DNA of 62,793 nucleotides from a virus, in IMG/VR virus record IMGVR_UViG_3300045988_104691; one strand, 5' to 3'. A program made the translations under genes and the position numbers. The notes beneath the pieces were generated by a model that had not been told where the DNA came from, did not search any database, and saw only the letters and a list, made by a program, of their open reading frames with translations. Shown here one piece after another: positions 1 through 62,793 of this stretch (position 1 is the stretch's first letter; every line of letters starts with the position of its first letter).

Positions 1-119
1 ACAGCATGTCTAATTTCGAATCGGCTTCATAGAGCCGTTTTCAGAGGGTCGTGATGTCACGCTTCGGTCACACGATGTCACAACGATGTCACGCTTCGGT
101 CACAACGATGTCACAACGA
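1..119. repeat. Terminal direct repeat, copy 1 (identical to 62675-62793)
   Basis: Base-by-base comparison of the window start and end. Confidence 0.95.
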
Positions 120-125
120 TGTCAC
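53..125 (+). repeat. Helically phased GTCAC array: 7 copies, 5 of them as GATGTCAC
   Basis: GTCAC starts at 56, 67, 77, 88, 99, 110 and 121, giving spacings of 11, 10, 11, 11, 11, 11 bp. The array is partly duplicated at 62727-62793 by the terminal overlap. Confidence 0.85.
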
Positions 126-318
126 TATATAACAAAACTAAAAGAAGATTATTATTCGCTTACGCTCATAACAATCTGAGAAAGTTTTTCGATTTCGTGC
201 TAGATTCGACCTCGATGACGCCGAACGGCTTGACAGCCACACCGGAACCCACACCGGGAACGGCAGGGGAATCCAAGCCAGATCATCGAAGCTCCGACGA
301 CCGGAGCCCAGAGCAAAC

Positions 319-362
319 GAAAGCCCCTCCACTAGGACCTGACACCTAGCGGAGGGGCTTTC
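319..362. terminator. Bidirectional hairpin terminator downstream of the 386-868 gene
   Basis: GAAAGCCCCTCC (319-330) is the perfect complement of GGAGGGGCTTTC (351-362). An inner CTAGG/CCTAG pairing lies in the loop. Confidence 0.6.
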
Positions 363-385
363 CTCGTATTCGGGGCCAATTGCCC

Positions 386-868
386 TTACCGTTCGAACTC
401 GCCGTTCAGATACCTGCATTCGAAATCGTCCGTGGCGCATCCGGTCGGAGTCCTCTCCTCCTCGTCTCCGTAGCCCGTGACGGCGCTCCGATAGGTGGAC
501 ACCGTGGAATCGTAGTGGGCGACGGCCGCCGCGATGACTCCAGCACCGACCGCCAAGAGGACCATGACGCCCGCGAGAATCGGATACACCGCATTCCTAG
601 CCCCGGTACGCCTCCTCGTATAGGCCACGGCCTCCTCCTTGACCTTCGCTTCGATCTGAGCCTCGTCCAAGCCTTCCTGCGCGTGTCTCTCGTATAGGCC
701 GTCCAGTGTGGGCTGGTCCCCGCCTCCCTCGTCAAGGCGTTCCATCTCATAGGCCGTCCTCCAGTCGATGAGACCGGAACGGCGGATACCGTTCAATACG
801 GCCGACTGGATGACAGCCCCGAGTATCACGATGCCCGCGATGCCGGCGAAGACGTATGCGAATATCAT
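386..868 (-). CDS. Two-TM membrane protein, 160 aa; gene is preceded by LexA-type boxes
   Basis: Predicted TM helices are MIFAYVFAGIAGIVILGAVI and AVYPILAGVMVLLAVGAGVIAAAVA. An RBS (GAAAGAAGGAAACC) precedes the ATG. Two SOS-box-like palindromes lie 54-110 bp upstream. Confidence 0.7.
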   Translation of the reverse strand: MIFAYVFAGIAGIVILGAVIQSAVLNGIRRSGLIDWRTAYEMERLDEGGGDQPTLDGLYERHAQEGLDEAQIEAKVKEEAVAYTRRRTGARNAVYPILAGVMVLLAVGAGVIAAAVAHYDSTVSTYRSAVTGYGDEEERTPTGCATDDFECRYLNGEFER

Positions 869-921
869 GGTTTCCTTCTTTCTTCCTGTTTGTGTACGAC
901 CCGTCTCGTGGCGTGTCGTTT

Positions 922-937
922 TAGAACATTTGTTCTA
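922..937. promoter_or_regulatory. LexA/Cheo-box-like palindrome TAGAAC-ATTT-GTTCTA
   Basis: Matches the GAAC-N4-GTTC core of Gram-positive/actinobacterial SOS boxes. It sits in the upstream region of the minus-strand gene 386-868. Confidence 0.55.
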
Positions 938-964
938 ATGGTTGTATTATCGGTATCCGGAGTC

Positions 965-978
965 CGAACATGCGTTCG
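965..978. promoter_or_regulatory. LexA box CGAAC-ATGC-GTTCG
   Basis: With flanks it reads CCGAACATGCGTTCGA, an 11/12 match to the actinobacterial consensus TCGAAC-N4-GTTCGA. Confidence 0.65.
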
Positions 979-993
979 AACGAGGATATGAGA

Positions 994-1033
994 AAGGCCG
1001 CACGCCCGTCTTGCCCGAGGAGTGTGCGGCCTT
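994..1033 (-). terminator. Hairpin downstream of the cI-like gene
   Basis: AAGGCCGCAC (994-1003) pairs with GTGCGGCCTT (1024-1033). The loop is 20 nt and the T-run is weak. Confidence 0.4.
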
Positions 1034-1075
1034 GTGCGACACGACACCAAGGAGGTGTGCGCATGGACTAGCTTA

Positions 1076-1336
1076 CTACCGTTGCGTAACGCCGCGTGCC
1101 TCGTCCATGATGGCGAAGCCGTTGGGCAGTCTGAGGATGCGGGCGATCTTGTCGATGTCGTCGGTGGTCCATGCCTGTTCGCCTCTGAAGCGGGTGCTCA
1201 CGTATGACTGCGACTTGCCGATGAGATAGCCCATCCTGTTCTGGGATATGCCCTGCGCCTTCATCCTGTTCCTTATGGTTTCCGCTATTACCTTCGTTAT
1301 GCCGCTAGTTTCTGGCATTTCATCTTTTCTTACCAT
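1076..1336 (-). CDS. cI-like XRE-family HTH repressor, 86 aa, no S24 peptidase domain
   Basis: HTH segment is ISQNRMGYLIGKSQSYVSTRF. The gene is divergent from the cro-like gene. The track ORF extends to 1450, but ATG 1336 (or 1345, possibly leaderless) fits the operator layout. Confidence 0.75.
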   Translation of the reverse strand: MVRKDEMPETSGITKVIAETIRNRMKAQGISQNRMGYLIGKSQSYVSTRFRGEQAWTTDDIDKIARILRLPNGFAIMDEARGVTQR

Positions 1337-1345
1337 GTGGAACAT

Positions 1346-1365
1346 GTTATCGCATTTGCGATAAC
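1346..1365. promoter_or_regulatory. Operator-like palindrome GTTATCGC-ATTT-GCGATAAC
   Basis: Perfect 8-bp arms. It shares the CGCA-NN-TGCG core with the site at 1478-1491 and lies between the divergent HTH genes. Confidence 0.5.
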
Positions 1366-1435
1366 TAGGGAATGGCGACACTCCGATAAAACCGTAATAT
1401 GGGGCCGATTTAACGAAATGCCTACCGCATATGAA

Positions 1436-1463
1436 TTGACAATCAAACAAACCCGAGTACTAT
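1436..1463 (+). promoter_or_regulatory. Putative rightward early promoter TTGACA-16 nt-TACTAT
   Basis: Consensus -35 at 1436-1441 and a -10-like TACTAT at 1458-1463, upstream of the cro-like gene. Confidence 0.4.
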
Positions 1464-1477
1464 CAATATCAGCAAAC

Positions 1478-1491
1478 ACCGCAAATGCGGT
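1478..1491. promoter_or_regulatory. Operator-like palindrome ACCGCA-AA-TGCGGT
   Basis: Perfect 6-bp arms with the same CGCA-NN-TGCG core as 1346-1365. It lies just downstream of the putative promoter. A half-site-like ACCGCATATG occurs at 1424-1433. Confidence 0.5.
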
Positions 1492-1501
1492 AATCGAAAG
1501 G

Positions 1502-1768
1502 ATGAAGAACATGACTTCAATGAACACCGCCATCTCTCAGGCGATTCGAGTGCAGGCCGCACGCGAAGGAATCTCCCTGAGGAAGATTTCCAAGGAGATC
1601 GGCATGGGCTACACGTCCTTCTGGTCCCGCCTCGGAGGCGAACGGTCTTGGAACACCGACCAGCTGACCCTCCTCGCCAAGGCATTGCACCTCGACAGCG
1701 CATGGACACTCATCTCCATCGCGGAGGAGGAGCGCGCGAAGATCGACGACCAGACGCTCGTGGCATAA
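1502..1768 (+). CDS. Cro-like HTH regulator, 88 aa
   Basis: ATG 1502 follows a GAAAGGA RBS; the track ORF starts at 1337. HTH segment is ISLRKISKEIGMGYTSFWSRLGG. Confidence 0.7.
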   Translation: MKNMTSMNTAISQAIRVQAAREGISLRKISKEIGMGYTSFWSRLGGERSWNTDQLTLLAKALHLDSAWTLISIAEEERAKIDDQTLVA

Positions 1769-1777
1769 GAGAACATC

Positions 1778-2110
1778 ATGAACATGGATGAATTTAACTC
1801 CCATTTCAAGAACCCGTCCATCGTCTACTGCGATAACCGGATTGACGAGTTCACGTCCACCGTGGAAGCCACGCTCTTCAGCGCGAAAGTCGAAACCGGC
1901 GCAGACGGTCCGATGGTCGTACTGACCGCATACGCCGCCGATTCGGACACGGACCCGGACTGCATCGTTTGGCGGCTCAAACCCAACACGGTGCGCCGCT
2001 TGAGAAACTGGTTCAACAAGATCGTGATGCAGACGGGCGGCGACGACGCGAAGAAAGAACTCGACGCGCTCTCCAAGTACGCACAGAACATGGGAGACTC
2101 CAATGAGTGA
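1778..2110 (+). CDS. Hypothetical protein, 110 aa
   Basis: ORF in the coupled early operon. No motif recognised. Confidence 0.65.
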   Translation: MNMDEFNSHFKNPSIVYCDNRIDEFTSTVEATLFSAKVETGADGPMVVLTAYAADSDTDPDCIVWRLKPNTVRRLRNWFNKIVMQTGGDDAKKELDALSKYAQNMGDSNE

Positions 2111-2381
2111 GATCACCAGAGCATATAAGCGTGAATGGCTTTTCGACAACGGTTACATGAAGGTCGTGGACGGGACTGAATATCTCAGTCTCAAGGCCAT
2201 GCACCTACTGACCGGGGTCAGCCCCGAACGGTGGAAGGACGAAATGTCCAAGGCAACCAAGAACGGCATGCGATTCCGGAAGAGCATGACACAGGACGTG
2301 CTCAGAGGGGCGAAAGAGATTCAGGCACGACTCGGCACGAACGATTTAGTCGAGATTCTTTACGCGGAGGCAACCATATGA
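2103..2381 (+). CDS. Hypothetical protein, 92 aa
   Basis: Overlaps both neighbours by a few nt. No motif recognised. Confidence 0.65.
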   Translation: MSEITRAYKREWLFDNGYMKVVDGTEYLSLKAMHLLTGVSPERWKDEMSKATKNGMRFRKSMTQDVLRGAKEIQARLGTNDLVEILYAEATI

Positions 2382-3226
2382 GCGATGATATCGTTGAGGT
2401 CCCGTTCAACGGGAGCGTGATGATCGCGCAGAAGTCGGATGACGGGGAGATCTATGCGGCGTTGAAGCCGATCTGCGAAAACATCGGGATTGCCTTCAAC
2501 GGCCAGAGGGAACGGCTTAACAGAACGCCTTGGGCAGTTGTGCGTATGATACGCACAACTGGTGCTGACGGTAAACGGTACGACATGATGGCCGTCAGCC
2601 GGAAGACGCTGACGATGTGGCTTGCGACCATCGACACGAGCCGTCTCAAGGACGAACATGCCCGCCGTAACGTGACCGTCTACCAGCAGGAAGCCGCCGA
2701 AGCCCTCGACCGGTATTTCCATGAGGGTGGCGCAATCCGCACATACGATTCCGACAGTGATGCGGACATCATGGCCCGAGCGTTGTTGGTGGCGCAGAAA
2801 ACCCTCGAACGTAAGAACCGTGAACTCCAAGCCAAGACCGATCAGATCAAGGAATTGGAACCGAAGGCGAAGGCTTTGGACGATTTCACCAACGTACCCG
2901 ACGTCCTACTGGTCAGAGAGACGGCGAAACTGCTTTCGAATGCGGGTCCGCCGATCGGCGAGAGGGAGTTGTGGAAGTGGCTTGACCAGCATGGTTGGGT
3001 GTACCGGCATGCCGGAACATGGTGGGCGGCTTCGGAACGCGTCAAGGCCGGGCATCTGGTCATGGTCGAGTCAAGATCGCATGGCCAACGTGGTGACGGT
3101 ACGCTTTTCGCCTATGCGCCGACCGTCAAGATCACCCGTAAGGGATTGGCGCTGTTACACAGGCGTCTCGGAGAGCGGACGTTGGATGCCGCGCTTGGGC
3201 CTGAACAGGGAGGGGCTACACGATGA
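2378..3226 (+). CDS. Phage antirepressor (AR/Rha-like N-terminal domain, KilA-C/ANT-like C-terminal domain), 282 aa
   Basis: ATG 2378 follows GGAGG. A central coiled coil (LERKNRELQAKTDQIKELEPKAKALDDF) is followed by LLVRETAKLL...WKWL, typical of Ant-type antirepressors. Confidence 0.75.
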   Translation: MSDDIVEVPFNGSVMIAQKSDDGEIYAALKPICENIGIAFNGQRERLNRTPWAVVRMIRTTGADGKRYDMMAVSRKTLTMWLATIDTSRLKDEHARRNVTVYQQEAAEALDRYFHEGGAIRTYDSDSDADIMARALLVAQKTLERKNRELQAKTDQIKELEPKAKALDDFTNVPDVLLVRETAKLLSNAGPPIGERELWKWLDQHGWVYRHAGTWWAASERVKAGHLVMVESRSHGQRGDGTLFAYAPTVKITRKGLALLHRRLGERTLDAALGPEQGGATR

Positions 3227-3516
3227 AAAACCGTAGGACATTGACGGACGCGCGAAACACCATCGCCAACCGTCCACGCAAATGGCGTAGGCCGGTGCCT
3301 TGCCCGATTTGTGGCGGCAAGGACATCAGATTCTACAAGTACGGCTACGGCTTCGACCGAATCACCTTACAGATAGTCCGATACTGGGATGTCGCATGCA
3401 GTGGGTGCCTCCGCTCTGCCGTCATCCTCACCAACCACACCGACCGTAAAGAGGCAATCCGCGTATGGAACTACCTCGCCGCCGACTGCCCGAAAGCAAA
3501 GGGGAATGCGAAATGA
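3223..3516 (+). CDS. Lar-like zinc-ribbon protein (restriction-alleviation family-like), 97 aa
   Basis: CPICGG...CSGC zinc ribbon and a C-terminal KEAIRVWN motif resemble the Lar family. Confidence 0.5.
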   Translation: MKNRRTLTDARNTIANRPRKWRRPVPCPICGGKDIRFYKYGYGFDRITLQIVRYWDVACSGCLRSAVILTNHTDRKEAIRVWNYLAADCPKAKGNAK

Positions 3517-3728
3517 CCAGAACCATCACCGCAACCGTGGAATCCCGCAAGATTGTCAACGATCAGGTTGTCATCGACTGGGATGATGACAAGTATGGGG
3601 AACCCACCGAAGAGAACGTCCTCAAAGCGCTCAAGGATTTGCAGGTCGACTTCGCTGATGTCATCGATACCGATGATTCCATCGAAGAATACCTCAGCGT
3701 CAGCAACATCGAAGAAGACGAGGACTAG
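3513..3728 (+). CDS. Small acidic hypothetical protein, 71 aa
   Basis: ATGA overlap with the upstream stop. D/E-rich C-terminus (IEEYLSVSNIEEDED). Confidence 0.65.
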   Translation: MTRTITATVESRKIVNDQVVIDWDDDKYGEPTEENVLKALKDLQVDFADVIDTDDSIEEYLSVSNIEEDED

Positions 3729-3730
3729 TC

Positions 3731-4084
3731 ATGACCAACGAAGAGTTGATTGAAACCATAGATGAGCTGGAAACCCGTATAAGGATGCTCAAAGACACCG
3801 TGCAAAGGCTCAATGACAGACTTCGTGCACTCGCCACTCCCACGCCGAAACTGCCGGACAAACCGGGCTACTACCTCACACAACAGCACATGCTCCTGCT
3901 TTGTGACATGGAGGGTGATTGGAGCGTACGTGAATTCGGTGAGCGCCCTATCCGCGGCTTCTGGGAGGAGGGTTCGCTTGATTGTTACGAGAGAGACCCG
4001 AAAGTCATCTATGCGGCGCTCGGCCCCGATGCATTCCCGCTGGTACCCATCGAAGATGTGCAGTTGACTTCTTCGAAAGAGTAG
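3731..4084 (+). CDS. Hypothetical protein, PGYY-domain paralog family, 117 aa
   Basis: N-terminal coiled coil, then PDKPGYYLTQ...DAFPLVPI. This domain recurs in 8321-9259, 17924-18331 and 18724-19131. Confidence 0.7.
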   Translation: MTNEELIETIDELETRIRMLKDTVQRLNDRLRALATPTPKLPDKPGYYLTQQHMLLLCDMEGDWSVREFGERPIRGFWEEGSLDCYERDPKVIYAALGPDAFPLVPIEDVQLTSSKE

Positions 4085-4174
4085 ATGATTCTTCCCATGG
4101 CGGCCCGCAACCCCGTCATGGGACCATACTTCGCCAATCCAATCAGATAGGAAACCCTAGGGAAATCCCTCCTG

Positions 4175-4357
4175 ATGTCCACGTTCACCGGATTGGCGAA
4201 GGCATGCGACGGCCCATCCATCGCATGGCAAACGGTCCGACCCACGATTACATACACAGTCGGACCGTACACGCCCAAGGCAGTGTGCGGCTGCACCCGG
4301 ACGCATCCCATGTCGTCAGCATCTGGCCATCAATGCTGTACGCCTCCTTTCTATTGA
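4175..4357 (+). CDS. Possible small Cys-rich protein, 60 aa (weak call)
   Basis: Same reading frame as the flanking genes. The third-position GC count is about 65%. No RBS, and the mirror antisense ORF shares its third positions. Confidence 0.25.
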   Translation: MSTFTGLAKACDGPSIAWQTVRPTITYTVGPYTPKAVCGCTRTHPMSSASGHQCCTPPFY

Positions 4358-4441
4358 GACGACGGAATGCACATGGTTCGAATCCATGCTTGGGCACCGG
4401 TCCCCATAGGACCCACACCACCACACCATTCAAGGAGCATC

Positions 4442-4744
4442 ATGAACGACCGGAACGAGAACCCGCTACCGGACTACATCGACCCCACCAAGGCCGTCAC
4501 CATCCGCGATTGGCTCACCCAAATCCACCATCCCGCAGAAGACCTCGAATACGCGGCCACACGATACGGGCGGAAAGTGTACGACGCATACCTGCGCCTG
4601 CACAGGACGAAACCGTACACGCTCCGCATCGGCGGCTCTGGCCCGGTCAAAGTGTATTTGCCATCCGACCGGCCGCTCCTCACCGACATCTACACGGCAT
4701 GGCATGAACAGGAACGCCGCCGAAGATCGGCGCTCAAGGAATAA
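4442..4744 (+). CDS. Hypothetical protein, 100 aa
   Basis: ATG 4442 follows an AAGGAG RBS. High GC at third codon positions. Confidence 0.65.
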   Translation: MNDRNENPLPDYIDPTKAVTIRDWLTQIHHPAEDLEYAATRYGRKVYDAYLRLHRTKPYTLRIGGSGPVKVYLPSDRPLLTDIYTAWHEQERRRRSALKE

Positions 4745-4952
4745 GTCCTGCGGCATGACCGTCAACGCCACCCATGAAAACCCGTTTCCTTTTCTTCAGT
4801 TTTCCGGGCCATGGGAACGATGGGCGGGCCAGACGGATACCCTTTCATCCCGTCGTTCGGCGCGTACTCTCCGCCGTCAAACCTTCCCAGCGGCATGCCG
4901 CCACCAGCTTTCACCCATATACCAACGAACAATCAAAGGAGAAAATCCCATC

Positions 4953-5849
4953 ATGCTGCTTCTCATACTGGCGATCATCATCGCCACCATCGCCACCATC
5001 GCATCCATCAACTTGGAATCGAAACAGGCCGCCGCGATCACATTGGCAGTCGGATGGCTCATCGCCATCATCACATTCTCGTTCAACTGCCTCTACAGTC
5101 TCGACGTAGGCGAAGTCGCCGTCATCCAGAACTGGGGCGGCAGCATGGCTGGAAGCCAATCCGAAGCCGGATTCCACGGCAAGGCCCCATGGCAGAAAGC
5201 CATCAAATTCGACACGCGCAACAACCTCATCAACTTCTACGGTTCGACCGACTTCAAGGTGAAAGGCGGCAGCGAGGACGGCAAACAGGTCACCATCAAC
5301 GACAAAAGCGGGGCGAAAGCCGACATCGACATTCAGGTGAACTATTCACTGAACCCCGAAGCCGCGGAGAAACTGTACGAGGATTACGGCACGCAGGAGA
5401 ACTTCGTCGAAAAATACGTGTCCAACGATCTACGTTCCGTAACCCGTGAAACATCCGGCAAATTCGACACGCTGACCATGCTCACCGACCGTTCCCGGTT
5501 CACGAAGGCCGTACAGGAATCCCTATCGAGGAAATGGAAAAGCATGGGCCTGATCGTGGAACAGGTATCCGTACAGGATGTCCGCTACCCGGATTCCATC
5601 ACCAAAAGCTATGCGGAGGCGCAGGCAGCCGAAGTGAAACGCCAAAAAGCCCAGAACGATCAGGAGACCGCGAAGGTCGAAGCCGAAACGAAGAAGATCA
5701 AGGCCCAAGGCGAAGCGGACGCGAACCGTGTGCTCAACGATTCGCTGACCGACAACGTACTCAAGCAGAAGTACATCGACGCCCTATCGAACGCGAAGAA
5801 CCTTACGGTCGTCCCGGATGGCAGCGTTCCGATGATTCAGACCAAGTGA
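4953..5849 (+). CDS. SPFH/band-7 (prohibitin/HflC-like) membrane protein, 298 aa
   Basis: ATG 4953 follows AAAGGAG. N-terminal TM segments (MLLLILAIIIATIATIASI...), then an SPFH core and the coiled coil AEAQAAEVKRQKAQNDQETAKVEAETKKIKAQGEADANRV. Confidence 0.8.
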   Translation: MLLLILAIIIATIATIASINLESKQAAAITLAVGWLIAIITFSFNCLYSLDVGEVAVIQNWGGSMAGSQSEAGFHGKAPWQKAIKFDTRNNLINFYGSTDFKVKGGSEDGKQVTINDKSGAKADIDIQVNYSLNPEAAEKLYEDYGTQENFVEKYVSNDLRSVTRETSGKFDTLTMLTDRSRFTKAVQESLSRKWKSMGLIVEQVSVQDVRYPDSITKSYAEAQAAEVKRQKAQNDQETAKVEAETKKIKAQGEADANRVLNDSLTDNVLKQKYIDALSNAKNLTVVPDGSVPMIQTK

Positions 5850-5860
5850 AAGGGCAGACC

Positions 5861-6229
5861 ATGACGGCCAGATCATCGGCGCCCATCGGTTTGAAGGATG
5901 CCGCAGCCTATCTGGGCATGAACCCGCAACGCCTACGCACCCTGTGCAAGGCGGGACAGGGCCCCAAGTTCACAGGCGGCGGATTCCACAAGCGTTCCTA
6001 CTTCACGAGGGAGGATTTGGACGCTTGGCTTGAAACGCGGACCGACCCGCAGACAGACAAGCATTCGAACCCGAAGACCGTGTGCGAGGCCCATTCCAAG
6101 CCGGGGGAGGGGACTCTTCATACCGCGAGGAACCCCATCCCGGAAGCGTTGAGAGGCATCAGTTCACACCCCCCATCCCACGCCGAAGCCGCCCTTGCCG
6201 GTCGAAAGGAAACCAACCCCATCCGATGA
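5861..6229 (+). CDS. MerR/excisionase-type HTH DNA-binding protein, 122 aa
   Basis: IGLKDAAAYLGMNPQRLRTLCKAGQGPKF...YFTREDLDAWL resembles Xis/AlpA-type HTH. The tail is Pro-rich. Confidence 0.55.
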   Translation: MTARSSAPIGLKDAAAYLGMNPQRLRTLCKAGQGPKFTGGGFHKRSYFTREDLDAWLETRTDPQTDKHSNPKTVCEAHSKPGEGTLHTARNPIPEALRGISSHPPSHAEAALAGRKETNPIR

Positions 6230-6416
6230 CGGCACGGTGGACATCCGACTCAACGGGAGAAGCGTCATCCTCGCCGGATTGGACGGCGCACGGCTCAACA
6301 TCCACCAACTCTCCGGACGTGAAGCCGAAGCCCTAACCGGCCTGATTCCCCTTCTCCACGACGCTTTGACCCTCTACACGACCAAACACAAGGAGACCAA
6401 TGAAACCACCCAGTGA
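6195..6416 (+). CDS. Hypothetical protein, start uncertain
   Basis: TTG start in the track; GTG 6238 is an alternative. No motif recognised. Confidence 0.4.
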   Translation: MPVERKPTPSDDGTVDIRLNGRSVILAGLDGARLNIHQLSGREAEALTGLIPLLHDALTLYTTKHKETNETTQ

Positions 6417-6612
6417 AGACCCGCAGCTCGTCCTCAACGTCGAAGAAGGATTCCTCACCAAACAGGAAGCGAAGGAACACGTACACGAAACCAACGAGAC
6501 CACGTTCAACCGTGACTACGGAGACCTCGGCTTCATGCGCGGCGGCAACAAGACATTCCGCAAATACGACCTGTACAAGCGGACGCTCGAAATACAGGAA
6601 GGGTTGAGATGA
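6400..6612 (+). CDS. Hypothetical protein, 70 aa
   Basis: An AAGGAG RBS precedes the ATG. Confidence 0.6.
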   Translation: MKPPSEDPQLVLNVEEGFLTKQEAKEHVHETNETTFNRDYGDLGFMRGGNKTFRKYDLYKRTLEIQEGLR

Positions 6613-6884
6613 CCAGACTGCTCACCGGCAAGGATTTACGCCACATCGAAATCGGCATCCACCTCATCTCAGTCAACGCGTACGACGTAGGCGAAGTTGA
6701 CGACCTGATCGACGCCGCAGCCGACAGCATCGACACCATCTACAAGGAAAACGTTCGACTCGCCAAGAAATGCGCCGAACTGGAAGACGAGATCAGCAGC
6801 CTGAAAGCCGACCTGAACTTCACCAAATACGCAAACCTTAACAATCCAGTCAAGGAGGAGCCCAATGGCACAGAAGAAAACTGA
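6609..6884 (+). CDS. DivIVA-domain-like coiled-coil protein, 91 aa
   Basis: LTGKDLRHIEI...YDVGEVDDLIDAAADSIDTIYKENVRLAKKCAELEDEI parallels the DivIVA N-terminal pattern (LTPEDI...YD..EVD.FLD...EN..L). Confidence 0.5.
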   Translation: MTRLLTGKDLRHIEIGIHLISVNAYDVGEVDDLIDAAADSIDTIYKENVRLAKKCAELEDEISSLKADLNFTKYANLNNPVKEEPNGTEEN

Positions 6885-7389
6885 ATACGACTTCAGTAAC
6901 CTGCGAGACGACACCCTGAAAGCGGGCATCGCAGCCCTCACCTCGCTTGGCAAACGCCAAACCGAAGTGCTGAAAGTCATGAAGGACGAGTGGCTACGCC
7001 GCACGGACGGAGGCGGCAGCGAACATGTCTCCTTCGCCGGAATAGACGCGGGCGAGATCAGCGTCAGCAAAGGCACCGAAGGCCATTATGAAGTCGTGGA
7101 CGAACGCGCATACGGCGCATGCCTTCACGATAACGAATACCTCATCCCCGGAGGCAAAAGCGCAGCCGAAGACGTGTGGATGCCCCGCGAGGAAGCGAAA
7201 TCACAAGCCTATCTCCGTGACATGGTTGAGGACCATGGTGGGGAACTCCCGCCCGGAGTCGTATGGAAGAACGGCAGGGCGCAGACCGTCACCGTGCGTC
7301 TCCAACGCGGATTCGTAGACAAAATGTTCACCACGGAAATCACACGGCAAGTATTCGGAATGCTATCCGCAAGCCCGGAGGAACAGTAA
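6865..7389 (+). CDS. Hypothetical protein upstream of recT, 174 aa
   Basis: AAGGAGG RBS. It occupies the position where exonuclease/Gam-type partners of RecT usually sit, but no motif was recognised. Confidence 0.6.
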   Translation: MAQKKTEYDFSNLRDDTLKAGIAALTSLGKRQTEVLKVMKDEWLRRTDGGGSEHVSFAGIDAGEISVSKGTEGHYEVVDERAYGACLHDNEYLIPGGKSAAEDVWMPREEAKSQAYLRDMVEDHGGELPPGVVWKNGRAQTVTVRLQRGFVDKMFTTEITRQVFGMLSASPEEQ

Positions 7390-8324
7390 TGGGCAACAGT
7401 CTCACCATCACCGACGAACAGGACGGTTGGAGCAACGCGCAGATGGCCGCATTGCAGCAGTTGGGCGTGCAGGGCGCATCCAATGCCGATCTGGCCGTAT
7501 TCCTCCACCAATGCCAGCGCACCGGCCTCGATCCGTTCTCGAAGCAGATTTACATGATCGGACGCAAAAGCAAGGAGAACGGCGCTTGGACCGTCAAACA
7601 GACCATCCAAGTAGGCATCGACGGGTTCAGGCTCATCGCACGCCGTGCCGCCGACCGACTGCATGAAACGTTCAGCGAACCGGAAACCCTCTGGTGCGGG
7701 GAGGACGGCGTATGGCGTGACGTGTGGACCGCGCCGGCACCTCCGGCAGCCGCGAAGGTGACCATCCGTCGAGGGGAAGGAACGTTCACGGGCGTCGCAC
7801 TCTACAAGGAGTATGTGGGAACTCGCTACGACAAGGCGACCGGACAGCAGGTGCCGAACAGCATGTGGCAGACGAAGCCGGTAACCATGATCGCCAAATG
7901 CGCCGAAGCACTCGCACTCCGCAAGGCATTCCCACAGGACCTTTCCGGACTGTACACGACGGATGAGATGCAGCAGGCCGACAATGCGGGCATGGAAACC
8001 ATCGAAGCGGAAATAGTTGACGAACCGGCCAATGAACGTCCTCGTAGACAGTATGCGAAACCCGTAAGGCAAGGCATGCCCGAACAGTCGCAGGCTCCGA
8101 AGGCTGGCATGGCAAGCCCCACACAGTTGAAGGAAGTCACCGACATCCTACGTGTCAACGGGGTCAAACCTGATGATGCGGACCGGTTCATCGGCAACGT
8201 CCTACACGACACTACGGCAACCTCAACGACACTCACCGCAATCCAAGCCCAGACGTTCATCGACGAATACCACAAGTACATGAGCCAACAGCAAGCCGGA
8301 AGGCAAGAAGGAGAACAGCAATGA
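7389..8324 (+). CDS. recT: RecT-family single-strand annealing protein, 311 aa
   Basis: Motifs QCQRTGLDPF, QIYMIGR, GIDGFRLIA and KPVTMIAKCAEALALRKAFPQDLSGLYT. TAATG overlap with the upstream gene. Confidence 0.9.
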   Translation: MGNSLTITDEQDGWSNAQMAALQQLGVQGASNADLAVFLHQCQRTGLDPFSKQIYMIGRKSKENGAWTVKQTIQVGIDGFRLIARRAADRLHETFSEPETLWCGEDGVWRDVWTAPAPPAAAKVTIRRGEGTFTGVALYKEYVGTRYDKATGQQVPNSMWQTKPVTMIAKCAEALALRKAFPQDLSGLYTTDEMQQADNAGMETIEAEIVDEPANERPRRQYAKPVRQGMPEQSQAPKAGMASPTQLKEVTDILRVNGVKPDDADRFIGNVLHDTTATSTTLTAIQAQTFIDEYHKYMSQQQAGRQEGEQQ

Positions 8325-9259
8325 ACAAGCCTAAGAGTTGGAGGCACGTAGCCATCGACGCAAACCAAGTGGAGGATGGAGATCGTGCCGTCTTCGACTC
8401 CAAGGACACTCCGAACCCCAATATTTTCGGTGAAGGCATCCACAATCTGGAACTCATCGACATCGCCAAACATTACGAAGACATCCTCAAGGAATGCGTC
8501 GACCGGCTCGACATGTACGAGGTATGGTACATCCGTGCGCTCATAAACAGCTTCCACCGCGTCTTCGCGGTCCGGAACGATGAAGGCAATTATTTCCCCA
8601 TCGTCGTACGCGACACGACCGGCGACACCGTCGTGCTTGTCACCGACGCCAAGTTCTACCGTGGCCTCCCCGACGAAGAGACCGGCATGCCATTGACCTG
8701 CGACGAGTTCCAACAGCAGATGGAACAGGAGAAGGAGAAAGGCATGGAGCTCTCCTCCGACGAGTTCATGAAGCTCCTGAAGGAACGCAAACCGTCTGAC
8801 GAGTTCGACGACACCATGATCGAAGCCGCCATGAAGCAGCTGCCCCACAAGCCGGGCCTATACATGGCGCAGGACGATAGCATTTGGCTGTTCGACGGTG
8901 ACTACTTCTCACTGATCAGAGAAAAGGACAAGTCCTTCCCGGGTTACCGTGTGTACGGTATCAGAAGGTTCGCCCGCACCAGTCTCGAATCGGGATGTTT
9001 CCCATTCCACGACTATATTCTGCCGGACGAACCGGGATACTACCGTTCCGCCGACAAAGTCCGCCTCTACTACCTCGACTGTAGGGGAGTATGGAAGCTC
9101 GTAGCGGCGGCCCTCACCCCAATTGAGCAATACGTCGAAGAAAAGCGTGTCTGCAACTACGAATCGGCGTGGGTGTCGGAAAACATCGTCCGAAAGGACA
9201 CGCCGCTCGAACGCTGCGACCATGATCTCGTAAGCGACGAGGCACTACGCAACTTCTAG
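8321..9259 (+). CDS. Hypothetical protein with two PGYY-type domains, 312 aa
   Basis: LPHKPGLYMAQDDSIWLF and LPDEPGYYRSADKVRLYY match the domain in 3731-4084. Confidence 0.7.
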   Translation: MNKPKSWRHVAIDANQVEDGDRAVFDSKDTPNPNIFGEGIHNLELIDIAKHYEDILKECVDRLDMYEVWYIRALINSFHRVFAVRNDEGNYFPIVVRDTTGDTVVLVTDAKFYRGLPDEETGMPLTCDEFQQQMEQEKEKGMELSSDEFMKLLKERKPSDEFDDTMIEAAMKQLPHKPGLYMAQDDSIWLFDGDYFSLIREKDKSFPGYRVYGIRRFARTSLESGCFPFHDYILPDEPGYYRSADKVRLYYLDCRGVWKLVAAALTPIEQYVEEKRVCNYESAWVSENIVRKDTPLERCDHDLVSDEALRNF

Positions 9260-9260
9260 C

Positions 9261-9446
9261 ATGACGTGGACAAGAATCCAAGGCTGCACCTGCGCCAACT
9301 GTCTCGGCTCACGCTGCGGACAATGCGACAGGTGCGGCGGCACCAACTGCGCACGAGCCAACAGCCACAGGCTCCTATGCAACAAGGAAGCCATGCTGCG
9401 ACACAAGACCAAACATTCCAGGAACACCGTCAAGGAGACCATCTAA
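9261..9446 (+). CDS. Small Cys-rich protein, 61 aa
   Basis: Exactly fills the gap, with a TAATG overlap onto ssb. Ten Cys residues (CTCANCLGSRCGQCDRCGGTNC). Confidence 0.45.
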   Translation: MTWTRIQGCTCANCLGSRCGQCDRCGGTNCARANSHRLLCNKEAMLRHKTKHSRNTVKETI

Positions 9447-9973
9447 TGGCCGGAGAAACCACCATCACGATCATCGGCAACCTCACCGCCGACCCAGAAC
9501 CCCACACCACCAACACCGGAATCCACGTCGTCGGCTTCACCATCGCATCCACGCCGCGCACGTTCAACCGTCAGACGAACCAGTTCGAGGACGGTCAGGC
9601 ACTGTTCATCCGCTGTTCCGCATGGCGTGACATGGCCGACCATGTGGCCCAAACCCTCCACAAGGGCATGAGGGTCATCGCACAGGGCCGACTCGAACAG
9701 AACGAGTACACCGACCAGCAGGGCAACAAGCGTACCAGCATCCAAATGCAGGTGGACGAGATCGGACCCTCGCTGCGGTATGCGACTGCGCAGGTCACGC
9801 GCACCACGCAACAGCAGAACAACGGCTACCAGCAGCAGACGCAGGCCCCGCAGTACGGTCAACAGCAGACCGCGCCCAACATTCCCGGCGTAGGCAACGA
9901 CGTGTGGAGCCAATCCCAAGCGGCGGCGGACTTCGGCGGCTTCGGAGGCGGCAATGGCGAACCTGCCTTCTAA
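9446..9973 (+). CDS. ssb: Single-stranded DNA-binding protein, 175 aa
   Basis: OB-fold N-terminus (ITIIGNLTADPE...RCSAWRDMA...RVIAQGRL) and a Q/G-rich tail ending GGNGEPAF. Confidence 0.9.
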   Translation: MAGETTITIIGNLTADPEPHTTNTGIHVVGFTIASTPRTFNRQTNQFEDGQALFIRCSAWRDMADHVAQTLHKGMRVIAQGRLEQNEYTDQQGNKRTSIQMQVDEIGPSLRYATAQVTRTTQQQNNGYQQQTQAPQYGQQQTAPNIPGVGNDVWSQSQAAADFGGFGGGNGEPAF

Positions 9974-10256
9974 CAGCGACTTCGACTACAGCCCCATGTA
10001 CGAGGACAGCCAACGCACGAAAGAATGGAAGGATAGGAGCTTCTGCGACTGGATTAACCAGCATCCCGGCGAGTCCTTGACGTACTGGAAAGAGTTCCCC
10101 ACCATCAAGAGCGCACAAGAGTTTATCCAAGTAGCCAAACACGGATGGAACGACACGGTACGCCTTGACTGGACCCTCGTGGAAGCAGGCGTAGTGGCCT
10201 ACTCCATCAACGACAAGGGACCCATCTACCAAGTCTGGATGCGTCTCATCGCATGA
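9954..10256 (+). CDS. Hypothetical protein, 100 aa
   Basis: A GGAGG RBS precedes the ATG. Confidence 0.6.
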   Translation: MANLPSNSDFDYSPMYEDSQRTKEWKDRSFCDWINQHPGESLTYWKEFPTIKSAQEFIQVAKHGWNDTVRLDWTLVEAGVVAYSINDKGPIYQVWMRLIA

Positions 10257-10343
10257 CCCCAGTAACCATCATGCGAGTGCCCCCGCGAACATGGGGCACC
10301 GCACACACCCCACAGACCATACAGGGACCGGTGACAACAACCA

Positions 10344-10808
10344 ATGAACAGCATCGAATTCGACGTGATCGGCGAACCCGCCCCCAAAGGCAGCTACAAT
10401 GCGGTCACCAACCGGCGAACCGGCAAAACCGCGTTCATCCCCAACAACAAGCGGGAAATGCCATGGCGGCAAAACGTCGAACACGCAGCCATGAAAGCAT
10501 GGCACGACCGGACCGGCGCCCCGACCATGCCACGCTTGGACGGGCCACTCACCTTCAACGCAGTGTTCTACCTCACCCGACCCAAAACCGTAAAACGCAT
10601 CCTACCCACCGCCAAGAACGACCTCGACAAGATCATCCGAAGCACATGGGACGCGCTCACCCAAAGCGGCCTCATCGCCGACGACGGCAGAATCTGGCAG
10701 ATCGGCCACGCCAGCAAACGGTACGTCGACAGCCAACACAAGCACGGAGCGCACATCACCATCCAATGGGACAGGCCACAAGACCACGAAAAGGAGCGGC
10801 AACCATGA
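10344..10808 (+). CDS. rusA: RusA-family Holliday junction resolvase, 154 aa
   Basis: PKGS..., LDGPLTFNAVFYLTRPK and DLDKIIRSTWDALTQSGLIADDGRI. Confidence 0.85.
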   Translation: MNSIEFDVIGEPAPKGSYNAVTNRRTGKTAFIPNNKREMPWRQNVEHAAMKAWHDRTGAPTMPRLDGPLTFNAVFYLTRPKTVKRILPTAKNDLDKIIRSTWDALTQSGLIADDGRIWQIGHASKRYVDSQHKHGAHITIQWDRPQDHEKERQP

Positions 10809-10993
10809 CCATCGGCATCACAGTCGGACTCATCACCACCGTCATAGGAGTGAGCATGGCACGATTCGCCCTCCACCGCAGCCACCGGGCAAGCCCCGAC
10901 CCACACGACGACGAACTCTGGCATGCAAGCACGTTCCTCACCGTCGTCGGCCTCATCATCACACTCACCAGTTGGGGAATCGGGCTGAAATGA
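10805..10993 (+). CDS. Small two-TM membrane protein, 62 aa
   Basis: ATGA-type coupling. Hydrophobic segments ITVGLITTVIGVSMA and FLTVVGLIITLTSWGIGL. Confidence 0.5.
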   Translation: MTIGITVGLITTVIGVSMARFALHRSHRASPDPHDDELWHASTFLTVVGLIITLTSWGIGLK

Positions 10994-11736
10994 GCGAGGA
11001 GGAAGAATTGAAGGAAGGATACGCCCGACTACGCAACGACTTCTGGTCCAACGTGAAGATTAGGAAACTCCAGAAAGCCAACCCGTCAGCCGGACTCATC
11101 TACGTACGCAGCATCGCCTACGCGTCAGACCGGCTCACAGACGGAGACCTCACCATCGACGACCTCGACCTCAACCTCGGAGCCACACAGGAGGAAATCG
11201 ACACGCTCGTAGAAGCCGGACTGTTCGAACCCTCCACCATCGGCTACCACATCCACGACTACCTGAACACCAACCGCAGTCGCGAAGAGATCACCGGCAC
11301 AACCAGCAGGAACACGGAACGCAAACGGAGAAGCCGCATGAACGCGAAAGTCGTCAACGGCGAATACACGGCAGAGTTCGAAGCGTTCTGGAAAGCCTAC
11401 CCGCGCAAAGTGGACAAGCGGGCCGCATTCAAGGCATGGGCCACCGCCATAAGGGAAACCGACGCGGACACGCTCATCCAAGCGGCGGCGGCCTACTCAC
11501 GCCAATGCGCCACGGCCGTAACCGGAGCCCGCTACATCAAACACGCGGCCACATGGCTACACGGCGGCTGTTGGGAAAACCCGGACGAACCCACATCCAC
11601 CGCCATCACCGGCTACGGAAACCCACGGCAATCCAAAAGCCAAACGAACCTGCAAAACAACCTCCAACGCACATGGCAATACATGAGCGAAGAGGAACGC
11701 CAACAGGCAACAAGAGGAGGCGCCAATGCTGTCTGA
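10990..11736 (+). CDS. Replisome organizer / DnaD-like replication initiation protein, 248 aa
   Basis: N-terminal FWSNVKIRKLQ...GLIYVRSIAYA pattern. C-terminal EFEAFWKAYPRKVDKRAAFKAW...ATWLHGGCWEN motif is common in phage replication proteins. Confidence 0.65.
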   Translation: MSEEEELKEGYARLRNDFWSNVKIRKLQKANPSAGLIYVRSIAYASDRLTDGDLTIDDLDLNLGATQEEIDTLVEAGLFEPSTIGYHIHDYLNTNRSREEITGTTSRNTERKRRSRMNAKVVNGEYTAEFEAFWKAYPRKVDKRAAFKAWATAIRETDADTLIQAAAAYSRQCATAVTGARYIKHAATWLHGGCWENPDEPTSTAITGYGNPRQSKSQTNLQNNLQRTWQYMSEEERQQATRGGANAV

Positions 11737-12229
11737 CGGGGAAATCGCAAAACTGCTCACCCTCATCAACTCACACCACGGCAACGCGCAATGGGACGAA
11801 CTACAGTTCAAGAACTTCAAACGCGAACTCAACCCCAAAAACAGCGTAGAAGACGTACAACAAGCCGTCGCCCGCTTCTACTCCAACAATCCCGGACGAT
11901 GGATGAGCGTAGGCGACGTAAACCTCTTCTGCCGCAAACTACGCGAACAACGACTCCCCAGCGAAGCATTGATAGGAGAACTCGCAGCCCAAGCCAAACC
12001 CGCAAACACGGAACAATACCTCCAATACCGGCGAACCCTGATCGACGCCATCGGCACCAGCCGACTCCCCATCAGCCAAGCCCACCAAAAAGCCATCGAG
12101 GAGATGAAACACCCCAAACAAATCCAATCCAAACCCACCACCCGCACCATACGACATCGAGGAATCGACCGACTATCGAACATCCTCCCACCACCCCCAA
12201 CAGGAGAAGGCCAATGCCGGCAAGGATAA
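11726..12229 (+). CDS. Hypothetical protein, 167 aa
   Basis: Coupled ORF. No motif recognised. Confidence 0.6.
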   Translation: MLSDGEIAKLLTLINSHHGNAQWDELQFKNFKRELNPKNSVEDVQQAVARFYSNNPGRWMSVGDVNLFCRKLREQRLPSEALIGELAAQAKPANTEQYLQYRRTLIDAIGTSRLPISQAHQKAIEEMKHPKQIQSKPTTRTIRHRGIDRLSNILPPPPTGEGQCRQG

Positions 12230-12990
12230 ACCACTACGGCATCAACGAGTCAATCGCCTCACAGAAACGATACCGAAAACAACTCAAACGGGAACGACGA
12301 CTCCTCCAAGAACTCGAACCTCCGGAACCCACCCCGGTAGACCTGAGCGGCCTCGACCAGCTCATCGCCGAATACCGCACCCCAAAAACAAAGGAACCCA
12401 CCATGCAGCAAGAACAGAACACCCGACTCGTCTGGATAGACGTGGAAACCTGCGGCCTCGACCCGCAGATCAACCCACTCCTCGAAATCAACCTCATCAT
12501 CAGCAGGCTGGACGCCACATACAAGCCCGAAGACGTATACCACCAGTGCATCCAACTCCCCGAAAACACCATGCTCTCCAGCATCAGCGAATGGGCGTTG
12601 GAACACCACACCGCCAACGGACTCCTCAACGCATGCAGGGGAGAAAACAAGAACGACCCAGCCGCCACATTGAAGGAAGCGGACACAAAACTCACCGTAT
12701 GGTTGGACGGCTACAAGAACCTCACCCTCCACCCGGCAGGAACCAACGTGGACTTCGACCTCCGCTACCTGAAACACAACCTCGCCATCAGCATCCCCAG
12801 CATCAACCGGTGGAGCCACCGCCACCTCGACCTGAGCACATTCCGCCTCACCGACATGGCATTGGGCCAAGACCCCTACGATTCCAGCCACACGACCACA
12901 CACCGCGGCCTGACATGCATCCGCCGAGACATCGAAGACTACAAGCGTTACATGAACAGGCTCGACACCGGATGGAAGAAAGCAGCATGA
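12214..12990 (+). CDS. orn: Oligoribonuclease (Orn)-like DEDDh 3'-5' exonuclease with N-terminal extension, 258 aa
   Basis: Aligns by eye to E. coli Orn: LVWIDVETCGLDP (ExoI), SEWALEHHTANGLL, AGTNVDFDLRYL (ExoII), THRGLTCIRRDIEDY (ExoIII, H-x4-D). Confidence 0.8.
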   Translation: MPARINHYGINESIASQKRYRKQLKRERRLLQELEPPEPTPVDLSGLDQLIAEYRTPKTKEPTMQQEQNTRLVWIDVETCGLDPQINPLLEINLIISRLDATYKPEDVYHQCIQLPENTMLSSISEWALEHHTANGLLNACRGENKNDPAATLKEADTKLTVWLDGYKNLTLHPAGTNVDFDLRYLKHNLAISIPSINRWSHRHLDLSTFRLTDMALGQDPYDSSHTTTHRGLTCIRRDIEDYKRYMNRLDTGWKKAA

Positions 12991-13259
12991 GCGGACGCAG
13001 ACTCACATGGAAAGGACGGCAGTGGACCATCCGCCAATGCGAAACGGTCACCGCACTCGCAGACGGACAACAACCACATGCGGCGCCACAAACGTTCGCG
13101 ACGCTCATGAAACGACGCATCATCCAATACATGCCCCAAGGATACAGGCTCACCAAAAACGGCATGTCGTTCGCACGACGCCTCTCATGGGCCGAACCCG
13201 ACCCTCCACTACCCAAGCCGCCCGAATGCTTCGAAATCTACCCAACCTGCGAATACTAA
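12987..13259 (+). CDS. Hypothetical protein, 90 aa
   Basis: ATGA overlap with the upstream gene. Confidence 0.55.
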   Translation: MSGRRLTWKGRQWTIRQCETVTALADGQQPHAAPQTFATLMKRRIIQYMPQGYRLTKNGMSFARRLSWAEPDPPLPKPPECFEIYPTCEY

Positions 13260-13273
13260 GGAGAACCACTATC

Positions 13274-13711
13274 ATGTTGGAAACGCTCAAATTCCAGAAG
13301 CTCGACCGTCGAGCCAAACTCACCCAAGCGCACGACGGCGACGCCGGATACGATCTGAGCTGCCTCGACGGATTCAAACTCGACGGGGGAGAACGCGCCA
13401 CCATCGGCACCGGCCTCGCCGTCGAACTGCCCGAAGGCTACGCGGCCTTCGTGATGAGCAGGTCCGGCCTCGCATCGAAATACGGCGTGTTCATCCCCAA
13501 CGGTCCCGGCGTCGTGGACTCCGGTTACAGGGGAGAGATCAAGGTCGTCCTCTACAATTCCTCCCTCACCCCGGTCAGGTTCAAACCGGGCGACCGTATC
13601 GCCCAACTCGTCATCCAAAAGGTCGAAACCCCACAAATCATGTTCGTCGCCGCAATCAGCCACGACACGGACCGCGACACCAACGGCTTCGGAAGCACGG
13701 GGGTAGCCTGA
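13274..13711 (+). CDS. dut: dUTP diphosphatase, 145 aa
   Basis: AGYDL, SRSGLA, GVVDSGYRGEI, GDRIAQLV, and C-terminal RDTNGFGSTG. AAGGAG RBS. Confidence 0.9.
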   Translation: MLETLKFQKLDRRAKLTQAHDGDAGYDLSCLDGFKLDGGERATIGTGLAVELPEGYAAFVMSRSGLASKYGVFIPNGPGVVDSGYRGEIKVVLYNSSLTPVRFKPGDRIAQLVIQKVETPQIMFVAAISHDTDRDTNGFGSTGVA

Positions 13712-14049
13712 TGAACACCCCATCCTACTACGGTGATGCCCCGTTTGAAGCATGGGATTTAAGCAGCCTATACACGTCGGATTGGGGTCAGGTCATCCAA
13801 TACGTGTTCCGATGGCAAGGCAAGAACGGGTTGCAGGACTTGCAGAAGGCCGTGGACTTCGCCCGTCATGCCATCGCGAACAACGACCGGCCCATCCCGT
13901 GGAAGCATGCACCCCATGCGGGCAAGCTACTCCGCCAATTGCAGTCGATCGGCTGGGCTGACGCGACACACGTATGGAAGGCATTACGCCGCAGGGATGG
14001 GAATGCCACGTTGGACGCGATCAAAACCCTCATCAAGGAGCATAAATGA
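13711..14049 (+). CDS. DUF3310-like protein, 112 aa; paralog of 18333-18722
   Basis: PSYYGD..FEAWDL...WGQVIQYVFRWQGKNGLQDLQKAVDF matches the DUF3310 pattern and the second copy. Confidence 0.65.
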   Translation: MNTPSYYGDAPFEAWDLSSLYTSDWGQVIQYVFRWQGKNGLQDLQKAVDFARHAIANNDRPIPWKHAPHAGKLLRQLQSIGWADATHVWKALRRRDGNATLDAIKTLIKEHK

Positions 14050-14264
14050 CCAGTAGAATCGTCTGCCCGTTCTGCGATGAACCGGCAGTAATCAAGAAAA
14101 GTTCAAACACCAAATACGATTCCCCGACTTACACGACCATAACCATCTACGCCTACGCGTGTCCGAAAGGCCACTTGCAAAGCGCATGGTATCCGAATGC
14201 CGAAGCCGCATTCAAGGCATGGGTGCGCCTAGTGAAAATGACCGAACAGGAGGACAAGTCATGA
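14046..14264 (+). CDS. Lar-like zinc-ribbon protein, 72 aa
   Basis: CPFCDE...ACPKGH plus AEAAFKAW, a Lar-family-like pattern. This is the second such gene in the genome. Confidence 0.5.
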   Translation: MTSRIVCPFCDEPAVIKKSSNTKYDSPTYTTITIYAYACPKGHLQSAWYPNAEAAFKAWVRLVKMTEQEDKS

Positions 14265-14503
14265 CCACTATTAACGAGGATAGGCAACTGCTCAGGGATT
14301 TCAAACGCCTACGCAGACGTCTCCGCAAGGGCAATAAGCTTACGACATTCATCCGCACGCGGGACTGGCTTTATTTCAATAAAGATCAGAAACGTATCTA
14401 CTTCGATATCGGCAACGACTTGAACTGTGCGCAAGGCCATGTGGACGGCATCATTATCGAACTTAAGAAGACCATACGAGACAAGGAGAAAGAGCATGAG
14501 TGA
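14261..14503 (+). CDS. Hypothetical protein, 80 aa
   Basis: ATGA coupling. Basic N-terminus. Confidence 0.55.
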   Translation: MTTINEDRQLLRDFKRLRRRLRKGNKLTTFIRTRDWLYFNKDQKRIYFDIGNDLNCAQGHVDGIIIELKKTIRDKEKEHE

Positions 14504-14771
14504 GAAGGAACGGTTGGAAGCCGCAGCCGAACGCTACGAAGCGTTGAAGTATGTATTGCGCGACCCCTTACACACGAGGAATCTCGGCAGGGAAGACACC
14601 CTACGCGAACTCATCGACTGGGTGAACGCCGAAATCGAAGCAAAAGCGAATGAACCTATCGGATTCCGTGACTACGAATACATCAACGGTCTCAGTGACG
14701 CATACCAACTCGTACTCGACCATTGCGAAAACCTACTCAACAAGGAGACTAATCATGGCAACGAACGTTAG
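14496..14771 (+). CDS. Hypothetical helical protein, 91 aa
   Basis: Coupled ORF with an AAGGAGAAAGAG RBS region. Confidence 0.55.
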   Translation: MSEKERLEAAAERYEALKYVLRDPLHTRNLGREDTLRELIDWVNAEIEAKANEPIGFRDYEYINGLSDAYQLVLDHCENLLNKETNHGNER

Positions 14772-14967
14772 CGAGATGGAGAAAGCATACAGCGAAGCCA
14801 TCGAGTGGCTGATAGCCCAAGCCCTAGAGGAAGAAAGCCAATTCCGTTACGGTGGAGAACTCGAATATCTGGATCACTTCGCCCGAAGCGACACATACCG
14901 TGACGCGGCAGACCACCTCCAACACATATTCAACTCCCTAATCGGCAATCCAGAAAGCGAGAAATGA
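14755..14967 (+). CDS. Hypothetical protein, 70 aa, MATNVSE N-terminus
   Basis: AAGGAG RBS. The N-terminus MATNVSEMEK is shared with the next gene. Confidence 0.55.
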   Translation: MATNVSEMEKAYSEAIEWLIAQALEEESQFRYGGELEYLDHFARSDTYRDAADHLQHIFNSLIGNPESEK

Positions 14968-15185
14968 TGGCGACGAACGTGAGTGAGCGAGACAAGACCC
15001 TACGTGAGGTCATGAACTTGATTGATAAGCAACTTGCCCGTGTGGTGCATTTGGAGCATTTCGGACCCAATGCGCAAGGCCAGTATACTGCGCTTCTCAT
15101 TCTCAAAGGCCAGATCAAATCCATGCTCGGCTACAGCGGTTCCATGCCAAGCGAAGTGCCAAACCAAAGCGAGGACGCAAAATGA
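14964..15185 (+). CDS. Hypothetical protein, 73 aa, MMATNVSE N-terminus (tandem paralog)
   Basis: ATGATG coupling. The N-terminus repeats that of 14755-14967. Confidence 0.55.
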   Translation: MMATNVSERDKTLREVMNLIDKQLARVVHLEHFGPNAQGQYTALLILKGQIKSMLGYSGSMPSEVPNQSEDAK

Positions 15186-15379
15186 TTTACCTCATCGTAG
15201 CCAATCAAATCATGGAAGTGCTCACCGACATGGACGAAGCACTCGAAGAAGCCCGCCACTATGCGCCAAAAGTCGGCGACATCACAGTCGCGGACGTGGC
15301 GACCGGCAGAAAGCTGATAGTCACAGCCGATGGCAAGGCCACCGACATGGATGCGAACATGAGGGCGGTGAACAGGTGA
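15182..15379 (+). CDS. Hypothetical protein, 65 aa
   Basis: ATGA coupling. Confidence 0.55.
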   Translation: MIYLIVANQIMEVLTDMDEALEEARHYAPKVGDITVADVATGRKLIVTADGKATDMDANMRAVNR

Positions 15380-15594
15380 ACAAGAAAATTAAAGCCATCT
15401 CGGTCTGGTGGCGCATAGAAACCAACGGCACCGCCGAGATTATCGGTAGAGGTGACCTTGAAACCGCCATGAATGACGGCTATCACATCACCAGAGTCGA
15501 TACCATCCCTTTTGCAGGGGGTAACGAGAGGGCGCTCGGAATGTCATCAACGCTTATCTACATTCTCGAAAAAGAAGACGAGGGCATGAAATGA
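15376..15594 (+). CDS. Hypothetical protein, 72 aa (copy 1 of a tandem paralog pair)
   Basis: GTG start overlaps the upstream TGA. Homologous over its full length to 15591-15797. Confidence 0.5.
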   Translation: MNKKIKAISVWWRIETNGTAEIIGRGDLETAMNDGYHITRVDTIPFAGGNERALGMSSTLIYILEKEDEGMK

Positions 15595-15797
15595 GCAGTC
15601 AACACAAGGTCTGCCCGCTGTTTTGGACTGATCGCGGCTGCCGTCGCCGCTTGTCCAACATGGAGGCGCTTGAAGAGATGCTGAACGATGGTTGAAAGAT
15701 TTCACGGGTGGATACCATCCCGCCAACGGAACTTCCCACTAACGCAGTCACCGCCACGAACGTCTACATTCTTGAGAAAAGCGAGGACACGGAATGA
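15591..15797 (+). CDS. Tandem paralog interrupted by an in-frame TGA at 15693-15695 (readthrough gene or recent pseudogene)
   Basis: Starts and ends with ATGA overlaps. ...ALEEMLNDG-TGA-KISRVDTIPP...NVYILEKSEDTE aligns with ...DLETAMNDGYHITRVDTIPF...LIYILEKEDEGMK of copy 1 on both sides of the stop. Confidence 0.45.
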
Positions 15798-15997
15798 GCA
15801 AGAAGATAGAAGAGATCGGCGCATGCGTGGCCGTGGCAATCGTCACCATCGCCATGGTCGTCGCCTTTTTTTGGGGAATCACTTACGTGGCGATCCACGA
15901 GAAGACCATCATCCTGCATTCCGATACCGGCGACTACGCATGCACGGTATGGCCATTATCCGACGGTCCAACCAGCTGCAAGCCAATCACAGAATAG
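15794..15997 (+). CDS. Small membrane protein, 67 aa
   Basis: TM segment GACVAVAIVTIAMVVAFFWGITYVAI. ATGA coupling. Confidence 0.6.
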   Translation: MSKKIEEIGACVAVAIVTIAMVVAFFWGITYVAIHEKTIILHSDTGDYACTVWPLSDGPTSCKPITE

Positions 15998-16006
15998 GAG
16001 CCAATT

Positions 16007-16312
16007 ATGGAACACATCGTGCAGTTCGCCATCAACATTGACGACAAGACCATCCAGAAACGTCTCGAAGACAATGCCTACGACGACGTAGTGAAACGCA
16101 TCTACAAGGAAGCATTGGACAATCTCGAGTTCCCACGCACATACGGAAACCGTATCAACTGGGATAGTTTCGTCTCCGATCTTGTCTCCCGGTTACTCGA
16201 AGAACACAAGATGGAGATCGTTGACGCGGCAGCGGAAAAGCTAGCCAAGTCGATCAGGAACAGCAAGGCATTCAAGGAACGCAAACAGGAAGTCATGGAG
16301 GATACGGAATGA
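16007..16312 (+). CDS. Hypothetical protein, 101 aa
   Basis: A GGAG RBS precedes the ATG. Confidence 0.65.
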   Translation: MEHIVQFAINIDDKTIQKRLEDNAYDDVVKRIYKEALDNLEFPRTYGNRINWDSFVSDLVSRLLEEHKMEIVDAAAEKLAKSIRNSKAFKERKQEVMEDTE

Positions 16313-16392
16313 CCTACGAAGGAGCAATAGCAATCGTCATTGTGACATATGTCTTCTTGATGCTTATCGCATGGTGGGGTGGAGGACGATGA
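16309..16392 (+). CDS. Possible 27-aa membrane peptide
   Basis: MTYEGAIAIVIVTYVFLMLIAWWGGGR. ATGA overlaps at both ends. Below the ORF-track cutoff. Confidence 0.3.
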   Translation: MTYEGAIAIVIVTYVFLMLIAWWGGGR

Positions 16393-16559
16393 CCTACCAG
16401 ATCATCAGCGAGGACGGCGGCAACTGCGGCACATACCCCACCTACAGGGCCGCCGTCCAACACGCCCTATACGGAGCCACCCAATTCCACAACACATACA
16501 CCATCTACGACCTCGACGACGAGGAAGAAATCATCACGATAGGAGGCACACATGAGTGA
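16389..16559 (+). CDS. Hypothetical protein, 56 aa
   Basis: ATGA coupling at 16389. Confidence 0.5.
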   Translation: MTYQIISEDGGNCGTYPTYRAAVQHALYGATQFHNTYTIYDLDDEEEIITIGGTHE

Positions 16560-17142
16560 CGAGGAATTGCAAACCATCTGGCGGCAAAGCATCGACCATT
16601 ACGGCAAACAGTTGCAGTCAATCGTCTGCATGGAAGAATGCGCCGAACTCATACAAGCAATCAGCAAGAAACTCCGCAAAGATACGTCATCCAATGACGT
16701 TTTGGCCGAAGAAATGGCGGACGTGATCGTCTGCCTACACCAGCTGAAGATGATGTACGGCATCACCGACAAGGCTATCAGCGACTGGGTGGAAGCCAAC
16801 GGTTTCGAGCAGACGTCATGTGAATGCGGTGGGGTGATGCTCGGCCCGAAAACCGTACGCGTCATTACCGAATGCTCCTGTTGCGGAGACCCGGACTGCG
16901 ACTGCCCCTGCTGCGAGGAAGACGACGACACCCACCACGTGTTCACGCTCCGATGCAACGCGCATGACTGCTATAACACGATCGACGTCGGCGAAGACGA
17001 TTGGGGCTACTATCCCGAACGCAAGGAAGACGCCATCCGATACGCCGTCGAATGCGAAGGTTGGGCGGAAGGCAAGCATGGCATCCAAGTCGGACACCTT
17101 TACTGTCCTGAACATGCCAAGGACGTTTGGGAGGAATCATGA
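16552..17142 (+). CDS. mazG: MazG-like NTP pyrophosphohydrolase fused to a Cys/His-rich C-terminal domain, 196 aa
   Basis: MEECAELIQAISK...LAEEMADVIVCL are the MazG EExxE/ExxD helices. The C-terminal half is CECGG...CSCCGDPDCDCPCCEED...CNAHDC...CPEH. Confidence 0.7.
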   Translation: MSDEELQTIWRQSIDHYGKQLQSIVCMEECAELIQAISKKLRKDTSSNDVLAEEMADVIVCLHQLKMMYGITDKAISDWVEANGFEQTSCECGGVMLGPKTVRVITECSCCGDPDCDCPCCEEDDDTHHVFTLRCNAHDCYNTIDVGEDDWGYYPERKEDAIRYAVECEGWAEGKHGIQVGHLYCPEHAKDVWEES

Positions 17143-17423
17143 CCTACGGCACCGAAACCAAGTGGCATGCCACCGAAACCAATTGGGACAGCCGATACCC
17201 CGTAACCTACACGGTGGAAGAACACTGCGAACACGCCACACCGTCAGACCCATTCGCCACGGTCTACCATTGCCGGCGTTGCGGCGAATGGAGGGTACAC
17301 AACTACCTCGGAGACTGGGCGAAACACTGCGAACTGTACGTGAAAATCTTCCACTACAAGGAATGGGACGCCATCTCTCACCATGAGTTTCGCCAACGCC
17401 TATCGAAGGATCGTAGATCATGA
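17139..17423 (+). CDS. Hypothetical Cys/His-containing protein, 94 aa
   Basis: ATGA coupling. CEH...CRRCGEW...HC pattern. Confidence 0.6.
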   Translation: MTYGTETKWHATETNWDSRYPVTYTVEEHCEHATPSDPFATVYHCRRCGEWRVHNYLGDWAKHCELYVKIFHYKEWDAISHHEFRQRLSKDRRS

Positions 17424-17686
17424 CCAACGTTCACGAATCATTGACCGACTGGGAAACCCTACCAGCCAAGGAACTGGCCAACCATAGGGCCATCGCCGTC
17501 ACCGTCAACGATACGGTCATCGACGGGCGGCTGATCTACCACGACCAGCAAGCCCCCTCGGTCGGGCGAATCGAAACCCTAACCTTCGACGTGGTACGTC
17601 CGGTAATCGTCAACATCAACGAGACCGGCAACATCCTCGTCCGAGACATATTCAAGGCAATCAACATCCTCAAGGAGACAAAATGA
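17420..17686 (+). CDS. Hypothetical protein, 88 aa
   Basis: ATGA coupling. Confidence 0.6.
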   Translation: MTNVHESLTDWETLPAKELANHRAIAVTVNDTVIDGRLIYHDQQAPSVGRIETLTFDVVRPVIVNINETGNILVRDIFKAINILKETK

Positions 17687-17922
17687 GCGACAAGCAGATC
17701 GGCGAATACCCACTCAACATCAAAATCGTCAGCGGCAGCTACGAAATCGCCAACATCGACATCAATGTACCCATCCACGTTGACCCGAACGAACGGGTCG
17801 AATACCAGTACAACGGCGGTGTAAGCGTACATGCGAAAGTACCGGACGAGTTCAAGGACAAAATGCGCAAGGTACTCGTCGATGCCGTCATGTCACTGGA
17901 AGAATCACTCAAGGAGAACTGA
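17683..17922 (+). CDS. Hypothetical protein, 79 aa
   Basis: ATGA coupling. Confidence 0.6.
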   Translation: MSDKQIGEYPLNIKIVSGSYEIANIDINVPIHVDPNERVEYQYNGGVSVHAKVPDEFKDKMRKVLVDAVMSLEESLKEN

Positions 17923-17923
17923 A

Positions 17924-18331
17924 ATGAATATCATAGATACAACATATCGCGGCATTTATTCTGTCAGCCTCAACCTAAACGAACTAAGCGATAGAGGGAT
18001 TAACGCTGACAAAATCTGCATCACTGACGGTAATGATGTAATCTTGCACGCCACCAGAGAAATTCTGGTCGCTATGCGTGACAAGCTCAACGAGCTCTTC
18101 CCACCGGAACCGGACGAACCCGAACTGGGCTTACCGGAAGAGCCGAAAGAAGACGGCTACTATCTCACGCCGCAATCCGTGCTGCTGGTCAAGGATACTT
18201 ACAGCTGGTATAGGCCCTCTTATAGGTGGAAAGACGGCAAAGTATACACGGGCGATTGGGGCGTCGTGTACGAAACCCTAGGCGATGAAGCCTTCCCACT
18301 CACCAAACTCAACACCCAAAAGGAGCACTGA
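17924..18331 (+). CDS. PGYY-domain paralog, 135 aa
   Basis: LPEEPKEDGYYLTPQSVLLV...DEAFPLTKL matches 3731-4084. Confidence 0.65.
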   Translation: MNIIDTTYRGIYSVSLNLNELSDRGINADKICITDGNDVILHATREILVAMRDKLNELFPPEPDEPELGLPEEPKEDGYYLTPQSVLLVKDTYSWYRPSYRWKDGKVYTGDWGVVYETLGDEAFPLTKLNTQKEH

Positions 18332-18332
18332 A

Positions 18333-18722
18333 ATGAGCAACAATATCAGTCCAAGTCACTACAAGGGTGGCCCTTTCGAATGCATCGAGCTCAGCCGACT
18401 GCTCAGCTCGGATTGGGGGCAGGTGGTCCAATACTGCTACCGGTGGAAGGACAAGAACGGCGTCGAAGACCTGAAAAAGGCCGCATGGTTCGCACAGGAT
18501 GCGGTCATGCATGGAATACCGATCATCACCAACGACGACTGCATCCGTGAAATCGACTACCGTGTCTGCACAATCCGCGCCCTACTGGCAACCCTCGCCG
18601 AGGTGGATTGGATGGGCTTGGAGGAAATCTGGACAGCTCTGGCAGACAGCAACATGCCGCACCAAGTCGTCGGGTTGATCATTCGCAAGATCACGGAAAT
18701 CGAAAACGAAAAGGAGCAATGA
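18333..18722 (+). CDS. DUF3310-like protein, 129 aa; paralog of 13711-14049
   Basis: SPSHYKGGPFECIEL...WGQVVQYCYRWKDKNGVEDLKKAAWF. Confidence 0.65.
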   Translation: MSNNISPSHYKGGPFECIELSRLLSSDWGQVVQYCYRWKDKNGVEDLKKAAWFAQDAVMHGIPIITNDDCIREIDYRVCTIRALLATLAEVDWMGLEEIWTALADSNMPHQVVGLIIRKITEIENEKEQ

Positions 18723-18723
18723 C

Positions 18724-19131
18724 ATGCAGTTCGATTACAGTCTGATCGACGAACAACTGGTCATCACCGACCCGAAGGACTTCCACTACAATTGCGACGA
18801 GCATCCCGTTGACGGTGACAAACTCATCATCGACATGCCAACGGACGAGGTCAAAGCGTTGCGCGACTATCTCGATACGGAACTGGAACGGTATCAGGCG
18901 ACGCGACGCAATCCGGAAGAGCCGGAACCCATCGAGGACGGCTTCTACGTCACGCAGGACGGAACCCTGATATACCGTGACAGCGGGAATCAACCGTGCG
19001 AGTACATCGTATATACCGATCCTCCGACATATTACTACTACTGGCGTCATGTCTACGAGGACCTCGACGCATCCGCACTCCCTCTCACCCATGTCACGGT
19101 GGACGACTTCAGAAAGCTGGTGAGGAAATGA
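18724..19131 (+). CDS. PGYY-domain paralog, 135 aa
   Basis: PEEPEPIEDGFYVTQDGTLIY...ASALPLTHV. Confidence 0.65.
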   Translation: MQFDYSLIDEQLVITDPKDFHYNCDEHPVDGDKLIIDMPTDEVKALRDYLDTELERYQATRRNPEEPEPIEDGFYVTQDGTLIYRDSGNQPCEYIVYTDPPTYYYYWRHVYEDLDASALPLTHVTVDDFRKLVRK

Positions 19132-19472
19132 GCTTCGACACGCATGTGTTCGTCCGTCCGAAATGCGACTATCCCGGCTGTCGGGCTCGATTGGATGGCG
19201 TCGAATACGACTGGAGTTACGACGAATATGACGCGACAGAGGAAGTTGAGGAAGGCGAGGGTTGGATTTGCCTGTACGACGATGATGAGCGTCCACGTTT
19301 CTTCTGCCCGCAGCATACGGGCGGAAGCTATTTCGGCGAAGATGACACGAGCTTGCACCCATCCAGCGCGGAACTGCTCGACCACTACCGCGACGTTCTC
19401 ACCTCGCAACCCCTGCCCGCACCGGAATGCGAGGATACGATACTCGCCGTCCTGAAAGGAGAAACAGAATGA
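19128..19472 (+). CDS. Hypothetical acidic protein, 114 aa
   Basis: ATGA coupling. CDYPGC...FFCPQH pattern. Confidence 0.6.
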   Translation: MSFDTHVFVRPKCDYPGCRARLDGVEYDWSYDEYDATEEVEEGEGWICLYDDDERPRFFCPQHTGGSYFGEDDTSLHPSSAELLDHYRDVLTSQPLPAPECEDTILAVLKGETE

Positions 19473-19687
19473 GCGAGGACAAGAAGACCATGCGACAAAT
19501 CCGCATCATTAAATGGGCGCTCGTCACAATCCTTATGCTCTACCTGGCCGACATCGGATGCTACGCCGTCCTCGGCATGGTAGGCAAGATTAAAACCGAC
19601 TGGCTCAGCGCCATCGCAGACGTGGCATACCTACTGATCTGGCCGACCATCATGCGATTCATATGGCAGATAGACAAGGACGAGTGA
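19469..19687 (+). CDS. Membrane protein, 72 aa
   Basis: Two hydrophobic segments, WALVTILMLYLADIGCYAVLGMV and VAYLLIWPTIM. Confidence 0.55.
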   Translation: MSEDKKTMRQIRIIKWALVTILMLYLADIGCYAVLGMVGKIKTDWLSAIADVAYLLIWPTIMRFIWQIDKDE

Positions 19688-19893
19688 TGAAGTGGAATCC
19701 GTATGGATGGCATGTCACCTGTTCGCACTGCGGCAACACGGTATCCAGCAACCGCATCGACTGCCCCTACTGCGGACAGAACATCTGGCTCGGATATTCG
19801 CCAAGCGAATACACGGAATCGATCAAAAAGACGAAAGGAGGAAACGCCACCACATGCCATCACAGCAAACCAAAAACCATATCTGGCGCATGA
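19687..19893 (+). CDS. Zinc-ribbon protein, 68 aa
   Basis: CSHCGN...CPYCGQ. TGATG coupling. Confidence 0.5.
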   Translation: MKWNPYGWHVTCSHCGNTVSSNRIDCPYCGQNIWLGYSPSEYTESIKKTKGGNATTCHHSKPKTISGA

Positions 19894-20030
19894 GCGACCA
19901 AGGCTACACGATCAGTGAAATCGCCACCCAACTCAAACTCAGCCGAGACGAAATCATCGCCATCGAAGCCCACCGCCACCCACAAGCCAAAACCGACAAC
20001 ACCAACTACACGCAACCAACCATCATCTGA
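19890..20030 (+). CDS. Small HTH-like protein, 46 aa
   Basis: GYTISEIATQLKLSRDEIIAIE resembles a LuxR/sigma region-4 type HTH. ATGA coupling. Confidence 0.4.
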   Translation: MSDQGYTISEIATQLKLSRDEIIAIEAHRHPQAKTDNTNYTQPTII

Positions 20031-20041
20031 ACGGAGACACC

Positions 20042-20242
20042 ATGAGCAAGATCAAAAGCCGCAGCCGGATGAAAAACTCGACGTTCGCCATACCGGAAGA
20101 ACGCAAATACCCCATCCCGGACGCATCCCACGCACGCAACGCACTCGCACGAGTCGCCCAAAACGGCACCCCCACCGAAAAACGACGAGTACGCGCCGCA
20201 GTACGCAAGAAATTCCCCTCCATCAAAATCAACGGCAAATAA
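20042..20242 (+). CDS. Hypothetical basic protein, 66 aa
   Basis: KYPIPDASHARNALARVAQ motif. Followed by a strong terminator. Confidence 0.6.
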   Translation: MSKIKSRSRMKNSTFAIPEERKYPIPDASHARNALARVAQNGTPTEKRRVRAAVRKKFPSIKINGK

Positions 20243-20250
20243 AAAGCAAC

Positions 20251-20282
20251 GTCTATGCCGACAAAAGAACGTCGGCATAGAC
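20251..20282 (+). terminator. Hairpin terminator ending the early block
   Basis: GTCTATGCCGAC is the perfect complement of GTCGGCATAGAC, with an 8-nt loop. Confidence 0.6.
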
Positions 20283-20317
20283 AACACGTCGTATAATAGG
20301 TTCCGCCGAGACTCCGG

Positions 20318-21226
20318 TTGCACTCATGGGGGACGAACGGCGGACCACCAACCCCCACGGACGCAACAGGAGGACCATTGACCGGCGGAACCACCACCTG
20401 CGAAAACTGCTGGAAAGAAAGCATCAAAGGCGAACGCCTATGCCCAGCATGCAACAGGGAACTCGAAAACAACCTCACATGGTTCGAAAACCACCTCGAA
20501 GACCTACGATGGCGCTCCAACCGAGCCGACAAAACCAACACCGGAGGAGGCACGCACGGAGGCTACTCCGCCAGCCCGGCACCCCTACGCGAAAGCGTAC
20601 ACGAACTCATCGAAGGACCAGACAAAGACGGCAACCCCGGACTCACCGACATCCTCCGCGAATACTGCCGCTGCCTCGGCATCAACACCACCTACACGGC
20701 AGGGCCAGACACCATGGCACGCCGCATCCGCCTCTCCTACAAGCGAGGCACATGCGCCGCAACCCCCATGTACGCGAAAATCCTCAACAAGCTACGCCGA
20801 ACCGCAGAACAACTCCTCGACTACACGCTCGAAGACAAAGTGATCGTAGGCGAATGCCCAACCAAAGGCTGCACGCACGTCGCCACCGCCATACCAACCG
20901 CCCAATTCGCGCCGGTATGCCCAGAATGCGGCATGGTCTACCCAGTAGCCGACATCCGCGAAACCCGCAGGAAAAAACTCCTGAACAGCAACATCACCGG
21001 CACCCAAACCGAACTCCGCAAACTCCTCCTCCAATGCGGCATCATCGTCAAACCCGGCACCATCCGCAGCTGGGTAAGCAGGGGAGACCTCAAAACCGTC
21101 TCCCCGCACGCGGACCGGAGGAAAAGCGAATACAAGCTCGCCGACGTATACCGTCTCGCCGTCCAAAACCCCGAACAGGAAACCTCCATCTGGATGCTCC
21201 TACGACAAGAAGAACAGGAACGCTAA
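20318..21226 (+). CDS. Zinc-finger plus MerR-like HTH DNA-binding protein; possible late-gene regulator
   Basis: CENCW...CPACN and CPTKGC...CPECG zinc ribbons. C-terminal ELRKLLLQCGIIVKPGTIRSWVSRGDL is HTH-like. TTG 20378, just after AGGAGG, is the more likely start. Confidence 0.6.
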   Translation: MHSWGTNGGPPTPTDATGGPLTGGTTTCENCWKESIKGERLCPACNRELENNLTWFENHLEDLRWRSNRADKTNTGGGTHGGYSASPAPLRESVHELIEGPDKDGNPGLTDILREYCRCLGINTTYTAGPDTMARRIRLSYKRGTCAATPMYAKILNKLRRTAEQLLDYTLEDKVIVGECPTKGCTHVATAIPTAQFAPVCPECGMVYPVADIRETRRKKLLNSNITGTQTELRKLLLQCGIIVKPGTIRSWVSRGDLKTVSPHADRRKSEYKLADVYRLAVQNPEQETSIWMLLRQEEQER

Positions 21227-21507
21227 TGCAACTCGACCTCAGAACACCGGAAAACAGTTGGCGCCGCCAACTTTGCAAACTCGGCTACCACTACGACATC
21301 GAAGAAAGCGAAGAAGGCGAGGAAACATGGAAGAAGAGCATCGACACCACGGACGGGCCTAAAACCATATCCACTTGCACCGTCGAAACCTGCACCAGCC
21401 TCATAGCACCCAACGGCCCGACATTCATGTTCGTGGACAACGCGACCGGTTGGCGCGTCACAGCTGATCTCAACACCATTATGAAAGTAGACGGCATCAG
21501 ACTATGA
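21226..21507 (+). CDS. Hypothetical protein, 93 aa
   Basis: TAATG coupling. Confidence 0.6.
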   Translation: MQLDLRTPENSWRRQLCKLGYHYDIEESEEGEETWKKSIDTTDGPKTISTCTVETCTSLIAPNGPTFMFVDNATGWRVTADLNTIMKVDGIRL

Positions 21508-21704
21508 GCAGCACTAAAACCATCCCCATAGGCACGGAAAGGTGCGATGTCACCATCACATGGGAGACCGGATGAAAATGCACCGCCAAAGGCCGCTGTA
21601 CCAGCATCGCCATCGAAGCCCCCTACGGCCTAGGCAATACGGAACTCGACAGCCTATACGACTTCAAATTCTATCCACCCACCAAAGAAGGAGAAAAGCC
21701 ATGA
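21504..21704 (+). CDS. Small ORF interrupted by an in-frame TGA at 21573-21575
   Basis: ATGA overlaps at both ends. The 43 codons after the TGA have coding-like composition but no in-frame ATG/GTG/TTG start. The other two frames look like off-frame translation. Confidence 0.4.
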
Positions 21705-22033
21705 GGAAGCTAGTCGTTGAACATCTTGAAGACTTCGGTGTCGAAGAAGTAGGGCACGTCGATTCAAGCGTCGGTTACGATTGGGCAGCCATCATAGTGT
21801 TACGGACGATTAAACGCCATGCGGATGGTAGGGAATACTATATTGCGGACGATAATGGCTGTTCCTGCTTCAGCGCATTCGAGTACTTCTACAGTCTGGA
21901 TGATTTCACAGGCCCGATGACTCGAAGCCAATGCTTGGAGGAATTGCAGAACCTGTTGAACCAGCTTTACTACAAGGAAGATTCTTTGACGCAACGGGAT
22001 TACAAGGCCCTATGCAAGAAACTGGAGGAATAA
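21701..22033 (+). CDS. Hypothetical protein, 110 aa
   Basis: ATG 21701 follows an AAGGAGAAAAG RBS; the track ORF starts at 21542. Confidence 0.7.
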   Translation: MRKLVVEHLEDFGVEEVGHVDSSVGYDWAAIIVLRTIKRHADGREYYIADDNGCSCFSAFEYFYSLDDFTGPMTRSQCLEELQNLLNQLYYKEDSLTQRDYKALCKKLEE

Positions 22034-22034
22034 C

Positions 22035-22136
22035 ATGTGTTATCCCGACTATTATGAACCACCAGATGACTGGGATGATGACTGGCCTATCACAACAGAC
22101 GAAGATGACACAAGCCTGCTTATAATAAGCGGCTAG
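22035..22136 (+). CDS. Possible 33-aa acidic peptide
   Basis: MCYPDYYEPPDDWDDDWPITTDEDDTSLLIISG. Starts 2 nt after the upstream stop. Below the track cutoff. Confidence 0.3.
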   Translation: MCYPDYYEPPDDWDDDWPITTDEDDTSLLIISG

Positions 22137-22260
22137 GCTAAGCGAGGGATACGATCGGAATTGCGGGTGCAAATCCCGCCTGCCGAAGGGAGAGCCCATC
22201 GGTGGTAGCGCAACAGTAGTAAGCATCCGAAACCGTATCCGAATTATCGCAGCCAAAAAC

Positions 22261-22300
22261 GGAAGTGGCCCCATCCAAAACGTCGGACGGGGCCACTTCC
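22261..22300. terminator. Strong hairpin terminator bounding the reverse-strand island
   Basis: GGAAGTGGCCCC is the perfect complement of GGGGCCACTTCC. On the minus strand it is followed by GTTTTT. Confidence 0.7.
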
Positions 22301-22311
22301 CTTATTCCAGA

Positions 22312-22869
22312 TCACAGATAATCCTCCGGACGTACCTGCGGCAACATCGGCGACTTACCAGACAACGCACGCTCCAAACTCGCCACATGCGACGTTTCGG
22401 AATCCGTATCAAACGGATGATAACGGCCATCCCTGCACCGGATACACCAGAAGCCCGGCCTATCCTCTCCATCATCCGCGACCAGCAGCCACCGGTCGCC
22501 ATCCGAATCCGAACACTGCAACAACGGACGCCAACCGCCACCAGCCAAACCAGTTAAGCGGACCGTCCCAGCATCGCCCGTGAACGGTTTAAGCCCGGTA
22601 TGCGTAATGTCAGGACGATTCCACGTCCACAGCAAGCCGCCATCCCGGCCAACATACGCCGGGTCAGGCCGCACCCCATGCTCCGCCAACACTGCGGGAG
22701 TCACCTCAAACGGCGTATCGAAATCCTCAACCCGATCAGCCAGCACGTCACCTTTGACCCAGACACGCCAAGGCGCATCCTCAGCAGGGGACACGGGCCG
22801 CATCTCAACCGACATGCCAGACATGCACGCCACATACGCGCTCATGCTCTCAACCATGACAAGCTCCAT
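22312..22869 (-). CDS. Island ORF P16, hypothetical, 185 aa
   Basis: The ATG overlaps the stop of the HTH gene P15 by 1 nt (TAATG). No motif recognised. Confidence 0.65.
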   Translation of the reverse strand: MELVMVESMSAYVACMSGMSVEMRPVSPAEDAPWRVWVKGDVLADRVEDFDTPFEVTPAVLAEHGVRPDPAYVGRDGGLLWTWNRPDITHTGLKPFTGDAGTVRLTGLAGGGWRPLLQCSDSDGDRWLLVADDGEDRPGFWCIRCRDGRYHPFDTDSETSHVASLERALSGKSPMLPQVRPEDYL

Positions 22870-23072
22870 TACTTATCGTCATCGTCAAGCAGTTTGCGGG
22901 GATTAGCCACATGCAAGGCATCACACATACGCAATGCCTTAGCCAACGTCATATTGCTTATGGAATTGACGCCATTCTCATAAGCGGCGACATGCTGCTG
23001 CGTAACGCCCAGCTTTTCGGCCAGCTGCTGCTGCGTCATGCCACGCTTCAACCGTAACTCCCTCAAACCCAT
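22869..23072 (-). CDS. Island ORF P15, XRE-family HTH regulator, 67 aa
   Basis: MGLRELRLKRGMTQQQLAEKLGVTQQHVAAYENG. GAAAGGA RBS. The track ORF extends to 23159. Confidence 0.75.
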   Translation of the reverse strand: MGLRELRLKRGMTQQQLAEKLGVTQQHVAAYENGVNSISNMTLAKALRMCDALHVANPRKLLDDDDK

Positions 23073-23091
23073 GACGAAATTCCTTTCAAGA

Positions 23092-23466
23092 TCAGTCGTC
23101 GTCCCCGATAGTGCATTCCGGGTCAAGATATTCAACACCATCCACGCCATAGTGGACATTCAGAATCGTAGCCGGGTCATGCAACGCCACGAACCAGTTC
23201 ACCAGCCGTTCCAACGTCATCGACGCCGCAAACCTGTGGACGCGATCATAGAACGAATCCCACACCGATTGCGAATCCTCACCCGCATCCACCAATCGGT
23301 CGAACTCGCCGCGCAAACCCTCATCAGGTAGCACGGCCGACGCGAAACGCACGTCATCCAAACCAACCCAATCGGACGCACAACGGCCGGCCAACTCACG
23401 GACGGGAACCAGAATCGTCCCGCCATGACGCTCCAACCTCGTAAAAATAACAACCTCAGCCTTCAT
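23092..23466 (-). CDS. Island ORF P14, acidic hypothetical, 124 aa
   Basis: Lies between the two HTH genes. D/E-rich, ending in GDDD. Confidence 0.65.
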   Translation of the reverse strand: MKAEVVIFTRLERHGGTILVPVRELAGRCASDWVGLDDVRFASAVLPDEGLRGEFDRLVDAGEDSQSVWDSFYDRVHRFAASMTLERLVNWFVALHDPATILNVHYGVDGVEYLDPECTIGDDD

Positions 23467-23478
23467 CGCAATATCCTT

Positions 23479-23895
23479 TCAATCAATTAGAAAATCAACA
23501 GGGTCACATTGCAGCGCCTCCGACAGGCGTCGCGCAGTATCCAAATACATCTGAGACACGGGACGATACCCGGTCTCGAACCAAGAAATATTAGGCTGGG
23601 GAATACCCGTCAAGGCTGACAGCATCCGCTGCGTCAAATGCCGTTCCCGACGAATCCTCCTCAACCCGTCCACACCGGCTGACACGCCGCCACGCCACGC
23701 ATCCTCATCCGGATACAAGTCCAACACGTTGCAATGCAACGCGTCGGCAATCCGCCGAGCCGTACCCAAATACATGTTCCGCGCCTCGGACGCATTGCAC
23801 TCCAACGTACTCAACCGCGTGAAGGCGATACCGGTCAACGCTTCCAACTGGAGCAACGTCAACCCGCAACGCTCACGACGTTCACGCAACCCCAT
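23479..23895 (-). CDS. Island ORF P13, tandem double XRE-HTH regulator, 138 aa
   Basis: Two HTH units: RERCGLTLLQLEALTGIAFTRLSTLE and RRERHLTQRMLSALTGIPQPNISWFE. Confidence 0.75.
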   Translation of the reverse strand: MGLRERRERCGLTLLQLEALTGIAFTRLSTLECNASEARNMYLGTARRIADALHCNVLDLYPDEDAWRGGVSAGVDGLRRIRRERHLTQRMLSALTGIPQPNISWFETGYRPVSQMYLDTARRLSEALQCDPVDFLID

Positions 23896-23960
23896 GACCG
23901 CCCCCTATCACGCCAGACATTACGTTCAGCCTAACATCAACGGGGGCGGCCACGTTACGC

Positions 23961-24254
23961 CTAACCTTCCATGATCGGGAAATCGGCGTCATACGTGACG
24001 GCATCCACAATACGATACCCATTCTCACGCAGCAGACCATCCACCTCCCGATCATCCCAATCATTCTCAATACCATGCGAGGGGATGAACTCCAGTTCGC
24101 ACAACAGGTCGTAATCGTCGTAATCATCCGGATTGAAATGCCGACGAATCTCAACCGGCACGTAATCGTACGTGCCACTAGTCCAATCATCCGGATTGTT
24201 CAACGACGAATCAACCCTCTGACTCTCAATGAACGCGGACAATACATCAGCCAT
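23961..24254 (-). CDS. Island ORF P12, very acidic hypothetical, 97 aa
   Basis: ATG 24254 follows an AAGGAAGG RBS. Sequence includes NPDDWTSGTYDYVPVEIRRHFNPDDYDDYDLLCELEF. Confidence 0.65.
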   Translation of the reverse strand: MADVLSAFIESQRVDSSLNNPDDWTSGTYDYVPVEIRRHFNPDDYDDYDLLCELEFIPSHGIENDWDDREVDGLLRENGYRIVDAVTYDADFPIMEG

Positions 24255-24286
24255 GATAAACACCTTCCTTAAAATGGTTGATAGAA

Positions 24287-24847
24287 TCAATTCCAATGGT
24301 TGAAGATCACGACGCCATCCCAAGCGTAGACACCGTAGCGCCCATCAAGGTCAGCTTCGGCAGCCGGTTTCAGATCGGCGCAATCATAATCGTAAATCTG
24401 GAAACGTCCTTTGATTACGCCGATAAGGTCAAAAGCATTACTGTTGAATCCGTCAAAGTGCTCCACGACGACAACCTGCGTCCCGCCATCGCCACGCCCG
24501 TTCGAGAAAAGCGTAGCGCTCGTACCAGCCAAATCGCCGATCATCACACTCCCAGCATCGGCATCAGTGATGATTTCCTTGACGATTCTCTTCGGATTGA
24601 CAGGCGTGGGCCAGCGAAGCTCCTTACACATAAGCCCATACGCCTGAGAATCATAACGAAGCGTGGAATCATCTTCGACAAGCTGGAAAAACCGTTCAAC
24701 GGTTCCAGCATCCTCCCAATGCTTCCTATACATGTCAGATTCAGCACTATGCCGCGGCCCATGGTTGGTCACGCACCGGTAAATAAACGCCCCACGTTCC
24801 TTGCCAAACTTCTTGATGAACGCACTGCGCATGGTATCGATCTTCAT
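24287..24847 (-). CDS. Island ORF P11, hypothetical, 186 aa
   Basis: Long ORF with an AGAAAGGACAATAAGA RBS region. No motif recognised. Confidence 0.7.
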   Translation of the reverse strand: MKIDTMRSAFIKKFGKERGAFIYRCVTNHGPRHSAESDMYRKHWEDAGTVERFFQLVEDDSTLRYDSQAYGLMCKELRWPTPVNPKRIVKEIITDADAGSVMIGDLAGTSATLFSNGRGDGGTQVVVVEHFDGFNSNAFDLIGVIKGRFQIYDYDCADLKPAAEADLDGRYGVYAWDGVVIFNHWN

Positions 24848-24922
24848 TCTTATTGTCCTTTCTACAAGTTTTGTTTTTTGGCCGGTAACGTCTAGGCTAG
24901 TGCAACCAGCCTAGACGCGCGG

Positions 24923-25147
24923 TCATATGATGATTTCATCACGGAACGAGAGCATGTCCTTCGGCAGCAAAGGGCCTTGGGTCACATTGCAATACAGCCA
25001 CCCCTCATATCCCCTACGGGCGCAACGGTAGCCACGCATCCAATCACGCAACCACCGGCAATGCAACCGCAATGAGGAAACAGGACGCCAATACTCCTTG
25101 TTCGTAACACGGTCAAACCCGGCGAACTCGTAATACAGCATGCTCAC
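24923..25147 (-). CDS. Island ORF P10, basic Trp/Arg/Cys-rich hypothetical, 74 aa
   Basis: HCRWLRDWMRGYRCARRGYEGWLYC. Overlaps the stop of P9. Confidence 0.55.
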   Translation of the reverse strand: MSMLYYEFAGFDRVTNKEYWRPVSSLRLHCRWLRDWMRGYRCARRGYEGWLYCNVTQGPLLPKDMLSFRDEIII

Positions 25148-25842
25148 ACCCTACCTTCTCTATCGGCCTCGGTGTAATACACAGGCCAATAATTATAGTC
25201 GGGCAGATTCTCCCAAGTCTCCGTAATTTCAGCCGGAGACATGTCCATCATCAAGCCGTTACTAAAATCAGGACGATCGGTATTATCCAGCCTGAACGCA
25301 AGCTCACACCATGCGGGAAGCATAGCCCACACCCTCTCCCAATCTTCCTCGGACACACAGTAGTCGAAAAGCTCGATACGATAGACGCCGGCATACGGTT
25401 CAAAAGACTTCCTATCAAACGGACGGAACATCTCCTCGGCGAACAAATCCAGCCCGTCGATGAGAACGCCCACACGTTCGGTGGACGGCAACGCCCTCAG
25501 CTTCGAGACGACCGTATCAAGATCATCCTCCCGCACGCTCCTCACCACCACCGGCATGCACAATTGCACGCCGACCTCGTGGGGCAGCGACTTCAATGCC
25601 TCATCCATAGCCCCGTCACGCCACAACGTGAGGAACGTGCGGGCCGTCTCCATGCCGCCGACCGTACGGGCCAACGAATATGCAACCCAGCCATCCAAGT
25701 CGAAGCCCAGCCCATCCAACGGGATAGAGGAACGTCTGCCGACAGAGTTAACGACCACCAGATAGCCGACCTCCTGCCAGCCGTCGGGAGCATCATCGAA
25801 AAACATGCGCTGAATGGAATCACCAGACATGTCACTCACCAT
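25144..25842 (-). CDS. Island ORF P9, acidic hypothetical, about 232 aa
   Basis: Start at 25842 or 25830 overlaps the stop of P8; the track ORF extends to 25905. Trp/Asp-rich. Confidence 0.65.
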   Translation of the reverse strand: MVSDMSGDSIQRMFFDDAPDGWQEVGYLVVVNSVGRRSSIPLDGLGFDLDGWVAYSLARTVGGMETARTFLTLWRDGAMDEALKSLPHEVGVQLCMPVVVRSVREDDLDTVVSKLRALPSTERVGVLIDGLDLFAEEMFRPFDRKSFEPYAGVYRIELFDYCVSEEDWERVWAMLPAWCELAFRLDNTDRPDFSNGLMMDMSPAEITETWENLPDYNYWPVYYTEADREGRV

Positions 25843-26194
25843 CCTTACCATCACGCAAACCATACGTTTTAAAAATCTCAGCCTTGGAACCGGCCACAAG
25901 ATCAAGCTGCTTCAGGAACTCCCGCACATGACGCATAGTCGTCGCACTATAGTCGTCCTCGTCGGCGCACAGCCACACGAGCGGCGTACCATCATCGGCA
26001 GCGGACACACGGCCCTCATCAACGTTAACCGTTGCGACAGCCACGTCGGTGCCGTACGAGGTGAGCGTAACAAGCACCTCAATATCAGGCAGCGGAGCAA
26101 CACTTTCAACCCGATAGAACGCCTTACGATAGAACGATTGGCGTACATCATACCGGGCAGCCAACTCCCAGCGGCCAATAGTCAAGTCCAACAT
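25832..26194 (-). CDS. Island ORF P8, hypothetical, 120 aa
   Basis: ATG 26194 follows an AAGAAGGA RBS. First gene after a 240-bp internal gap in the island. Confidence 0.65.
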   Translation of the reverse strand: MLDLTIGRWELAARYDVRQSFYRKAFYRVESVAPLPDIEVLVTLTSYGTDVAVATVNVDEGRVSAADDGTPLVWLCADEDDYSATTMRHVREFLKQLDLVAGSKAEIFKTYGLRDGKDGE

Positions 26195-26433
26195 GATAGA
26201 ATCCTTCTTGTGTAAATAAATGGAATAGGAAAAATTTGTTTGCACAGCCGGTCACAGGCCCACCTATGACCGGCACTTTCAGTCTTCGGGACAAATGACA
26301 GTAACACGCCACTTGGAACGCCCATACCGTCCCAATATGGCGGCATCGCCCACGGCAGTCAGCAACGCCACATAGCACACCGCCTGAGAATAACAGGCGA
26401 ACACCTTGCACGGGTACACGCTACACATGCCGG

Positions 26434-26838
26434 TCAGCCTTCACCCTCGCACCGGGCGTCGAACGAGTCGAGAATCTGCCGGGCGGTCTCATGCTCGGTA
26501 CCCTCGATGGCATCCAACAACGCCTGTTCACCAGCCTGAAAATACGCGTAGGCGTCAGACAGGCGAGTGAAAAAACGGCCATCCACATTCCAGCCCGCCA
26601 CGCCACGCGAGTCAATCGAACGCAAGTCACGCAACGCCCCGGCCATCAACGGCAACGCCTTGCCACGCGACGCCACGCTACGATGCCAGTTCCCGTCGAA
26701 CCGGTCAGCATCCACCCAAGCGTCACGCTCACGCTTGGATAGAAACACGACCGGCGACGCAAACAGCGAACCATCATCCGCATGCCGAACGCCGACACCA
26801 TACGGCCAATGCAACCCATACCAATACCTGTTAGCCAT
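26434..26838 (-). CDS. Island ORF P7, hypothetical, 134 aa
   Basis: AGGAAAGGA RBS. Trp-rich N-terminus (MANRYWYGLHWPYG). Confidence 0.65.
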   Translation of the reverse strand: MANRYWYGLHWPYGVGVRHADDGSLFASPVVFLSKRERDAWVDADRFDGNWHRSVASRGKALPLMAGALRDLRSIDSRGVAGWNVDGRFFTRLSDAYAYFQAGEQALLDAIEGTEHETARQILDSFDARCEGEG

Positions 26839-26861
26839 GATTCATCCTTTCCTAGAAACGG

Positions 26862-27158
26862 CTACCATTCCAAAACCTTCACGCCGTCAACAAGCACATA
26901 GGACGCACCCGACCCATCGCCATAGGCGCGCCCACGCCACTTGCAGACCGGCATGTAATCACCTTGCAACGTCGAACCATCCTCGAACCCGCAAGGCATG
27001 ATGTCATCGAACGTGTAGGCGGCGGCCACCGTATCCGGGTGAGCGGCACGCCATCCATCCCAACGGGACTCGACCGACGCGGCGGACGGCGTACAACCGT
27101 CCCACACGATCAGCGCGGCCAACACGACCACCACGGCAACAATGAGACGCCTACGCAT
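26862..27158 (-). CDS. Island ORF P6, small secreted lipoprotein, 98 aa; paralog of the P2 C-terminus
   Basis: Signal peptide MRRRLIVAVVVVLAALIVWDGC with a lipobox-like Cys. The C-terminal WDGWR...C...DGST...VC...YVLVDG domain is shared with P2. Confidence 0.65.
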   Translation of the reverse strand: MRRRLIVAVVVVLAALIVWDGCTPSAASVESRWDGWRAAHPDTVAAAYTFDDIMPCGFEDGSTLQGDYMPVCKWRGRAYGDGSGASYVLVDGVKVLEW

Positions 27159-27774
27159 GATGTGCCGCCCCCTCGGCAGACTTAAGATACTCGGGCAGCA
27201 TGGCGGCATTGAGATCACAATCGCCGCTGGTCGCGTCGCTCATGTCACGCCACGCCCAAAACACGGCGTCACGGTCAACGCCGTGCAGCATGCCGTCCGT
27301 GACCTCGCCATCGAAAAAGTCGCGCAGCCACTCAGTCTCACGCCGCTCATAGTCGCCGTCATCCAAGATCGGAACGTAACGGCCGTCCCCAACCTTACCC
27401 AAGATAAGGTTAATGGCATATTGGATTACGGCCATCTCGGTCAACGCCCCATGCCCGTCCGTAAGCGGGATGGAATAGCCCACGCCACAGAACTCACGGG
27501 ACACATACCCATATGTGGACAGCCACGCCACGGCGGTTTCCGTATTGCTCATGTCCAGTGCAGAGTCAAACCACAACAGCCGGCACACCTGATACTCGCG
27601 GTCATCCCACACCGTGTCATCACCGCCTATACCGCGAACCCAGTCCGCAATATCCGGCAGCACCGCGTCGAACTCAGGCAGCCCAGCATAGTCAACGCCA
27701 TTCCAAGCATCCCTAAGCATCTCATACAGTTCCCAGTCACCCTCGCTGGAATTATCGATCTGAAAGACATACAT
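27151..27774 (-). CDS. Island ORF P5, acidic Trp-rich hypothetical, 207 aa
   Basis: No motif recognised. Same length as P4 and shares a GVGY segment with it. Confidence 0.65.
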   Translation of the reverse strand: MYVFQIDNSSEGDWELYEMLRDAWNGVDYAGLPEFDAVLPDIADWVRGIGGDDTVWDDREYQVCRLLWFDSALDMSNTETAVAWLSTYGYVSREFCGVGYSIPLTDGHGALTEMAVIQYAINLILGKVGDGRYVPILDDGDYERRETEWLRDFFDGEVTDGMLHGVDRDAVFWAWRDMSDATSGDCDLNAAMLPEYLKSAEGAAHHA

Positions 27775-27814
27775 GCGATTACCTCACTTTTTTCAACAGG
27801 GATTGTTCCAAGAA

Positions 27815-28438
27815 TCAGATGGAGAGAGTCAGCCCGATATTGTCATAGGTCAGTTCAAGCCCAAGCGCCTTAAGCGCCCCGGCAGCCTTATCCCAGTCGC
27901 CATCACTCATGCACTGCCCGAACTGTTCCACATAGGCGGCAGTCTCAGCATCATCGGGATAACCCAACACCATGAGCATGGATTCTCCATCGGGCCATGC
28001 GCCCTCACTGTCGCCCACTATGTCCGTTTCACTGCAATACAAGTGCCACGACATGCTATCAACATTCCAACAGTCACTACCGAAGATACGACTCAACGAG
28101 GCGGGGCATTCCATGAAGTCATAGCCCACGCCGAGAACGTCACAGCAGACGCCGAGAGCGTCGTAATACTCGAACACCTTACGGTAGTTAGCATCATAGT
28201 AGTTTTCGAACTCCGCACGAATGGCGGCACACAGTGCACGCCGGACCGGTTCCGGATAGTCGCAAGTATCCGCGAAACTCTCCACGTCCGGTGCAGCCGG
28301 GTCAGTATATGACAAATCAACGTCACTCATACCGAACAGCTGCAACCCATCATGCGGTTGGTCCTCAGGATAATAGAACCCGCAACGACGGCACATGACG
28401 TCGGTAAAATCATCGACAGAATCAAACTTATTGGACAT
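27815..28438 (-). CDS. Island ORF P4, acidic Cys-containing hypothetical, 207 aa
   Basis: GAGGGG RBS. No motif recognised. Confidence 0.65.
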   Translation of the reverse strand: MSNKFDSVDDFTDVMCRRCGFYYPEDQPHDGLQLFGMSDVDLSYTDPAAPDVESFADTCDYPEPVRRALCAAIRAEFENYYDANYRKVFEYYDALGVCCDVLGVGYDFMECPASLSRIFGSDCWNVDSMSWHLYCSETDIVGDSEGAWPDGESMLMVLGYPDDAETAAYVEQFGQCMSDGDWDKAAGALKALGLELTYDNIGLTLSI

Positions 28439-28476
28439 GGCTAGCCCCTCACTTTCAAGATCGGTTGGTTGGTTAA

Positions 28477-28953
28477 TCAGATGAGTTTCAGGAAAGACGA
28501 CGGCATGACACGTTCGAAGTGATAGGACTCGACCCCGCCATCACGGGTGAAAGTACGTACCTCACGGAACCCATTAGCCTTAAAAATGTCTTCAATGACC
28601 TCCATGCCACAGCCGTCCGCATGGAGCGCCCACCCATAATCACGCCTACTCAACCCGTACAGCGTCTCATCGGACTTGTACGGGTATAAGTCGCCGTAAG
28701 TATGATGGAAGCCCCGCCACAACAGCAGCGTTTGCAAGAGCGGCAAATCATACAACGCCGTGTTAACCGCAGCGGAACGCTTATCATAGCCATAGCCCGA
28801 CGCGTGTCCCATGCCGGTGTCATACCGACGTTGCGCGTTCCCCTCATAGAGGGTTGCGGCAGCCTCAACCGTGGGGCAGAGCCCCCACACGCTAATGCGC
28901 TTCCACACGACAGTGATATCAAACGCGAGAGTAAGTTTCCCAGTCATTTTCAT
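28477..28953 (-). CDS. Island ORF P3, hypothetical, 158 aa
   Basis: GHASGYGYDKRSAA and HADGCGMEV motifs, no family recognised. Preceded by the conserved intergenic motif. Confidence 0.65.
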   Translation of the reverse strand: MKMTGKLTLAFDITVVWKRISVWGLCPTVEAAATLYEGNAQRRYDTGMGHASGYGYDKRSAAVNTALYDLPLLQTLLLWRGFHHTYGDLYPYKSDETLYGLSRRDYGWALHADGCGMEVIEDIFKANGFREVRTFTRDGGVESYHFERVMPSSFLKLI

Positions 28954-29002
28954 AACTCCAATTCCTTTAACAGTTGACTATCATTAGGGGGAATGGTGTA
29001 GT

Positions 29003-29680
29003 CTAACGCCACACCTCCATAGCGGTACCGCCCACTAGCACATAGTGGAGTCCATCACTAGAGGTGGCCTGACACACTTTCTCGTACCCAGTGCCGGTAC
29101 TCCCATCAAGAGCGGCGCACACGGGGATCTGAGATAACGGCACATCCACATCCGCGTCACTGCCGAACTCAGTACGCCAATCATCCCAAGATTGCGACGG
29201 GTCGGCAGAGAACTCGGCCACCACGTCGTTGGGCGTGTCAGCCGGTTCGACAGGCTGCGCAACCTCAGACGTCTCAACCTGAGACGGCTCAACCGAGGTA
29301 GGGGCAGACTGCTGCACAGACTGGACCGGGGCCGCCGACTGCACGGGAGCCGACTGCACGGCCATCATGCCATCCACAATCCCTTGTACCCTCTCATAGT
29401 CGGCCCCCAACGCCTCACGCCGCGCCTCGCCGTTGCCGAACTCACCCGCGACGACCCGCTGGGCTAGCGCCTCATAATCCGGTTCAGTCGGCTGCGGTTC
29501 CTCAACCTCAACCGGTTGAGACTGCCGTTCGGCCACATGCGGTTTAGCCACCTTACGCGGTTTAGCCGTCTCGCTAGCCGACGGTGACGGGGCAGCCGGT
29601 TCATCCGACTGTGTAGGGCCACACGCACCCACGCCACACAGCAGCACCACAGCGGCAACCACAGAAACAAACCTACGCAT
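29003..29680 (-). CDS. Island ORF P2, lipoprotein with a CW_7-like peptidoglycan-binding motif, 225 aa
   Basis: Signal peptide/lipobox MRRFVSVVAAVVLLCGVGAC. VVAGEFGNGEARREALGADYERVQGIV matches the Cpl-7/CW_7 repeat pattern. The C-terminal domain is paralogous to P6. Confidence 0.7.
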   Translation of the reverse strand: MRRFVSVVAAVVLLCGVGACGPTQSDEPAAPSPSASETAKPRKVAKPHVAERQSQPVEVEEPQPTEPDYEALAQRVVAGEFGNGEARREALGADYERVQGIVDGMMAVQSAPVQSAAPVQSVQQSAPTSVEPSQVETSEVAQPVEPADTPNDVVAEFSADPSQSWDDWRTEFGSDADVDVPLSQIPVCAALDGSTGTGYEKVCQATSSDGLHYVLVGGTAMEVWR

Positions 29681-29734
29681 AATAACACACTCCAATACTT
29701 TATAATGTTGACTATCTTTATTGACGAAGGGGGG

Positions 29735-30124
29735 CTACAGTTCGAAAGACTTGTAGCTGGCGGTGAGCGCGGCGACAGCCGTATCAGTCAGCACCACATC
29801 CACCATATGATTAGGCATGGCGGTACGCCCCCGCCACACCTCAGTCACCCGCCATGCACGCTTAGAGTACACGGCAGCGAAAAACGTAGACTCAGGGATA
29901 CCGTTATAAGCATTCGGGAACCGCTGCGCATTCAAGTCAACAGTCACCCTCACCCCCTCCAACGCAGTCTTGGGAATACGGAAACGTGCCGTGATTTTTT
30001 CCAGCGCCTTGCTGATGTCCTCGGCAGAGACGGTACGCACCCTCGCGCGAGACTGCACCCCATCCAACTCGGCAGACAGCTTAGCGATATTGCTAGCGGC
30101 ACCATTGACAATAATCGGCTTCAT
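29735..30124 (-). CDS. Island ORF P1, hypothetical, 129 aa; first gene of the island
   Basis: AAGGGAGG RBS 7 nt upstream of the ATG. No motif recognised. Confidence 0.65.
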   Translation of the reverse strand: MKPIIVNGAASNIAKLSAELDGVQSRARVRTVSAEDISKALEKITARFRIPKTALEGVRVTVDLNAQRFPNAYNGIPESTFFAAVYSKRAWRVTEVWRGRTAMPNHMVDVVLTDTAVAALTASYKSFEL

Positions 30125-30938
30125 GACAAACCTCCCTTGTTACTTGCTTGATTCCATGTACGAATAGAGTTTTGCGATAGTGTCCTCACACCCGAAGGGT
30201 GGGCACTGTCGTAATAATATGTACTCCAAAAAATAGTTGTGATTGATTGATTGATCAGTGGCATAGGCAGTACCATAAAGACCTACTCATGCCTTAAAAG
30301 TCTTGATACAATCCGCCTTACTTGTGGCCAGCGGATTGAGACAGTCTGTATCTACTCATTCCATGACGTGGTGCAATTCCATGCCGGAAACCACATCGCA
30401 CATAGCGACTCGCCACGCGTTCTCATGTGCCGTTGCCCTGAGGTTGAGGACAACACACGGCTATCGCAAGGGTCTTTGTCGCGTCCACTCTTCGATTATC
30501 AAGGCCCCTCTTTTAGTGAGGGTCAATGCCGCGCGGCCGGCGCCGGGGCTGTGATGTCAGGCCTTGCGGCCTGTGGTCTAGGGCGGGTGATTCATCTCGT
30601 GACCTCCGTTTCTGTTTGCCGTGGTTTTTTGTTGTTACCCTTACCTTACACACAATAAATTTGTTGTGCAAGTCGAGATAAAAAGAGAGTATGAAAACCG
30701 TTGGAAACACTGGCGTTTATCGGCGTGTCGCGGACACGTTAGAGGGGATAAAATAGAAAAAGAGAAAGGAAGTAGCACGAAAAAGAAAAAAGTCAAGCAG
30801 ACACGCCGGTATACGTCGAAAAAGAACCCAAAAAAATGTATATAGATAATAAGGAATAAAAACTAGACACTATACACAATAACGAAAGTTGAGCCGTCGA
30901 GACTCAAGTACGGAACATAACCAAGAATCGGTAAAACA

Positions 30939-30992
30939 TAACCTACGGTAACGTAACCTACGATGGCGTAACCTACGCACCCGTAACCTACG
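30939..30992 (+). repeat. Four TAACCTACG repeats at exact 15-bp spacing (iteron / terminase-binding-site-like)
   Basis: Copies at 30939, 30954, 30969 and 30984. The last two are identical 14-mers, CGTAACCTACGCAC. Confidence 0.85.
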
Positions 30993-31360
30993 CACCTCGG
31001 TATGGGAAGGGTCCCCCGGGTGAACGCCACTGGCCGCACGGTCAATGGTCCTGACGCCGAATGCGATCCCCAGCCTTTTTGAGCCAGCCGTTTCATCGAC
31101 GCCGTGACCACTCCAGAATACCACAGATTCCACCGTCTTTCACCATATCTTCACAAATATAGGTCATGCAACGTTGCTGCAACGCTGGGACTGAGTACGC
31201 TGACGCTTGTCGGAATAATTTGAATCGGACTTTGGTGGGGGTCCTGTTCCGACATGAGGGCGCGTCGGCAAGCAGATGGGTTCGGAAGTTTACGGGCTTC
31301 CCCGTCTGGACATGTCGTCCGAGGCCGTGGTGCTATACCTCGTCTTGACCGACGCGCTAG

Positions 31361-31445
31361 GGATGGTTGGCCGAGTGGTCGAAGGCATCTGCTCCGAAAC
31401 CAGAAGGCCCGTGAGGGTCCGCAGGTTCGAATCCTGCACCATCCG
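31361..31445 (+). tRNA. tRNA-Ser(CGA)-like, type II, with an irregular anticodon loop
   Basis: 7-bp acceptor GGATGGT/ACCATCC. D arm GCC-GAGTGGTCGAA-GGC. Long variable arm. T arm GCAGG-TTCGAAT-CCTGC. The anticodon arm TCTGC-TCCGAAA-CCAGA has a C31:C39 mismatch and C at position 33. Confidence 0.65.
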
Positions 31446-31530
31446 CAGATGGCACCGGCGTACGTAAGGTGCGATTCGGTTTCAGGTCCAATGCGAGAGG
31501 CCTGTTGGTACCGCCGTCAATCTCGCACAT

Positions 31531-31612
31531 GTCCCAGTAGCTCAACGGTAGAGTGGTGGCGTTTTTCTCCCTTCTTCGCCCGACCGAGCGGGTTCGACTC
31601 CCGTCTGGGACC
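31531..31612 (+). tRNA. tRNA-like element / pseudo-tRNA with a non-canonical anticodon arm
   Basis: Acceptor GTCCCAG/CTGGGAC. D arm GCTC-AACGGTA-GAGT. T arm GCGGG-TTCGACT-CCCGT. The anticodon position is occupied by a bulged 7-bp stem and the 15-nt loop TTTTTCTCCCTTCTT. Confidence 0.4.
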
Positions 31613-31615
31613 CTT

Positions 31616-31695
31616 TGGGCCGGTTCGCCTCAGAACACAGTGTGGTTATCTTGGTTATTTTTGCTGAGAGCGTCAACCGGCCCGTTTTCTTTTTG
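31616..31695 (+). terminator. Long hairpin plus T-run after the tRNA region
   Basis: GGGCCGGTT...CTCAG pairs with CTGAG...AACCGGCCC, followed by GTTTTCTTTTT. Confidence 0.45.
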
Positions 31696-31709
31696 AAAGG
31701 ACGGGATGT

Positions 31710-32048
31710 ATGGCTTGGTCTTCTTCTCGTCGTAGGGAGCGGTTCAATCCTGATTGGGAGAGGACGCGGAAGATCGTCGGCGAACGTGATGGCTGGTGTT
31801 GCCGTCAGGTGGTTACTGATTGGAATACTGGTGAGCGGCATTTGTGTGGCCGTCCGGGTAATGAGGTCGATCATATTGTGCGTGCCGGGAATGGCATGCC
31901 TGATGATGATTCGTTGTCGAATCTTCAGGTGTTGTGTTCGTATCACCATATGTTGAAGACGGAGCGTGAGAGTGCTGATGCTCGTGTGGAGCGGCGTCGG
32001 CGGCGTGAGGAGGCGGAATGGTATTCGCATCCGGCGTTTCGGGCGTAG
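31710..32048 (+). CDS. HNH endonuclease, 112 aa
   Basis: CGRPGNEVDHIV...NLQVLCSYHH is an HNH motif. The gene sits upstream of the terminase genes. Confidence 0.85.
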   Translation: MAWSSSRRRERFNPDWERTRKIVGERDGWCCRQVVTDWNTGERHLCGRPGNEVDHIVRAGNGMPDDDSLSNLQVLCSYHHMLKTERESADARVERRRRREEAEWYSHPAFRA

Positions 32049-32611
32049 GCCGTTGTGCGGTGGCGGGTTGTTTGGAGCCGGTGTGTGCGCGTGATTTGTG
32101 TCGTAGGCATTATGACCGTGATCGGCGTAGTGGTAATCCGGTGAGGCCTGTTCGTCGTCGTATGTGTCCGGTGTGTTTTACGTGGTTTGAGCCGGGTAGG
32201 GCGGATAAGTTGTTTTGTTCGTCTCGGTGTCGTTTGCGTTATCACCGTATGCGTGTGGTGAATCCTGATTTGCCGGAGCGTCCTGATACTGGGATGCATG
32301 TGGCTCCGGTGGCGCCGGAGGGTTTTGAGCCTGTGATTCGTGTTGAGGAGTTTACGCGTTCTCAGGTGGTGGAGAAGTGTCACGGCTGTTGCCATTGGTG
32401 TGGTGAGCCGGTTGATTTTGATTCTTCTGGTGCTTTCGGCCCGTTTTTTGAGTGGAAGGTTCCGGTGGAGAAGTCGCGTGAGGCGACGTTGGAGAACCGC
32501 ATTCTCGTTCATAACCGGTGTGCTGGCGGAAGGCCGCGTCGCCGTATGGTTGCCCGGAAGGGGCGGGAGCGGAGCGTGATTAGTGGCAGGGAACAATCGT
32601 CGGGCCGGTAG
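32018..32611 (+). CDS. Second HNH-type endonuclease with an N-terminal Zn-finger, 197 aa
   Basis: CAVAGCLEPVCARDLCRRHYDRDRRSG is the actinophage HNH N-terminal pattern. Also CHGCCHWCGEPVD...ILVHNRC. Confidence 0.6.
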   Translation: MVFASGVSGVGRCAVAGCLEPVCARDLCRRHYDRDRRSGNPVRPVRRRMCPVCFTWFEPGRADKLFCSSRCRLRYHRMRVVNPDLPERPDTGMHVAPVAPEGFEPVIRVEEFTRSQVVEKCHGCCHWCGEPVDFDSSGAFGPFFEWKVPVEKSREATLENRILVHNRCAGGRPRRRMVARKGRERSVISGREQSSGR

Positions 32612-33023
32612 GGTTAACGAGGTTCAGATTCTTTCCAATCCTGATAGGCCGATGGGTCCGGAGTTGCCGGAGTTGAGGCCGGATACGGGGGAGGAGTGGG
32701 GTGCTCGTGCTCGGAATATGTATGAGAATTTCCGTACGAGTCCGCTTGCTATGCGTATGGGTTGTGCTCCTGATTGGGATTTTCTCATGGAGACGGTTCT
32801 TTTGGAGGATGATTTTTGGAAGGCTCGTAAGGGTCGTGCGATTTTGGCTGCTGAGTTGCGTCAGCGTTGGGCGATGCTTGGGGTGACGCCGGAGGCTCGT
32901 GTGCGGTTGAAGTTTGATACGCCGCAGCCGGATGATTTGAGTGTTGGTGCCGCTGGTGGTGTTGGCGCGAATGTTGTTCGGATGGAGGATTTCTGGGAAC
33001 GTCGTGGTGCGTTGAGTAGGTAG
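32583..33023 (+). CDS. terS: Terminase small subunit, 146 aa
   Basis: Lies directly upstream of terL with size and charge typical of P27-type small subunits. GTG start; ATG 32654 is an alternative. Confidence 0.65.
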   Translation: MAGNNRRAGRVNEVQILSNPDRPMGPELPELRPDTGEEWGARARNMYENFRTSPLAMRMGCAPDWDFLMETVLLEDDFWKARKGRAILAAELRQRWAMLGVTPEARVRLKFDTPQPDDLSVGAAGGVGANVVRMEDFWERRGALSR

Positions 33024-33027
33024 CCGC

Positions 33028-34941
33028 ATGCATGACGTTATCCCGAATCTTACTGTTGAGGACAGGGAGCGTTCGCTTGGCTGGTTGGCCTTGTGGTGGA
33101 TTGAGACCTTCTGTGTGGTGGGTTCTGAGCCGGCGTTTGATAAGCCGGTGCGTGAGAGTCCTGAATACTCCCGTTTCTATGTTGACTGTTATGCGTTGGA
33201 CAAGCATGGCGAACGGTTGTTCGATCATGTGTTCCTGAGTCGTCCGAAGGGTTGTGACAAGTCGGGTAAGGGTGCTCGTCTTGGCTTGTTTGAGGCGTTG
33301 GGTCCTTGTCGTTTCGCCGGGTGGGCGAAGGGTGGGGAGACCTATACGTTTCTTGGGCAGACGTATGTGTATCTGCCGGGTGAGCCGATGGGTCGTCCGA
33401 TTCAGGGTCCGAATGTGATTTGTATTGCTACGTCTGAAGATCAGACGGGCAATGTGTATGACGTCATTAAATACAATTGCAATAATGGCCCGTTGTCCGC
33501 GTTGAAGGGGCAGGGGTTGGATGTGGGCGAGACCCGTATCCTGCTGCCTGAGGGTGGTTCCATTAAGCCGGGTACGTCTGCTTCCGCTTCCAAGGATGGC
33601 GGTAAGGAGACGTTCATCATTGCGGATGAGTCGCATTTGTATAATACGCCGAAGTTGAAGGCTACGTATCATGTGTTGAAGCGTAATAAGTCGAAGCGTA
33701 AGGCTGATGCTGACCCGTGGATTCTTGAGACGACGACGATGTATCGTCCGGGTGAGGAGTCCATTGCGGAGTTGACGTATAAGACGGCGAGGGATATTCG
33801 CGAGGGTCGTATGAAGGACCAGAAGCTCCTGTTCGACCATCGGTATTCTTCCATTGGCATTGACGATCTTAATGATATTGCGAAGTTGAAGCATGGCTTG
33901 TATGAGGCTTATGGTTCGGCTGCGATGTCGAAGGATGGTCGTGACCATATCATTCTTCCTGATGGCCGTATCGTTCCGGTTGGGGATGATGGGCTTAGCG
34001 AGGATGGTTATTCTTTGCGTTCGCCGGGTGTTGAGCCGGGTCCGTCTAAGGATGGTTGGGTTGATATTCGTGGTCAGATGGCGGATATTCTGGACCCTGC
34101 GTCTGATGTCGGTGATTCGATTCGTTACTTCCTGAACTCGTTGACGAGCGTGTCTGATGCGTGGTTGGCGGATTCCATGATTCGTAAGCATACGCAGTGC
34201 ATCGGCTTGTTCTCTGGCGTGCCGGAGGGTACGAATCTGAATGATGCTGATGTGTGGCGTGATGTGATTTCCGAGGATGATGAGATCACGTTGGGGTTCG
34301 ATGGTTCCTTGTCGGATGATGCGACGGCTCTTGTGGGTTGTCGTGTGCGTGATGGCTTGCTGTTCCTGATCAGGTTGGAGCAGAAGCCGGAGGGGCCGGA
34401 GGCTGCGGGTTGGCGTGTGGATGTTGACGCGTTCGACCGTAAGGCGCGTTGGATGTTGGATAATTTCAACGTTGTCGGTTTCTTCGCTGATGTCGCGTAT
34501 TGGCGTGATGTGATCATTGGCTGGGAGCGGGATTATGCGCGGCTGGATTTGGTGTCCATGCGTGGCAATGGCGACCCGATCATGTTCCACACTAATTCTT
34601 GGCGTTCGGAGATGATGCAGTCTCTTATCGACATGCATACGGCTTTTTCGAAGGATTGGGAGCCGTGTGATGACGATGATGAGCCGGTGTTGGGTGATGT
34701 GGCTTTGATGGCTGACCCTCGTTTGCTGGCTCATTTCCGTAATGCTCGTCGTAAGAATTTCCGTCAGACGAATCCTGATGGTTCGTCGAAGTATCTGATT
34801 TATAAGGAGACGCCGAACAGTCCGTTGAAGATTGATGCCTGTATGGCTGGTCTTTTGGCGTATACCGCGCGTACCAAGTATTTGGAGGCGGGTATCGGCA
34901 GGGTGAGCCGGTCGAGGTGGCATGCGGAGCGCGTCTATTAG
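33028..34941 (+). CDS. terL: Terminase large subunit, 637 aa
   Basis: P-loop-like RPKGCDKSGKG, Walker-B-like FIIADESH, and a C-terminal nuclease-sized domain. Position is before the portal gene. Confidence 0.9.
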   Translation: MHDVIPNLTVEDRERSLGWLALWWIETFCVVGSEPAFDKPVRESPEYSRFYVDCYALDKHGERLFDHVFLSRPKGCDKSGKGARLGLFEALGPCRFAGWAKGGETYTFLGQTYVYLPGEPMGRPIQGPNVICIATSEDQTGNVYDVIKYNCNNGPLSALKGQGLDVGETRILLPEGGSIKPGTSASASKDGGKETFIIADESHLYNTPKLKATYHVLKRNKSKRKADADPWILETTTMYRPGEESIAELTYKTARDIREGRMKDQKLLFDHRYSSIGIDDLNDIAKLKHGLYEAYGSAAMSKDGRDHIILPDGRIVPVGDDGLSEDGYSLRSPGVEPGPSKDGWVDIRGQMADILDPASDVGDSIRYFLNSLTSVSDAWLADSMIRKHTQCIGLFSGVPEGTNLNDADVWRDVISEDDEITLGFDGSLSDDATALVGCRVRDGLLFLIRLEQKPEGPEAAGWRVDVDAFDRKARWMLDNFNVVGFFADVAYWRDVIIGWERDYARLDLVSMRGNGDPIMFHTNSWRSEMMQSLIDMHTAFSKDWEPCDDDDEPVLGDVALMADPRLLAHFRNARRKNFRQTNPDGSSKYLIYKETPNSPLKIDACMAGLLAYTARTKYLEAGIGRVSRSRWHAERVY

Positions 34942-34955
34942 TTTCTAGGGGGATT

Positions 34956-36620
34956 ATGGCTACGTCTTCCCAGACTCCGAATATTACGAGTCTTGTTCCC
35001 GGTGATGATGAGCCGGATGGCGATGGGCTGGTGTTGACCCGGTTGGCGACGCGTTTGCAGAATCGTATTCCGGATTTGTGTACGTTGAAGACGTTCTATG
35101 ATGGGCGTGAGCAGGTGCCGCTTCAGTCGGTGCCTAAGTCCGCGACTTCCACGGCTTCTGCGATTTATCGTCGTTTCGTTGATATTTGTCCGTTGAATCT
35201 GGCGCATACGATTGTGGATGCGGTCGTGACTTCGCAGCATCCTACCGGTTTTCGTCTGGTTGCGGATAAGACGATGCGTAGCACCGAGGCCGATGACATG
35301 TGGGATAAGTGCGGCATGGATGTGCGTGCTTTGAACATGTTCATGGATGCGTCGCTTTATGGTGCGGCGTATGCGATGGTGTTCTCGAAGGGCAGTCCTT
35401 CGTATATTCAGCGGTTGAGTCCGTGGACTACGGAGATTTCCGATGATAAGGATTCGGCCATCGTGTATGGCTGGTCCGAGGATGAGCAGGTCGAGCGTAT
35501 CACGTTGTATCGCATCATCCGTAATGATGACGGGCAAATTCAGAAGGTCTATTCGCGTACTGCGAAGCATGAGACGAAAGCGCGCACGTTGCCTTCGGAT
35601 TCTGTTGATGATGAGGATGCCGTGTATGGCATTGCGAATGATGATTCGCAGAAGCGTCCTCAGTTGGAGGCCCAGTTCGAATGGGAGGGTGCGAGTTCCG
35701 ATGGGGATTGGGCTTTCGCCGTCAAGTGCGGGTGCCTTCCCATTGTGAAGATGACGACCCCGAACGGCAAGGGCCAGTTCGAGTCGAGTCTGAAGACGTT
35801 GAAGTCGATTGACCAGCAGCGTTTCCAACGGTTGTGCATTCAGGAGATGCAGGCGTTCAAGCAGCGTTGGGTTCAGGGCGATATGCCGGAATACTATCAG
35901 AAGAACGACCCTGCGGTGAAGGCGAATCGTGCTAGGGCCGGTGACAAGATCGACTATTCGGAATTGTTCGAGATGGGTCCGGCCGCATTGTGGCTGTTGC
36001 CTGCGGATGCGAAGATCGGCGAATCGTCTATTACGGACATTACGCCGATTGTGACCGCCGCTTCGTCCGATATCAAGCATTTGGCTGGTTCTACGGGTAC
36101 GCCGTTGTCGATTCTGTCTCCTGATACGGCTGGTTCGGCCGAGGGTGCGAAGCTGACCACTCGTATGCTGCGGTTGAAGGTCCGTGACATGAACATGCGT
36201 GCGAACGATACGTTCGTGCTCTTGTTGAAGATGGCTTTGACGGCTTCGGGTTCGAATGCGTCCGAGGAGCGGTTCGAGACGACGTGGGAGCCTATCGACC
36301 TGCCTACCGAGTTGGAGATGGCTGAGGCCGCGTCGCAGGTGAAGGGCGTCATTCCGTTGAAGACGATCGCCCGTCGTTTCCTGCATATGACGGAGACGGA
36401 GATCGCGGAGATGATTCAGGATGCTCAGGATACGAGTTTTCTGAATGCGATGTCCCAGCAGAACGCGGCGTTGGATGCGAATGCGCGGCAGACCGAATCG
36501 TTGGCCGACAGTTCGTATTTGGATGATACCGGCTCGTTCTCTTCCGATTCGTCCGGTTCGGATGGCTTGTCGTCCGGCGTTTCGGATGAGGGGGATTCGT
36601 TCTCTGATCTGGAGGCGTGA
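34956..36620 (+). CDS. Portal protein, 554 aa
   Basis: ATG 34956 follows GGGGGA. Size and position (after terL, before MuF) fit an SPP1 gp6-type portal. Confidence 0.85.
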   Translation: MATSSQTPNITSLVPGDDEPDGDGLVLTRLATRLQNRIPDLCTLKTFYDGREQVPLQSVPKSATSTASAIYRRFVDICPLNLAHTIVDAVVTSQHPTGFRLVADKTMRSTEADDMWDKCGMDVRALNMFMDASLYGAAYAMVFSKGSPSYIQRLSPWTTEISDDKDSAIVYGWSEDEQVERITLYRIIRNDDGQIQKVYSRTAKHETKARTLPSDSVDDEDAVYGIANDDSQKRPQLEAQFEWEGASSDGDWAFAVKCGCLPIVKMTTPNGKGQFESSLKTLKSIDQQRFQRLCIQEMQAFKQRWVQGDMPEYYQKNDPAVKANRARAGDKIDYSELFEMGPAALWLLPADAKIGESSITDITPIVTAASSDIKHLAGSTGTPLSILSPDTAGSAEGAKLTTRMLRLKVRDMNMRANDTFVLLLKMALTASGSNASEERFETTWEPIDLPTELEMAEAASQVKGVIPLKTIARRFLHMTETEIAEMIQDAQDTSFLNAMSQQNAALDANARQTESLADSSYLDDTGSFSSDSSGSDGLSSGVSDEGDSFSDLEA

Positions 36621-37708
36621 TGGCCGATAGTGCGTTGAGTGCCGTTCAGGCGTTGGATGCGCAACGTCGCATGCTGGTTGACGAGTATGTGAACCGTGCT
36701 TGGAACATGTGGCGTTCGTTGACCCCGGCTGACTGGTGGAACGATGCGGTGACCGAGGGTGCCGCCGCATATGTGACGCAGCAGCAGATCGCGTTCGTGA
36801 AGGCGATGCGCCGTTGCGGCATCACGTATGCGGATATCATGCTTCGGCTGGTGATGACGCAGGGGTTGGGGGAGATTCCCGAATATGAGGTGGTGCGTGA
36901 CAATACGGACCCTTGGAAGGTTTCGTTGCGTGCCGCCGACGCGTATCGCAGTGAGGCCGTGAAGTCGCCCGACATTCGCCCGGAGGCTTGGGATAGGCTT
37001 GACGGGAATGTCGCGAAGACGGTTCAGGGCTGGTTGGATGCGGCGAAGGGCCAGTTGGAGAACAATGCGGTCACGGATGGGAATGTCGCGGCGAACCGTG
37101 CCACGCAACAACGGTATGAGTCGTCGGGCATCACACGGTATCGGCGTATCATCCATCCGGAATTGTCGAAGACCGGTACGTGCGGCCTATGCGTGGTGGC
37201 GGCGACGAACACGTTCACTCGCGGCGACCTGATGCCAATGCATAATCGTTGCAAGTGTACGGTGGCGCCGATCACGTCCGAGTATGACCCCGGATTGAAG
37301 TTGAACGACAGCGACCTCATGACCATCTACAAGGCTGCGGGGAAGACGGCTGGCAGATCGTATTCCACGAATGCTACCGACTTGACGAAGCTGCGCGTGC
37401 AGGTCACCAATAATAGTGAGCTTGGTCCGGTTCTGTTGCGTAAGGATGCGCCGGTCAAGGAGGGCTTGGCTGAATGGCATCTGCCTGATATGAAGATGAC
37501 GCAACGGCAGATGGAACGCATGTTCAACCGTGCGACCGAGTTCGACGCTCACTACAGGCAGCTTTTGGAGGGTTCCTCCGATTCGGTGCGTTTCCGTTAT
37601 GACGGGCGTACGTACAACTTTAGGAAATCAGCCCATACGAAGCAGGCTTGGGATTATGTCCGCAGTCTGCTCAGCTATTCGCGCGGCTTTCTTGGGCTGG
37701 CCGCATGA
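36617..37708 (+). CDS. MuF/SPP1 gp7-like head morphogenesis protein, 363 aa
   Basis: GTCGLCVVAA...MPMHNRCKCTV motif and position after the portal gene. Confidence 0.7.
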   Translation: MMADSALSAVQALDAQRRMLVDEYVNRAWNMWRSLTPADWWNDAVTEGAAAYVTQQQIAFVKAMRRCGITYADIMLRLVMTQGLGEIPEYEVVRDNTDPWKVSLRAADAYRSEAVKSPDIRPEAWDRLDGNVAKTVQGWLDAAKGQLENNAVTDGNVAANRATQQRYESSGITRYRRIIHPELSKTGTCGLCVVAATNTFTRGDLMPMHNRCKCTVAPITSEYDPGLKLNDSDLMTIYKAAGKTAGRSYSTNATDLTKLRVQVTNNSELGPVLLRKDAPVKEGLAEWHLPDMKMTQRQMERMFNRATEFDAHYRQLLEGSSDSVRFRYDGRTYNFRKSAHTKQAWDYVRSLLSYSRGFLGLAA

Positions 37709-37739
37709 GAACAGATAGAACAGATAGGAGATCAGGGCG

Positions 37740-38312
37740 ATGACCCTTGAAGACAATACCGAGGCAGAAGCCGAAAAGGCGAAGCAGGAGGAGGCCGGAA
37801 AGGCTGCGGAATCCGTCAAGGACGAGGCTGCCGCTCCTGAATCCAAGCAGCCGGACCCGCAGAAGGGTGCGGATGTTCCGGCTGATGAGGGTAAGCCCGC
37901 CGAGGGTGACGAGCTTGCCAAGTGGAAGGCGATGAGTCGTAAGAACGAGGACCGTGCTTCCGCGAATCTGAAGGCCTTCCAGTCCGCCGAGGCGGAGCTT
38001 GCGAAGGTCCGTACCGAAAACGCGTATCTGATCGCGAAGAGCAAGTATCCGCAGTTGACGGATGAGGCTCTTTCCCTGTGCTCCGAAAAGGAGCCCGACA
38101 AGATCGCCGCATGGGCTGAGAAGTACGCTTCCCTGAATCCGGTTGGCGACCCGAAGTCGGTGAAGACGGAACCTACCGAGGATGCGCTGGCGCGCAAGGT
38201 CGCCATGCAGGCCGAATACCCGTCCGGCACCTCCCATCCGAAAGCTCAGTCCGGCGACGCCTACAAGCGTGCGATGGAACGTCAGAAGGCTCGTAGGAGC
38301 AACAAGAAGTAA
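37740..38312 (+). CDS. Scaffolding protein, 190 aa
   Basis: Ala/Glu/Lys-rich helical protein between the MuF and capsid genes. Confidence 0.65.
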   Translation: MTLEDNTEAEAEKAKQEEAGKAAESVKDEAAAPESKQPDPQKGADVPADEGKPAEGDELAKWKAMSRKNEDRASANLKAFQSAEAELAKVRTENAYLIAKSKYPQLTDEALSLCSEKEPDKIAAWAEKYASLNPVGDPKSVKTEPTEDALARKVAMQAEYPSGTSHPKAQSGDAYKRAMERQKARRSNKK

Positions 38313-38342
38313 GTTTTCCTATTTTCGAAAGGAATCGAGTAA

Positions 38343-38951
38343 ATGACTCAGGAAATGGTTCATTCCTCCGGTGTGGTGACCGTTGAGGAGGACAATTCTT
38401 GGCGTTATGGCGAGAAGAACACCAATGATTCGGTGTCCGTCACCATCGTCCCTGAACTGTTCAAGACCGCTGATAACAAGTATCTGACCGGTGTGGGTCC
38501 GAAGGCCACCACCGTTTACATTCGTTCCGGCATTCCGTTGGCGAAGATCACTTCCGGCGCGAACGTCGGCTCCTATGGCCCGTATGACAAGACCGCTTCC
38601 GATGGCCGTCAGACGAAGATCGCGGGCCTGTTGGAGTCGCAGATCACCGTGAACATCAATATGAGCGGCTGGGACCTTGATGACCCGCTGGTCGGCATGA
38701 CGTTCCGTGGTGACATCGTGAAGTCGAATCTTCCGGTCAAGCCGGAGGATACCGCCGTGTGGGGTGGTGAGTTCTACGACGTTGAGAACGATGTCGTGAC
38801 TCCGCTTTCCGCCGTGTCCGGCGTTGGCCCGAAGGGTGCCGATGGCGCGTCCGTGACCGCCATCAAGTTCACCAAGGATGGTACCGGCAATATTACCGGT
38901 GGTACCGCGACCCTGTCCAACGGCCAGTCCGTGACCATCACCGTCGCCTGA
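38343..38951 (+). CDS. Head decoration-like protein, 202 aa
   Basis: Lies immediately upstream of the major capsid gene. The C-terminal segment GPKGADGASVTAIKFTKDGTGNITGG looks Ig/collagen-like. Confidence 0.45.
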   Translation: MTQEMVHSSGVVTVEEDNSWRYGEKNTNDSVSVTIVPELFKTADNKYLTGVGPKATTVYIRSGIPLAKITSGANVGSYGPYDKTASDGRQTKIAGLLESQITVNINMSGWDLDDPLVGMTFRGDIVKSNLPVKPEDTAVWGGEFYDVENDVVTPLSAVSGVGPKGADGASVTAIKFTKDGTGNITGGTATLSNGQSVTITVA

Positions 38952-38983
38952 AACAGGCTTCGACTTCTGTAAACGTTTCCCGA

Positions 38984-39008
38984 AACCCGCCCGTCGTGGC
39001 GGGTTTTC
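38984..39008 (+). terminator. Hairpin terminator/attenuator
   Basis: ACCCGCC-CGTCGT-GGCGGGT followed by TTTC. Confidence 0.55.
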
Positions 39009-39027
39009 GCATATCTAAGGAGTTTTC

Positions 39028-40089
39028 TTGGCTATTGACAAGACTATCATCCCGCCGTCCGAAGCGACCGAGGTCGCTCAGGCCGGGCATGACTATGTGA
39101 ACGGCATCCTGCCGCTCTCCAATATCTTCCCGGTCAAGTCCAATGAGGGTGAGTGGATTACCTCGTGGACTCCGGTCATTCCGAAGTCGAAGACCCGTGC
39201 GATGAAGCATCGTGCGCTTGATGCCGAGATCGGCCATACCAAGTCCGAGACATCGACTGCGGAAATCCATTCCGGTCTGATTCCGCTGTCCGGCATGGAC
39301 CATATTTCCGAGCGTGATCTCACTTCGCATGCGAACGACACTTCGTATCTGCATGACAAGGCCGAGGGTAAGTTCGAGGCTTTGGGTCAGCAGGCCGGCG
39401 TGACCGAGGAAATCGAACGTCTTCAGGCCCTCGTGCTGGGTAAGGTCACCGTCAAGGAGAACGGCGCCGACGTGCAGTATTCGTTCGGACGTCCGACCGC
39501 CCAGCAGAATGTCACCCCGACCGTGAAGTGGGGTGACAACAAGTCGAATCCTGTGAAGGATATCGAGGCTTGGGTGAAGATCATGCGTAAGAACTATGGT
39601 CGTAAGCCGCATGCCGTCGCCACTACCGGCAAGGTCATCGACGCTTTGCGCACCAACGAGTTCCTGCGTACCCAACTGTCCGGCATGGACCTTGAGCATT
39701 CGAAGACCTATCTGAGCCGTGACGAGGTTCTTGGCCTTCTGCGCTCCCAGAACGGCATCACCGACGTGCTGCTGGTCGATGAGGCGTATGAGGACCTGAA
39801 GCTGGATAACACGTTCAACATGGATGCGGATGTGGCTACCGTGTTCCCGGATAAGACGTTCATCCTGCTTCCGTCGTTCAATGATTCCACTCTTGGCGCC
39901 ACCGTTTCCGGTCCGACCGCCGAGGCTCAGAACTCCGAGTATGAGATCAACAAGAAGGTCAATGATGGTCTTATCGGCGCGATGCTGACCCATCAGGCCC
40001 CGTTGAACTATGACATTTGGGTTAACGGCACGTTCGTGCCGATTCTGTTCGAGGCGGTTTCGACCTTCAAGGCCGACGTTCTCGCCTGA
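39028..40089 (+). CDS. Major capsid protein (lambda gpE-like), 353 aa
   Basis: TTG start after an AAGGAG RBS. Size and position fit, with a family-typical N-terminus. Confidence 0.8.
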   Translation: MAIDKTIIPPSEATEVAQAGHDYVNGILPLSNIFPVKSNEGEWITSWTPVIPKSKTRAMKHRALDAEIGHTKSETSTAEIHSGLIPLSGMDHISERDLTSHANDTSYLHDKAEGKFEALGQQAGVTEEIERLQALVLGKVTVKENGADVQYSFGRPTAQQNVTPTVKWGDNKSNPVKDIEAWVKIMRKNYGRKPHAVATTGKVIDALRTNEFLRTQLSGMDLEHSKTYLSRDEVLGLLRSQNGITDVLLVDEAYEDLKLDNTFNMDADVATVFPDKTFILLPSFNDSTLGATVSGPTAEAQNSEYEINKKVNDGLIGAMLTHQAPLNYDIWVNGTFVPILFEAVSTFKADVLA

Positions 40090-40108
40090 TAGCAGGGGGT
40101 GAGGCTTC

Positions 40109-40543
40109 ATGGCTAATGGCGTGACTTCCAGTATCGATTGGCTGGAATGCATGGAGCTGCACTGTCTGAACGAGGCGGATACCTTGCATAGGTTCCCGAA
40201 CGAGTGGGTGAAGTACATGTGCCGTCGGGCCGTGACCATCGCCATCACGGGCAGTACGAACTGCGAACCCCGGTTGGATTCGGGCGATCTGGATGTGGAG
40301 GATTTCGAATACGTCGTCTGTTCGATGGTGTGGCGTGTCATCCGCTATTCGGATATCAAGACCGAATCCAACGGTACGTATCAGTTCACCCGCTTTGACC
40401 CGCAGGACAACCAGCCGGGGAAGGATGCGAGTCCGAACCTGTATCTGTCGAAACGCGAAAAGCAGATTCTTGACGGGTATGCTTCGGGCCGTGGTCCCAT
40501 CGGCACGGTTGGTGTCGGCGTGAACCGTATTTATGGGATGTGA
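40109..40543 (+). CDS. Head-tail connector protein, 144 aa
   Basis: Position after the capsid gene. GGGGGTGAGG RBS. Confidence 0.5.
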   Translation: MANGVTSSIDWLECMELHCLNEADTLHRFPNEWVKYMCRRAVTIAITGSTNCEPRLDSGDLDVEDFEYVVCSMVWRVIRYSDIKTESNGTYQFTRFDPQDNQPGKDASPNLYLSKREKQILDGYASGRGPIGTVGVGVNRIYGM

Positions 40544-40549
40544 TGCCTT

Positions 40550-41110
40550 TTGTCTCGTGAAACATGGGATTTGGGGCATCCGTATGACGCTCACGCGGCT
40601 GACGTGCTGGGTGGCGGCAAGCCGTATGACGGTATGGCGCGGATTCCTTGGGCCAAGCCGGATACCTTGCTGTACAAGGATAAGGTGATCGTCGTCCCGT
40701 ATACCATTCGGCGTTCCGCGCATGGTACGACCTATGTGCCGTCCGATAAGGCTTACTGGTGTTGGTGTTCCATTGAGGGGCGTGAACAGCAGGCGGGCAT
40801 GTTTTCGATTTCCGGTTCCGAGGATAAGTCGCCGCAGACTTGGGGTGGCCTGAGAGAGGTCACGCCTTCGCAGATAGTCGCCGTCGAATGGCATGGCGAC
40901 ATTCATACGGAGGTCTGGTATGAGGGTGACTGTTACGACGTGGATGGCGCTCCTACGCACCGTCAGCATGGTGAGGTGCCTCATTATGAGATGCATATTC
41001 GTCGTAACGCCGACTATTCGGAACTGCCTGCCGATTTAAGGCCGAAGCCTCCCGAACCGGACCCGGACGACCATGTGTGGGGTGAGGATGATGGTAAGAG
41101 TTTCCATTGA
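40550..41110 (+). CDS. Head closure / head-tail adaptor protein, 186 aa
   Basis: Called from position in the connector block. TTG start. Confidence 0.45.
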   Translation: MSRETWDLGHPYDAHAADVLGGGKPYDGMARIPWAKPDTLLYKDKVIVVPYTIRRSAHGTTYVPSDKAYWCWCSIEGREQQAGMFSISGSEDKSPQTWGGLREVTPSQIVAVEWHGDIHTEVWYEGDCYDVDGAPTHRQHGEVPHYEMHIRRNADYSELPADLRPKPPEPDPDDHVWGEDDGKSFH

Positions 41111-41432
41111 CCGTCGCCTGTCCACGAAGGTCGCCGAATGGTTCGGTCCTGCGATTACCTCTGCGAAGGCCGATGATGTGCTTGCCGACGCTCGGGCGTT
41201 GGCCGCTGCGAGGGCCGTGGGCCGTGACCCGGGCGTTTCCGTGGCTGGCGATCTGAGCCTGTCGAAGCATTATCACGGCATCGATACGGACGTGTGTTTG
41301 GATGTGGAGGGCCGTGACGGGTCGAATGTGGCCGTCGAACATGAGTGGGGTGCTTGGAACGAGCAGCGTCACCGGTTTGTCGAGGGCCATCATGTGATGC
41401 GTGATGCGGCGCGAATGAACGGGGGTTATTGA
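41088..41432 (+). CDS. Tail completion (HK97 gp10-like) protein, 114 aa
   Basis: Called from position and size. The track ORF starts at 41073. Confidence 0.45.
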   Translation: MMVRVSIDRRLSTKVAEWFGPAITSAKADDVLADARALAAARAVGRDPGVSVAGDLSLSKHYHGIDTDVCLDVEGRDGSNVAVEHEWGAWNEQRHRFVEGHHVMRDAARMNGGY

Positions 41433-41923
41433 TGCCTCTTCTTCCCGTTGATTACGCACGTCATCCCGAGGAGCGTCCGCAGGCGGATTTCGATTCGCTG
41501 GTGTATACGCTCCTGTGCAAGGGGTTCGAGGCGAATGAGCGTTGGCCGGGCGTGCATGTGTTGAACGAGGTTGACGTTGACGTTGACGCGTGGGCCAGTT
41601 TTTCGGATGTGGTGCTGTTCCATACGAACGCGCCGAAGCCCGCGTCCAATAATCATTCGACCGGCGTGTGGGATTGTCTCATCGACATCGTCATCGCCAC
41701 TCCCGATGCGGACCGTTCGTTCGCTCTCGCGTCAGAAGTGTATCAGCAGATCAGGCAGTGGCCCCGGTATGGGAGTACCGATTATGGCCGTGTCATCCGT
41801 ATCGTCGGCAATCCGGGGTTCGGTAAGAGCGCCGGTGGCAAGCAGGCGACCGGTAAGAAGGTCAAACAGTATTCCGCTTCGTCGTTCACCATCCGTGCGG
41901 AGGATTCGCTTCGTATCGGATGA
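41432..41923 (+). CDS. Tail terminator-like protein, 163 aa
   Basis: TGATG coupling. Position is immediately before the major tail gene. Confidence 0.45.
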   Translation: MPLLPVDYARHPEERPQADFDSLVYTLLCKGFEANERWPGVHVLNEVDVDVDAWASFSDVVLFHTNAPKPASNNHSTGVWDCLIDIVIATPDADRSFALASEVYQQIRQWPRYGSTDYGRVIRIVGNPGFGKSAGGKQATGKKVKQYSASSFTIRAEDSLRIG

Positions 41924-41948
41924 CCTAAATTTTCCCGATTTTTCCCAA

Positions 41949-41976
41949 GGCCCGCTTCATGGCGGGTCTTTTTGTT
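41949..41976 (+). terminator. Hairpin plus T-run upstream of the major tail gene
   Basis: GGCCCGC-TTCAT-GGCGGGTC followed by TTTTTGTTT. Confidence 0.5.
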
Positions 41977-41991
41977 TAAGGAGATCAAGAC

Positions 41992-42600
41992 ATGGCGTTT
42001 AATGATGACGCAACCCTTATCGCGACCTATGGAACCTTGTTCTATGCTCCGGTGGGTACCCTTCTGCCGAAGGATGGTGCCAAGGGTTTCAAGCTCAATT
42101 CCGATACCATCCCGTCTTCGGATAATACGGGTGGTACCGACCCGAAGAAGGTGTGGACGAATCTGGGCCATACTTCCGCCGATAACAAGATTTCGTTCTC
42201 GTTCGACGGCGGTGACGCCACTTCGCATAATTCGTGGGCTCGTAAGAACCTGCGTACCACTTATGCGGATTCGACCTGCACCATCACCGCGAAGAGCCTC
42301 CAGTTGGATACCGACACGTTGAAGCTGATCTACAACGGTGCCGATGAGGATGGCGGCGTTGGCGTGGATATCACCAAGAAGCCGCAGTCCTTCAGCCTGT
42401 TCCTTCTGGCGCAGGAGGATTCCGATGATGCTTCGAAGATTCGTTTCGGCACCCTGTTCCGTAAGGTGTCGGCCACTTTCGATGGTGGTCCTGACTTCTC
42501 GGGCGATGATTTCGTGGAGCAGGGTATGACCGCCGAGGTCGAGACCGTTGCCGGCAAGAAGCCGATTGTGTTCTTCCCCGAGTCGGTCATGGCTGCCTGA
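41992..42600 (+). CDS. Major tail protein, 202 aa
   Basis: Strong AAGGAG RBS. Position is before the G/T chaperones. Confidence 0.75.
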   Translation: MAFNDDATLIATYGTLFYAPVGTLLPKDGAKGFKLNSDTIPSSDNTGGTDPKKVWTNLGHTSADNKISFSFDGGDATSHNSWARKNLRTTYADSTCTITAKSLQLDTDTLKLIYNGADEDGGVGVDITKKPQSFSLFLLAQEDSDDASKIRFGTLFRKVSATFDGGPDFSGDDFVEQGMTAEVETVAGKKPIVFFPESVMAA

Positions 42601-42718
42601 TAGCGCTTTGGCCGTTGATGCCGGACTCCCGTCCTCCTATCCGGGGGCCCGGCTGTTTTTCACCCGTTTTCATGCGGATAGATAGGAGATTTTCTGACTT
42701 TTGATGATAGGAGAAATC

Positions 42719-43192
42719 ATGGTTGATGAGGTCAAGGATACGACCGTCGAGGCTGGCGTGGACGAGTCGGGTGCGGGGGATGATGCCTTCCACATGCCTG
42801 AGACTTGGGCTGAAATGTGTGAGGGCGAGCCGTTGTTCGTCCTGTTGCCTGAACTGGTTCCTGCGGAACGGTTGAAGTTCAGGCAGGCCGCCGAGCTTCG
42901 TAAGCTGTCCGGGATGGCCGGGTTCACGTTGCGTGAGGGGACCACCGGCCCTGTTGAGGCTTCGATGCGTGACGTGGAGTCGAAGATCGACGAGCGTATG
43001 GATTTCGTCGAGAGGGCTTTGGATTGGGTGAAGTCCCTGACCTCCCAGCCGGAGAAGGTTGACGAGTGGACGTTGGGTATCGGCTTGGATGAACTGTTCT
43101 GGCTGGTCGAGTCGATTCTGCTGTTCTATACGGACCAACTGGGAAAATCACTCGATTCGAAGCGCAGGTCCGCAAGCACCCCGTCGAACTGA
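42719..43192 (+). CDS. Tail assembly chaperone (gpG-like), 157 aa
   Basis: ATG 42719 follows AGGAG. Acidic protein that ends just after the slippery site. Confidence 0.75.
   Translation: MVDEVKDTTVEAGVDESGAGDDAFHMPETWAEMCEGEPLFVLLPELVPAERLKFRQAAELRKLSGMAGFTLREGTTGPVEASMRDVESKIDERMDFVERALDWVKSLTSQPEKVDEWTLGIGLDELFWLVESILLFYTDQLGKSLDSKRRSASTPSN
43141..43147 (+). promoter_or_regulatory. -1 programmed frameshift slippery heptamer G GGA AAA
   Basis: X XXY YYZ pattern in the 0 frame of the G gene. The -1 frame is open from here to 43581. Confidence 0.7.
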
Positions 43193-43581
43193 CGGCGGAT
43201 TTCCAACGCTTCTACTGTATTGATTTGACCGCGGGAGCGTTGAATCCCGCTCGTGCGGAACGCTTGGCAGCCGGTCTCATGGCCATGCCCGATAGCCTGT
43301 ACCGTGCAAAGATGCTGGAGGAGGCCCCCGCTTCGGAGGATGAAGGGCGGGATGGTGCGAAGCCTCTGGTGTTGCCATGGCTTGGCTGGGATTCCAAGGC
43401 GATGATCGAGGCCGATATCCGTAACATGATGGATTCGGTGATCGTCGCCAAGTATGGTGGCAAGGGTTCCGAACCGCATCCGATGCTGCCGCCCGGCGCA
43501 GACAAGGAGCCGCCACGTCGGGAGAACGAGGGCACGGAGGAGAATTTCATGCGGATGTTCTCCAAGTTCCATATGACCTGA
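43147..43581 (+). CDS. gpT-like extension of the tail assembly chaperone, made as a G-T fusion by -1 frameshift
   Basis: The -1 frame runs continuously from the slippery site and matches track ORF 43225-43581. No independent RBS. Confidence 0.65.
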   Translation: MTRFEAQVRKHPVELTADFQRFYCIDLTAGALNPARAERLAAGLMAMPDSLYRAKMLEEAPASEDEGRDGAKPLVLPWLGWDSKAMIEADIRNMMDSVIVAKYGGKGSEPHPMLPPGADKEPPRRENEGTEENFMRMFSKFHMT

Positions 43582-43601
43582 GTTCGGTTCCGTTTTCGTT
43601 T

Positions 43602-43637
43602 AGCCCCGCCCGTTATCGGTGCGGGGCTTTCCTTTTG
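43602..43637 (+). terminator. Hairpin plus T-rich tract before the tape measure gene
   Basis: AGCCCCGC is the complement of GCGGGGCT, followed by TTCCTTTT. Confidence 0.45.
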
Positions 43638-43654
43638 GCTTTCATGGGGGTTTC

Positions 43655-46600
43655 ATGGCGGGAGAGCATAGGGGTGGTACTGTCGTCGTCCGTGTGACGG
43701 CGGATACGAAGGGGTTCCGTGAGCAGGTCGAACGTGCCGCCCGTGGCATCGATGATATTCGTCTTGACGCGAATTTCCTTCCCGATACCGCACGGTTGGA
43801 ACGTACGTATAGGGAGTGGAACGGCAAGGATGCCACCATTCATATGCGGTTTGAGGCGGACGCGAAGGGGTCCGACCCGGTGCTTCGCCGGTGGAACGAG
43901 CAGGCGGAGGCCCTTCGCCGTAAGTTCAACTACAAGCCCGTATTGGATGATTCGCGTGTCAACCGTTCCCTCAAGCAGCTTGAGGCGAGGACGGAGAAGG
44001 TGTTCGCGAAGGGTGAATCCTTCTCGAAGCGTCTCACTCCGAAGAAGGAGGATGTTCTTCCCAATTGGCTTGACAAGAGCGTTGACGAGTTCCGGCGTAA
44101 GCAGTATGACCTGTATAAGCAGGTGCATGGGCTTCTTGCCAATAACAAGAACCTGTCCGAACAGCAGCGTAAGCAGTTCGCCGATCTGACCCGCGAGGCG
44201 GTGAAGAGTTCGAACCGTATGCGCGACCTGAAGCAGGAGTTGGGCCGTCAGACCGCCGCATACAATGAGCTGGCCGAAGCGCGTAAGAGGGCGAAGAAGG
44301 CGGGGGAGCGGACCGGTGACCTGTGGGAGCAGGAGAGGGTTGCCCGCAAGCAGATCACGCAGACCACGAAGGCCGTTGACCGTGAGGCGAAGGCGCTTGC
44401 CGGATTGCATGCGCAGCAGGCAGACCTCATCGATGTCGCCGCCGGTGGGGATGGCAAGCAGATTTCGAAGCTGACCCGTAAGGTGGCCGCTTTCGAGAAG
44501 CAGATCGTCTCCACGTCCAAGTCGTTGGGCGAGTATTCCAAGGCGCGTGACACGGCGTTGGGCCGCATGTCAATGCAAAGCTCCTACGGTAAGTGGTTCA
44601 GGCAGCAGACCGTCGATGGCAGTGCGTACGTCAAGGATCTTATCGCCAAGCAGAAGCAGGCGCAGCTTGAACGTGAAAAACTCGCCCAAGAAGCCGACAA
44701 GGGGTTGAGCTTCAATGAGGTGAGCGGACGTGAGGGTTGGAACCGTCAACGCCGGCAGGCCGAAGAGCTCATCGAAACGTACCGGAAGGTCCGTGAAACC
44801 CTTTCCGGCGATGTGGCCGCATTGAAGCGGAACAATTCCGACTGGTTCAACCTTGACGAGTATAAGAAGTCCGTCAAGGCGTTGACCGAAGTGGATGAGC
44901 GTATCTCCCGGTTGAAGAAGAATCCGGTCATCACCGAGAAGGTGAGGTTGGATGGTTCGCAGTTCCAGAAGGACCTTGCGGACATTCTCGCCAAGAACGG
45001 CAATCGTCTTCATTATGATGCGCGTATCAAGTTCTATGCGGATAATCTCAAGCAGGTCCGTAGGCAGATGGAACAGTTGAAGCTCGACGGCGTTGAGGTG
45101 CCGGTCAGGCTGAAGGCGCGTCTGCGTGAATTGAAAAGGCAGTTGGCCTACAATAAGGCGCGGTTGGAGAAGGACCCGAACGCCGTCGTCCGGTATGACG
45201 TGCAGGGGAATTTCGAGAAGGTCAGTTCCGAAATCGCCAAGTGGAAGGACCAGCAGGTCCGTATCCGCATGTATGTGGATGGGGCTGAGGCGGTTCGTCG
45301 TGAGATGGCTGAGATCAGCCATAGGCGTCTTGACGTGCCGGTGCGTTTGCAGGCCGAATATGCGCAGGTCGAGTCGGCGATGCGCAAGTATGCGGCCGAG
45401 TTGAAGAACAATCCGGATGCGGAGATTCCGGCCGAACTGCATATCAATAAGAGGCATGCCGAGGAGGAGCTGAAGCGGTTCAAGGAGAAGAACGACACCC
45501 TTGACATGGATGTCGATCTGGAGACCGCGATGGCCCGCGCACATCTCGCCTATTTCACCCGTCCTCGTACGGTCGATATCTTCGCGAAGTTCCATGGCAC
45601 TGACCTTGGCCGGATTCTTGGCGGCATGACGTATGGCGCGTCCGGTCTGAAGGGTGTGGAGAACAGTTTCCAGAACCTCGTGAACCTGATGGACACGTTG
45701 GATAAGAAGGTGCCACGTCTTGCGGTGGTGTCCACGGTCCTTTCCGATATCGGCGCCGGTGCCATCAATCTTGCCGGTACGGTCGGCGGTTTGAGCAAGA
45801 GCATCGTGAGCCTGTCGAAGGCCGCGTATGTGCTGCCTACCGCGTTGACCGGCATGGCCGCCGTGTATTCGACGTTCAAGATGATCTACGGTGACAAGGG
45901 CACCACTTGGGCTGAGAACATTGATTTCACCAATACGAAGCTTGCCGAACTGTCCAGTAGCGTGCAGAAGGCGTTCTATGGCGTGGCCAAGCCCGCCATC
46001 ATGGAGACCGCGAACCTGATCGGCGATTCCCTCGTACCTGAGATGAGCACGCTCGCCAAACATGAGGGCGAGATCGTCGAAGGGTTGATGAAGGCCGTCC
46101 AATCGTCGTATGATGCGAATGAGCTTCCGGCCATCTTCGACCGTGTGAACGCTTCGATGGATAATCTCGTTCCCGGCATGGAGTCGCTTATCACCGCTTT
46201 GTCCCATGTGGGCATGGTGGGCGGCAAGTATTTACCGCAGTTCGCGCAGTGGCTCAGCAAGGATGCCGAATGGTTCTCCAAGTGGGCCGAGAATGTGATG
46301 AACGATTCCGACCGCGTGGATACGGCCATGTCCGCAGTCAAGGAGCAGGCCGGTTATCTTGGTTCGTCCCTGAGGTCGTTGAAAGGCATTCTGGAGGGTG
46401 CGTTCACTCCGCTGGCGCAGTATCAGAACGGGTTGGAACAGTTCAGCACCGTGTTGGAGAAGGCGAACCGCGCCGTGAACTCCATGAGCGCTCAGGATAC
46501 TTTGAACGCTTGGGTGACCGGTGCGCGTAACGCCCAGAAGGGCGTGCGTGACGCGTTCAACGATATCGGCGACGCGGCGAACGAGATGCGTTCCGACGTT

Positions 46601-49600
46601 GCCGGGGTAATGGCGAATCTTGGACAGTTGACAGGTAATTTCATCGCCGACGTGTCCAAGCTGGGCGCCGGAACGTCAGGTGGCATTCTCTCGTTCTCCG
46701 AGAACGTGCGTGACGGGCTGAGCATGGTCATGTCCTCGATTTCGTCGGCTTCGCCGATGTTCTCCGATCTGATTCGCATGGCGGGCCAGTTGTCCAAGAC
46801 GTTCGGCGGTACGTTCGCCAATTCGTTGAAGGCCGCGGCTCCGACCATCGAGGCCATTGCGAATATGACCAGTCTTGTGTCCGAGGCGGTGTCGAAGCTC
46901 CCCGCTCCGATTCAGGGCATGTTGGGCTTGTGGGCGACGTTCGGTCGTGCCGGCGTGAGCGCGTGGACCGCGTTGAAGACCGGCGCGTTGGAGACCATCC
47001 AGAACACGATGAACTATCAGAACACGTTGCGCCAGTTGGGTGTTACGGCTGATAGCACGAGGGTGAAGTTCACCCAGCTGTTGGCCGCGATGGCACAGTT
47101 GGAGCGGAACAATGCCGCCGCATCGTTGACGGGTAATGCCGCCATGTATGGCAACGTGGCCGGATTGTTCACGTCGTCCGCCAAGGGCATGAACAATATG
47201 GCCTCCGAGGCTGAGAATGCCGCTACCGCCGTCGCCAAGACCGGTACCGAGGCCCGTCTCGCCGCCGAGGGCGCCGTCATGTTGGGCAGCGCGTCCGCCT
47301 CCGCCGCGAAGGGTGTCGGAGACGTAGGTTCGAACGTGTCCCCGGCGAAGAAGGCGTTGAGCGGATTGAAGTCCGTCGCCTCCGATGCCGGTACCGTATT
47401 GTTGGGCATGTTCGGCGGCCCTGCGGGCATCGCGTTGACAGCCGGGCTGACGATTGCGGGTACGGCGTTCAGCGCGTATTCGCAGCATGTGTCCAAGGGC
47501 AAGAGCGAGGTCGAATCGTTCAATCAGGCCGCTAACGCCACTCCGATGGCGTTGTCGGCTCAGGCTTCCTCGTTGGATGAGCTGAAGAACCGTTTGGATA
47601 ATTTCAGTTCCAAGACCAAGGAGACGTTCGGCACGTCCCGTGATTTCTTCGACAAGTTCAAACTTGGGCAGGTGTCGGCGAAGGATTTCGATAACGTGTC
47701 CGACGCGTTGGCGCGATTGAACAAGAACGAGGATGAGGCGGCCAAGGCGGCTTCCGGTTCCACGAAGGAATACGATAAGTACATCAAGTCGCTGGAGAAG
47801 ATCGAAAGCGCCGGCATCGGCTCGCAGACGACGACAGCCGGTGGTATTACTACGGTGACTACCACGTTGACCGAACAGGCCAAGGCCGCTCAGGTCACCC
47901 GTGAGAGTTTGGAGAAGCTCCGTAAGGAGCAGACCGAAGCCTTGCAGGAGAAGGCCACCGCAGCCAATAAGAACGCCGACTACGTGCAGACGCTGCTCGA
48001 TGAGGGGCAAAGCTACCAGTCCATCGCTGACGGGTTGCTGTCCGACACCGAGAAGGAGGAGCGTCACACGTCCGTGGTCAGCGCCCTTTCCAAGGAGTTG
48101 AGTTCCCAGAGGAATGCGACCATCCAGCTTGCCGCCTCGTCCAGCGCCTACTATAAGACGCTTGAACAGGTGAAGACCAGCATCAAGCAGGTGCAGGAGC
48201 TTCACGAGCAGGGGCAGCGGATTTGGGATGACCAGAAGAGGAATTTCGACCTTACTACCGAGGCCGGCCGTGGAGCTTCCGACGTTCTGACTTCGCTTGC
48301 TACGAGTTCCAACGATTATCTGACGGCCATGATCGCTCAGGGCGCGAGTGCCGATGATGTGATCGCCAAGCAGAAGGAACTGTCCGATAATTTCAACAGT
48401 CAGGCGCGTGATGCCGGTGTGGCCGAGGATGCCATCAACGGGTTGAACGATAGCATGTTGATGACTCCGAAGGAGATTCGCACTCAGGTCAGCGTTCAGG
48501 CGTTGGAGGCTCAGAAGACCCTTGCCGACATCGTCGAAAGCATGTCCTACCTGTTCCCAGACAAGTCTCGCGAACAGACCAAGACAATGCTGCTGACATC
48601 CGTTTGGAACGGGAAGACCGATGCGGAACAGTTGCAGAAGATAGTCGAACAGCTGACGGACGGCAAGCATGAGATTCAGTTCACTGCTGATGGCACGCCG
48701 GTCGTGGTCGAATCGGATAAGATCACGAACATACTGTCGCAGATTCCTTCGTTGAAGGAGACGTATCTTCAGGCCCGTATCAGCGGCCAGTCCGAGGCTG
48801 ACGCATTGAAGACGACCATCGAACAGGTGCCATCGTTGAAGGAAGCGTATCTTCAGGCGAAGGCCGATGGCAAGAGCGACATTGACGCGTTGAAGGATGC
48901 GATCAACTCCGTGCCGGAATTGAAGAAGGCGTATGCTAAGGCGAAGGCCGAAGGCAAGGATGAGGTCGATGCGCTGATCGACGCGTTGAAGGCGTTGCCG
49001 GAGGAGAAGAAGACCAAGGTCAAGACCGAAGGTACCGAGGAGTCCAAGAAGAAGCTGGACGACTTGGAGAAGAAGAAGGTTCCCGCAGCCAAGGGCGTCA
49101 GCTTCAAGATCGATGCCGACGACAATGATGCGAACGTGAAGCTCGCCAAGTATACGAGTTATAACAATGTGACTCTTGCGACGGCTCACGCGTATGTTGA
49201 CGGTGATGATTCCGGCGCTCAGAACGCGTTCAACAACACCCGGTCCTATGATGGGGTGACGTTGGCCCGTCCGTGGGGTCGCGTGCAGGGTGAGCATACG
49301 CTTGCCGATCTTGCTTTCGCGGCGATACGGGCGTTCGATAACGTGACCATTGCACGCCCGTGGGGCCGTGTGATGGGCGAGAACAATGATGCGCAGCGGG
49401 CGTTCAGGGACACCCGGGCGTACGATGGCATGACTATCTCCCGTCCGTGGGGCCGTGTGATGGGCGATGATTCCCATGCTCAGAACGTGTTCAATACCAT
49501 CCGTAAGTATGATGGTACGATTCTTGCCACTCGTTATGTTGATATCGTCACTCGTGGCGGTACGAGCAGTCGTAGTGGCGGTGATGGTAGCGTGTCTGCG

Positions 49601-50032
49601 GCGACCGGTGGACGTATTCATGGTCCGGGTACCGCCACGTCGGATTCCATTCCGGCTTGGCTGTCTACCGGCGAGCATGTGATTCGTGCGTATGCGGTCG
49701 ATAAGCTGGATAGAACCATCGGCCCGAATTTCCTGAACGTGTTGAACCGTACGGGTGATTTGGACAAGGCCATCGCTCAGGCCCGTAAGTCGTATAGGTC
49801 TTCGGCTTATGGCTTGTCTCGTATGGCTTATGCGTCTGGCGGCCGTGTGAATGGCATGATGCAGCAGTATAAGGTCGAGGTCATGCCGAATATCATTGTT
49901 CCGGAGTCCAATGGTACGACCGTCAATCAGACGTTCAACACGAAGGTCGTCCGCAGTAATGATGACCTGTATGCGGCCGCGCCGATCTTGCATCGTAACG
50001 CGTTGGCCGAGGCTAGGAGGTTCCAACGGTGA
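43655..50032 (+). CDS. Tape measure protein, 2125 aa
   Basis: Very long helical Ala/Lys/Glu-rich ORF after the G/T genes, with internal tandem repeats near the C-terminus. Confidence 0.9.
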   Translation: MAGEHRGGTVVVRVTADTKGFREQVERAARGIDDIRLDANFLPDTARLERTYREWNGKDATIHMRFEADAKGSDPVLRRWNEQAEALRRKFNYKPVLDDSRVNRSLKQLEARTEKVFAKGESFSKRLTPKKEDVLPNWLDKSVDEFRRKQYDLYKQVHGLLANNKNLSEQQRKQFADLTREAVKSSNRMRDLKQELGRQTAAYNELAEARKRAKKAGERTGDLWEQERVARKQITQTTKAVDREAKALAGLHAQQADLIDVAAGGDGKQISKLTRKVAAFEKQIVSTSKSLGEYSKARDTALGRMSMQSSYGKWFRQQTVDGSAYVKDLIAKQKQAQLEREKLAQEADKGLSFNEVSGREGWNRQRRQAEELIETYRKVRETLSGDVAALKRNNSDWFNLDEYKKSVKALTEVDERISRLKKNPVITEKVRLDGSQFQKDLADILAKNGNRLHYDARIKFYADNLKQVRRQMEQLKLDGVEVPVRLKARLRELKRQLAYNKARLEKDPNAVVRYDVQGNFEKVSSEIAKWKDQQVRIRMYVDGAEAVRREMAEISHRRLDVPVRLQAEYAQVESAMRKYAAELKNNPDAEIPAELHINKRHAEEELKRFKEKNDTLDMDVDLETAMARAHLAYFTRPRTVDIFAKFHGTDLGRILGGMTYGASGLKGVENSFQNLVNLMDTLDKKVPRLAVVSTVLSDIGAGAINLAGTVGGLSKSIVSLSKAAYVLPTALTGMAAVYSTFKMIYGDKGTTWAENIDFTNTKLAELSSSVQKAFYGVAKPAIMETANLIGDSLVPEMSTLAKHEGEIVEGLMKAVQSSYDANELPAIFDRVNASMDNLVPGMESLITALSHVGMVGGKYLPQFAQWLSKDAEWFSKWAENVMNDSDRVDTAMSAVKEQAGYLGSSLRSLKGILEGAFTPLAQYQNGLEQFSTVLEKANRAVNSMSAQDTLNAWVTGARNAQKGVRDAFNDIGDAANEMRSDVAGVMANLGQLTGNFIADVSKLGAGTSGGILSFSENVRDGLSMVMSSISSASPMFSDLIRMAGQLSKTFGGTFANSLKAAAPTIEAIANMTSLVSEAVSKLPAPIQGMLGLWATFGRAGVSAWTALKTGALETIQNTMNYQNTLRQLGVTADSTRVKFTQLLAAMAQLERNNAAASLTGNAAMYGNVAGLFTSSAKGMNNMASEAENAATAVAKTGTEARLAAEGAVMLGSASASAAKGVGDVGSNVSPAKKALSGLKSVASDAGTVLLGMFGGPAGIALTAGLTIAGTAFSAYSQHVSKGKSEVESFNQAANATPMALSAQASSLDELKNRLDNFSSKTKETFGTSRDFFDKFKLGQVSAKDFDNVSDALARLNKNEDEAAKAASGSTKEYDKYIKSLEKIESAGIGSQTTTAGGITTVTTTLTEQAKAAQVTRESLEKLRKEQTEALQEKATAANKNADYVQTLLDEGQSYQSIADGLLSDTEKEERHTSVVSALSKELSSQRNATIQLAASSSAYYKTLEQVKTSIKQVQELHEQGQRIWDDQKRNFDLTTEAGRGASDVLTSLATSSNDYLTAMIAQGASADDVIAKQKELSDNFNSQARDAGVAEDAINGLNDSMLMTPKEIRTQVSVQALEAQKTLADIVESMSYLFPDKSREQTKTMLLTSVWNGKTDAEQLQKIVEQLTDGKHEIQFTADGTPVVVESDKITNILSQIPSLKETYLQARISGQSEADALKTTIEQVPSLKEAYLQAKADGKSDIDALKDAINSVPELKKAYAKAKAEGKDEVDALIDALKALPEEKKTKVKTEGTEESKKKLDDLEKKKVPAAKGVSFKIDADDNDANVKLAKYTSYNNVTLATAHAYVDGDDSGAQNAFNNTRSYDGVTLARPWGRVQGEHTLADLAFAAIRAFDNVTIARPWGRVMGENNDAQRAFRDTRAYDGMTISRPWGRVMGDDSHAQNVFNTIRKYDGTILATRYVDIVTRGGTSSRSGGDGSVSAATGGRIHGPGTATSDSIPAWLSTGEHVIRAYAVDKLDRTIGPNFLNVLNRTGDLDKAIAQARKSYRSSAYGLSRMAYASGGRVNGMMQQYKVEVMPNIIVPESNGTTVNQTFNTKVVRSNDDLYAAAPILHRNALAEARRFQR

Positions 50033-50943
50033 GTGATGTTCCCGAACTGGTGGAATTGTCCGCTGCCGGACTGACGGTCACGTTCGATGGAGGCAACGGC
50101 GTCAATCCGAAGGATGACGTGCTGCTGATTTCCGAGGATGGCGTCGAGGGCTGGTATGATTCGCCGGATGACAAGACGGTGATGAGCGAACGCGGCCAAG
50201 GCGACGGCGCCCATGACGTATGGCAGTCAAATTTCCTGTATTCGGCCCGTGTCGTCACGATGCATTTCACGGTGGGGGCGCATGATCGCATCGGGGTGGT
50301 GCGCCTGTTGAACGACGTGCGCCGCGTGTGCGCCCACCGTAGGGTGAGGTTCCGTTTGAAGGATGCGACGCACGACTGCTACATAACGGGCCGTGCGTCG
50401 TGGAAGTCAAATGGCGGGTATGGCAAGGATGGCTGGCTGGGGGACAATACGTTGACGGTGACGTGCGAACGCCCCGAGATATTGTCCTCCGTGGAGTCCG
50501 CATGCCAGTTGGAGCCGTTGCACGCTTCGATGGTCGGAGGCGGCCTGAGGTACGGGGAGGCGTTGGATTCCCCCAAGGGCTTGCAGTATCCGCTGGCGTA
50601 CGGGTTGAAGGTCGACCGGAATGTGTCGAACGTCGCCATCCTATATAACGGGGGTACGTCGCGTGCGTATCCGACGTTCGAGGTGGTCGGCCCCATGCCG
50701 GACGGGGTGCGGTTGGATTTCCCCGGTACGGGCCAGTCCATCGTATGCTCCCAACCGGTGTACGGGGAGCCGCTCGTATTGGATTGCCGTTCGAGGACGG
50801 CCACGGTCGGCGGCTTGGACGTGTCGCGTACCCTGTCGGCCCGTGGCTTCCCCCAGATTCCCCCGTCGGGTTCGTTGAACGTCGTGTTGAGCAGTTTCGG
50901 CAATGGGTTTGTCAATTGTCGTGTCCGTGACACGTTCATGTAA
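50029..50943 (+). CDS. Distal tail protein (Dit-like), 304 aa
   Basis: GTG start overlaps the tape measure stop. Called from canonical position. Confidence 0.65.
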   Translation: MSDVPELVELSAAGLTVTFDGGNGVNPKDDVLLISEDGVEGWYDSPDDKTVMSERGQGDGAHDVWQSNFLYSARVVTMHFTVGAHDRIGVVRLLNDVRRVCAHRRVRFRLKDATHDCYITGRASWKSNGGYGKDGWLGDNTLTVTCERPEILSSVESACQLEPLHASMVGGGLRYGEALDSPKGLQYPLAYGLKVDRNVSNVAILYNGGTSRAYPTFEVVGPMPDGVRLDFPGTGQSIVCSQPVYGEPLVLDCRSRTATVGGLDVSRTLSARGFPQIPPSGSLNVVLSSFGNGFVNCRVRDTFM

Positions 50944-50956
50944 GGAGTTTCATTCT

Positions 50957-51898
50957 ATGGGTACTACCGCTTTGGGTGTCAGCCCGAACACTGACGGCGT
51001 GGGCGTGACCCCGCTGACGCACCGCCAAGTGTTGGGCGCGCAGTGGAGCAATACGGGCATCATCACCGGCCTGTCGGTGACGGGCCGTAGCGATCTGCGC
51101 TATAACGTGTCGGCGGGGGTCGCGGTCTGTTCACGTGGCGCGACGGACGGCAAGACGCTCGCCTACTATGAGGGCGGGCAGACCCCGGCGACGAGTGCGG
51201 GCGACCCGTCCAACCCGCGTATCGACGTGATATGGGTCAAGGCGAACAATCAGGTCGAATACAAGGATTCGGACAATCTGGTGACGGTCGGCGTCACGCA
51301 GGGCACTCCGTCCGCAAGCCCCGTCGCGCCCAACGTTCCGGCCGGGTGCACGGTGTTGCGTCGCATGAGGGTTCCCGCGTCCATGACCGTGACCACTTCC
51401 GCCACCGCTTCCGACAGCGCCGACTATGCGATACCGTATTCGGCTTCGATGGGCCGTCTGGCCTATTTCGAGAATCGTGCCGAAGGGCCCGCGAACTTCT
51501 CCAACAAGGTCGTGGAATATTATGACGAGGCGGTCACGTTCGACGTGCCGACCGACCGCCTGCTGGAATTAAGGTATCGCGCCACGGCATGCTGCGCCAT
51601 GAGGGGCCATCCGGACAAGCCTACGGAGAATGCCGGCGAGATGGCATGCTGGTTCGTATGCTTCCAGTTGGACGGGCAGGACGTTCCCAACTCGGGCGGC
51701 CAGTTCCAAGTGTCCCGCGCATGGCAGCCGGTGATGATCAGCACTCTGGTGCAGGTCAGTGCTGGCCGTCATACGGTGCGCATCCGCAACCATCGCGTCC
51801 CATGGGGCGAGAACGTGTATTTCGTCTGCCATTCCAACAAGGAGGAGACGTTCTCGCCGCGTATTCTGGAAGTGTGGGACAGGGGCGCGGCGAAGTGA
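50957..51898 (+). CDS. Minor tail protein, 313 aa
   Basis: AAGGAG RBS. Lies in the tail tip block. Confidence 0.55.
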   Translation: MGTTALGVSPNTDGVGVTPLTHRQVLGAQWSNTGIITGLSVTGRSDLRYNVSAGVAVCSRGATDGKTLAYYEGGQTPATSAGDPSNPRIDVIWVKANNQVEYKDSDNLVTVGVTQGTPSASPVAPNVPAGCTVLRRMRVPASMTVTTSATASDSADYAIPYSASMGRLAYFENRAEGPANFSNKVVEYYDEAVTFDVPTDRLLELRYRATACCAMRGHPDKPTENAGEMACWFVCFQLDGQDVPNSGGQFQVSRAWQPVMISTLVQVSAGRHTVRIRNHRVPWGENVYFVCHSNKEETFSPRILEVWDRGAAK

Positions 51899-53517
51899 GT
51901 TGGAGCGCCTACCTGTACGATACGATGACGGGCCTGCTGTCCGAACCGGTGGACGTGCCGAACTTCACTTGGTCGATGACGGTTTCCGATTCGAGTTTCA
52001 GCACGTCGCAGGGCAAGGGCGTCGGCGATGACGAGGTAGGCGGCTTGGAGTTGCCGTGGAGTCAGATTCCCGGCGACACTCCCGCCGCCCGAGCCGCCGC
52101 CTTGCAACCGTATAAGCGTGGCATCGTCCTGTTCTGGAAGAGTCCCAACGATGACGTTTCGTCGTTGGGCACTCCGATCCTGGCCGGAGCGTTGGGCGTA
52201 CGCACGTCCAGTTGGCATGACGTGTCGGTGCCGTACGTGTCGATGATGGGCCTGTTGCAGGATAGGTATCTAGTGCATGAGAACGCGTTCGGCAAGGATG
52301 CGGGACACACGTCCAAGAAGAGCTTCATCTGGGAGAACCTTTCATGGCGTGCGTTGGCGTGCGAGACGATACGCCAATGCACGACGGTCAAGCCGGGCGG
52401 GGAACTGCCCATCGACCTGCCCTACTTGAACGAGTCCGGCACGCATTCTCTTCCCGCCGAGGGCGCGTCCGACGATAAGAACGCGCCGAAAACGAAGTCG
52501 AAGAAGCGTGTGGACACCGCCGACGGATACGTGGAGACCGCGATAGACGGGGATATGACCACCATCACGGAACAGCACGTGAAGAAGGACACCAAGAAGG
52601 TGTCCACCACGAAGACGGTCACGTATCAGACCCGTAAGGGCAAGAAAAGCAAAGACCATACGAGCGTGAAGACGATCACGACCGCGCAGACCACGACGAC
52701 GAAGAAGACCGTGACGAAGAACCATAAGGATTATGCGGAACGTACGGTCACGACCACGACGACCGTGTACACGTTCGACGCGAACGGCCAGCAGACGGGC
52801 AGTTCGACTTCCACGGACGGGCCGCACAAGTCGATCATTCCCCGGCAGACGCGTGTCGAATACAAGGATTTCAACGTTTCCAACCATCGTTGTTCGGATA
52901 TTCTGAAGAACATCGCGAACGAGGATGGCGGGCCGGACATGCAGTTCCGCCCCTACTTGGCCGATTCGCAGCATATCCGTTTCCGGTTCGAGGCCGGTAG
53001 CGACGGTGACGTCTATCTGAACCAGAAGATTCGCCTGTCCTTGTCGTGTTCCCCGTATGGGGGCACGTTGGAGAACGTGAAGATCGACCGTGCCGCACCG
53101 TACATGCGCGTGTATGCGACGGGCGCCGGTTCGGACGAGGGTACGATGTGCGATCTGGCTGAGGATTTGAGCCTCGTATCACGTGCCGACCCGTGGCCTT
53201 TGCGTGAGTCGGTGACGAGCAGTTCGGATGCGAGGACGTGGGAGCTTCTTGATTCCACGGCGCGCAGCATGCTGAACGCGAACAGGTATCCTTTGGCGCA
53301 ATTGTCGGGCGAATTGGATGCGGATGATGTGGACTCGCAGGGCATGCCGTTGCATCCGTTGGGCAGTTTCTGGCCGGGTGAGACGTTCGACGTGGCGATA
53401 GACGGGTTCCCGGATTGGCCGGACGGCGTGTATCCGATGCGGTTGATGCAGATGAGTGGCGACCAGACCGGCAAGGTGTCGTTGAAGTTCGACCCCGTGC
53501 AGGAACCCGTCACCTGA
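51895..53517 (+). CDS. Minor tail protein (Tal-like), 540 aa
   Basis: GTG start overlaps the upstream stop. Thr/Lys-rich linker (TTAQTTTTKKTVTKNHK). Confidence 0.6.
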   Translation: MSWSAYLYDTMTGLLSEPVDVPNFTWSMTVSDSSFSTSQGKGVGDDEVGGLELPWSQIPGDTPAARAAALQPYKRGIVLFWKSPNDDVSSLGTPILAGALGVRTSSWHDVSVPYVSMMGLLQDRYLVHENAFGKDAGHTSKKSFIWENLSWRALACETIRQCTTVKPGGELPIDLPYLNESGTHSLPAEGASDDKNAPKTKSKKRVDTADGYVETAIDGDMTTITEQHVKKDTKKVSTTKTVTYQTRKGKKSKDHTSVKTITTAQTTTTKKTVTKNHKDYAERTVTTTTTVYTFDANGQQTGSSTSTDGPHKSIIPRQTRVEYKDFNVSNHRCSDILKNIANEDGGPDMQFRPYLADSQHIRFRFEAGSDGDVYLNQKIRLSLSCSPYGGTLENVKIDRAAPYMRVYATGAGSDEGTMCDLAEDLSLVSRADPWPLRESVTSSSDARTWELLDSTARSMLNANRYPLAQLSGELDADDVDSQGMPLHPLGSFWPGETFDVAIDGFPDWPDGVYPMRLMQMSGDQTGKVSLKFDPVQEPVT

Positions 53518-53585
53518 AAATCGCCCTTTTACCCTTTTTTTCTAAACCCCGCCTTGTGTGGGGTTTTCTCATGTTAGGAGAGTGC

Positions 53586-56441
53586 ATGGCTTCCCATAGC
53601 GAACTGCGCCCCGATGACGCGGCCCTTCCGTTGCTGATAGCTTCCGCCGCGTTGAGCAAGGCGGAGAGCCGTATCACGGTGGCTACCGGCACCGTCGTCG
53701 CGGACAATGCGGACGGTACGCAGACGTGGATTGGTTCCAACGGTTCGGACGATACCAGTGGCGTCATCAAATGGGTGGGCGATTTGAGCGCCCCCGGTAG
53801 GCCGTTGGGCCTAGCCGCCGCCTGTAGCATGCAATGCGTGGTCGTGTCGTGGGATGGCACGTTGGAGAACGGCGTACCGTCCGACTTCGCGTATATCGAG
53901 GTTTTCGCCCGTCGTGAGGGCAGTGTGGATGATGTCGTGTCGTGGGGCCGCCTGTCTTCGGCGGGCATGCTCATGAGCCCACGCTATGACATCGGCACGG
54001 TTTTCGACGTGTATGCGATCGCCTATGACGATGCGCATGATTCGACCGGGGCGTTGGCGCGTAACCGGTCCGAACAGTCCGACCTGATTACGGTCGCGGT
54101 CGAACAGGACGCGGACATGGAACAGATCGACGCCGCCGTGGAGGAGATGTCGAAGAAGGCCGACGAGGCTGGCGCGAAGGCCGAACAGGTTCGCAAGGAC
54201 ATGCAGTCGGAAGTGGATAATGTACAGGCGAAGGTCGACGGGCTGAGCAATGCCGGTGACCGACTGTCCGGGCAGATCGCCGACATTAAAGGTACCGTCA
54301 ACGGCCAGCAGTCCAAGCTGGACGAATTCGGGCAGAAGCTTGAGGGTGTCGTCACGCAGAACGGCGCGACCGTGAACAGCGTGACCGAACTCAGGCAGAC
54401 CGTATCCGGCCTTGACGCCCGCGTGTCGCAGAACACGGAAACCGCCGAAGGGGCGATGAGCAAGGCCACGGCCGTCCAGCAGACCGCTGACGGCATCAAG
54501 ACCACGCTCAGCAAGGATTACACGTCCACCAAGGATGCGGACGAGAAGTATTCCACGAAGACGGAACTGGCGACCGAGGCCGGCAGGATTCGCGCGGAAC
54601 TGTCGGAGACCACGAAGACCGCGAACGGTGCGATGGATAAGAGCGCCACGTTGGAGACCACGGTCAACGGCATTTCGACGAAGATCAGCGAACAGGCGAC
54701 GAAACTCGACTCGACTGTGAAGACCGCGAACGAGGCCAAAAGCACGGCGGATAGTAACAAGACCACTATCAGCCAAGTCAGTACGACCGCTTCGAATGCG
54801 CTCAGCAAGGCGACCACGGTGGAATCCAGTCTGAACGGTTTCAAAACCACGGTCAGCGAGACCTATCAGACCAAGGCTGACATGAGCACGTATAGCACGA
54901 AGTCGTACGTTGACGAAACGTCGAAGTCGGTCGCTCTTGGTGTCGTGCAGGACTATAAGGGTGCTGACGGCTCGGGTCTCGCCACGAAGACGGACATCAG
55001 CGTGTCGAGGACGGAAATCACCAGCGAGGTTTCCAACACGTATGCGACCAAAACCGATGTCACCAAGGAAATCAGTTCGAAGATCACGCAGAACAATTCC
55101 AGTCTGGAAGTGAAATTCTCGAACGCCGGCAGTATCGAATACGTGACCAACGGTAGTTTCCGTGAGAATCTTGACGGTTGGACGGTAGACGACGGCCAGT
55201 GGGTGCTCAACGGCGGCGACAATGCACTCCAATACTATAAGGCCGTCAGTGCAGGCGCTAAGACGTTGGGCCCACGGCAAGACCCGAGCGTACTCATGGG
55301 CACTTCCACCAGACAGCGGCTGATACGACGCAGTTTCGATATCGCCAACTATTCGAACGCGTCCGGTGCGACATTGCATATGAGCTGCCGGTTGAACGAC
55401 GGCACATGGAGTGGCGGGTACCCATCCGTTGAATTGGATTCCACGTTCGATTGGATGCATGTGGACATGGTGGAAACCATCCCCGCGGGCAAGTACATCG
55501 ACCGTGTAGTGCCGGTGATACGAGCGACGAACGCCTGTACGGTCAATGTCGAGGTGAGGAATTTCAGTCTGCGTGACATTACCGACTCGTATAAGAGCGC
55601 CGATGCGGTCATCAACATGACCGGGCAGGGCGTGCGTGTCGGTAAGAACAAGAACGGTGCATGGACCGGCATGAGCGCACTGGTCGGTACGGATGCCACG
55701 TTCGACGTGTTGGACACGTCCGGCAAACGGCTTCTCGAGGTCAGTGCGACTGGCGTGAAGTTCCCCCACAGCAAGGATGGCACTCGTCTCGCGCTTGGAT
55801 ATGTCGCTGGTTCCGGTTCCGCGAGCGACACCTTGTATATCGGTGACATCATCACCGGACAGCAGGAGGGCGGTCCGAAGAACCGTCTGGGATTCACCGG
55901 TGACGAGGTCAGCCTCGAGGGCGGCGACATCAATATCAATGCCAGCGACAATCAGTTGAGCCTGTACGGGCGTAAGGGCGCGAACCTGCTGGTGCCTGAC
56001 GGCGGGAACGTGCAGGTCGGCGGACAGTCCGGCACATCCAATACCACGCTCACCCTGCGTGGTTCGACCGTGAACCTGTCTGGTGGTCTGGTCAATGTCA
56101 ACGGGCGTACGCTCAACGCCCCGGTCGATGCGAAACAGTCGCAGAGGTGGGACAACATCCAATTGGACGTCAAATGCGTGAACCGTGTGGTCACGGTCAA
56201 CGTATTGCACCCGCTGGGGTCGAACGCCGTGGTAGGCGACCCGGGCAACCAGTGCGAGATCGGCTACATCAAGGAAGGGTATCGCCCCTCCCGGATGATC
56301 GGCTGTCATCTCGCCGCCTATAACACGACCAACCTGTTCCTTGAGATCAATCCGGCGACGGGCAAGGTGGCCTGTTTCCGAATGTGGGGCAATCAGGACG
56401 CTTGGGCGTATTTCAGCGCAAGCCTGTCCTACGTCATCTGA
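53586..56441 (+). CDS. Tail fibre / receptor-binding protein, 951 aa
   Basis: Long Ser/Thr/Ala-rich coiled-coil shaft with repeated (T/S)K.....T..S heptad-like units and a globular C-terminus. Confidence 0.75.
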   Translation: MASHSELRPDDAALPLLIASAALSKAESRITVATGTVVADNADGTQTWIGSNGSDDTSGVIKWVGDLSAPGRPLGLAAACSMQCVVVSWDGTLENGVPSDFAYIEVFARREGSVDDVVSWGRLSSAGMLMSPRYDIGTVFDVYAIAYDDAHDSTGALARNRSEQSDLITVAVEQDADMEQIDAAVEEMSKKADEAGAKAEQVRKDMQSEVDNVQAKVDGLSNAGDRLSGQIADIKGTVNGQQSKLDEFGQKLEGVVTQNGATVNSVTELRQTVSGLDARVSQNTETAEGAMSKATAVQQTADGIKTTLSKDYTSTKDADEKYSTKTELATEAGRIRAELSETTKTANGAMDKSATLETTVNGISTKISEQATKLDSTVKTANEAKSTADSNKTTISQVSTTASNALSKATTVESSLNGFKTTVSETYQTKADMSTYSTKSYVDETSKSVALGVVQDYKGADGSGLATKTDISVSRTEITSEVSNTYATKTDVTKEISSKITQNNSSLEVKFSNAGSIEYVTNGSFRENLDGWTVDDGQWVLNGGDNALQYYKAVSAGAKTLGPRQDPSVLMGTSTRQRLIRRSFDIANYSNASGATLHMSCRLNDGTWSGGYPSVELDSTFDWMHVDMVETIPAGKYIDRVVPVIRATNACTVNVEVRNFSLRDITDSYKSADAVINMTGQGVRVGKNKNGAWTGMSALVGTDATFDVLDTSGKRLLEVSATGVKFPHSKDGTRLALGYVAGSGSASDTLYIGDIITGQQEGGPKNRLGFTGDEVSLEGGDININASDNQLSLYGRKGANLLVPDGGNVQVGGQSGTSNTTLTLRGSTVNLSGGLVNVNGRTLNAPVDAKQSQRWDNIQLDVKCVNRVVTVNVLHPLGSNAVVGDPGNQCEIGYIKEGYRPSRMIGCHLAAYNTTNLFLEINPATGKVACFRMWGNQDAWAYFSASLSYVI

Positions 56442-56452
56442 CGTTCCCAAAC

Positions 56453-56495
56453 GGGGGAGGGGATGCCGGGTCTGGCGTCCTCCCCCTCTTCTTTC
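56453..56495 (+). terminator. Terminator after the tail fibre gene
   Basis: GGGGGAGG is the perfect complement of CCTCCCCC, followed by TCTTCTTTC. Confidence 0.6.
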
Positions 56496-56523
56496 ATGCC
56501 AACAACCAAACAAGGAGGCCATT

Positions 56524-56829
56524 ATGGCTGACATTGAAAACACTACGGACACTGCCCCTATCACGGGTGGCGTGCTTGACTTGCGTCCCGCGAAGGGAGG
56601 TATCGTCTACGAGCTGCTGCGTCTGGGCCTGTCGTTCGACCATAAGGATGAGACGGGTGAATCGTGGGCGGATTACATGAAGGGCGTGACAGCCGTGTTC
56701 GCTTCCCGTGACGCTACGGAAGCCACCGTGTCGGACATTGATACGAAGGATTCCAAGACCGTCACGCTTGACCAGCTCAGGCAGGTCACGGAGATCAAGA
56801 CGTGGCGTAGTGCGGGGGCCGACGAATAG
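56524..56829 (+). CDS. Hypothetical protein, 101 aa
   Basis: AAGGAGG RBS. Confidence 0.55.
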   Translation: MADIENTTDTAPITGGVLDLRPAKGGIVYELLRLGLSFDHKDETGESWADYMKGVTAVFASRDATEATVSDIDTKDSKTVTLDQLRQVTEIKTWRSAGADE

Positions 56830-57323
56830 TGCCGCCGTTCCAAGACCTATTCAACAGTCAGGAGTTCTGGTCGGCGGTCATCATCAGCCTGATCGGCGGT
56901 GGCGGCATCGTCGGCGCGATCATCACCGCGTGGAGCAACCGAAGGTCGAAGTCGCAGGAGGACCGGGACGGTGCCGAAGCGGATAAATTTGCTGCCGAGG
57001 CCGCGCAAGCCGCCGTGCAGATACTCACGGATTCCGTGATTCAACCATTGCGCGAGCAGGTGGAGAAGCAGGCCGCCCAAATCCAGCATTTGGAGGAAAA
57101 GCAGGCCACGCAAACCCAGAATCTGGAACAGACGCAGCAGGATTTGGAGGAGAAGCAGCAGGAGTATTTCACACTCGGCGCTTACACGCGAAGCCTGTTC
57201 CATTGGCTTCAGGAGTTTTGCGAAATCATGGAGCCCGATTTTCTGGCGCACCATCCGAAGCCACGCTTGCCGGACAGGCTGAGGCCCGACATCGCGCCCG
57301 AAACCGTAGGGAAGGAGCCGTGA
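56829..57323 (+). CDS. Membrane-anchored coiled-coil protein, 164 aa; lysis-accessory candidate
   Basis: TM segment FWSAVIISLIGGGGIVGAIITAW, then the Gln-rich coiled coil QIQHLEEKQATQTQNLEQTQQDLEEKQQ. Confidence 0.55.
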   Translation: MPPFQDLFNSQEFWSAVIISLIGGGGIVGAIITAWSNRRSKSQEDRDGAEADKFAAEAAQAAVQILTDSVIQPLREQVEKQAAQIQHLEEKQATQTQNLEQTQQDLEEKQQEYFTLGAYTRSLFHWLQEFCEIMEPDFLAHHPKPRLPDRLRPDIAPETVGKEP

Positions 57324-57388
57324 TGGAGTGGCCGCTGTTCCTGCTCGGCATCGTCCTTCTCGCCCGCGCAATCCATGATCTGCTCTAA
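57323..57388 (+). CDS. Possible 21-aa hydrophobic peptide
   Basis: MEWPLFLLGIVLLARAIHDLL. TGATG coupling and a GAAGGAG RBS. Confidence 0.3.
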   Translation: MEWPLFLLGIVLLARAIHDLL

Positions 57389-57397
57389 GGGGGATTG

Positions 57398-57472
57398 ATG
57401 GCCGATGCGATGACCTTCGTCATCTTCTCCATCGTCTCGCTTGTTTTCTGGCATTACACGAGACAACACTAA
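57398..57472 (+). CDS. Possible 24-aa hydrophobic peptide
   Basis: MADAMTFVIFSIVSLVFWHYTRQH. AAGGGGG RBS. Confidence 0.3.
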   Translation: MADAMTFVIFSIVSLVFWHYTRQH

Positions 57473-57489
57473 AACCAAACCATTTTTCA

Positions 57490-57518
57490 AGCCATCCCGT
57501 CTCGGGGTGGCTTTTTCT
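57490..57518 (+). terminator. Hairpin plus T-run before the holin gene
   Basis: AGCCATCCC pairs with GGGGTGGCT (one G-U pair), followed by TTTTCT. Confidence 0.5.
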
Positions 57519-57532
57519 GTTAGGAGGAAACA

Positions 57533-58003
57533 ATGGCGGAACACGCCAACAACAACACCAAAGCCAATCTTCCCGGCCTGACCGGCGAACGCGTCAAGGC
57601 CGTCGTCACGATTCTGGTCACGCTCTTCTCGCTGGCCAACGCGGGATTGAGCCTGGCTGGATTCAACCCGCTCCCGTTCACCGACGAACAGGTTTCCGCG
57701 ACCCTGTTCGCGGTCGCCGGCGTCATCGGCACGATCTACGGCTGGTGGAAGAACCAGAACATCACGTCCGCTTCCCTCGCCGGACAGCAGCTCGTGGACG
57801 CCCTCAAGAAGGAGGGTGTCGTGCATGGCGTGACCGCCGCGAAGAACGCCGCCATGAGCGCGGCAAGCGCGGTGGCCAAGACCGCACCGGCCGAGGAAGC
57901 GGAGGAAACCGCCGAAGCCGCTGAGACCGCTGAGACCGCCACCGAAGCGGCGACAGTCGAGACCACGGCCGAAGCCCAGTTCGAGCCGGGCGGCAATCTC
58001 TGA
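57533..58003 (+). CDS. Holin, 156 aa
   Basis: Two TM segments and a GWWKNQNIT motif as in LL-H/phi-LC3-type holins. Lies directly upstream of the endolysin gene. Confidence 0.7.
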   Translation: MAEHANNNTKANLPGLTGERVKAVVTILVTLFSLANAGLSLAGFNPLPFTDEQVSATLFAVAGVIGTIYGWWKNQNITSASLAGQQLVDALKKEGVVHGVTAAKNAAMSAASAVAKTAPAEEAEETAEAAETAETATEAATVETTAEAQFEPGGNL

Positions 58004-58902
58004 TGACCGGCGCCAGTTTCGCAATATGGCGGGACAGCCCAAACCATTACAGCGGACGGCTTGGGCAGTCCGTCAATCACATCACATTGCACATCATGGT
58101 CGGCCGATTGGCCGGCACCGACAGTTGCTTCCAACGTTCCAGCTTCGGCGCCGCAAGCCACTACGGCGTAGGCGGGGACGGCACCGTCTACCAGTGGGTG
58201 GACGAGTCCAACGGCAGTTGGGCGGACGCCAACTGGCAGTCCGACTGTTCGGGTGTGACCATCGAGCATGAGGGCGGCATGGCGGGAGTCCCGGTCACCG
58301 ATGCCGAGGTTGAATCTTCCGCCCAGCTTTGTGCCGATATCGCACGACGCTACGGCTGGACAAGCCTCAACCATGATGCCAGCGGCAATCGCACCGGCAA
58401 CGTCGTACTGCACCGCGAGGTGCCCGGCACCGACCATTACGGATGCCCCGACCGGTGCACCAACGCGCTACCGGTGGAACGAATCATCAACAGGGCAAAC
58501 GAAATCCTAGGAGGAGACAACATGAATGCGGAAGACGTATGGAATTTCGACCAGAACGGCGTGAAGATGCGAGACCGCATGCAAGGCACCGACGCGGCCG
58601 CCAACGCGGCCAAGACCGAAATCTTCCGACTCTCGCAATGGGACAAGAAGACGCATGCGTCGCCATTGGGCAATCTGGTCGCGGAGATGCCGATACAGGG
58701 CGGCGCCAAATTGGGCGACCGGGTGGCCGGCATCGACAGCAAGACCAGTCAGCTCATCACTCAGGTATCCGCACTGTCCGAAGCGGTCAAGGCGTTGGCG
58801 TCCGCACAGGGCGCAGACCCGGACCAGATCGCGAAGATCGTCGAAGCCGCGGTCAAGGACAAGCTCGCCAAGCTCAAGATCACCGTAACCGACAGCGAGT
58901 GA
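58003..58902 (+). CDS. Endolysin, N-acetylmuramoyl-L-alanine amidase (amidase_2/PGRP type), 299 aa
   Basis: ITLHIMVG, ASHYGVGGDGTVYQWV, GVTIEHEG, LHREV...CP. TGATG coupling to the holin gene. Confidence 0.85.
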   Translation: MTGASFAIWRDSPNHYSGRLGQSVNHITLHIMVGRLAGTDSCFQRSSFGAASHYGVGGDGTVYQWVDESNGSWADANWQSDCSGVTIEHEGGMAGVPVTDAEVESSAQLCADIARRYGWTSLNHDASGNRTGNVVLHREVPGTDHYGCPDRCTNALPVERIINRANEILGGDNMNAEDVWNFDQNGVKMRDRMQGTDAAANAAKTEIFRLSQWDKKTHASPLGNLVAEMPIQGGAKLGDRVAGIDSKTSQLITQVSALSEAVKALASAQGADPDQIAKIVEAAVKDKLAKLKITVTDSE

Positions 58903-59031
58903 CGGACCATTTCGTCGACGCCAACAAAATGGTCACGGCTGATACCATAGGATATTCTTCCCACGTCGTTTAAGCATGAAGGTCATGCGCGATGTGGGTT
59001 GCCGGGATTCCGGCTGGTTTTATATTGGCAT

Positions 59032-59081
59032 GCCCCTCTCCTAGGATTGGAACCCTAGGGGAGGGGCGATTTTTGTTTTTT
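59032..59081. terminator. Bidirectional terminator between the lysis and recombinase modules
   Basis: GCCCCTCTCCTAGG pairs with CCTAGGGGAGGGGC (1 mismatch), followed by GATTTTTGTTTTTT. Confidence 0.7.
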
Positions 59082-59090
59082 CGAGCCGTG

Positions 59091-59960
59091 TCAAGTGGTT
59101 TGGGTGTCGTGCAGGAATCCTTGCAATCCTTCTCCTGCGATGCCGTTCAGCCCTCGGCGTGCCATGTCGTAGTAGTCGAGCATCCTCGCACTGTTCCATC
59201 CGCCCGCCGCCATGATGTCGCGGTCCGGTACGCCCGCGTCTCGGGAGAGCGTGCAGAACGTGCGGCGCAGTGAATGCGGCGTGATGTCCGGTACGCCGAT
59301 GCGTAGGGCCACCGATGAGATGATGCCGGTAAGCTCGTAGGAGCACATTCTTTTCCCTGTGGCGCCACGGAATACGGGGCCTTTACGACGTTTGCCGATA
59401 TGGTGTTTCAGGGCCTTCGCCGCATCGTTGGGGATGGCGACCCTTTGCGTCCAATCGCCCTTACGGTCGAAGCGGACCCATGGTGGACTGTCGTCGGTGT
59501 GGCAGTCCTCTACGTCCAATCCCAGTGCTTCGCTCGCTCTTGCGCCGGTCAATAGCAGCAGGCGACATAGAGCGTCGGTCTGAGGGTCGAGGCCGTGCGC
59601 CTCTTCGAGGAACGCTATGGCCTGTTCGCGGGTGAGGTAGGAGCCGTCTGAATGCCCGTATATCCTCGGCTTGCGTAGATGTTCGGCCGGGTTCTCGCCA
59701 ATGTAGCCCTCTTCGGAAAGGTACTTGTAGAAGGAGCCGAGGATGCTCAGCCTCGACCAGACGGTACGTTTCATCGACGGTTCCATATCGGCCCCGATCA
59801 TGGCGAACGCCTCGATATGGCGACGTTGGGCGTGCAATGCGTCGATGCCGTTGTCCGAACACCAGCGCAACCATCTTGACAGTACGTTCCGGTATGTCAT
59901 GCGGGTGGTCTTGCCTACGCCAATGAGGAATCCGGACACCATGTCGCTTATCGTTTCCAT
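59091..59960 (-). CDS. XerC/D-like tyrosine recombinase, second recombinase, about 290 aa
   Basis: SAM-like N-terminal domain (TYRNVLSRWLRWC...HIEAF). Catalytic residues: R in LTGARASEAL, H-x-x-R in HSLRRTF, Y in ARMLDYY. The start at 59960 overlaps the upstream stop. Confidence 0.85.
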   Translation of the reverse strand: METISDMVSGFLIGVGKTTRMTYRNVLSRWLRWCSDNGIDALHAQRRHIEAFAMIGADMEPSMKRTVWSRLSILGSFYKYLSEEGYIGENPAEHLRKPRIYGHSDGSYLTREQAIAFLEEAHGLDPQTDALCRLLLLTGARASEALGLDVEDCHTDDSPPWVRFDRKGDWTQRVAIPNDAAKALKHHIGKRRKGPVFRGATGKRMCSYELTGIISSVALRIGVPDITPHSLRRTFCTLSRDAGVPDRDIMAAGGWNSARMLDYYDMARRGLNGIAGEGLQGFLHDTQTT

Positions 59961-60799
59961 ACGCGTACCGTTTCCTTGCAGATCAGGGGCTTGTCGGCGG
60001 GGCCTTTCACGAAGGGTGGTATCCATTGGCGGCGGCGTAGCGTATGGTTCGGCCCGTATGCCTGTTCCCGCCAGAAGCCGCGTACGATGAACCGGTGGGA
60101 GTATTCGCGGCGTACGCGTTCGTCGTCCTTGTCGCTTTCGCCGGGCCGATGCAGGTTCTCCCGTAGGATGAGCATCTTGACCTTGCGGATTTCCGAATCG
60201 AATCGTGGGGGCATGGGGTAGCGTCCGCCCGGTTGTGCCGGTTTGGTCTGGCAGATGCGTGGTTGGCTGCTCAACGCCCATGTCGCCTTGACGATTTTGG
60301 CGAATGCTTCCGCGAGGCCGGGCTGGTTCGCTTCGGCCACGTAGATCACGGGGCAGGTCATGGGCAGTCCCGCAGCCTTGGCGCCTGACTGTTCCAGTAC
60401 GTCGTCGCCGTCGGTGAATGGGATGGTGGCGAGTTGGCCGTCACGTCCGCAGGACCAGTAGAGGGCGACTATGTTCCCGGACAGTGTGCCGTCCGATATG
60501 TTGAGGGGCAGTCCGCCGTCGAAGAACATCAGGCCGGTCACTGCCGGGTATTCGACTTCGGGGAACGTGCCGAACAGGACGGTGTCCGTCACGAGTTGGA
60601 CCATGTCGTGGCTGACCCACCAGAGTTGCGCGGTCTTCAACTGGTCCAGTTCGTTCCACATTTCGAGGGTGTACCGTTCGTATTGCGGCATGCTGTCCAT
60701 CTGTCTTTTGAGCTGTTCCTTCTGGAATGCCGCCACCTTGTCGCGGATGAGCGGCAGGTGGGATGGGGTGAGGCGGAGTCTTTTATGCTTGCGGGTCAT
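59948..60799 (-). CDS. Unknown 283-aa protein between the two recombinase genes
   Basis: Translationally coupled on both sides. C-terminal basic motif HRFIVRGFWREQAYGPNHTLRRRQWIPPFVKGP. No family recognised. Confidence 0.75.
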   Translation of the reverse strand: MTRKHKRLRLTPSHLPLIRDKVAAFQKEQLKRQMDSMPQYERYTLEMWNELDQLKTAQLWWVSHDMVQLVTDTVLFGTFPEVEYPAVTGLMFFDGGLPLNISDGTLSGNIVALYWSCGRDGQLATIPFTDGDDVLEQSGAKAAGLPMTCPVIYVAEANQPGLAEAFAKIVKATWALSSQPRICQTKPAQPGGRYPMPPRFDSEIRKVKMLILRENLHRPGESDKDDERVRREYSHRFIVRGFWREQAYGPNHTLRRRQWIPPFVKGPADKPLICKETVRVWKR

Positions 60800-60800
60800 G

Positions 60801-62138
60801 TCATGCTTCCCATCCGATTTCCTTCAGGCCGAGCGGCTGTTCCATCCGCCGCATGGCAGAGAGGCTTTCGTCCAGACTGGCGTGACGGTAATGTTCAACC
60901 ATAAGACTGCTGGAGTGTCCAATGATCTCCTGCACGAGTCCGTCGTCAACGCCCATGGATTTGAGGATGGTGACGGTGGTGTGACGGGTTTCGTGACGGT
61001 AGCGGCCTTCGGGATTGTCGATGCCCGCGTTTTTGAGCAGTTCGCGGAAGTTCGTCATGTCTTCGGCGGGGTTGAGCGGGTTGCCGTCGTCGTCGCGGAA
61101 CAGGAGCCCGTTCGGGTTCGGGACGTGTTCCGTTGCTTTCAGGTAGGCGCTCATGGCCTGTGCGAGGGAGGGGACGATAGGGATACGCCGGCCGGTTTTG
61201 GATTTGGGGCGGGTGAGACACCAGCGGCCTCCCAGTTCCTCCATGTCGAATCCTTCGGGGATGCGCCATTTCCAGAACGGGCAGCTTGCGGCACGCTTGT
61301 ATCCGCAGGGCCATATGCCTTTGCGGTTGGGGTGGTTGCCGCAGCCGTGGTCTTTTTTCAGTTCCTCCAGTTTCCAGTTGACGTTGTAGGAGCCGTAGGG
61401 GATGCCGTCCGGCGTGGCGGCGAGGGTGAGGTCTTCGAGCTTGGCTCCCAGTACTTCGTTGGGGCGCATGCCGGTGCAGAGGCGGAACCATTCCTTCGCG
61501 CCGTTGCGGATGCCGAGGTGGGTGGCGGCGACGAGGATGTCGTGCGCCTGCTGTTCGGTGAACGCGTCTCGTTCCTTGACGAGCTCGTGGGTGATGTCCT
61601 TGTTTTTCGGGGTGGGGACGCCCTGCATGGGGTTGGTGGGGATGATGCGGTCTGCGACGGCGGATTTGAATATCTGGTTGAGGGTGGTGCGCATCTGCTT
61701 GCGTAGGCTGAGGCTGGCCTTTTTGCCGGTCGGGTTGCCGTGGTGATCGGTGACTTTCATGTGGTCGATGATTCTGGCGCAGCGTGTGGCGTTCATTTCG
61801 CCGAGTTTCTGGTTGGCGTAGGGGTGCAGGTGCGTTTCTACCAGCGTCGTGTAGTTGGCGAATGTTTTCGGGTCGGTGTCGGCCTTGCGTCGTTCGAGCC
61901 ATGCCGCAGCGTATTCGCCGAAGCGTACGTTGTTGTTGGAGGTCATGCCGAAGGTGTTTTCCTCTTCGATGGCCTTCCTGAGTTTCGTGTCGCATGCGCG
62001 GTAGGTCTGTGCCGTGTATTGGTGTCCCCTGAATGAGCATTTCCATCTTACGTAGGTTTTGGTGGTGCCGTCCTTCAGGGTCTTCTTGACTTCGATCTTG
62101 TATGGGCGTATGACGCCGTTGCGTGCTTTGCGTGGCAT
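60801..62138 (-). CDS. int: Tyrosine integrase, 445 aa
   Basis: ATG 62138 follows an AAGGAGG RBS. N-terminal arm-binding-like domain. Catalytic residues: R in TGMRPNE, HETRHT, GHSSSLMVEHY. Adjacent to attP. Confidence 0.9.
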   Translation of the reverse strand: MPRKARNGVIRPYKIEVKKTLKDGTTKTYVRWKCSFRGHQYTAQTYRACDTKLRKAIEEENTFGMTSNNNVRFGEYAAAWLERRKADTDPKTFANYTTLVETHLHPYANQKLGEMNATRCARIIDHMKVTDHHGNPTGKKASLSLRKQMRTTLNQIFKSAVADRIIPTNPMQGVPTPKNKDITHELVKERDAFTEQQAHDILVAATHLGIRNGAKEWFRLCTGMRPNEVLGAKLEDLTLAATPDGIPYGSYNVNWKLEELKKDHGCGNHPNRKGIWPCGYKRAASCPFWKWRIPEGFDMEELGGRWCLTRPKSKTGRRIPIVPSLAQAMSAYLKATEHVPNPNGLLFRDDDGNPLNPAEDMTNFRELLKNAGIDNPEGRYRHETRHTTVTILKSMGVDDGLVQEIIGHSSSLMVEHYRHASLDESLSAMRRMEQPLGLKEIGWEA

Positions 62139-62174
62139 TTTGGCCTCCTTGGTTTTCCGTCCGACCTGTTGGTT

Positions 62175-62191
62175 ATACACAGTTGCACACA
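62175..62191 (+). repeat. attP arm-type direct repeat ATACACAGTTGCACACA
   Basis: 16/17 identical to 62411-62427. The two copies flank the tRNA-derived core. Confidence 0.5.
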
Positions 62192-62281
62192 AACAGATGA
62201 TTATCAAATGATTATCAAATGTTTAACAAACGTTGAAATACCAACGTTTGCTGACTGTGGCTGTAGGGCTGTTTTTATTCT

Positions 62282-62334
62282 ACATCCGACTGTTAATCGG
62301 ACGGTCACTGGTTCAAGCCCAGTCGCAGGAGCCA
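62282..62334 (+). other. attP core: 3' part of tRNA-Asn(GTT), from the anticodon stem to CCA
   Basis: ACATCCGA-CTGTTAA-TCGGA CGGTC ACTGG-TTCAAGC-CCAGT CGCAGGA G CCA. The matching 5' acceptor strand is absent. Confidence 0.75.
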
Positions 62335-62410
62335 TGGTAGGAGCCCTTGGTTTCCAAGGGTTCCGCTCTTCGGGCGGCCCTCTGCGGAAGGGGCTGCGGA
62401 TGGGCCGGGG

Positions 62411-62427
62411 ATACACAGTTGGACACA
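62411..62427 (+). repeat. attP arm-type direct repeat ATACACAGTTGGACACA
   Basis: 16/17 identical to 62175-62191. Confidence 0.5.
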
Positions 62428-62626
62428 GATTCGCATATTCGTCGGGACACGCCGTGAGGACGGGGTTTGCGTCCGACATCGCGGCGTGTCGCCGGGATGG
62501 CCGCGAAGCCATAGGGGGTTACGTCGGGAACGTCTCCGCAGTCTCCTGCATCTCGGTATCCGAAACGTGCTGTTCCGTATCCCGAGATTTTTTCAATATT
62601 CACAATATTTTCACGAAAACTGTGGA

Positions 62627-62670
62627 TTGAGGCTCACCAAAACCTCATTTGAGCCTCAATTGAGCCTCAG
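62627..62670. repeat. TTGAGCCTCA repeats: two tandem copies plus one inverted copy
   Basis: TTGAGGCTCA at 62627-62636 is the inverted copy. TTGAGCCTCAA (62649-62659) and TTGAGCCTCAG (62660-62670) are the tandem copies. Confidence 0.7.
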
Positions 62671-62674
62671 CTAG

Positions 62675-62793
62675 ACAGCATGTCTAATTTCGAATCGGCT
62701 TCATAGAGCCGTTTTCAGAGGGTCGTGATGTCACGCTTCGGTCACACGATGTCACAACGATGTCACGCTTCGGTCACAACGATGTCACAACGA
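62675..62793. repeat. Terminal direct repeat, copy 2 (identical to 1-119)
   Basis: Base-by-base comparison of the window start and end. Confidence 0.95.

Follow-up and report, generated by a model that had tools for sequence, protein, structure and literature searches.

A lineage-typical minus-strand arm of a temperate Bifidobacterium phage as a source of candidate host-interaction genes

What does a temperate phage gain from a long block of genes that runs against its neighbors and whose products are mostly unlike any characterized family? The question arises in the window analyzed here (the whole 62,793-nucleotide stretch of DNA), a complete 62.7-kb temperate Bifidobacterium phage whose assembly is circular. 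Bifidobacterium genomes harbor relatives of its TerL, a homolog of one of its proteins (P8, below) is a named B. dentium protein, and the closest named relatives of its TerL are actinobacteriophages. The block (22261–30124, minus strand), hereafter the arm, comprises 16 genes and a conserved 17th of 49 aa, between a very strong terminator and a tRNA-bearing non-coding hub. Genes for recombination and nucleotide metabolism (RecT, dUTPase, exonuclease-like) lie on the opposite strand, packaging genes lie on the other side of the hub, and a canonical CI/Cro-like immunity switch (1076–1768, other strand), the integrase genes (59091–62207) and attP-like repeats (1–130) all lie outside the arm. As far as contig comparisons go, the arm is lineage-typical, being shared by dozens of gut phages of Bifidobacterium related to this one, which makes it a source of host-interaction gene candidates and not a demonstrably new system. 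Our best explanation, held at about even confidence, is a dispensable operon of accessory genes for interacting with the host, serving superinfection exclusion and possibly anti-defense under its own XRE regulators.

The arm closes with an intrinsic terminator (22261–22300, minus strand) convergent with the plus-strand early operon. It is stronger than the 12-bp stem once claimed for it: 18 pairs enclose a 4-nt loop, a U-run follows, and the structure scores −39.1 kcal/mol (z = −6.8). At the opposite end lies the 1.6-kb hub (30125–31709), which does bound the arm as described, but is not wholly devoid of genes, since it carries tRNA-Ser and tRNA-Lys. The hub also contains TAACCTACG iterons (30939–30992) and a conserved palindrome, GCAACGTTGC (31167–31188). 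Contig ends cluster within it at about 30747–31046, three of them bearing sequencing adapters, and point to a probable cos or packaging site, placed by ends scattered over some 300 bp and not by mapped termini; with the packaging site so placed, the arm would read inward from one end of the virion DNA. A weak sigma-70-like candidate for the arm promoter (ATCACA-18-TATTAT, 9/12 matches) occurs at 30214–30243 on the minus strand. Promoter-like sites in this region were not enriched over shuffles and none was convincing, and a search for an operator common to the arm and the immunity switch found none.

All 16 minus-strand ORFs listed by the sequence-only reading were recovered at the positions given there. 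Most have Shine-Dalgarno-like sites, an independent gene caller returns the same gene set on a near-identical contig (L054), and comparison with close relatives gives dN/dS of 0.05–0.4, which shows the ORFs to be real genes. Shine-Dalgarno sites and external gene calls place the true starts of P2, P6, P8, P9, P12 and P15 internally. The 240-bp gap thought to divide the arm is not empty: it holds the 49-aa ORF (26279–26428, minus strand), absent from the earlier listing, called in L054, L149 and L151, and 47% identical to a copy that adjoins a P7 homolog in a B. oedipodis prophage. The 12-bp hairpin that follows this ORF (26246–26272, minus strand; −25.9 kcal/mol) is real, but is only a weak candidate for an internal terminator or attenuator (z = −2.1, U-run displaced by about 12 nt). 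Another hairpin of 13/14 bp (24889–24917, minus strand; repeat I23; −28.8 kcal/mol, z = −4.9), between P10 and the P11 insert, has no U-run.

Seven of the genes, P4-P5-lipoprotein-P9-P10-P13-P15, keep their order and minus-strand orientation in at least 52 related viral contigs; the counts that follow refer to 52 related IMG/VR loci. No arm gene is more widely conserved than P15 (22869–23072; 48 loci), a 67-aa XRE/Cro-CI-type HTH regulator (HTH_3, 4.5e-15) whose start, at codon 30, has a Shine-Dalgarno site; in wider relatives a P15-like HTH gene is the first to adjoin the hub. The PDB matches of P15 are generic lambda/434/HipB/C-protein HTH domains. Its paralog P13 (23479–23895; 138 aa; 49 loci; hhalign 99.9%) was likewise rightly named an XRE protein and is moreover a tandem double HTH, with two HTH_3 stretches. 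P5 (27151–27774; 207 aa), the best-conserved non-regulatory core gene, occurs in all 52 loci and in only 5 clusters among 5.8 billion proteins, and P4 (27815–28438; 207 aa; 51 loci) is Cys-rich and fast-evolving; Asp and Glu make up about 20% of each. Only the C-terminal ~125 aa of P9 (25144–25830; 228 aa, start at codon 26; 50 loci) belong to the core. The acidic, Trp/Asp-rich character ascribed to P4, P5, P9, P12 and P14 was borne out (pI 4.05–4.47), as was the basic character of P10 (24923–25141; ~72 aa; pI 9.2), a Trp/Arg/Cys-rich protein found in 50 loci and in the B. oedipodis prophage (dN/dS 0.05–0.14). P6 (26862–27158; 98 aa; 50 loci) is a membrane-anchored protein or lipoprotein. It had been paired with P2 as a secreted lipoprotein, and P2 does have a canonical lipobox; in P6 the window has a degenerate form (WDGC), but relatives have a canonical one (VVAC). 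The two have in common a C-terminal 2-Cys domain of an unannotated family (hhalign probability 96.8%).

Identity across the 52 loci is 36–43% for P4 (36%), P6, P9 (37%, over 56% of its length) and P10 (42%), 60% for P5, 68% for P15 and 70% for P13, compared with backbone values of about 55% for TerL, 57% for HNH and 57% for a flanking early gene. A divergent arm upstream of HNH, with a P15-like HTH gene first, is carried by 65 of the 67 wider relatives; the genomes of four Bifidobacterium species also have an arm starting in this way. These alignments do not bear out the expectation of a discrete, swappable cargo cassette: the arm, its position, its orientation and its seven-gene core are kept lineage-wide, at a divergence like that of TerL, HNH and the early gene, and its GC content equals the genome's. 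Nor are the products ORFans, except against characterized families, as over 50 contigs of related phages encode homologs.

Between the core genes the arm is variable, all features again being on the minus strand. P1, P2, P3, P7, P8, P11, P12, P14 and P16 differ across relatives, near-identical phages differ by gain or loss of single arm genes, and identity between the window and L054 falls into mosaic blocks. P16 (22312–22869; 185 aa, or 181 by the external caller; pI 4.65), without a family match or a homolog among the 52 loci, and P12 (23961–24254; 97 aa; 28% Asp+Glu) are confined to window-type phages. P14 (23092–23466; 124 aa; pI 4.47) occurs in 15 loci at 36% identity and is split by a frameshift in L149. 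The insert P11 (24287–24847; 186 aa; dN/dS 0.33) is present only in the window and L003, and is missing from L054, L002 and L149–L152. P8 (25832–26194; 120 aa; 25 loci) matches phrog_4264 (2.7e-16), and PF26096 (DUF8033) is precomputed on its close homologs. P7 (26434–26838; 134 aa; 20 loci, 47% identity) occupies a mobile slot, following P15 in a distant clade. P3 (28477–28953; 158 aa; 22 loci) represents an unannotated family of 73 representative clusters with the motif W[KN]RSxxWGxNP ... ASGCGYDKxSAA ... GGxG (alignment A5) and no match in Pfam or PDB. P1 (29735–30124; 129 aa; pI 10), the first gene here, has a strong Shine-Dalgarno site, occurs in 3 loci and is placed elsewhere in two distant relatives. 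P2 (29003–29680; 225 aa; lipobox VGAC) combines a peptidoglycan-binding CW_7 repeat (5.4e-10; 39.3 bits, cut-off 25) with the P6-like domain. Judged by its flanks, P2 is a cassette between intergenic 32-nt direct repeats (28955–28986 and 29689–29720; repeat D10); L002 has no P2, and at its junction stands a hybrid of the two repeat copies.

Larger natural deletions also occur. In L151, P4 is gone and P3 and P5 are partly deleted, L152 and L153 lack P2–P7, and a partly deleted arm is still kept in an integrated prophage; such variants may be defective prophages. The comparisons document the anatomy and conservation of the arm, the purifying selection on it, the turnover of its genes and their dispensability. 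At the distal arm end, 14 IMG/VR relatives and B. castoris carry tyrosine-recombinase genes homologous to window positions 59091–60799, and in B. indicum the arm ends with a 307-aa ORF positioned like an integrase (putative), followed by host genes. Arms of relatives also contain a DUF4160 gene, with another small conserved gene after it, and IS and recombinase insertions.

Searches of Pfam, PHROGs, NCBIfam, PADLOC and PDB sequences returned only CW_7 (P2), DUF8033/phrog_4264 (P8) and XRE HTH domains (P13, P15). The original impression that no product has an enzymatic or structural motif was therefore nearly right, P2 (CW_7, 39 bits) and P8 being the exceptions. Pfam, PHROGs, NCBIfam and PDB gave no confident match to ordinary replication or morphogenesis genes, no arm protein matched a known defense family (PADLOC models matched generic HTH domains alone), and none could be given a biochemical function by homology; nothing observed points to the genes acting together as a single system. 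AF2 models were poor and unusable (P8, pLDDT 49.6; P5 likewise). Gene gain and loss, the deletions of P2–P7 or P4, the lipoprotein family and the XRE regulators support the proposal that these are accessory genes, neither replicative nor structural.

In the following model, when the arm is expressed and what each protein does biochemically are inferred. In a temperate Bifidobacterium siphovirus, probably of cos type, the block may be the "reverse arm", transcribed as a single long operon that may have an attenuator inside it. Transcription would begin next to the probable cos in the hub, run inward, divergent from a tRNA-HNH-terminase late operon, and end at the strong terminator facing the early operon. 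Within it, exchange slots for small genes, namely the variable genes listed above and the 49-aa ORF, would separate the members of the core: the acidic pair P4 and P5, P6 as a surface lipoprotein, P9 through its C-terminal domain, P10 as a small basic protein, and the two regulators. The whole would form a dispensable program for dealings with the host and competing phages: P2 and P6 would work at the cell envelope, with superinfection exclusion as their most likely role; the small acidic proteins of the cytoplasm, some of which adjoin HTH genes in an acr-aca-like layout, may neutralize host functions or defenses; and P13 and P15 may autoregulate the arm, the hub promoters or both. The core is conserved like essential genes and could alternatively serve a function in lytic growth.

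It is possible, if unlikely, that the arm is prophage-expressed cargo, transcribed in the lysogen and protecting or modifying the host through superinfection-exclusion lipoproteins and through defense or host-modulating proteins, all controlled by local XRE regulators. Reversed orientation with a strong terminator, dedicated XRE regulators, surface lipoproteins (with a cell-wall-binding repeat in one of them), gene-level presence/absence with repeat-flanked cassettes, and retention in an integrated prophage despite partial deletion all fit such a role, as do the most atypical tetranucleotide profile in the genome and the DUF4160 pair and insertions in relatives. However, arm and core are inherited vertically with the phage backbone and are not patchily distributed, GC content is identical to the genome's, and PADLOC matches are generic HTH only; the genes are tightly packed behind a single promoter region without gene-by-gene promoter/terminator units, and integration leaves the arm in the middle of the prophage, well away from attP (~1–130). 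Quite doubtful is a lambda-PL-like establishment or regulatory arm, in which P13 and P15 would control the hub and late promoters or the lysis/lysogeny decision, the arm would originally have delivered expression of a recombinase, and the other ORFs would be passengers. The breadth of P15-like conservation directly beside the hub, the conserved hub palindrome (a putative P13/P15 site), the distal recombinase genes and the B. indicum arm end argue for it; the integrases and attP-like repeats of the window lie elsewhere, though, the CI/Cro-like switch is separate, and the conserved acidic proteins and lipoprotein are left unexplained. That these are ordinary essential genes for replication, packaging accessories or morphogenesis, diverged past recognition, is highly improbable: a lineage-wide core under purifying selection would be expected of such genes, but database matches are lacking, P2–P7 and P4 are naturally lost, the recombination and packaging genes lie elsewhere, and the products are small, acidic or secreted. 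Spurious ORFs within non-coding DNA, favored solely by missing annotation, are virtually excluded by dN/dS far under 1 and conservation in 52 loci, together with Shine-Dalgarno sites, agreeing gene calls and proteins that remain 35–70% identical though synonymous sites are saturated.

For the accessory host-interaction operon that we favor, several known systems offer analogies. The right arm of mycobacteriophages L5 and D29 (cluster A actinobacteriophages) is a leftward block transcribed from a promoter near the right cohesive end; it has many small genes without known function, many of them dispensable, and an embedded HTH regulator, and in L5 it is the main early operon, with DNA polymerase, primase and the immunity repressor. 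The present arm would be similar as an inward-reading small-gene arm with an HTH regulator in an actinobacterial siphovirus, but in the present phage the other strand carries, elsewhere, the RecT, dUTPase and exonuclease-like genes and the CI/Cro-like switch, and there is no sequence homology to the arm. The T7 class I genes (including gene 0.3, Ocr) and the pre-early, first-step-transfer region of T5 are leading-end, inward-read operons with small, very acidic proteins, in virulent phages with stepwise DNA entry. A likely position at the physical genome end, inward reading and the acidity of P12, P4 and P5 recall them, although the arm's phage is temperate and its entry polarity is taken only from analogy with lambda; no homology was found between arm proteins and Ocr, ArdA or T5 pre-early proteins. 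Phage superinfection-exclusion lipoproteins such as Ltp (S. thermophilus TP-J34), Cor and Llp, by which T5 blocks its own receptor, are small and exposed outside the membrane. P2 and P6 resemble them in signal peptide and lipobox, P2 having the CW_7 repeat as well, but their 2-Cys domain is an unannotated family, and searches found them unlike Ltp or any other known Sie protein in sequence.

Small acidic proteins adjoin small HTH genes within one operon (P12-P13, P14-P15-P16), much as in acr-aca operons, and relatives have an HTH gene followed by acidic proteins of 73–97 aa; this likeness is architectural only. Bifidobacterium prophages have been reported to contain many predicted Acr/Aca loci (bioRxiv 10.1101/2025.01.20.633837). 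P15, however, matches only generic Cro/CI/HipB/C-protein HTH domains, and in wider relatives the HTH gene stands ahead of the acidic genes, not after them. [quoted passage not shown] That locus lies beside the lysis cassette, in another phage group and with other genes, but P2 resembles it in being flanked by repeats, here of 32 nt, and in being absent from a relative, L002, where a hybrid junction is left.

The comparative evidence supports a reading of the minus-strand arm at 22261-30124 as an accessory operon that is conserved, internally plastic and dispensable and that encodes a surface lipoprotein as well as XRE regulators of its own. All 16 ORFs proposed by the sequence-only reading, P1 (nearest the non-coding hub at 30125-31709) to P16, are present at the positions it assigned, most of them preceded by GGAG/AAGGA-type ribosome-binding sites. 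Better internal starts exist for P2, P6, P8, P9, P12 and P15, and an independent gene caller chose identical starts on a near-identical Logan contig, L054. In that contig a 49-aa ORF is also called within the 240-bp internal gap of the sequence-only reading. Judged by their substitution patterns, the arm ORFs are real genes, and spurious ORFs are excluded, because dN/dS is 0.05-0.4 against close relatives for every sufficiently diverged gene and because proteins of a more distant clade are still 35-70% identical where synonymous sites are saturated. The acidic products, the basic P10 and the XRE-HTH proteins P13 and P15 are likewise borne out by sequence analysis, with P13 proving to be a tandem double HTH.

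The proposed terminator at 22261-22300 holds (18 pairs, -39 kcal/mol, z = -6.8, followed by a U-run). The hairpin at 26246-26272, thought to divide the arm into two operons, does exist but would be a poor terminator (z = -2.1); a second strong hairpin, lacking a U-run, lies in the P10-P11 interval. Promoter-like sites are not enriched in the arm, a single weak one lies upstream of P1, and no convincing promoter for the arm was found. The immunity-switch intervals 1380-1560 and 2100-2260 share no 10-mers with the hub or the intergenic gaps, and thus no operator in common. A 29-nt pattern (repeat D1), consisting of an AAGGA-type ribosome-binding site followed by ATCATGGCT, recurs in the start regions of P12, P9 and P7 (24249-24277, 25825-25853 and 26833-26861), which suggests that gene-start modules may have been reused or exchanged among these genes. 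Compositionally the arm gives a mixed signal: its GC content is genome-like (0.557, vs. 0.559 in the early and 0.578 in the late region), its tetranucleotide correlation of 0.81 is the lowest of any 7.8-kb window (others 0.90-0.95), and its GC3 is slightly lower (0.64 vs. 0.68-0.69).

An IMG/VR scan seeded with P5 recovered 52 loci with a regular architecture. In essentially all of them TerL, TerS, a 197-aa protein and HNH lie on one strand, followed by the hub; beyond it, on the opposite strand, come [P3] P4 P5 P6 [P8] P9 P10 [P14] P13 P15 [P7/P1 ...], bracketed genes being variable, and beyond the arm a homolog of the window gene at 20318-21226, convergent with it. The seven-gene core comprises P5 (52 of 52 loci; median identity in the distant clade 60%), P4 (51 loci; 36%), P6 (50; 43%), the C-terminal half of P9 (50; 37%), P10 (50; 42%), P13 (49; 70%) and P15 (48; 68%). 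Matches are patchier for P8 (25 of 52; 37%), P3 (22; 56%), P7 (20; 47%), P14 (15; 36%) and P1 (3; 52%); P12 (two loci) and P11 (one) have no match in the distant clade, and P16 has none in any locus. Set against the backbone identities of TerL (~55%), HNH (~57%) and the flanking early gene (~57%), these values indicate that the core has diverged together with the backbone. As a whole, the arm does not behave as the swappable island at a fixed locus that had been envisaged: 48-52 of the 52 loci have the arm and its core at this position and in this orientation, and only single genes are patchy.

The reverse orientation, earlier regarded as an exception to the transcriptional plan of the genome, is instead a trait of the lineage. 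A second scan, seeded with HNH, returned 255 relatives, 67 of them with full flanks; in 65 of these 67 the 4 kb upstream of HNH are mainly divergent-strand coding, with P15/P13-like HTH genes first, and four Bifidobacterium species genomes share the arrangement. Counting the hub, HNH and the homolog of 20318-21226 lie 11.8-15.1 kb apart in 28 relatives; the 10.5 kb of the window is the shortest spacing. The additional arm genes of relatives belong to no recognized family, with three exceptions: a TnpB-like IS ORF, tyrosine recombinases that are homologs of window 59091-60799, and a DUF4160 gene, after which comes another small conserved gene.

Within this framework, genes turn over. Compared with L054, synonymous sites are identical in segments P1-P3, P7-P8 and P14-P16, whereas dS is 0.06-0.22 in P4-P6 and P9-P13; this mosaic indicates that recombination has occurred inside the arm. 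Direct repeats of 32 nt (28955-28986 and 29689-29720) lie on either side of P2, and the related contig L002 lacks P2 and carries at its P1-P3 junction a hybrid of both copies. The P2 cassette is analogous to the 30-bp-repeat-flanked cassette described in other bifidoprophages (Mavrich et al., PMC6109161), with repeats of 32 nt rather than 30 bp. Among the related contigs, P11 is confined to the window and L003, two additional ORFs precede P1 in L149, L150 and L152, and P14 is frameshifted in L149. Larger losses extend to the core: the 61-kb contig L151 lacks mid-P3 to mid-P5, and both L152, a prophage integrated in a 680-kb scaffold, and L153 lack P2 to mid-P8. On this evidence even "core" genes are dispensable, at least for prophage carriage. 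The deletions have also created fusion ORFs: in L151 (8686-9045) the N-terminus of P3 runs into the C-terminus of P5, and in L152 (9565-10246) a P2 leader read out of frame precedes the C-terminus of P8, a fusion found in three contigs.

One relative departs from this pattern. In L001 (MT837095.1, marked UNVERIFIED; 3559-12000) the genes directly after the P10 homolog encode RuvA, RuvB, a thioesterase and a TolQ-like protein, and the GC content of ~0.57 gives way to ~0.50 beyond the P10 junction. These RuvAB/Tol-like neighbors first suggested a Gram-negative host with an att-proximal island, a reading that we rejected: GC falls past the junction, all other relatives proceed to P13 and P15, and the holin, amidase and TerL relatives point to Bifidobacterium. 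L001 is probably a chimeric scaffold.

The arm products had been called ORFans, which is correct with respect to curated families but not with respect to sequence space, where 52 IMG/VR loci carry relatives. Across Pfam, PHROGs, NCBIfam and PADLOC the only matches are CW_7 (P2), phrog_4264 (P8, 2.7e-16), a weak phrog_7028 (P3) and HTH families (P13 and P15). Against PF01381, the XRE/Cro-CI HTH family with a gathering cut-off of 23, P13 scores 50.4 bits over two stretches and P15 55.9 bits; in PDB and Pfam both resolve only to the generic HTH_3 fold. The expectation of defense-related content was not borne out by a PADLOC-DB v2 scan of all 16 proteins, which returned no model beyond generic regulators, all on P13 and P15 (capH, HTH_VI, a control protein and the N-terminal HTH of RmrA). 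Ten arm proteins searched against NCBIfam gave no match, and phmmer with concatenated proteins and profile searches against PDB gave nothing. In 50,697 phage and 72,556 plasmid records, megablast with the block and tblastn with the 16 proteins returned only MT837095 and generic HTH matches, so that the arm has one unannotated relative among the phage records and none among the plasmids. PF26096 (DUF8033) is precomputed on P8 homologs that are 64-97% identical, and P8 itself has no match in the local Pfam copy, presumably because that copy lacks the PF26096 model; no paper names DUF8033, a family without an assigned function. Family F4, put forward by clustering as a "core" equivalent of P8, is unrelated to it in alignment A7 and is a separate gene absent from the window. 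In a set of 5.8 billion proteins, P5 is represented by five clusters only. The family of P3 is wider, with 73 representative clusters, and is likewise unannotated; its motif is W[KN]RSxxWGxNP...ASGCGYDKxSAA...GGxG, and many members have an N-terminal extension. Its larger relatives carry no fused Pfam domain, and a search of phage and plasmid records for the family gave no match. AlphaFold2 models built on shallow alignments (pLDDT 48.5 for P5 and 49.6 for P8) are too low in confidence for meaningful fold matches. No paralogy was detected among the acidic proteins, the only related pairs in the arm being P13 with P15 and P2 with P6.

By the criteria for bacterial lipoproteins as Lgt/Lsp substrates (an N-terminal positive region, a hydrophobic region and a lipobox [LVI][ASTVI][GAS]C), P2 qualifies: it reads MRRFVSVVAAVVLLCGVGAC, with the canonical lipobox VGAC. 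Homologs of P6 have canonical VVAC lipoboxes (...AALVVAC, ...AFVVAC), in place of which the window P6 has a degenerate WDGC. Residues 75-108 of P2 match CW_7 (PF08230; 39.3 bits against a Pfam gathering threshold of 25), a peptidoglycan-binding repeat, and the match is precomputed on the P2 homologs of L054 and L149. P2 and P6 share a C-terminal two-cysteine domain of ~60 aa (hhalign 96.8%), and a B. oedipodis homolog unites a lipobox (VSAC), a CW_7 repeat and the two-cysteine domain. By these sequence features, P2/P6 is a conserved, unannotated family of predicted extracytoplasmic phage proteins.

Four distant-clade contigs start within the hub at the equivalent of window ~30747-30951, two of them abutting a Nextera adapter, and two contigs of the window type end on the terminase side at 30971 and 31046, one abutting a TruSeq adapter; five TAACCTACG repeats with 15-bp spacing occupy 30939-30992. 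Because the ends of these six independent contigs, three of them at adapters, and the repeats fall together, cos probably lies in the hub interval 30747-31046, with the repeats as a cosB-like array. In lambda, terminase-binding repeats lie on the terminase side of cos. If the array here likewise binds terminase and the polarity is the same, the arm would be at the end of the DNA that is the last to be packaged and the first to be ejected. Two other hub elements deserve mention. A 50-nt non-coding block (31167-31216), 84-86% conserved in the distant clade, holds a tandem TGCAACGTTGC/TGCAACGCTGG, within which GCAACGTTGC forms a perfect palindrome. Repeats of a similar kind, TGCAACGCTTGC, lie upstream of HNH in other clades, and the block may be an operator or late-promoter element. 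An A-rich block (30696-30858), present in one to three copies in relatives and 70% conserved in the distant clade, has no Rfam match; it contains a 16-nt inverted repeat (30714-30729/30800-30815), and a 39-nt core (30694-30732) has a counterpart of 92% identity in a prophage of B. castoris.

"Dark matter" accessory arms are common in actinobacteriophages, and the block is typical of them; there is no evidence for a categorically new system. As to function, we favor a role in interaction with the host and with competitors, in which the arm might exclude other phages at the envelope and its small acidic proteins might neutralize host functions or defenses. The run P12 (97 aa), P13 (HTH), P14 (124 aa), P15 (HTH) and P16 (181-185 aa), with gaps of 0-65 nt, matches the layout used to recognize acr-aca loci, that is, proteins below ~200 aa beside a small HTH gene in the same orientation. 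P12-P13 and P14-P15-P16 thus resemble such loci, the likeness being one of layout. Loci of this kind are reported to be predicted often in bifidoprophages (bioRxiv 10.1101/2025.01.20.633837). A more ambitious reading, which we consider unlikely, is that the arm is a leading-end counter-defense operon: located at the last-packaged, first-injected end and read inward from a cos-adjacent promoter, it would encode new DNA-mimic-like acidic families (P4, P5 and P12), acr-aca-like pairs (P12-P13 and P14-P15-P16) and a new class of exclusion lipoprotein (P2/P6). These products would counter the dense restriction-modification and CRISPR arsenal of bifidobacteria, and such an arm, if real, would be a temperate-phage analog of the class I region in T7 and the pre-early region in T5. 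The evidence weighs heavily against a private cargo island, as it does against a set of ordinary replication or morphogenesis genes. What the sequence-only reading observed stands once corrected; its interpretation as prophage-expressed cargo survives in part, as an accessory operon with its own regulators and without the swappable island or a match to any defense model beyond generic HTH regulators.

To our knowledge, Bifidobacterium phages, although abundant in the human gut, have received almost no experimental characterization. An anonymous block has now become a defined comparative target, with a seven-gene core in more than 50 phage genomes, exchanged slots, a conserved surface-lipoprotein family, two regulators and the widespread P3 family of 73 clusters. 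Should its products be exclusion or anti-defense factors, they would represent new families with a bearing on phage-host dynamics in an important commensal and on the engineering of bifidobacteria, whose genetics is limited by restriction barriers. The arm genes are good candidates for experiment.

The wider genome provides the setting for these observations. Window positions 1-119 and 62675-62793 form a 119-bp terminal repeat with 100% identity, which closes the assembly into a circular genome of 62,674 bp. The genome encodes TerS, TerL, an HNH endonuclease, an SPP1-type holin, an Amidase_2 endolysin, tyrosine integrases, an antirepressor, RecT, a dUTPase and an SPFH-domain protein. TerL shares 56% identity with one unannotated human-fecal phage record, its nearest relatives in named records being those of Streptomyces and Gordonia phages (~40%); among species-representative genomes the closest come from B. 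oedipodis (75%), followed by B. magnum, B. castoris and B. indicum (~55%). A P8 homolog is recorded from a B. dentium MAG. On the strength of the terminal repeat, gene content, TerL relatives and this homolog, the window is a complete temperate Bifidobacterium siphovirus-like genome.

Divergent CI-like (1076-1450, minus strand) and Cro-like (1337-1768, plus strand) HTH genes are likely the immunity switch (1076-1768); downstream of the repressor, a 160-aa protein with two hydrophobic segments (386-868, minus strand) is a candidate exclusion protein. Six ACGATGTCAC-like repeats at ~40-125, and in the 3'-end duplicate, adjoin the gene for a 468-aa integrase (60801-62207) and are probably arm-type integrase sites of attP. 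This integrase, a 283-aa protein and a ~308-aa integrase lie side by side at 59091-62207 on the minus strand. A PDB sequence search with the 283-aa protein found no relative. In B. castoris, as in 14 IMG/VR relatives, homologs of that protein and of the ~308-aa integrase (55% and 68% identity) lie at the distal end of the arm. This distribution suggests that the recombinases form a mobile module, which may resemble a recombinase-in-trio element. Finally, GC and AT skews switch sign twice, near 2-4 kb and at the hub, where cumulative GC skew reaches its minimum (~30-31 kb), so that the plus-strand early genes (4.7-22 kb) lie on a C-/A-rich strand and the arm and late genes on a G-/T-rich one; skew in the window tracks the physical strand, not the direction of transcription.
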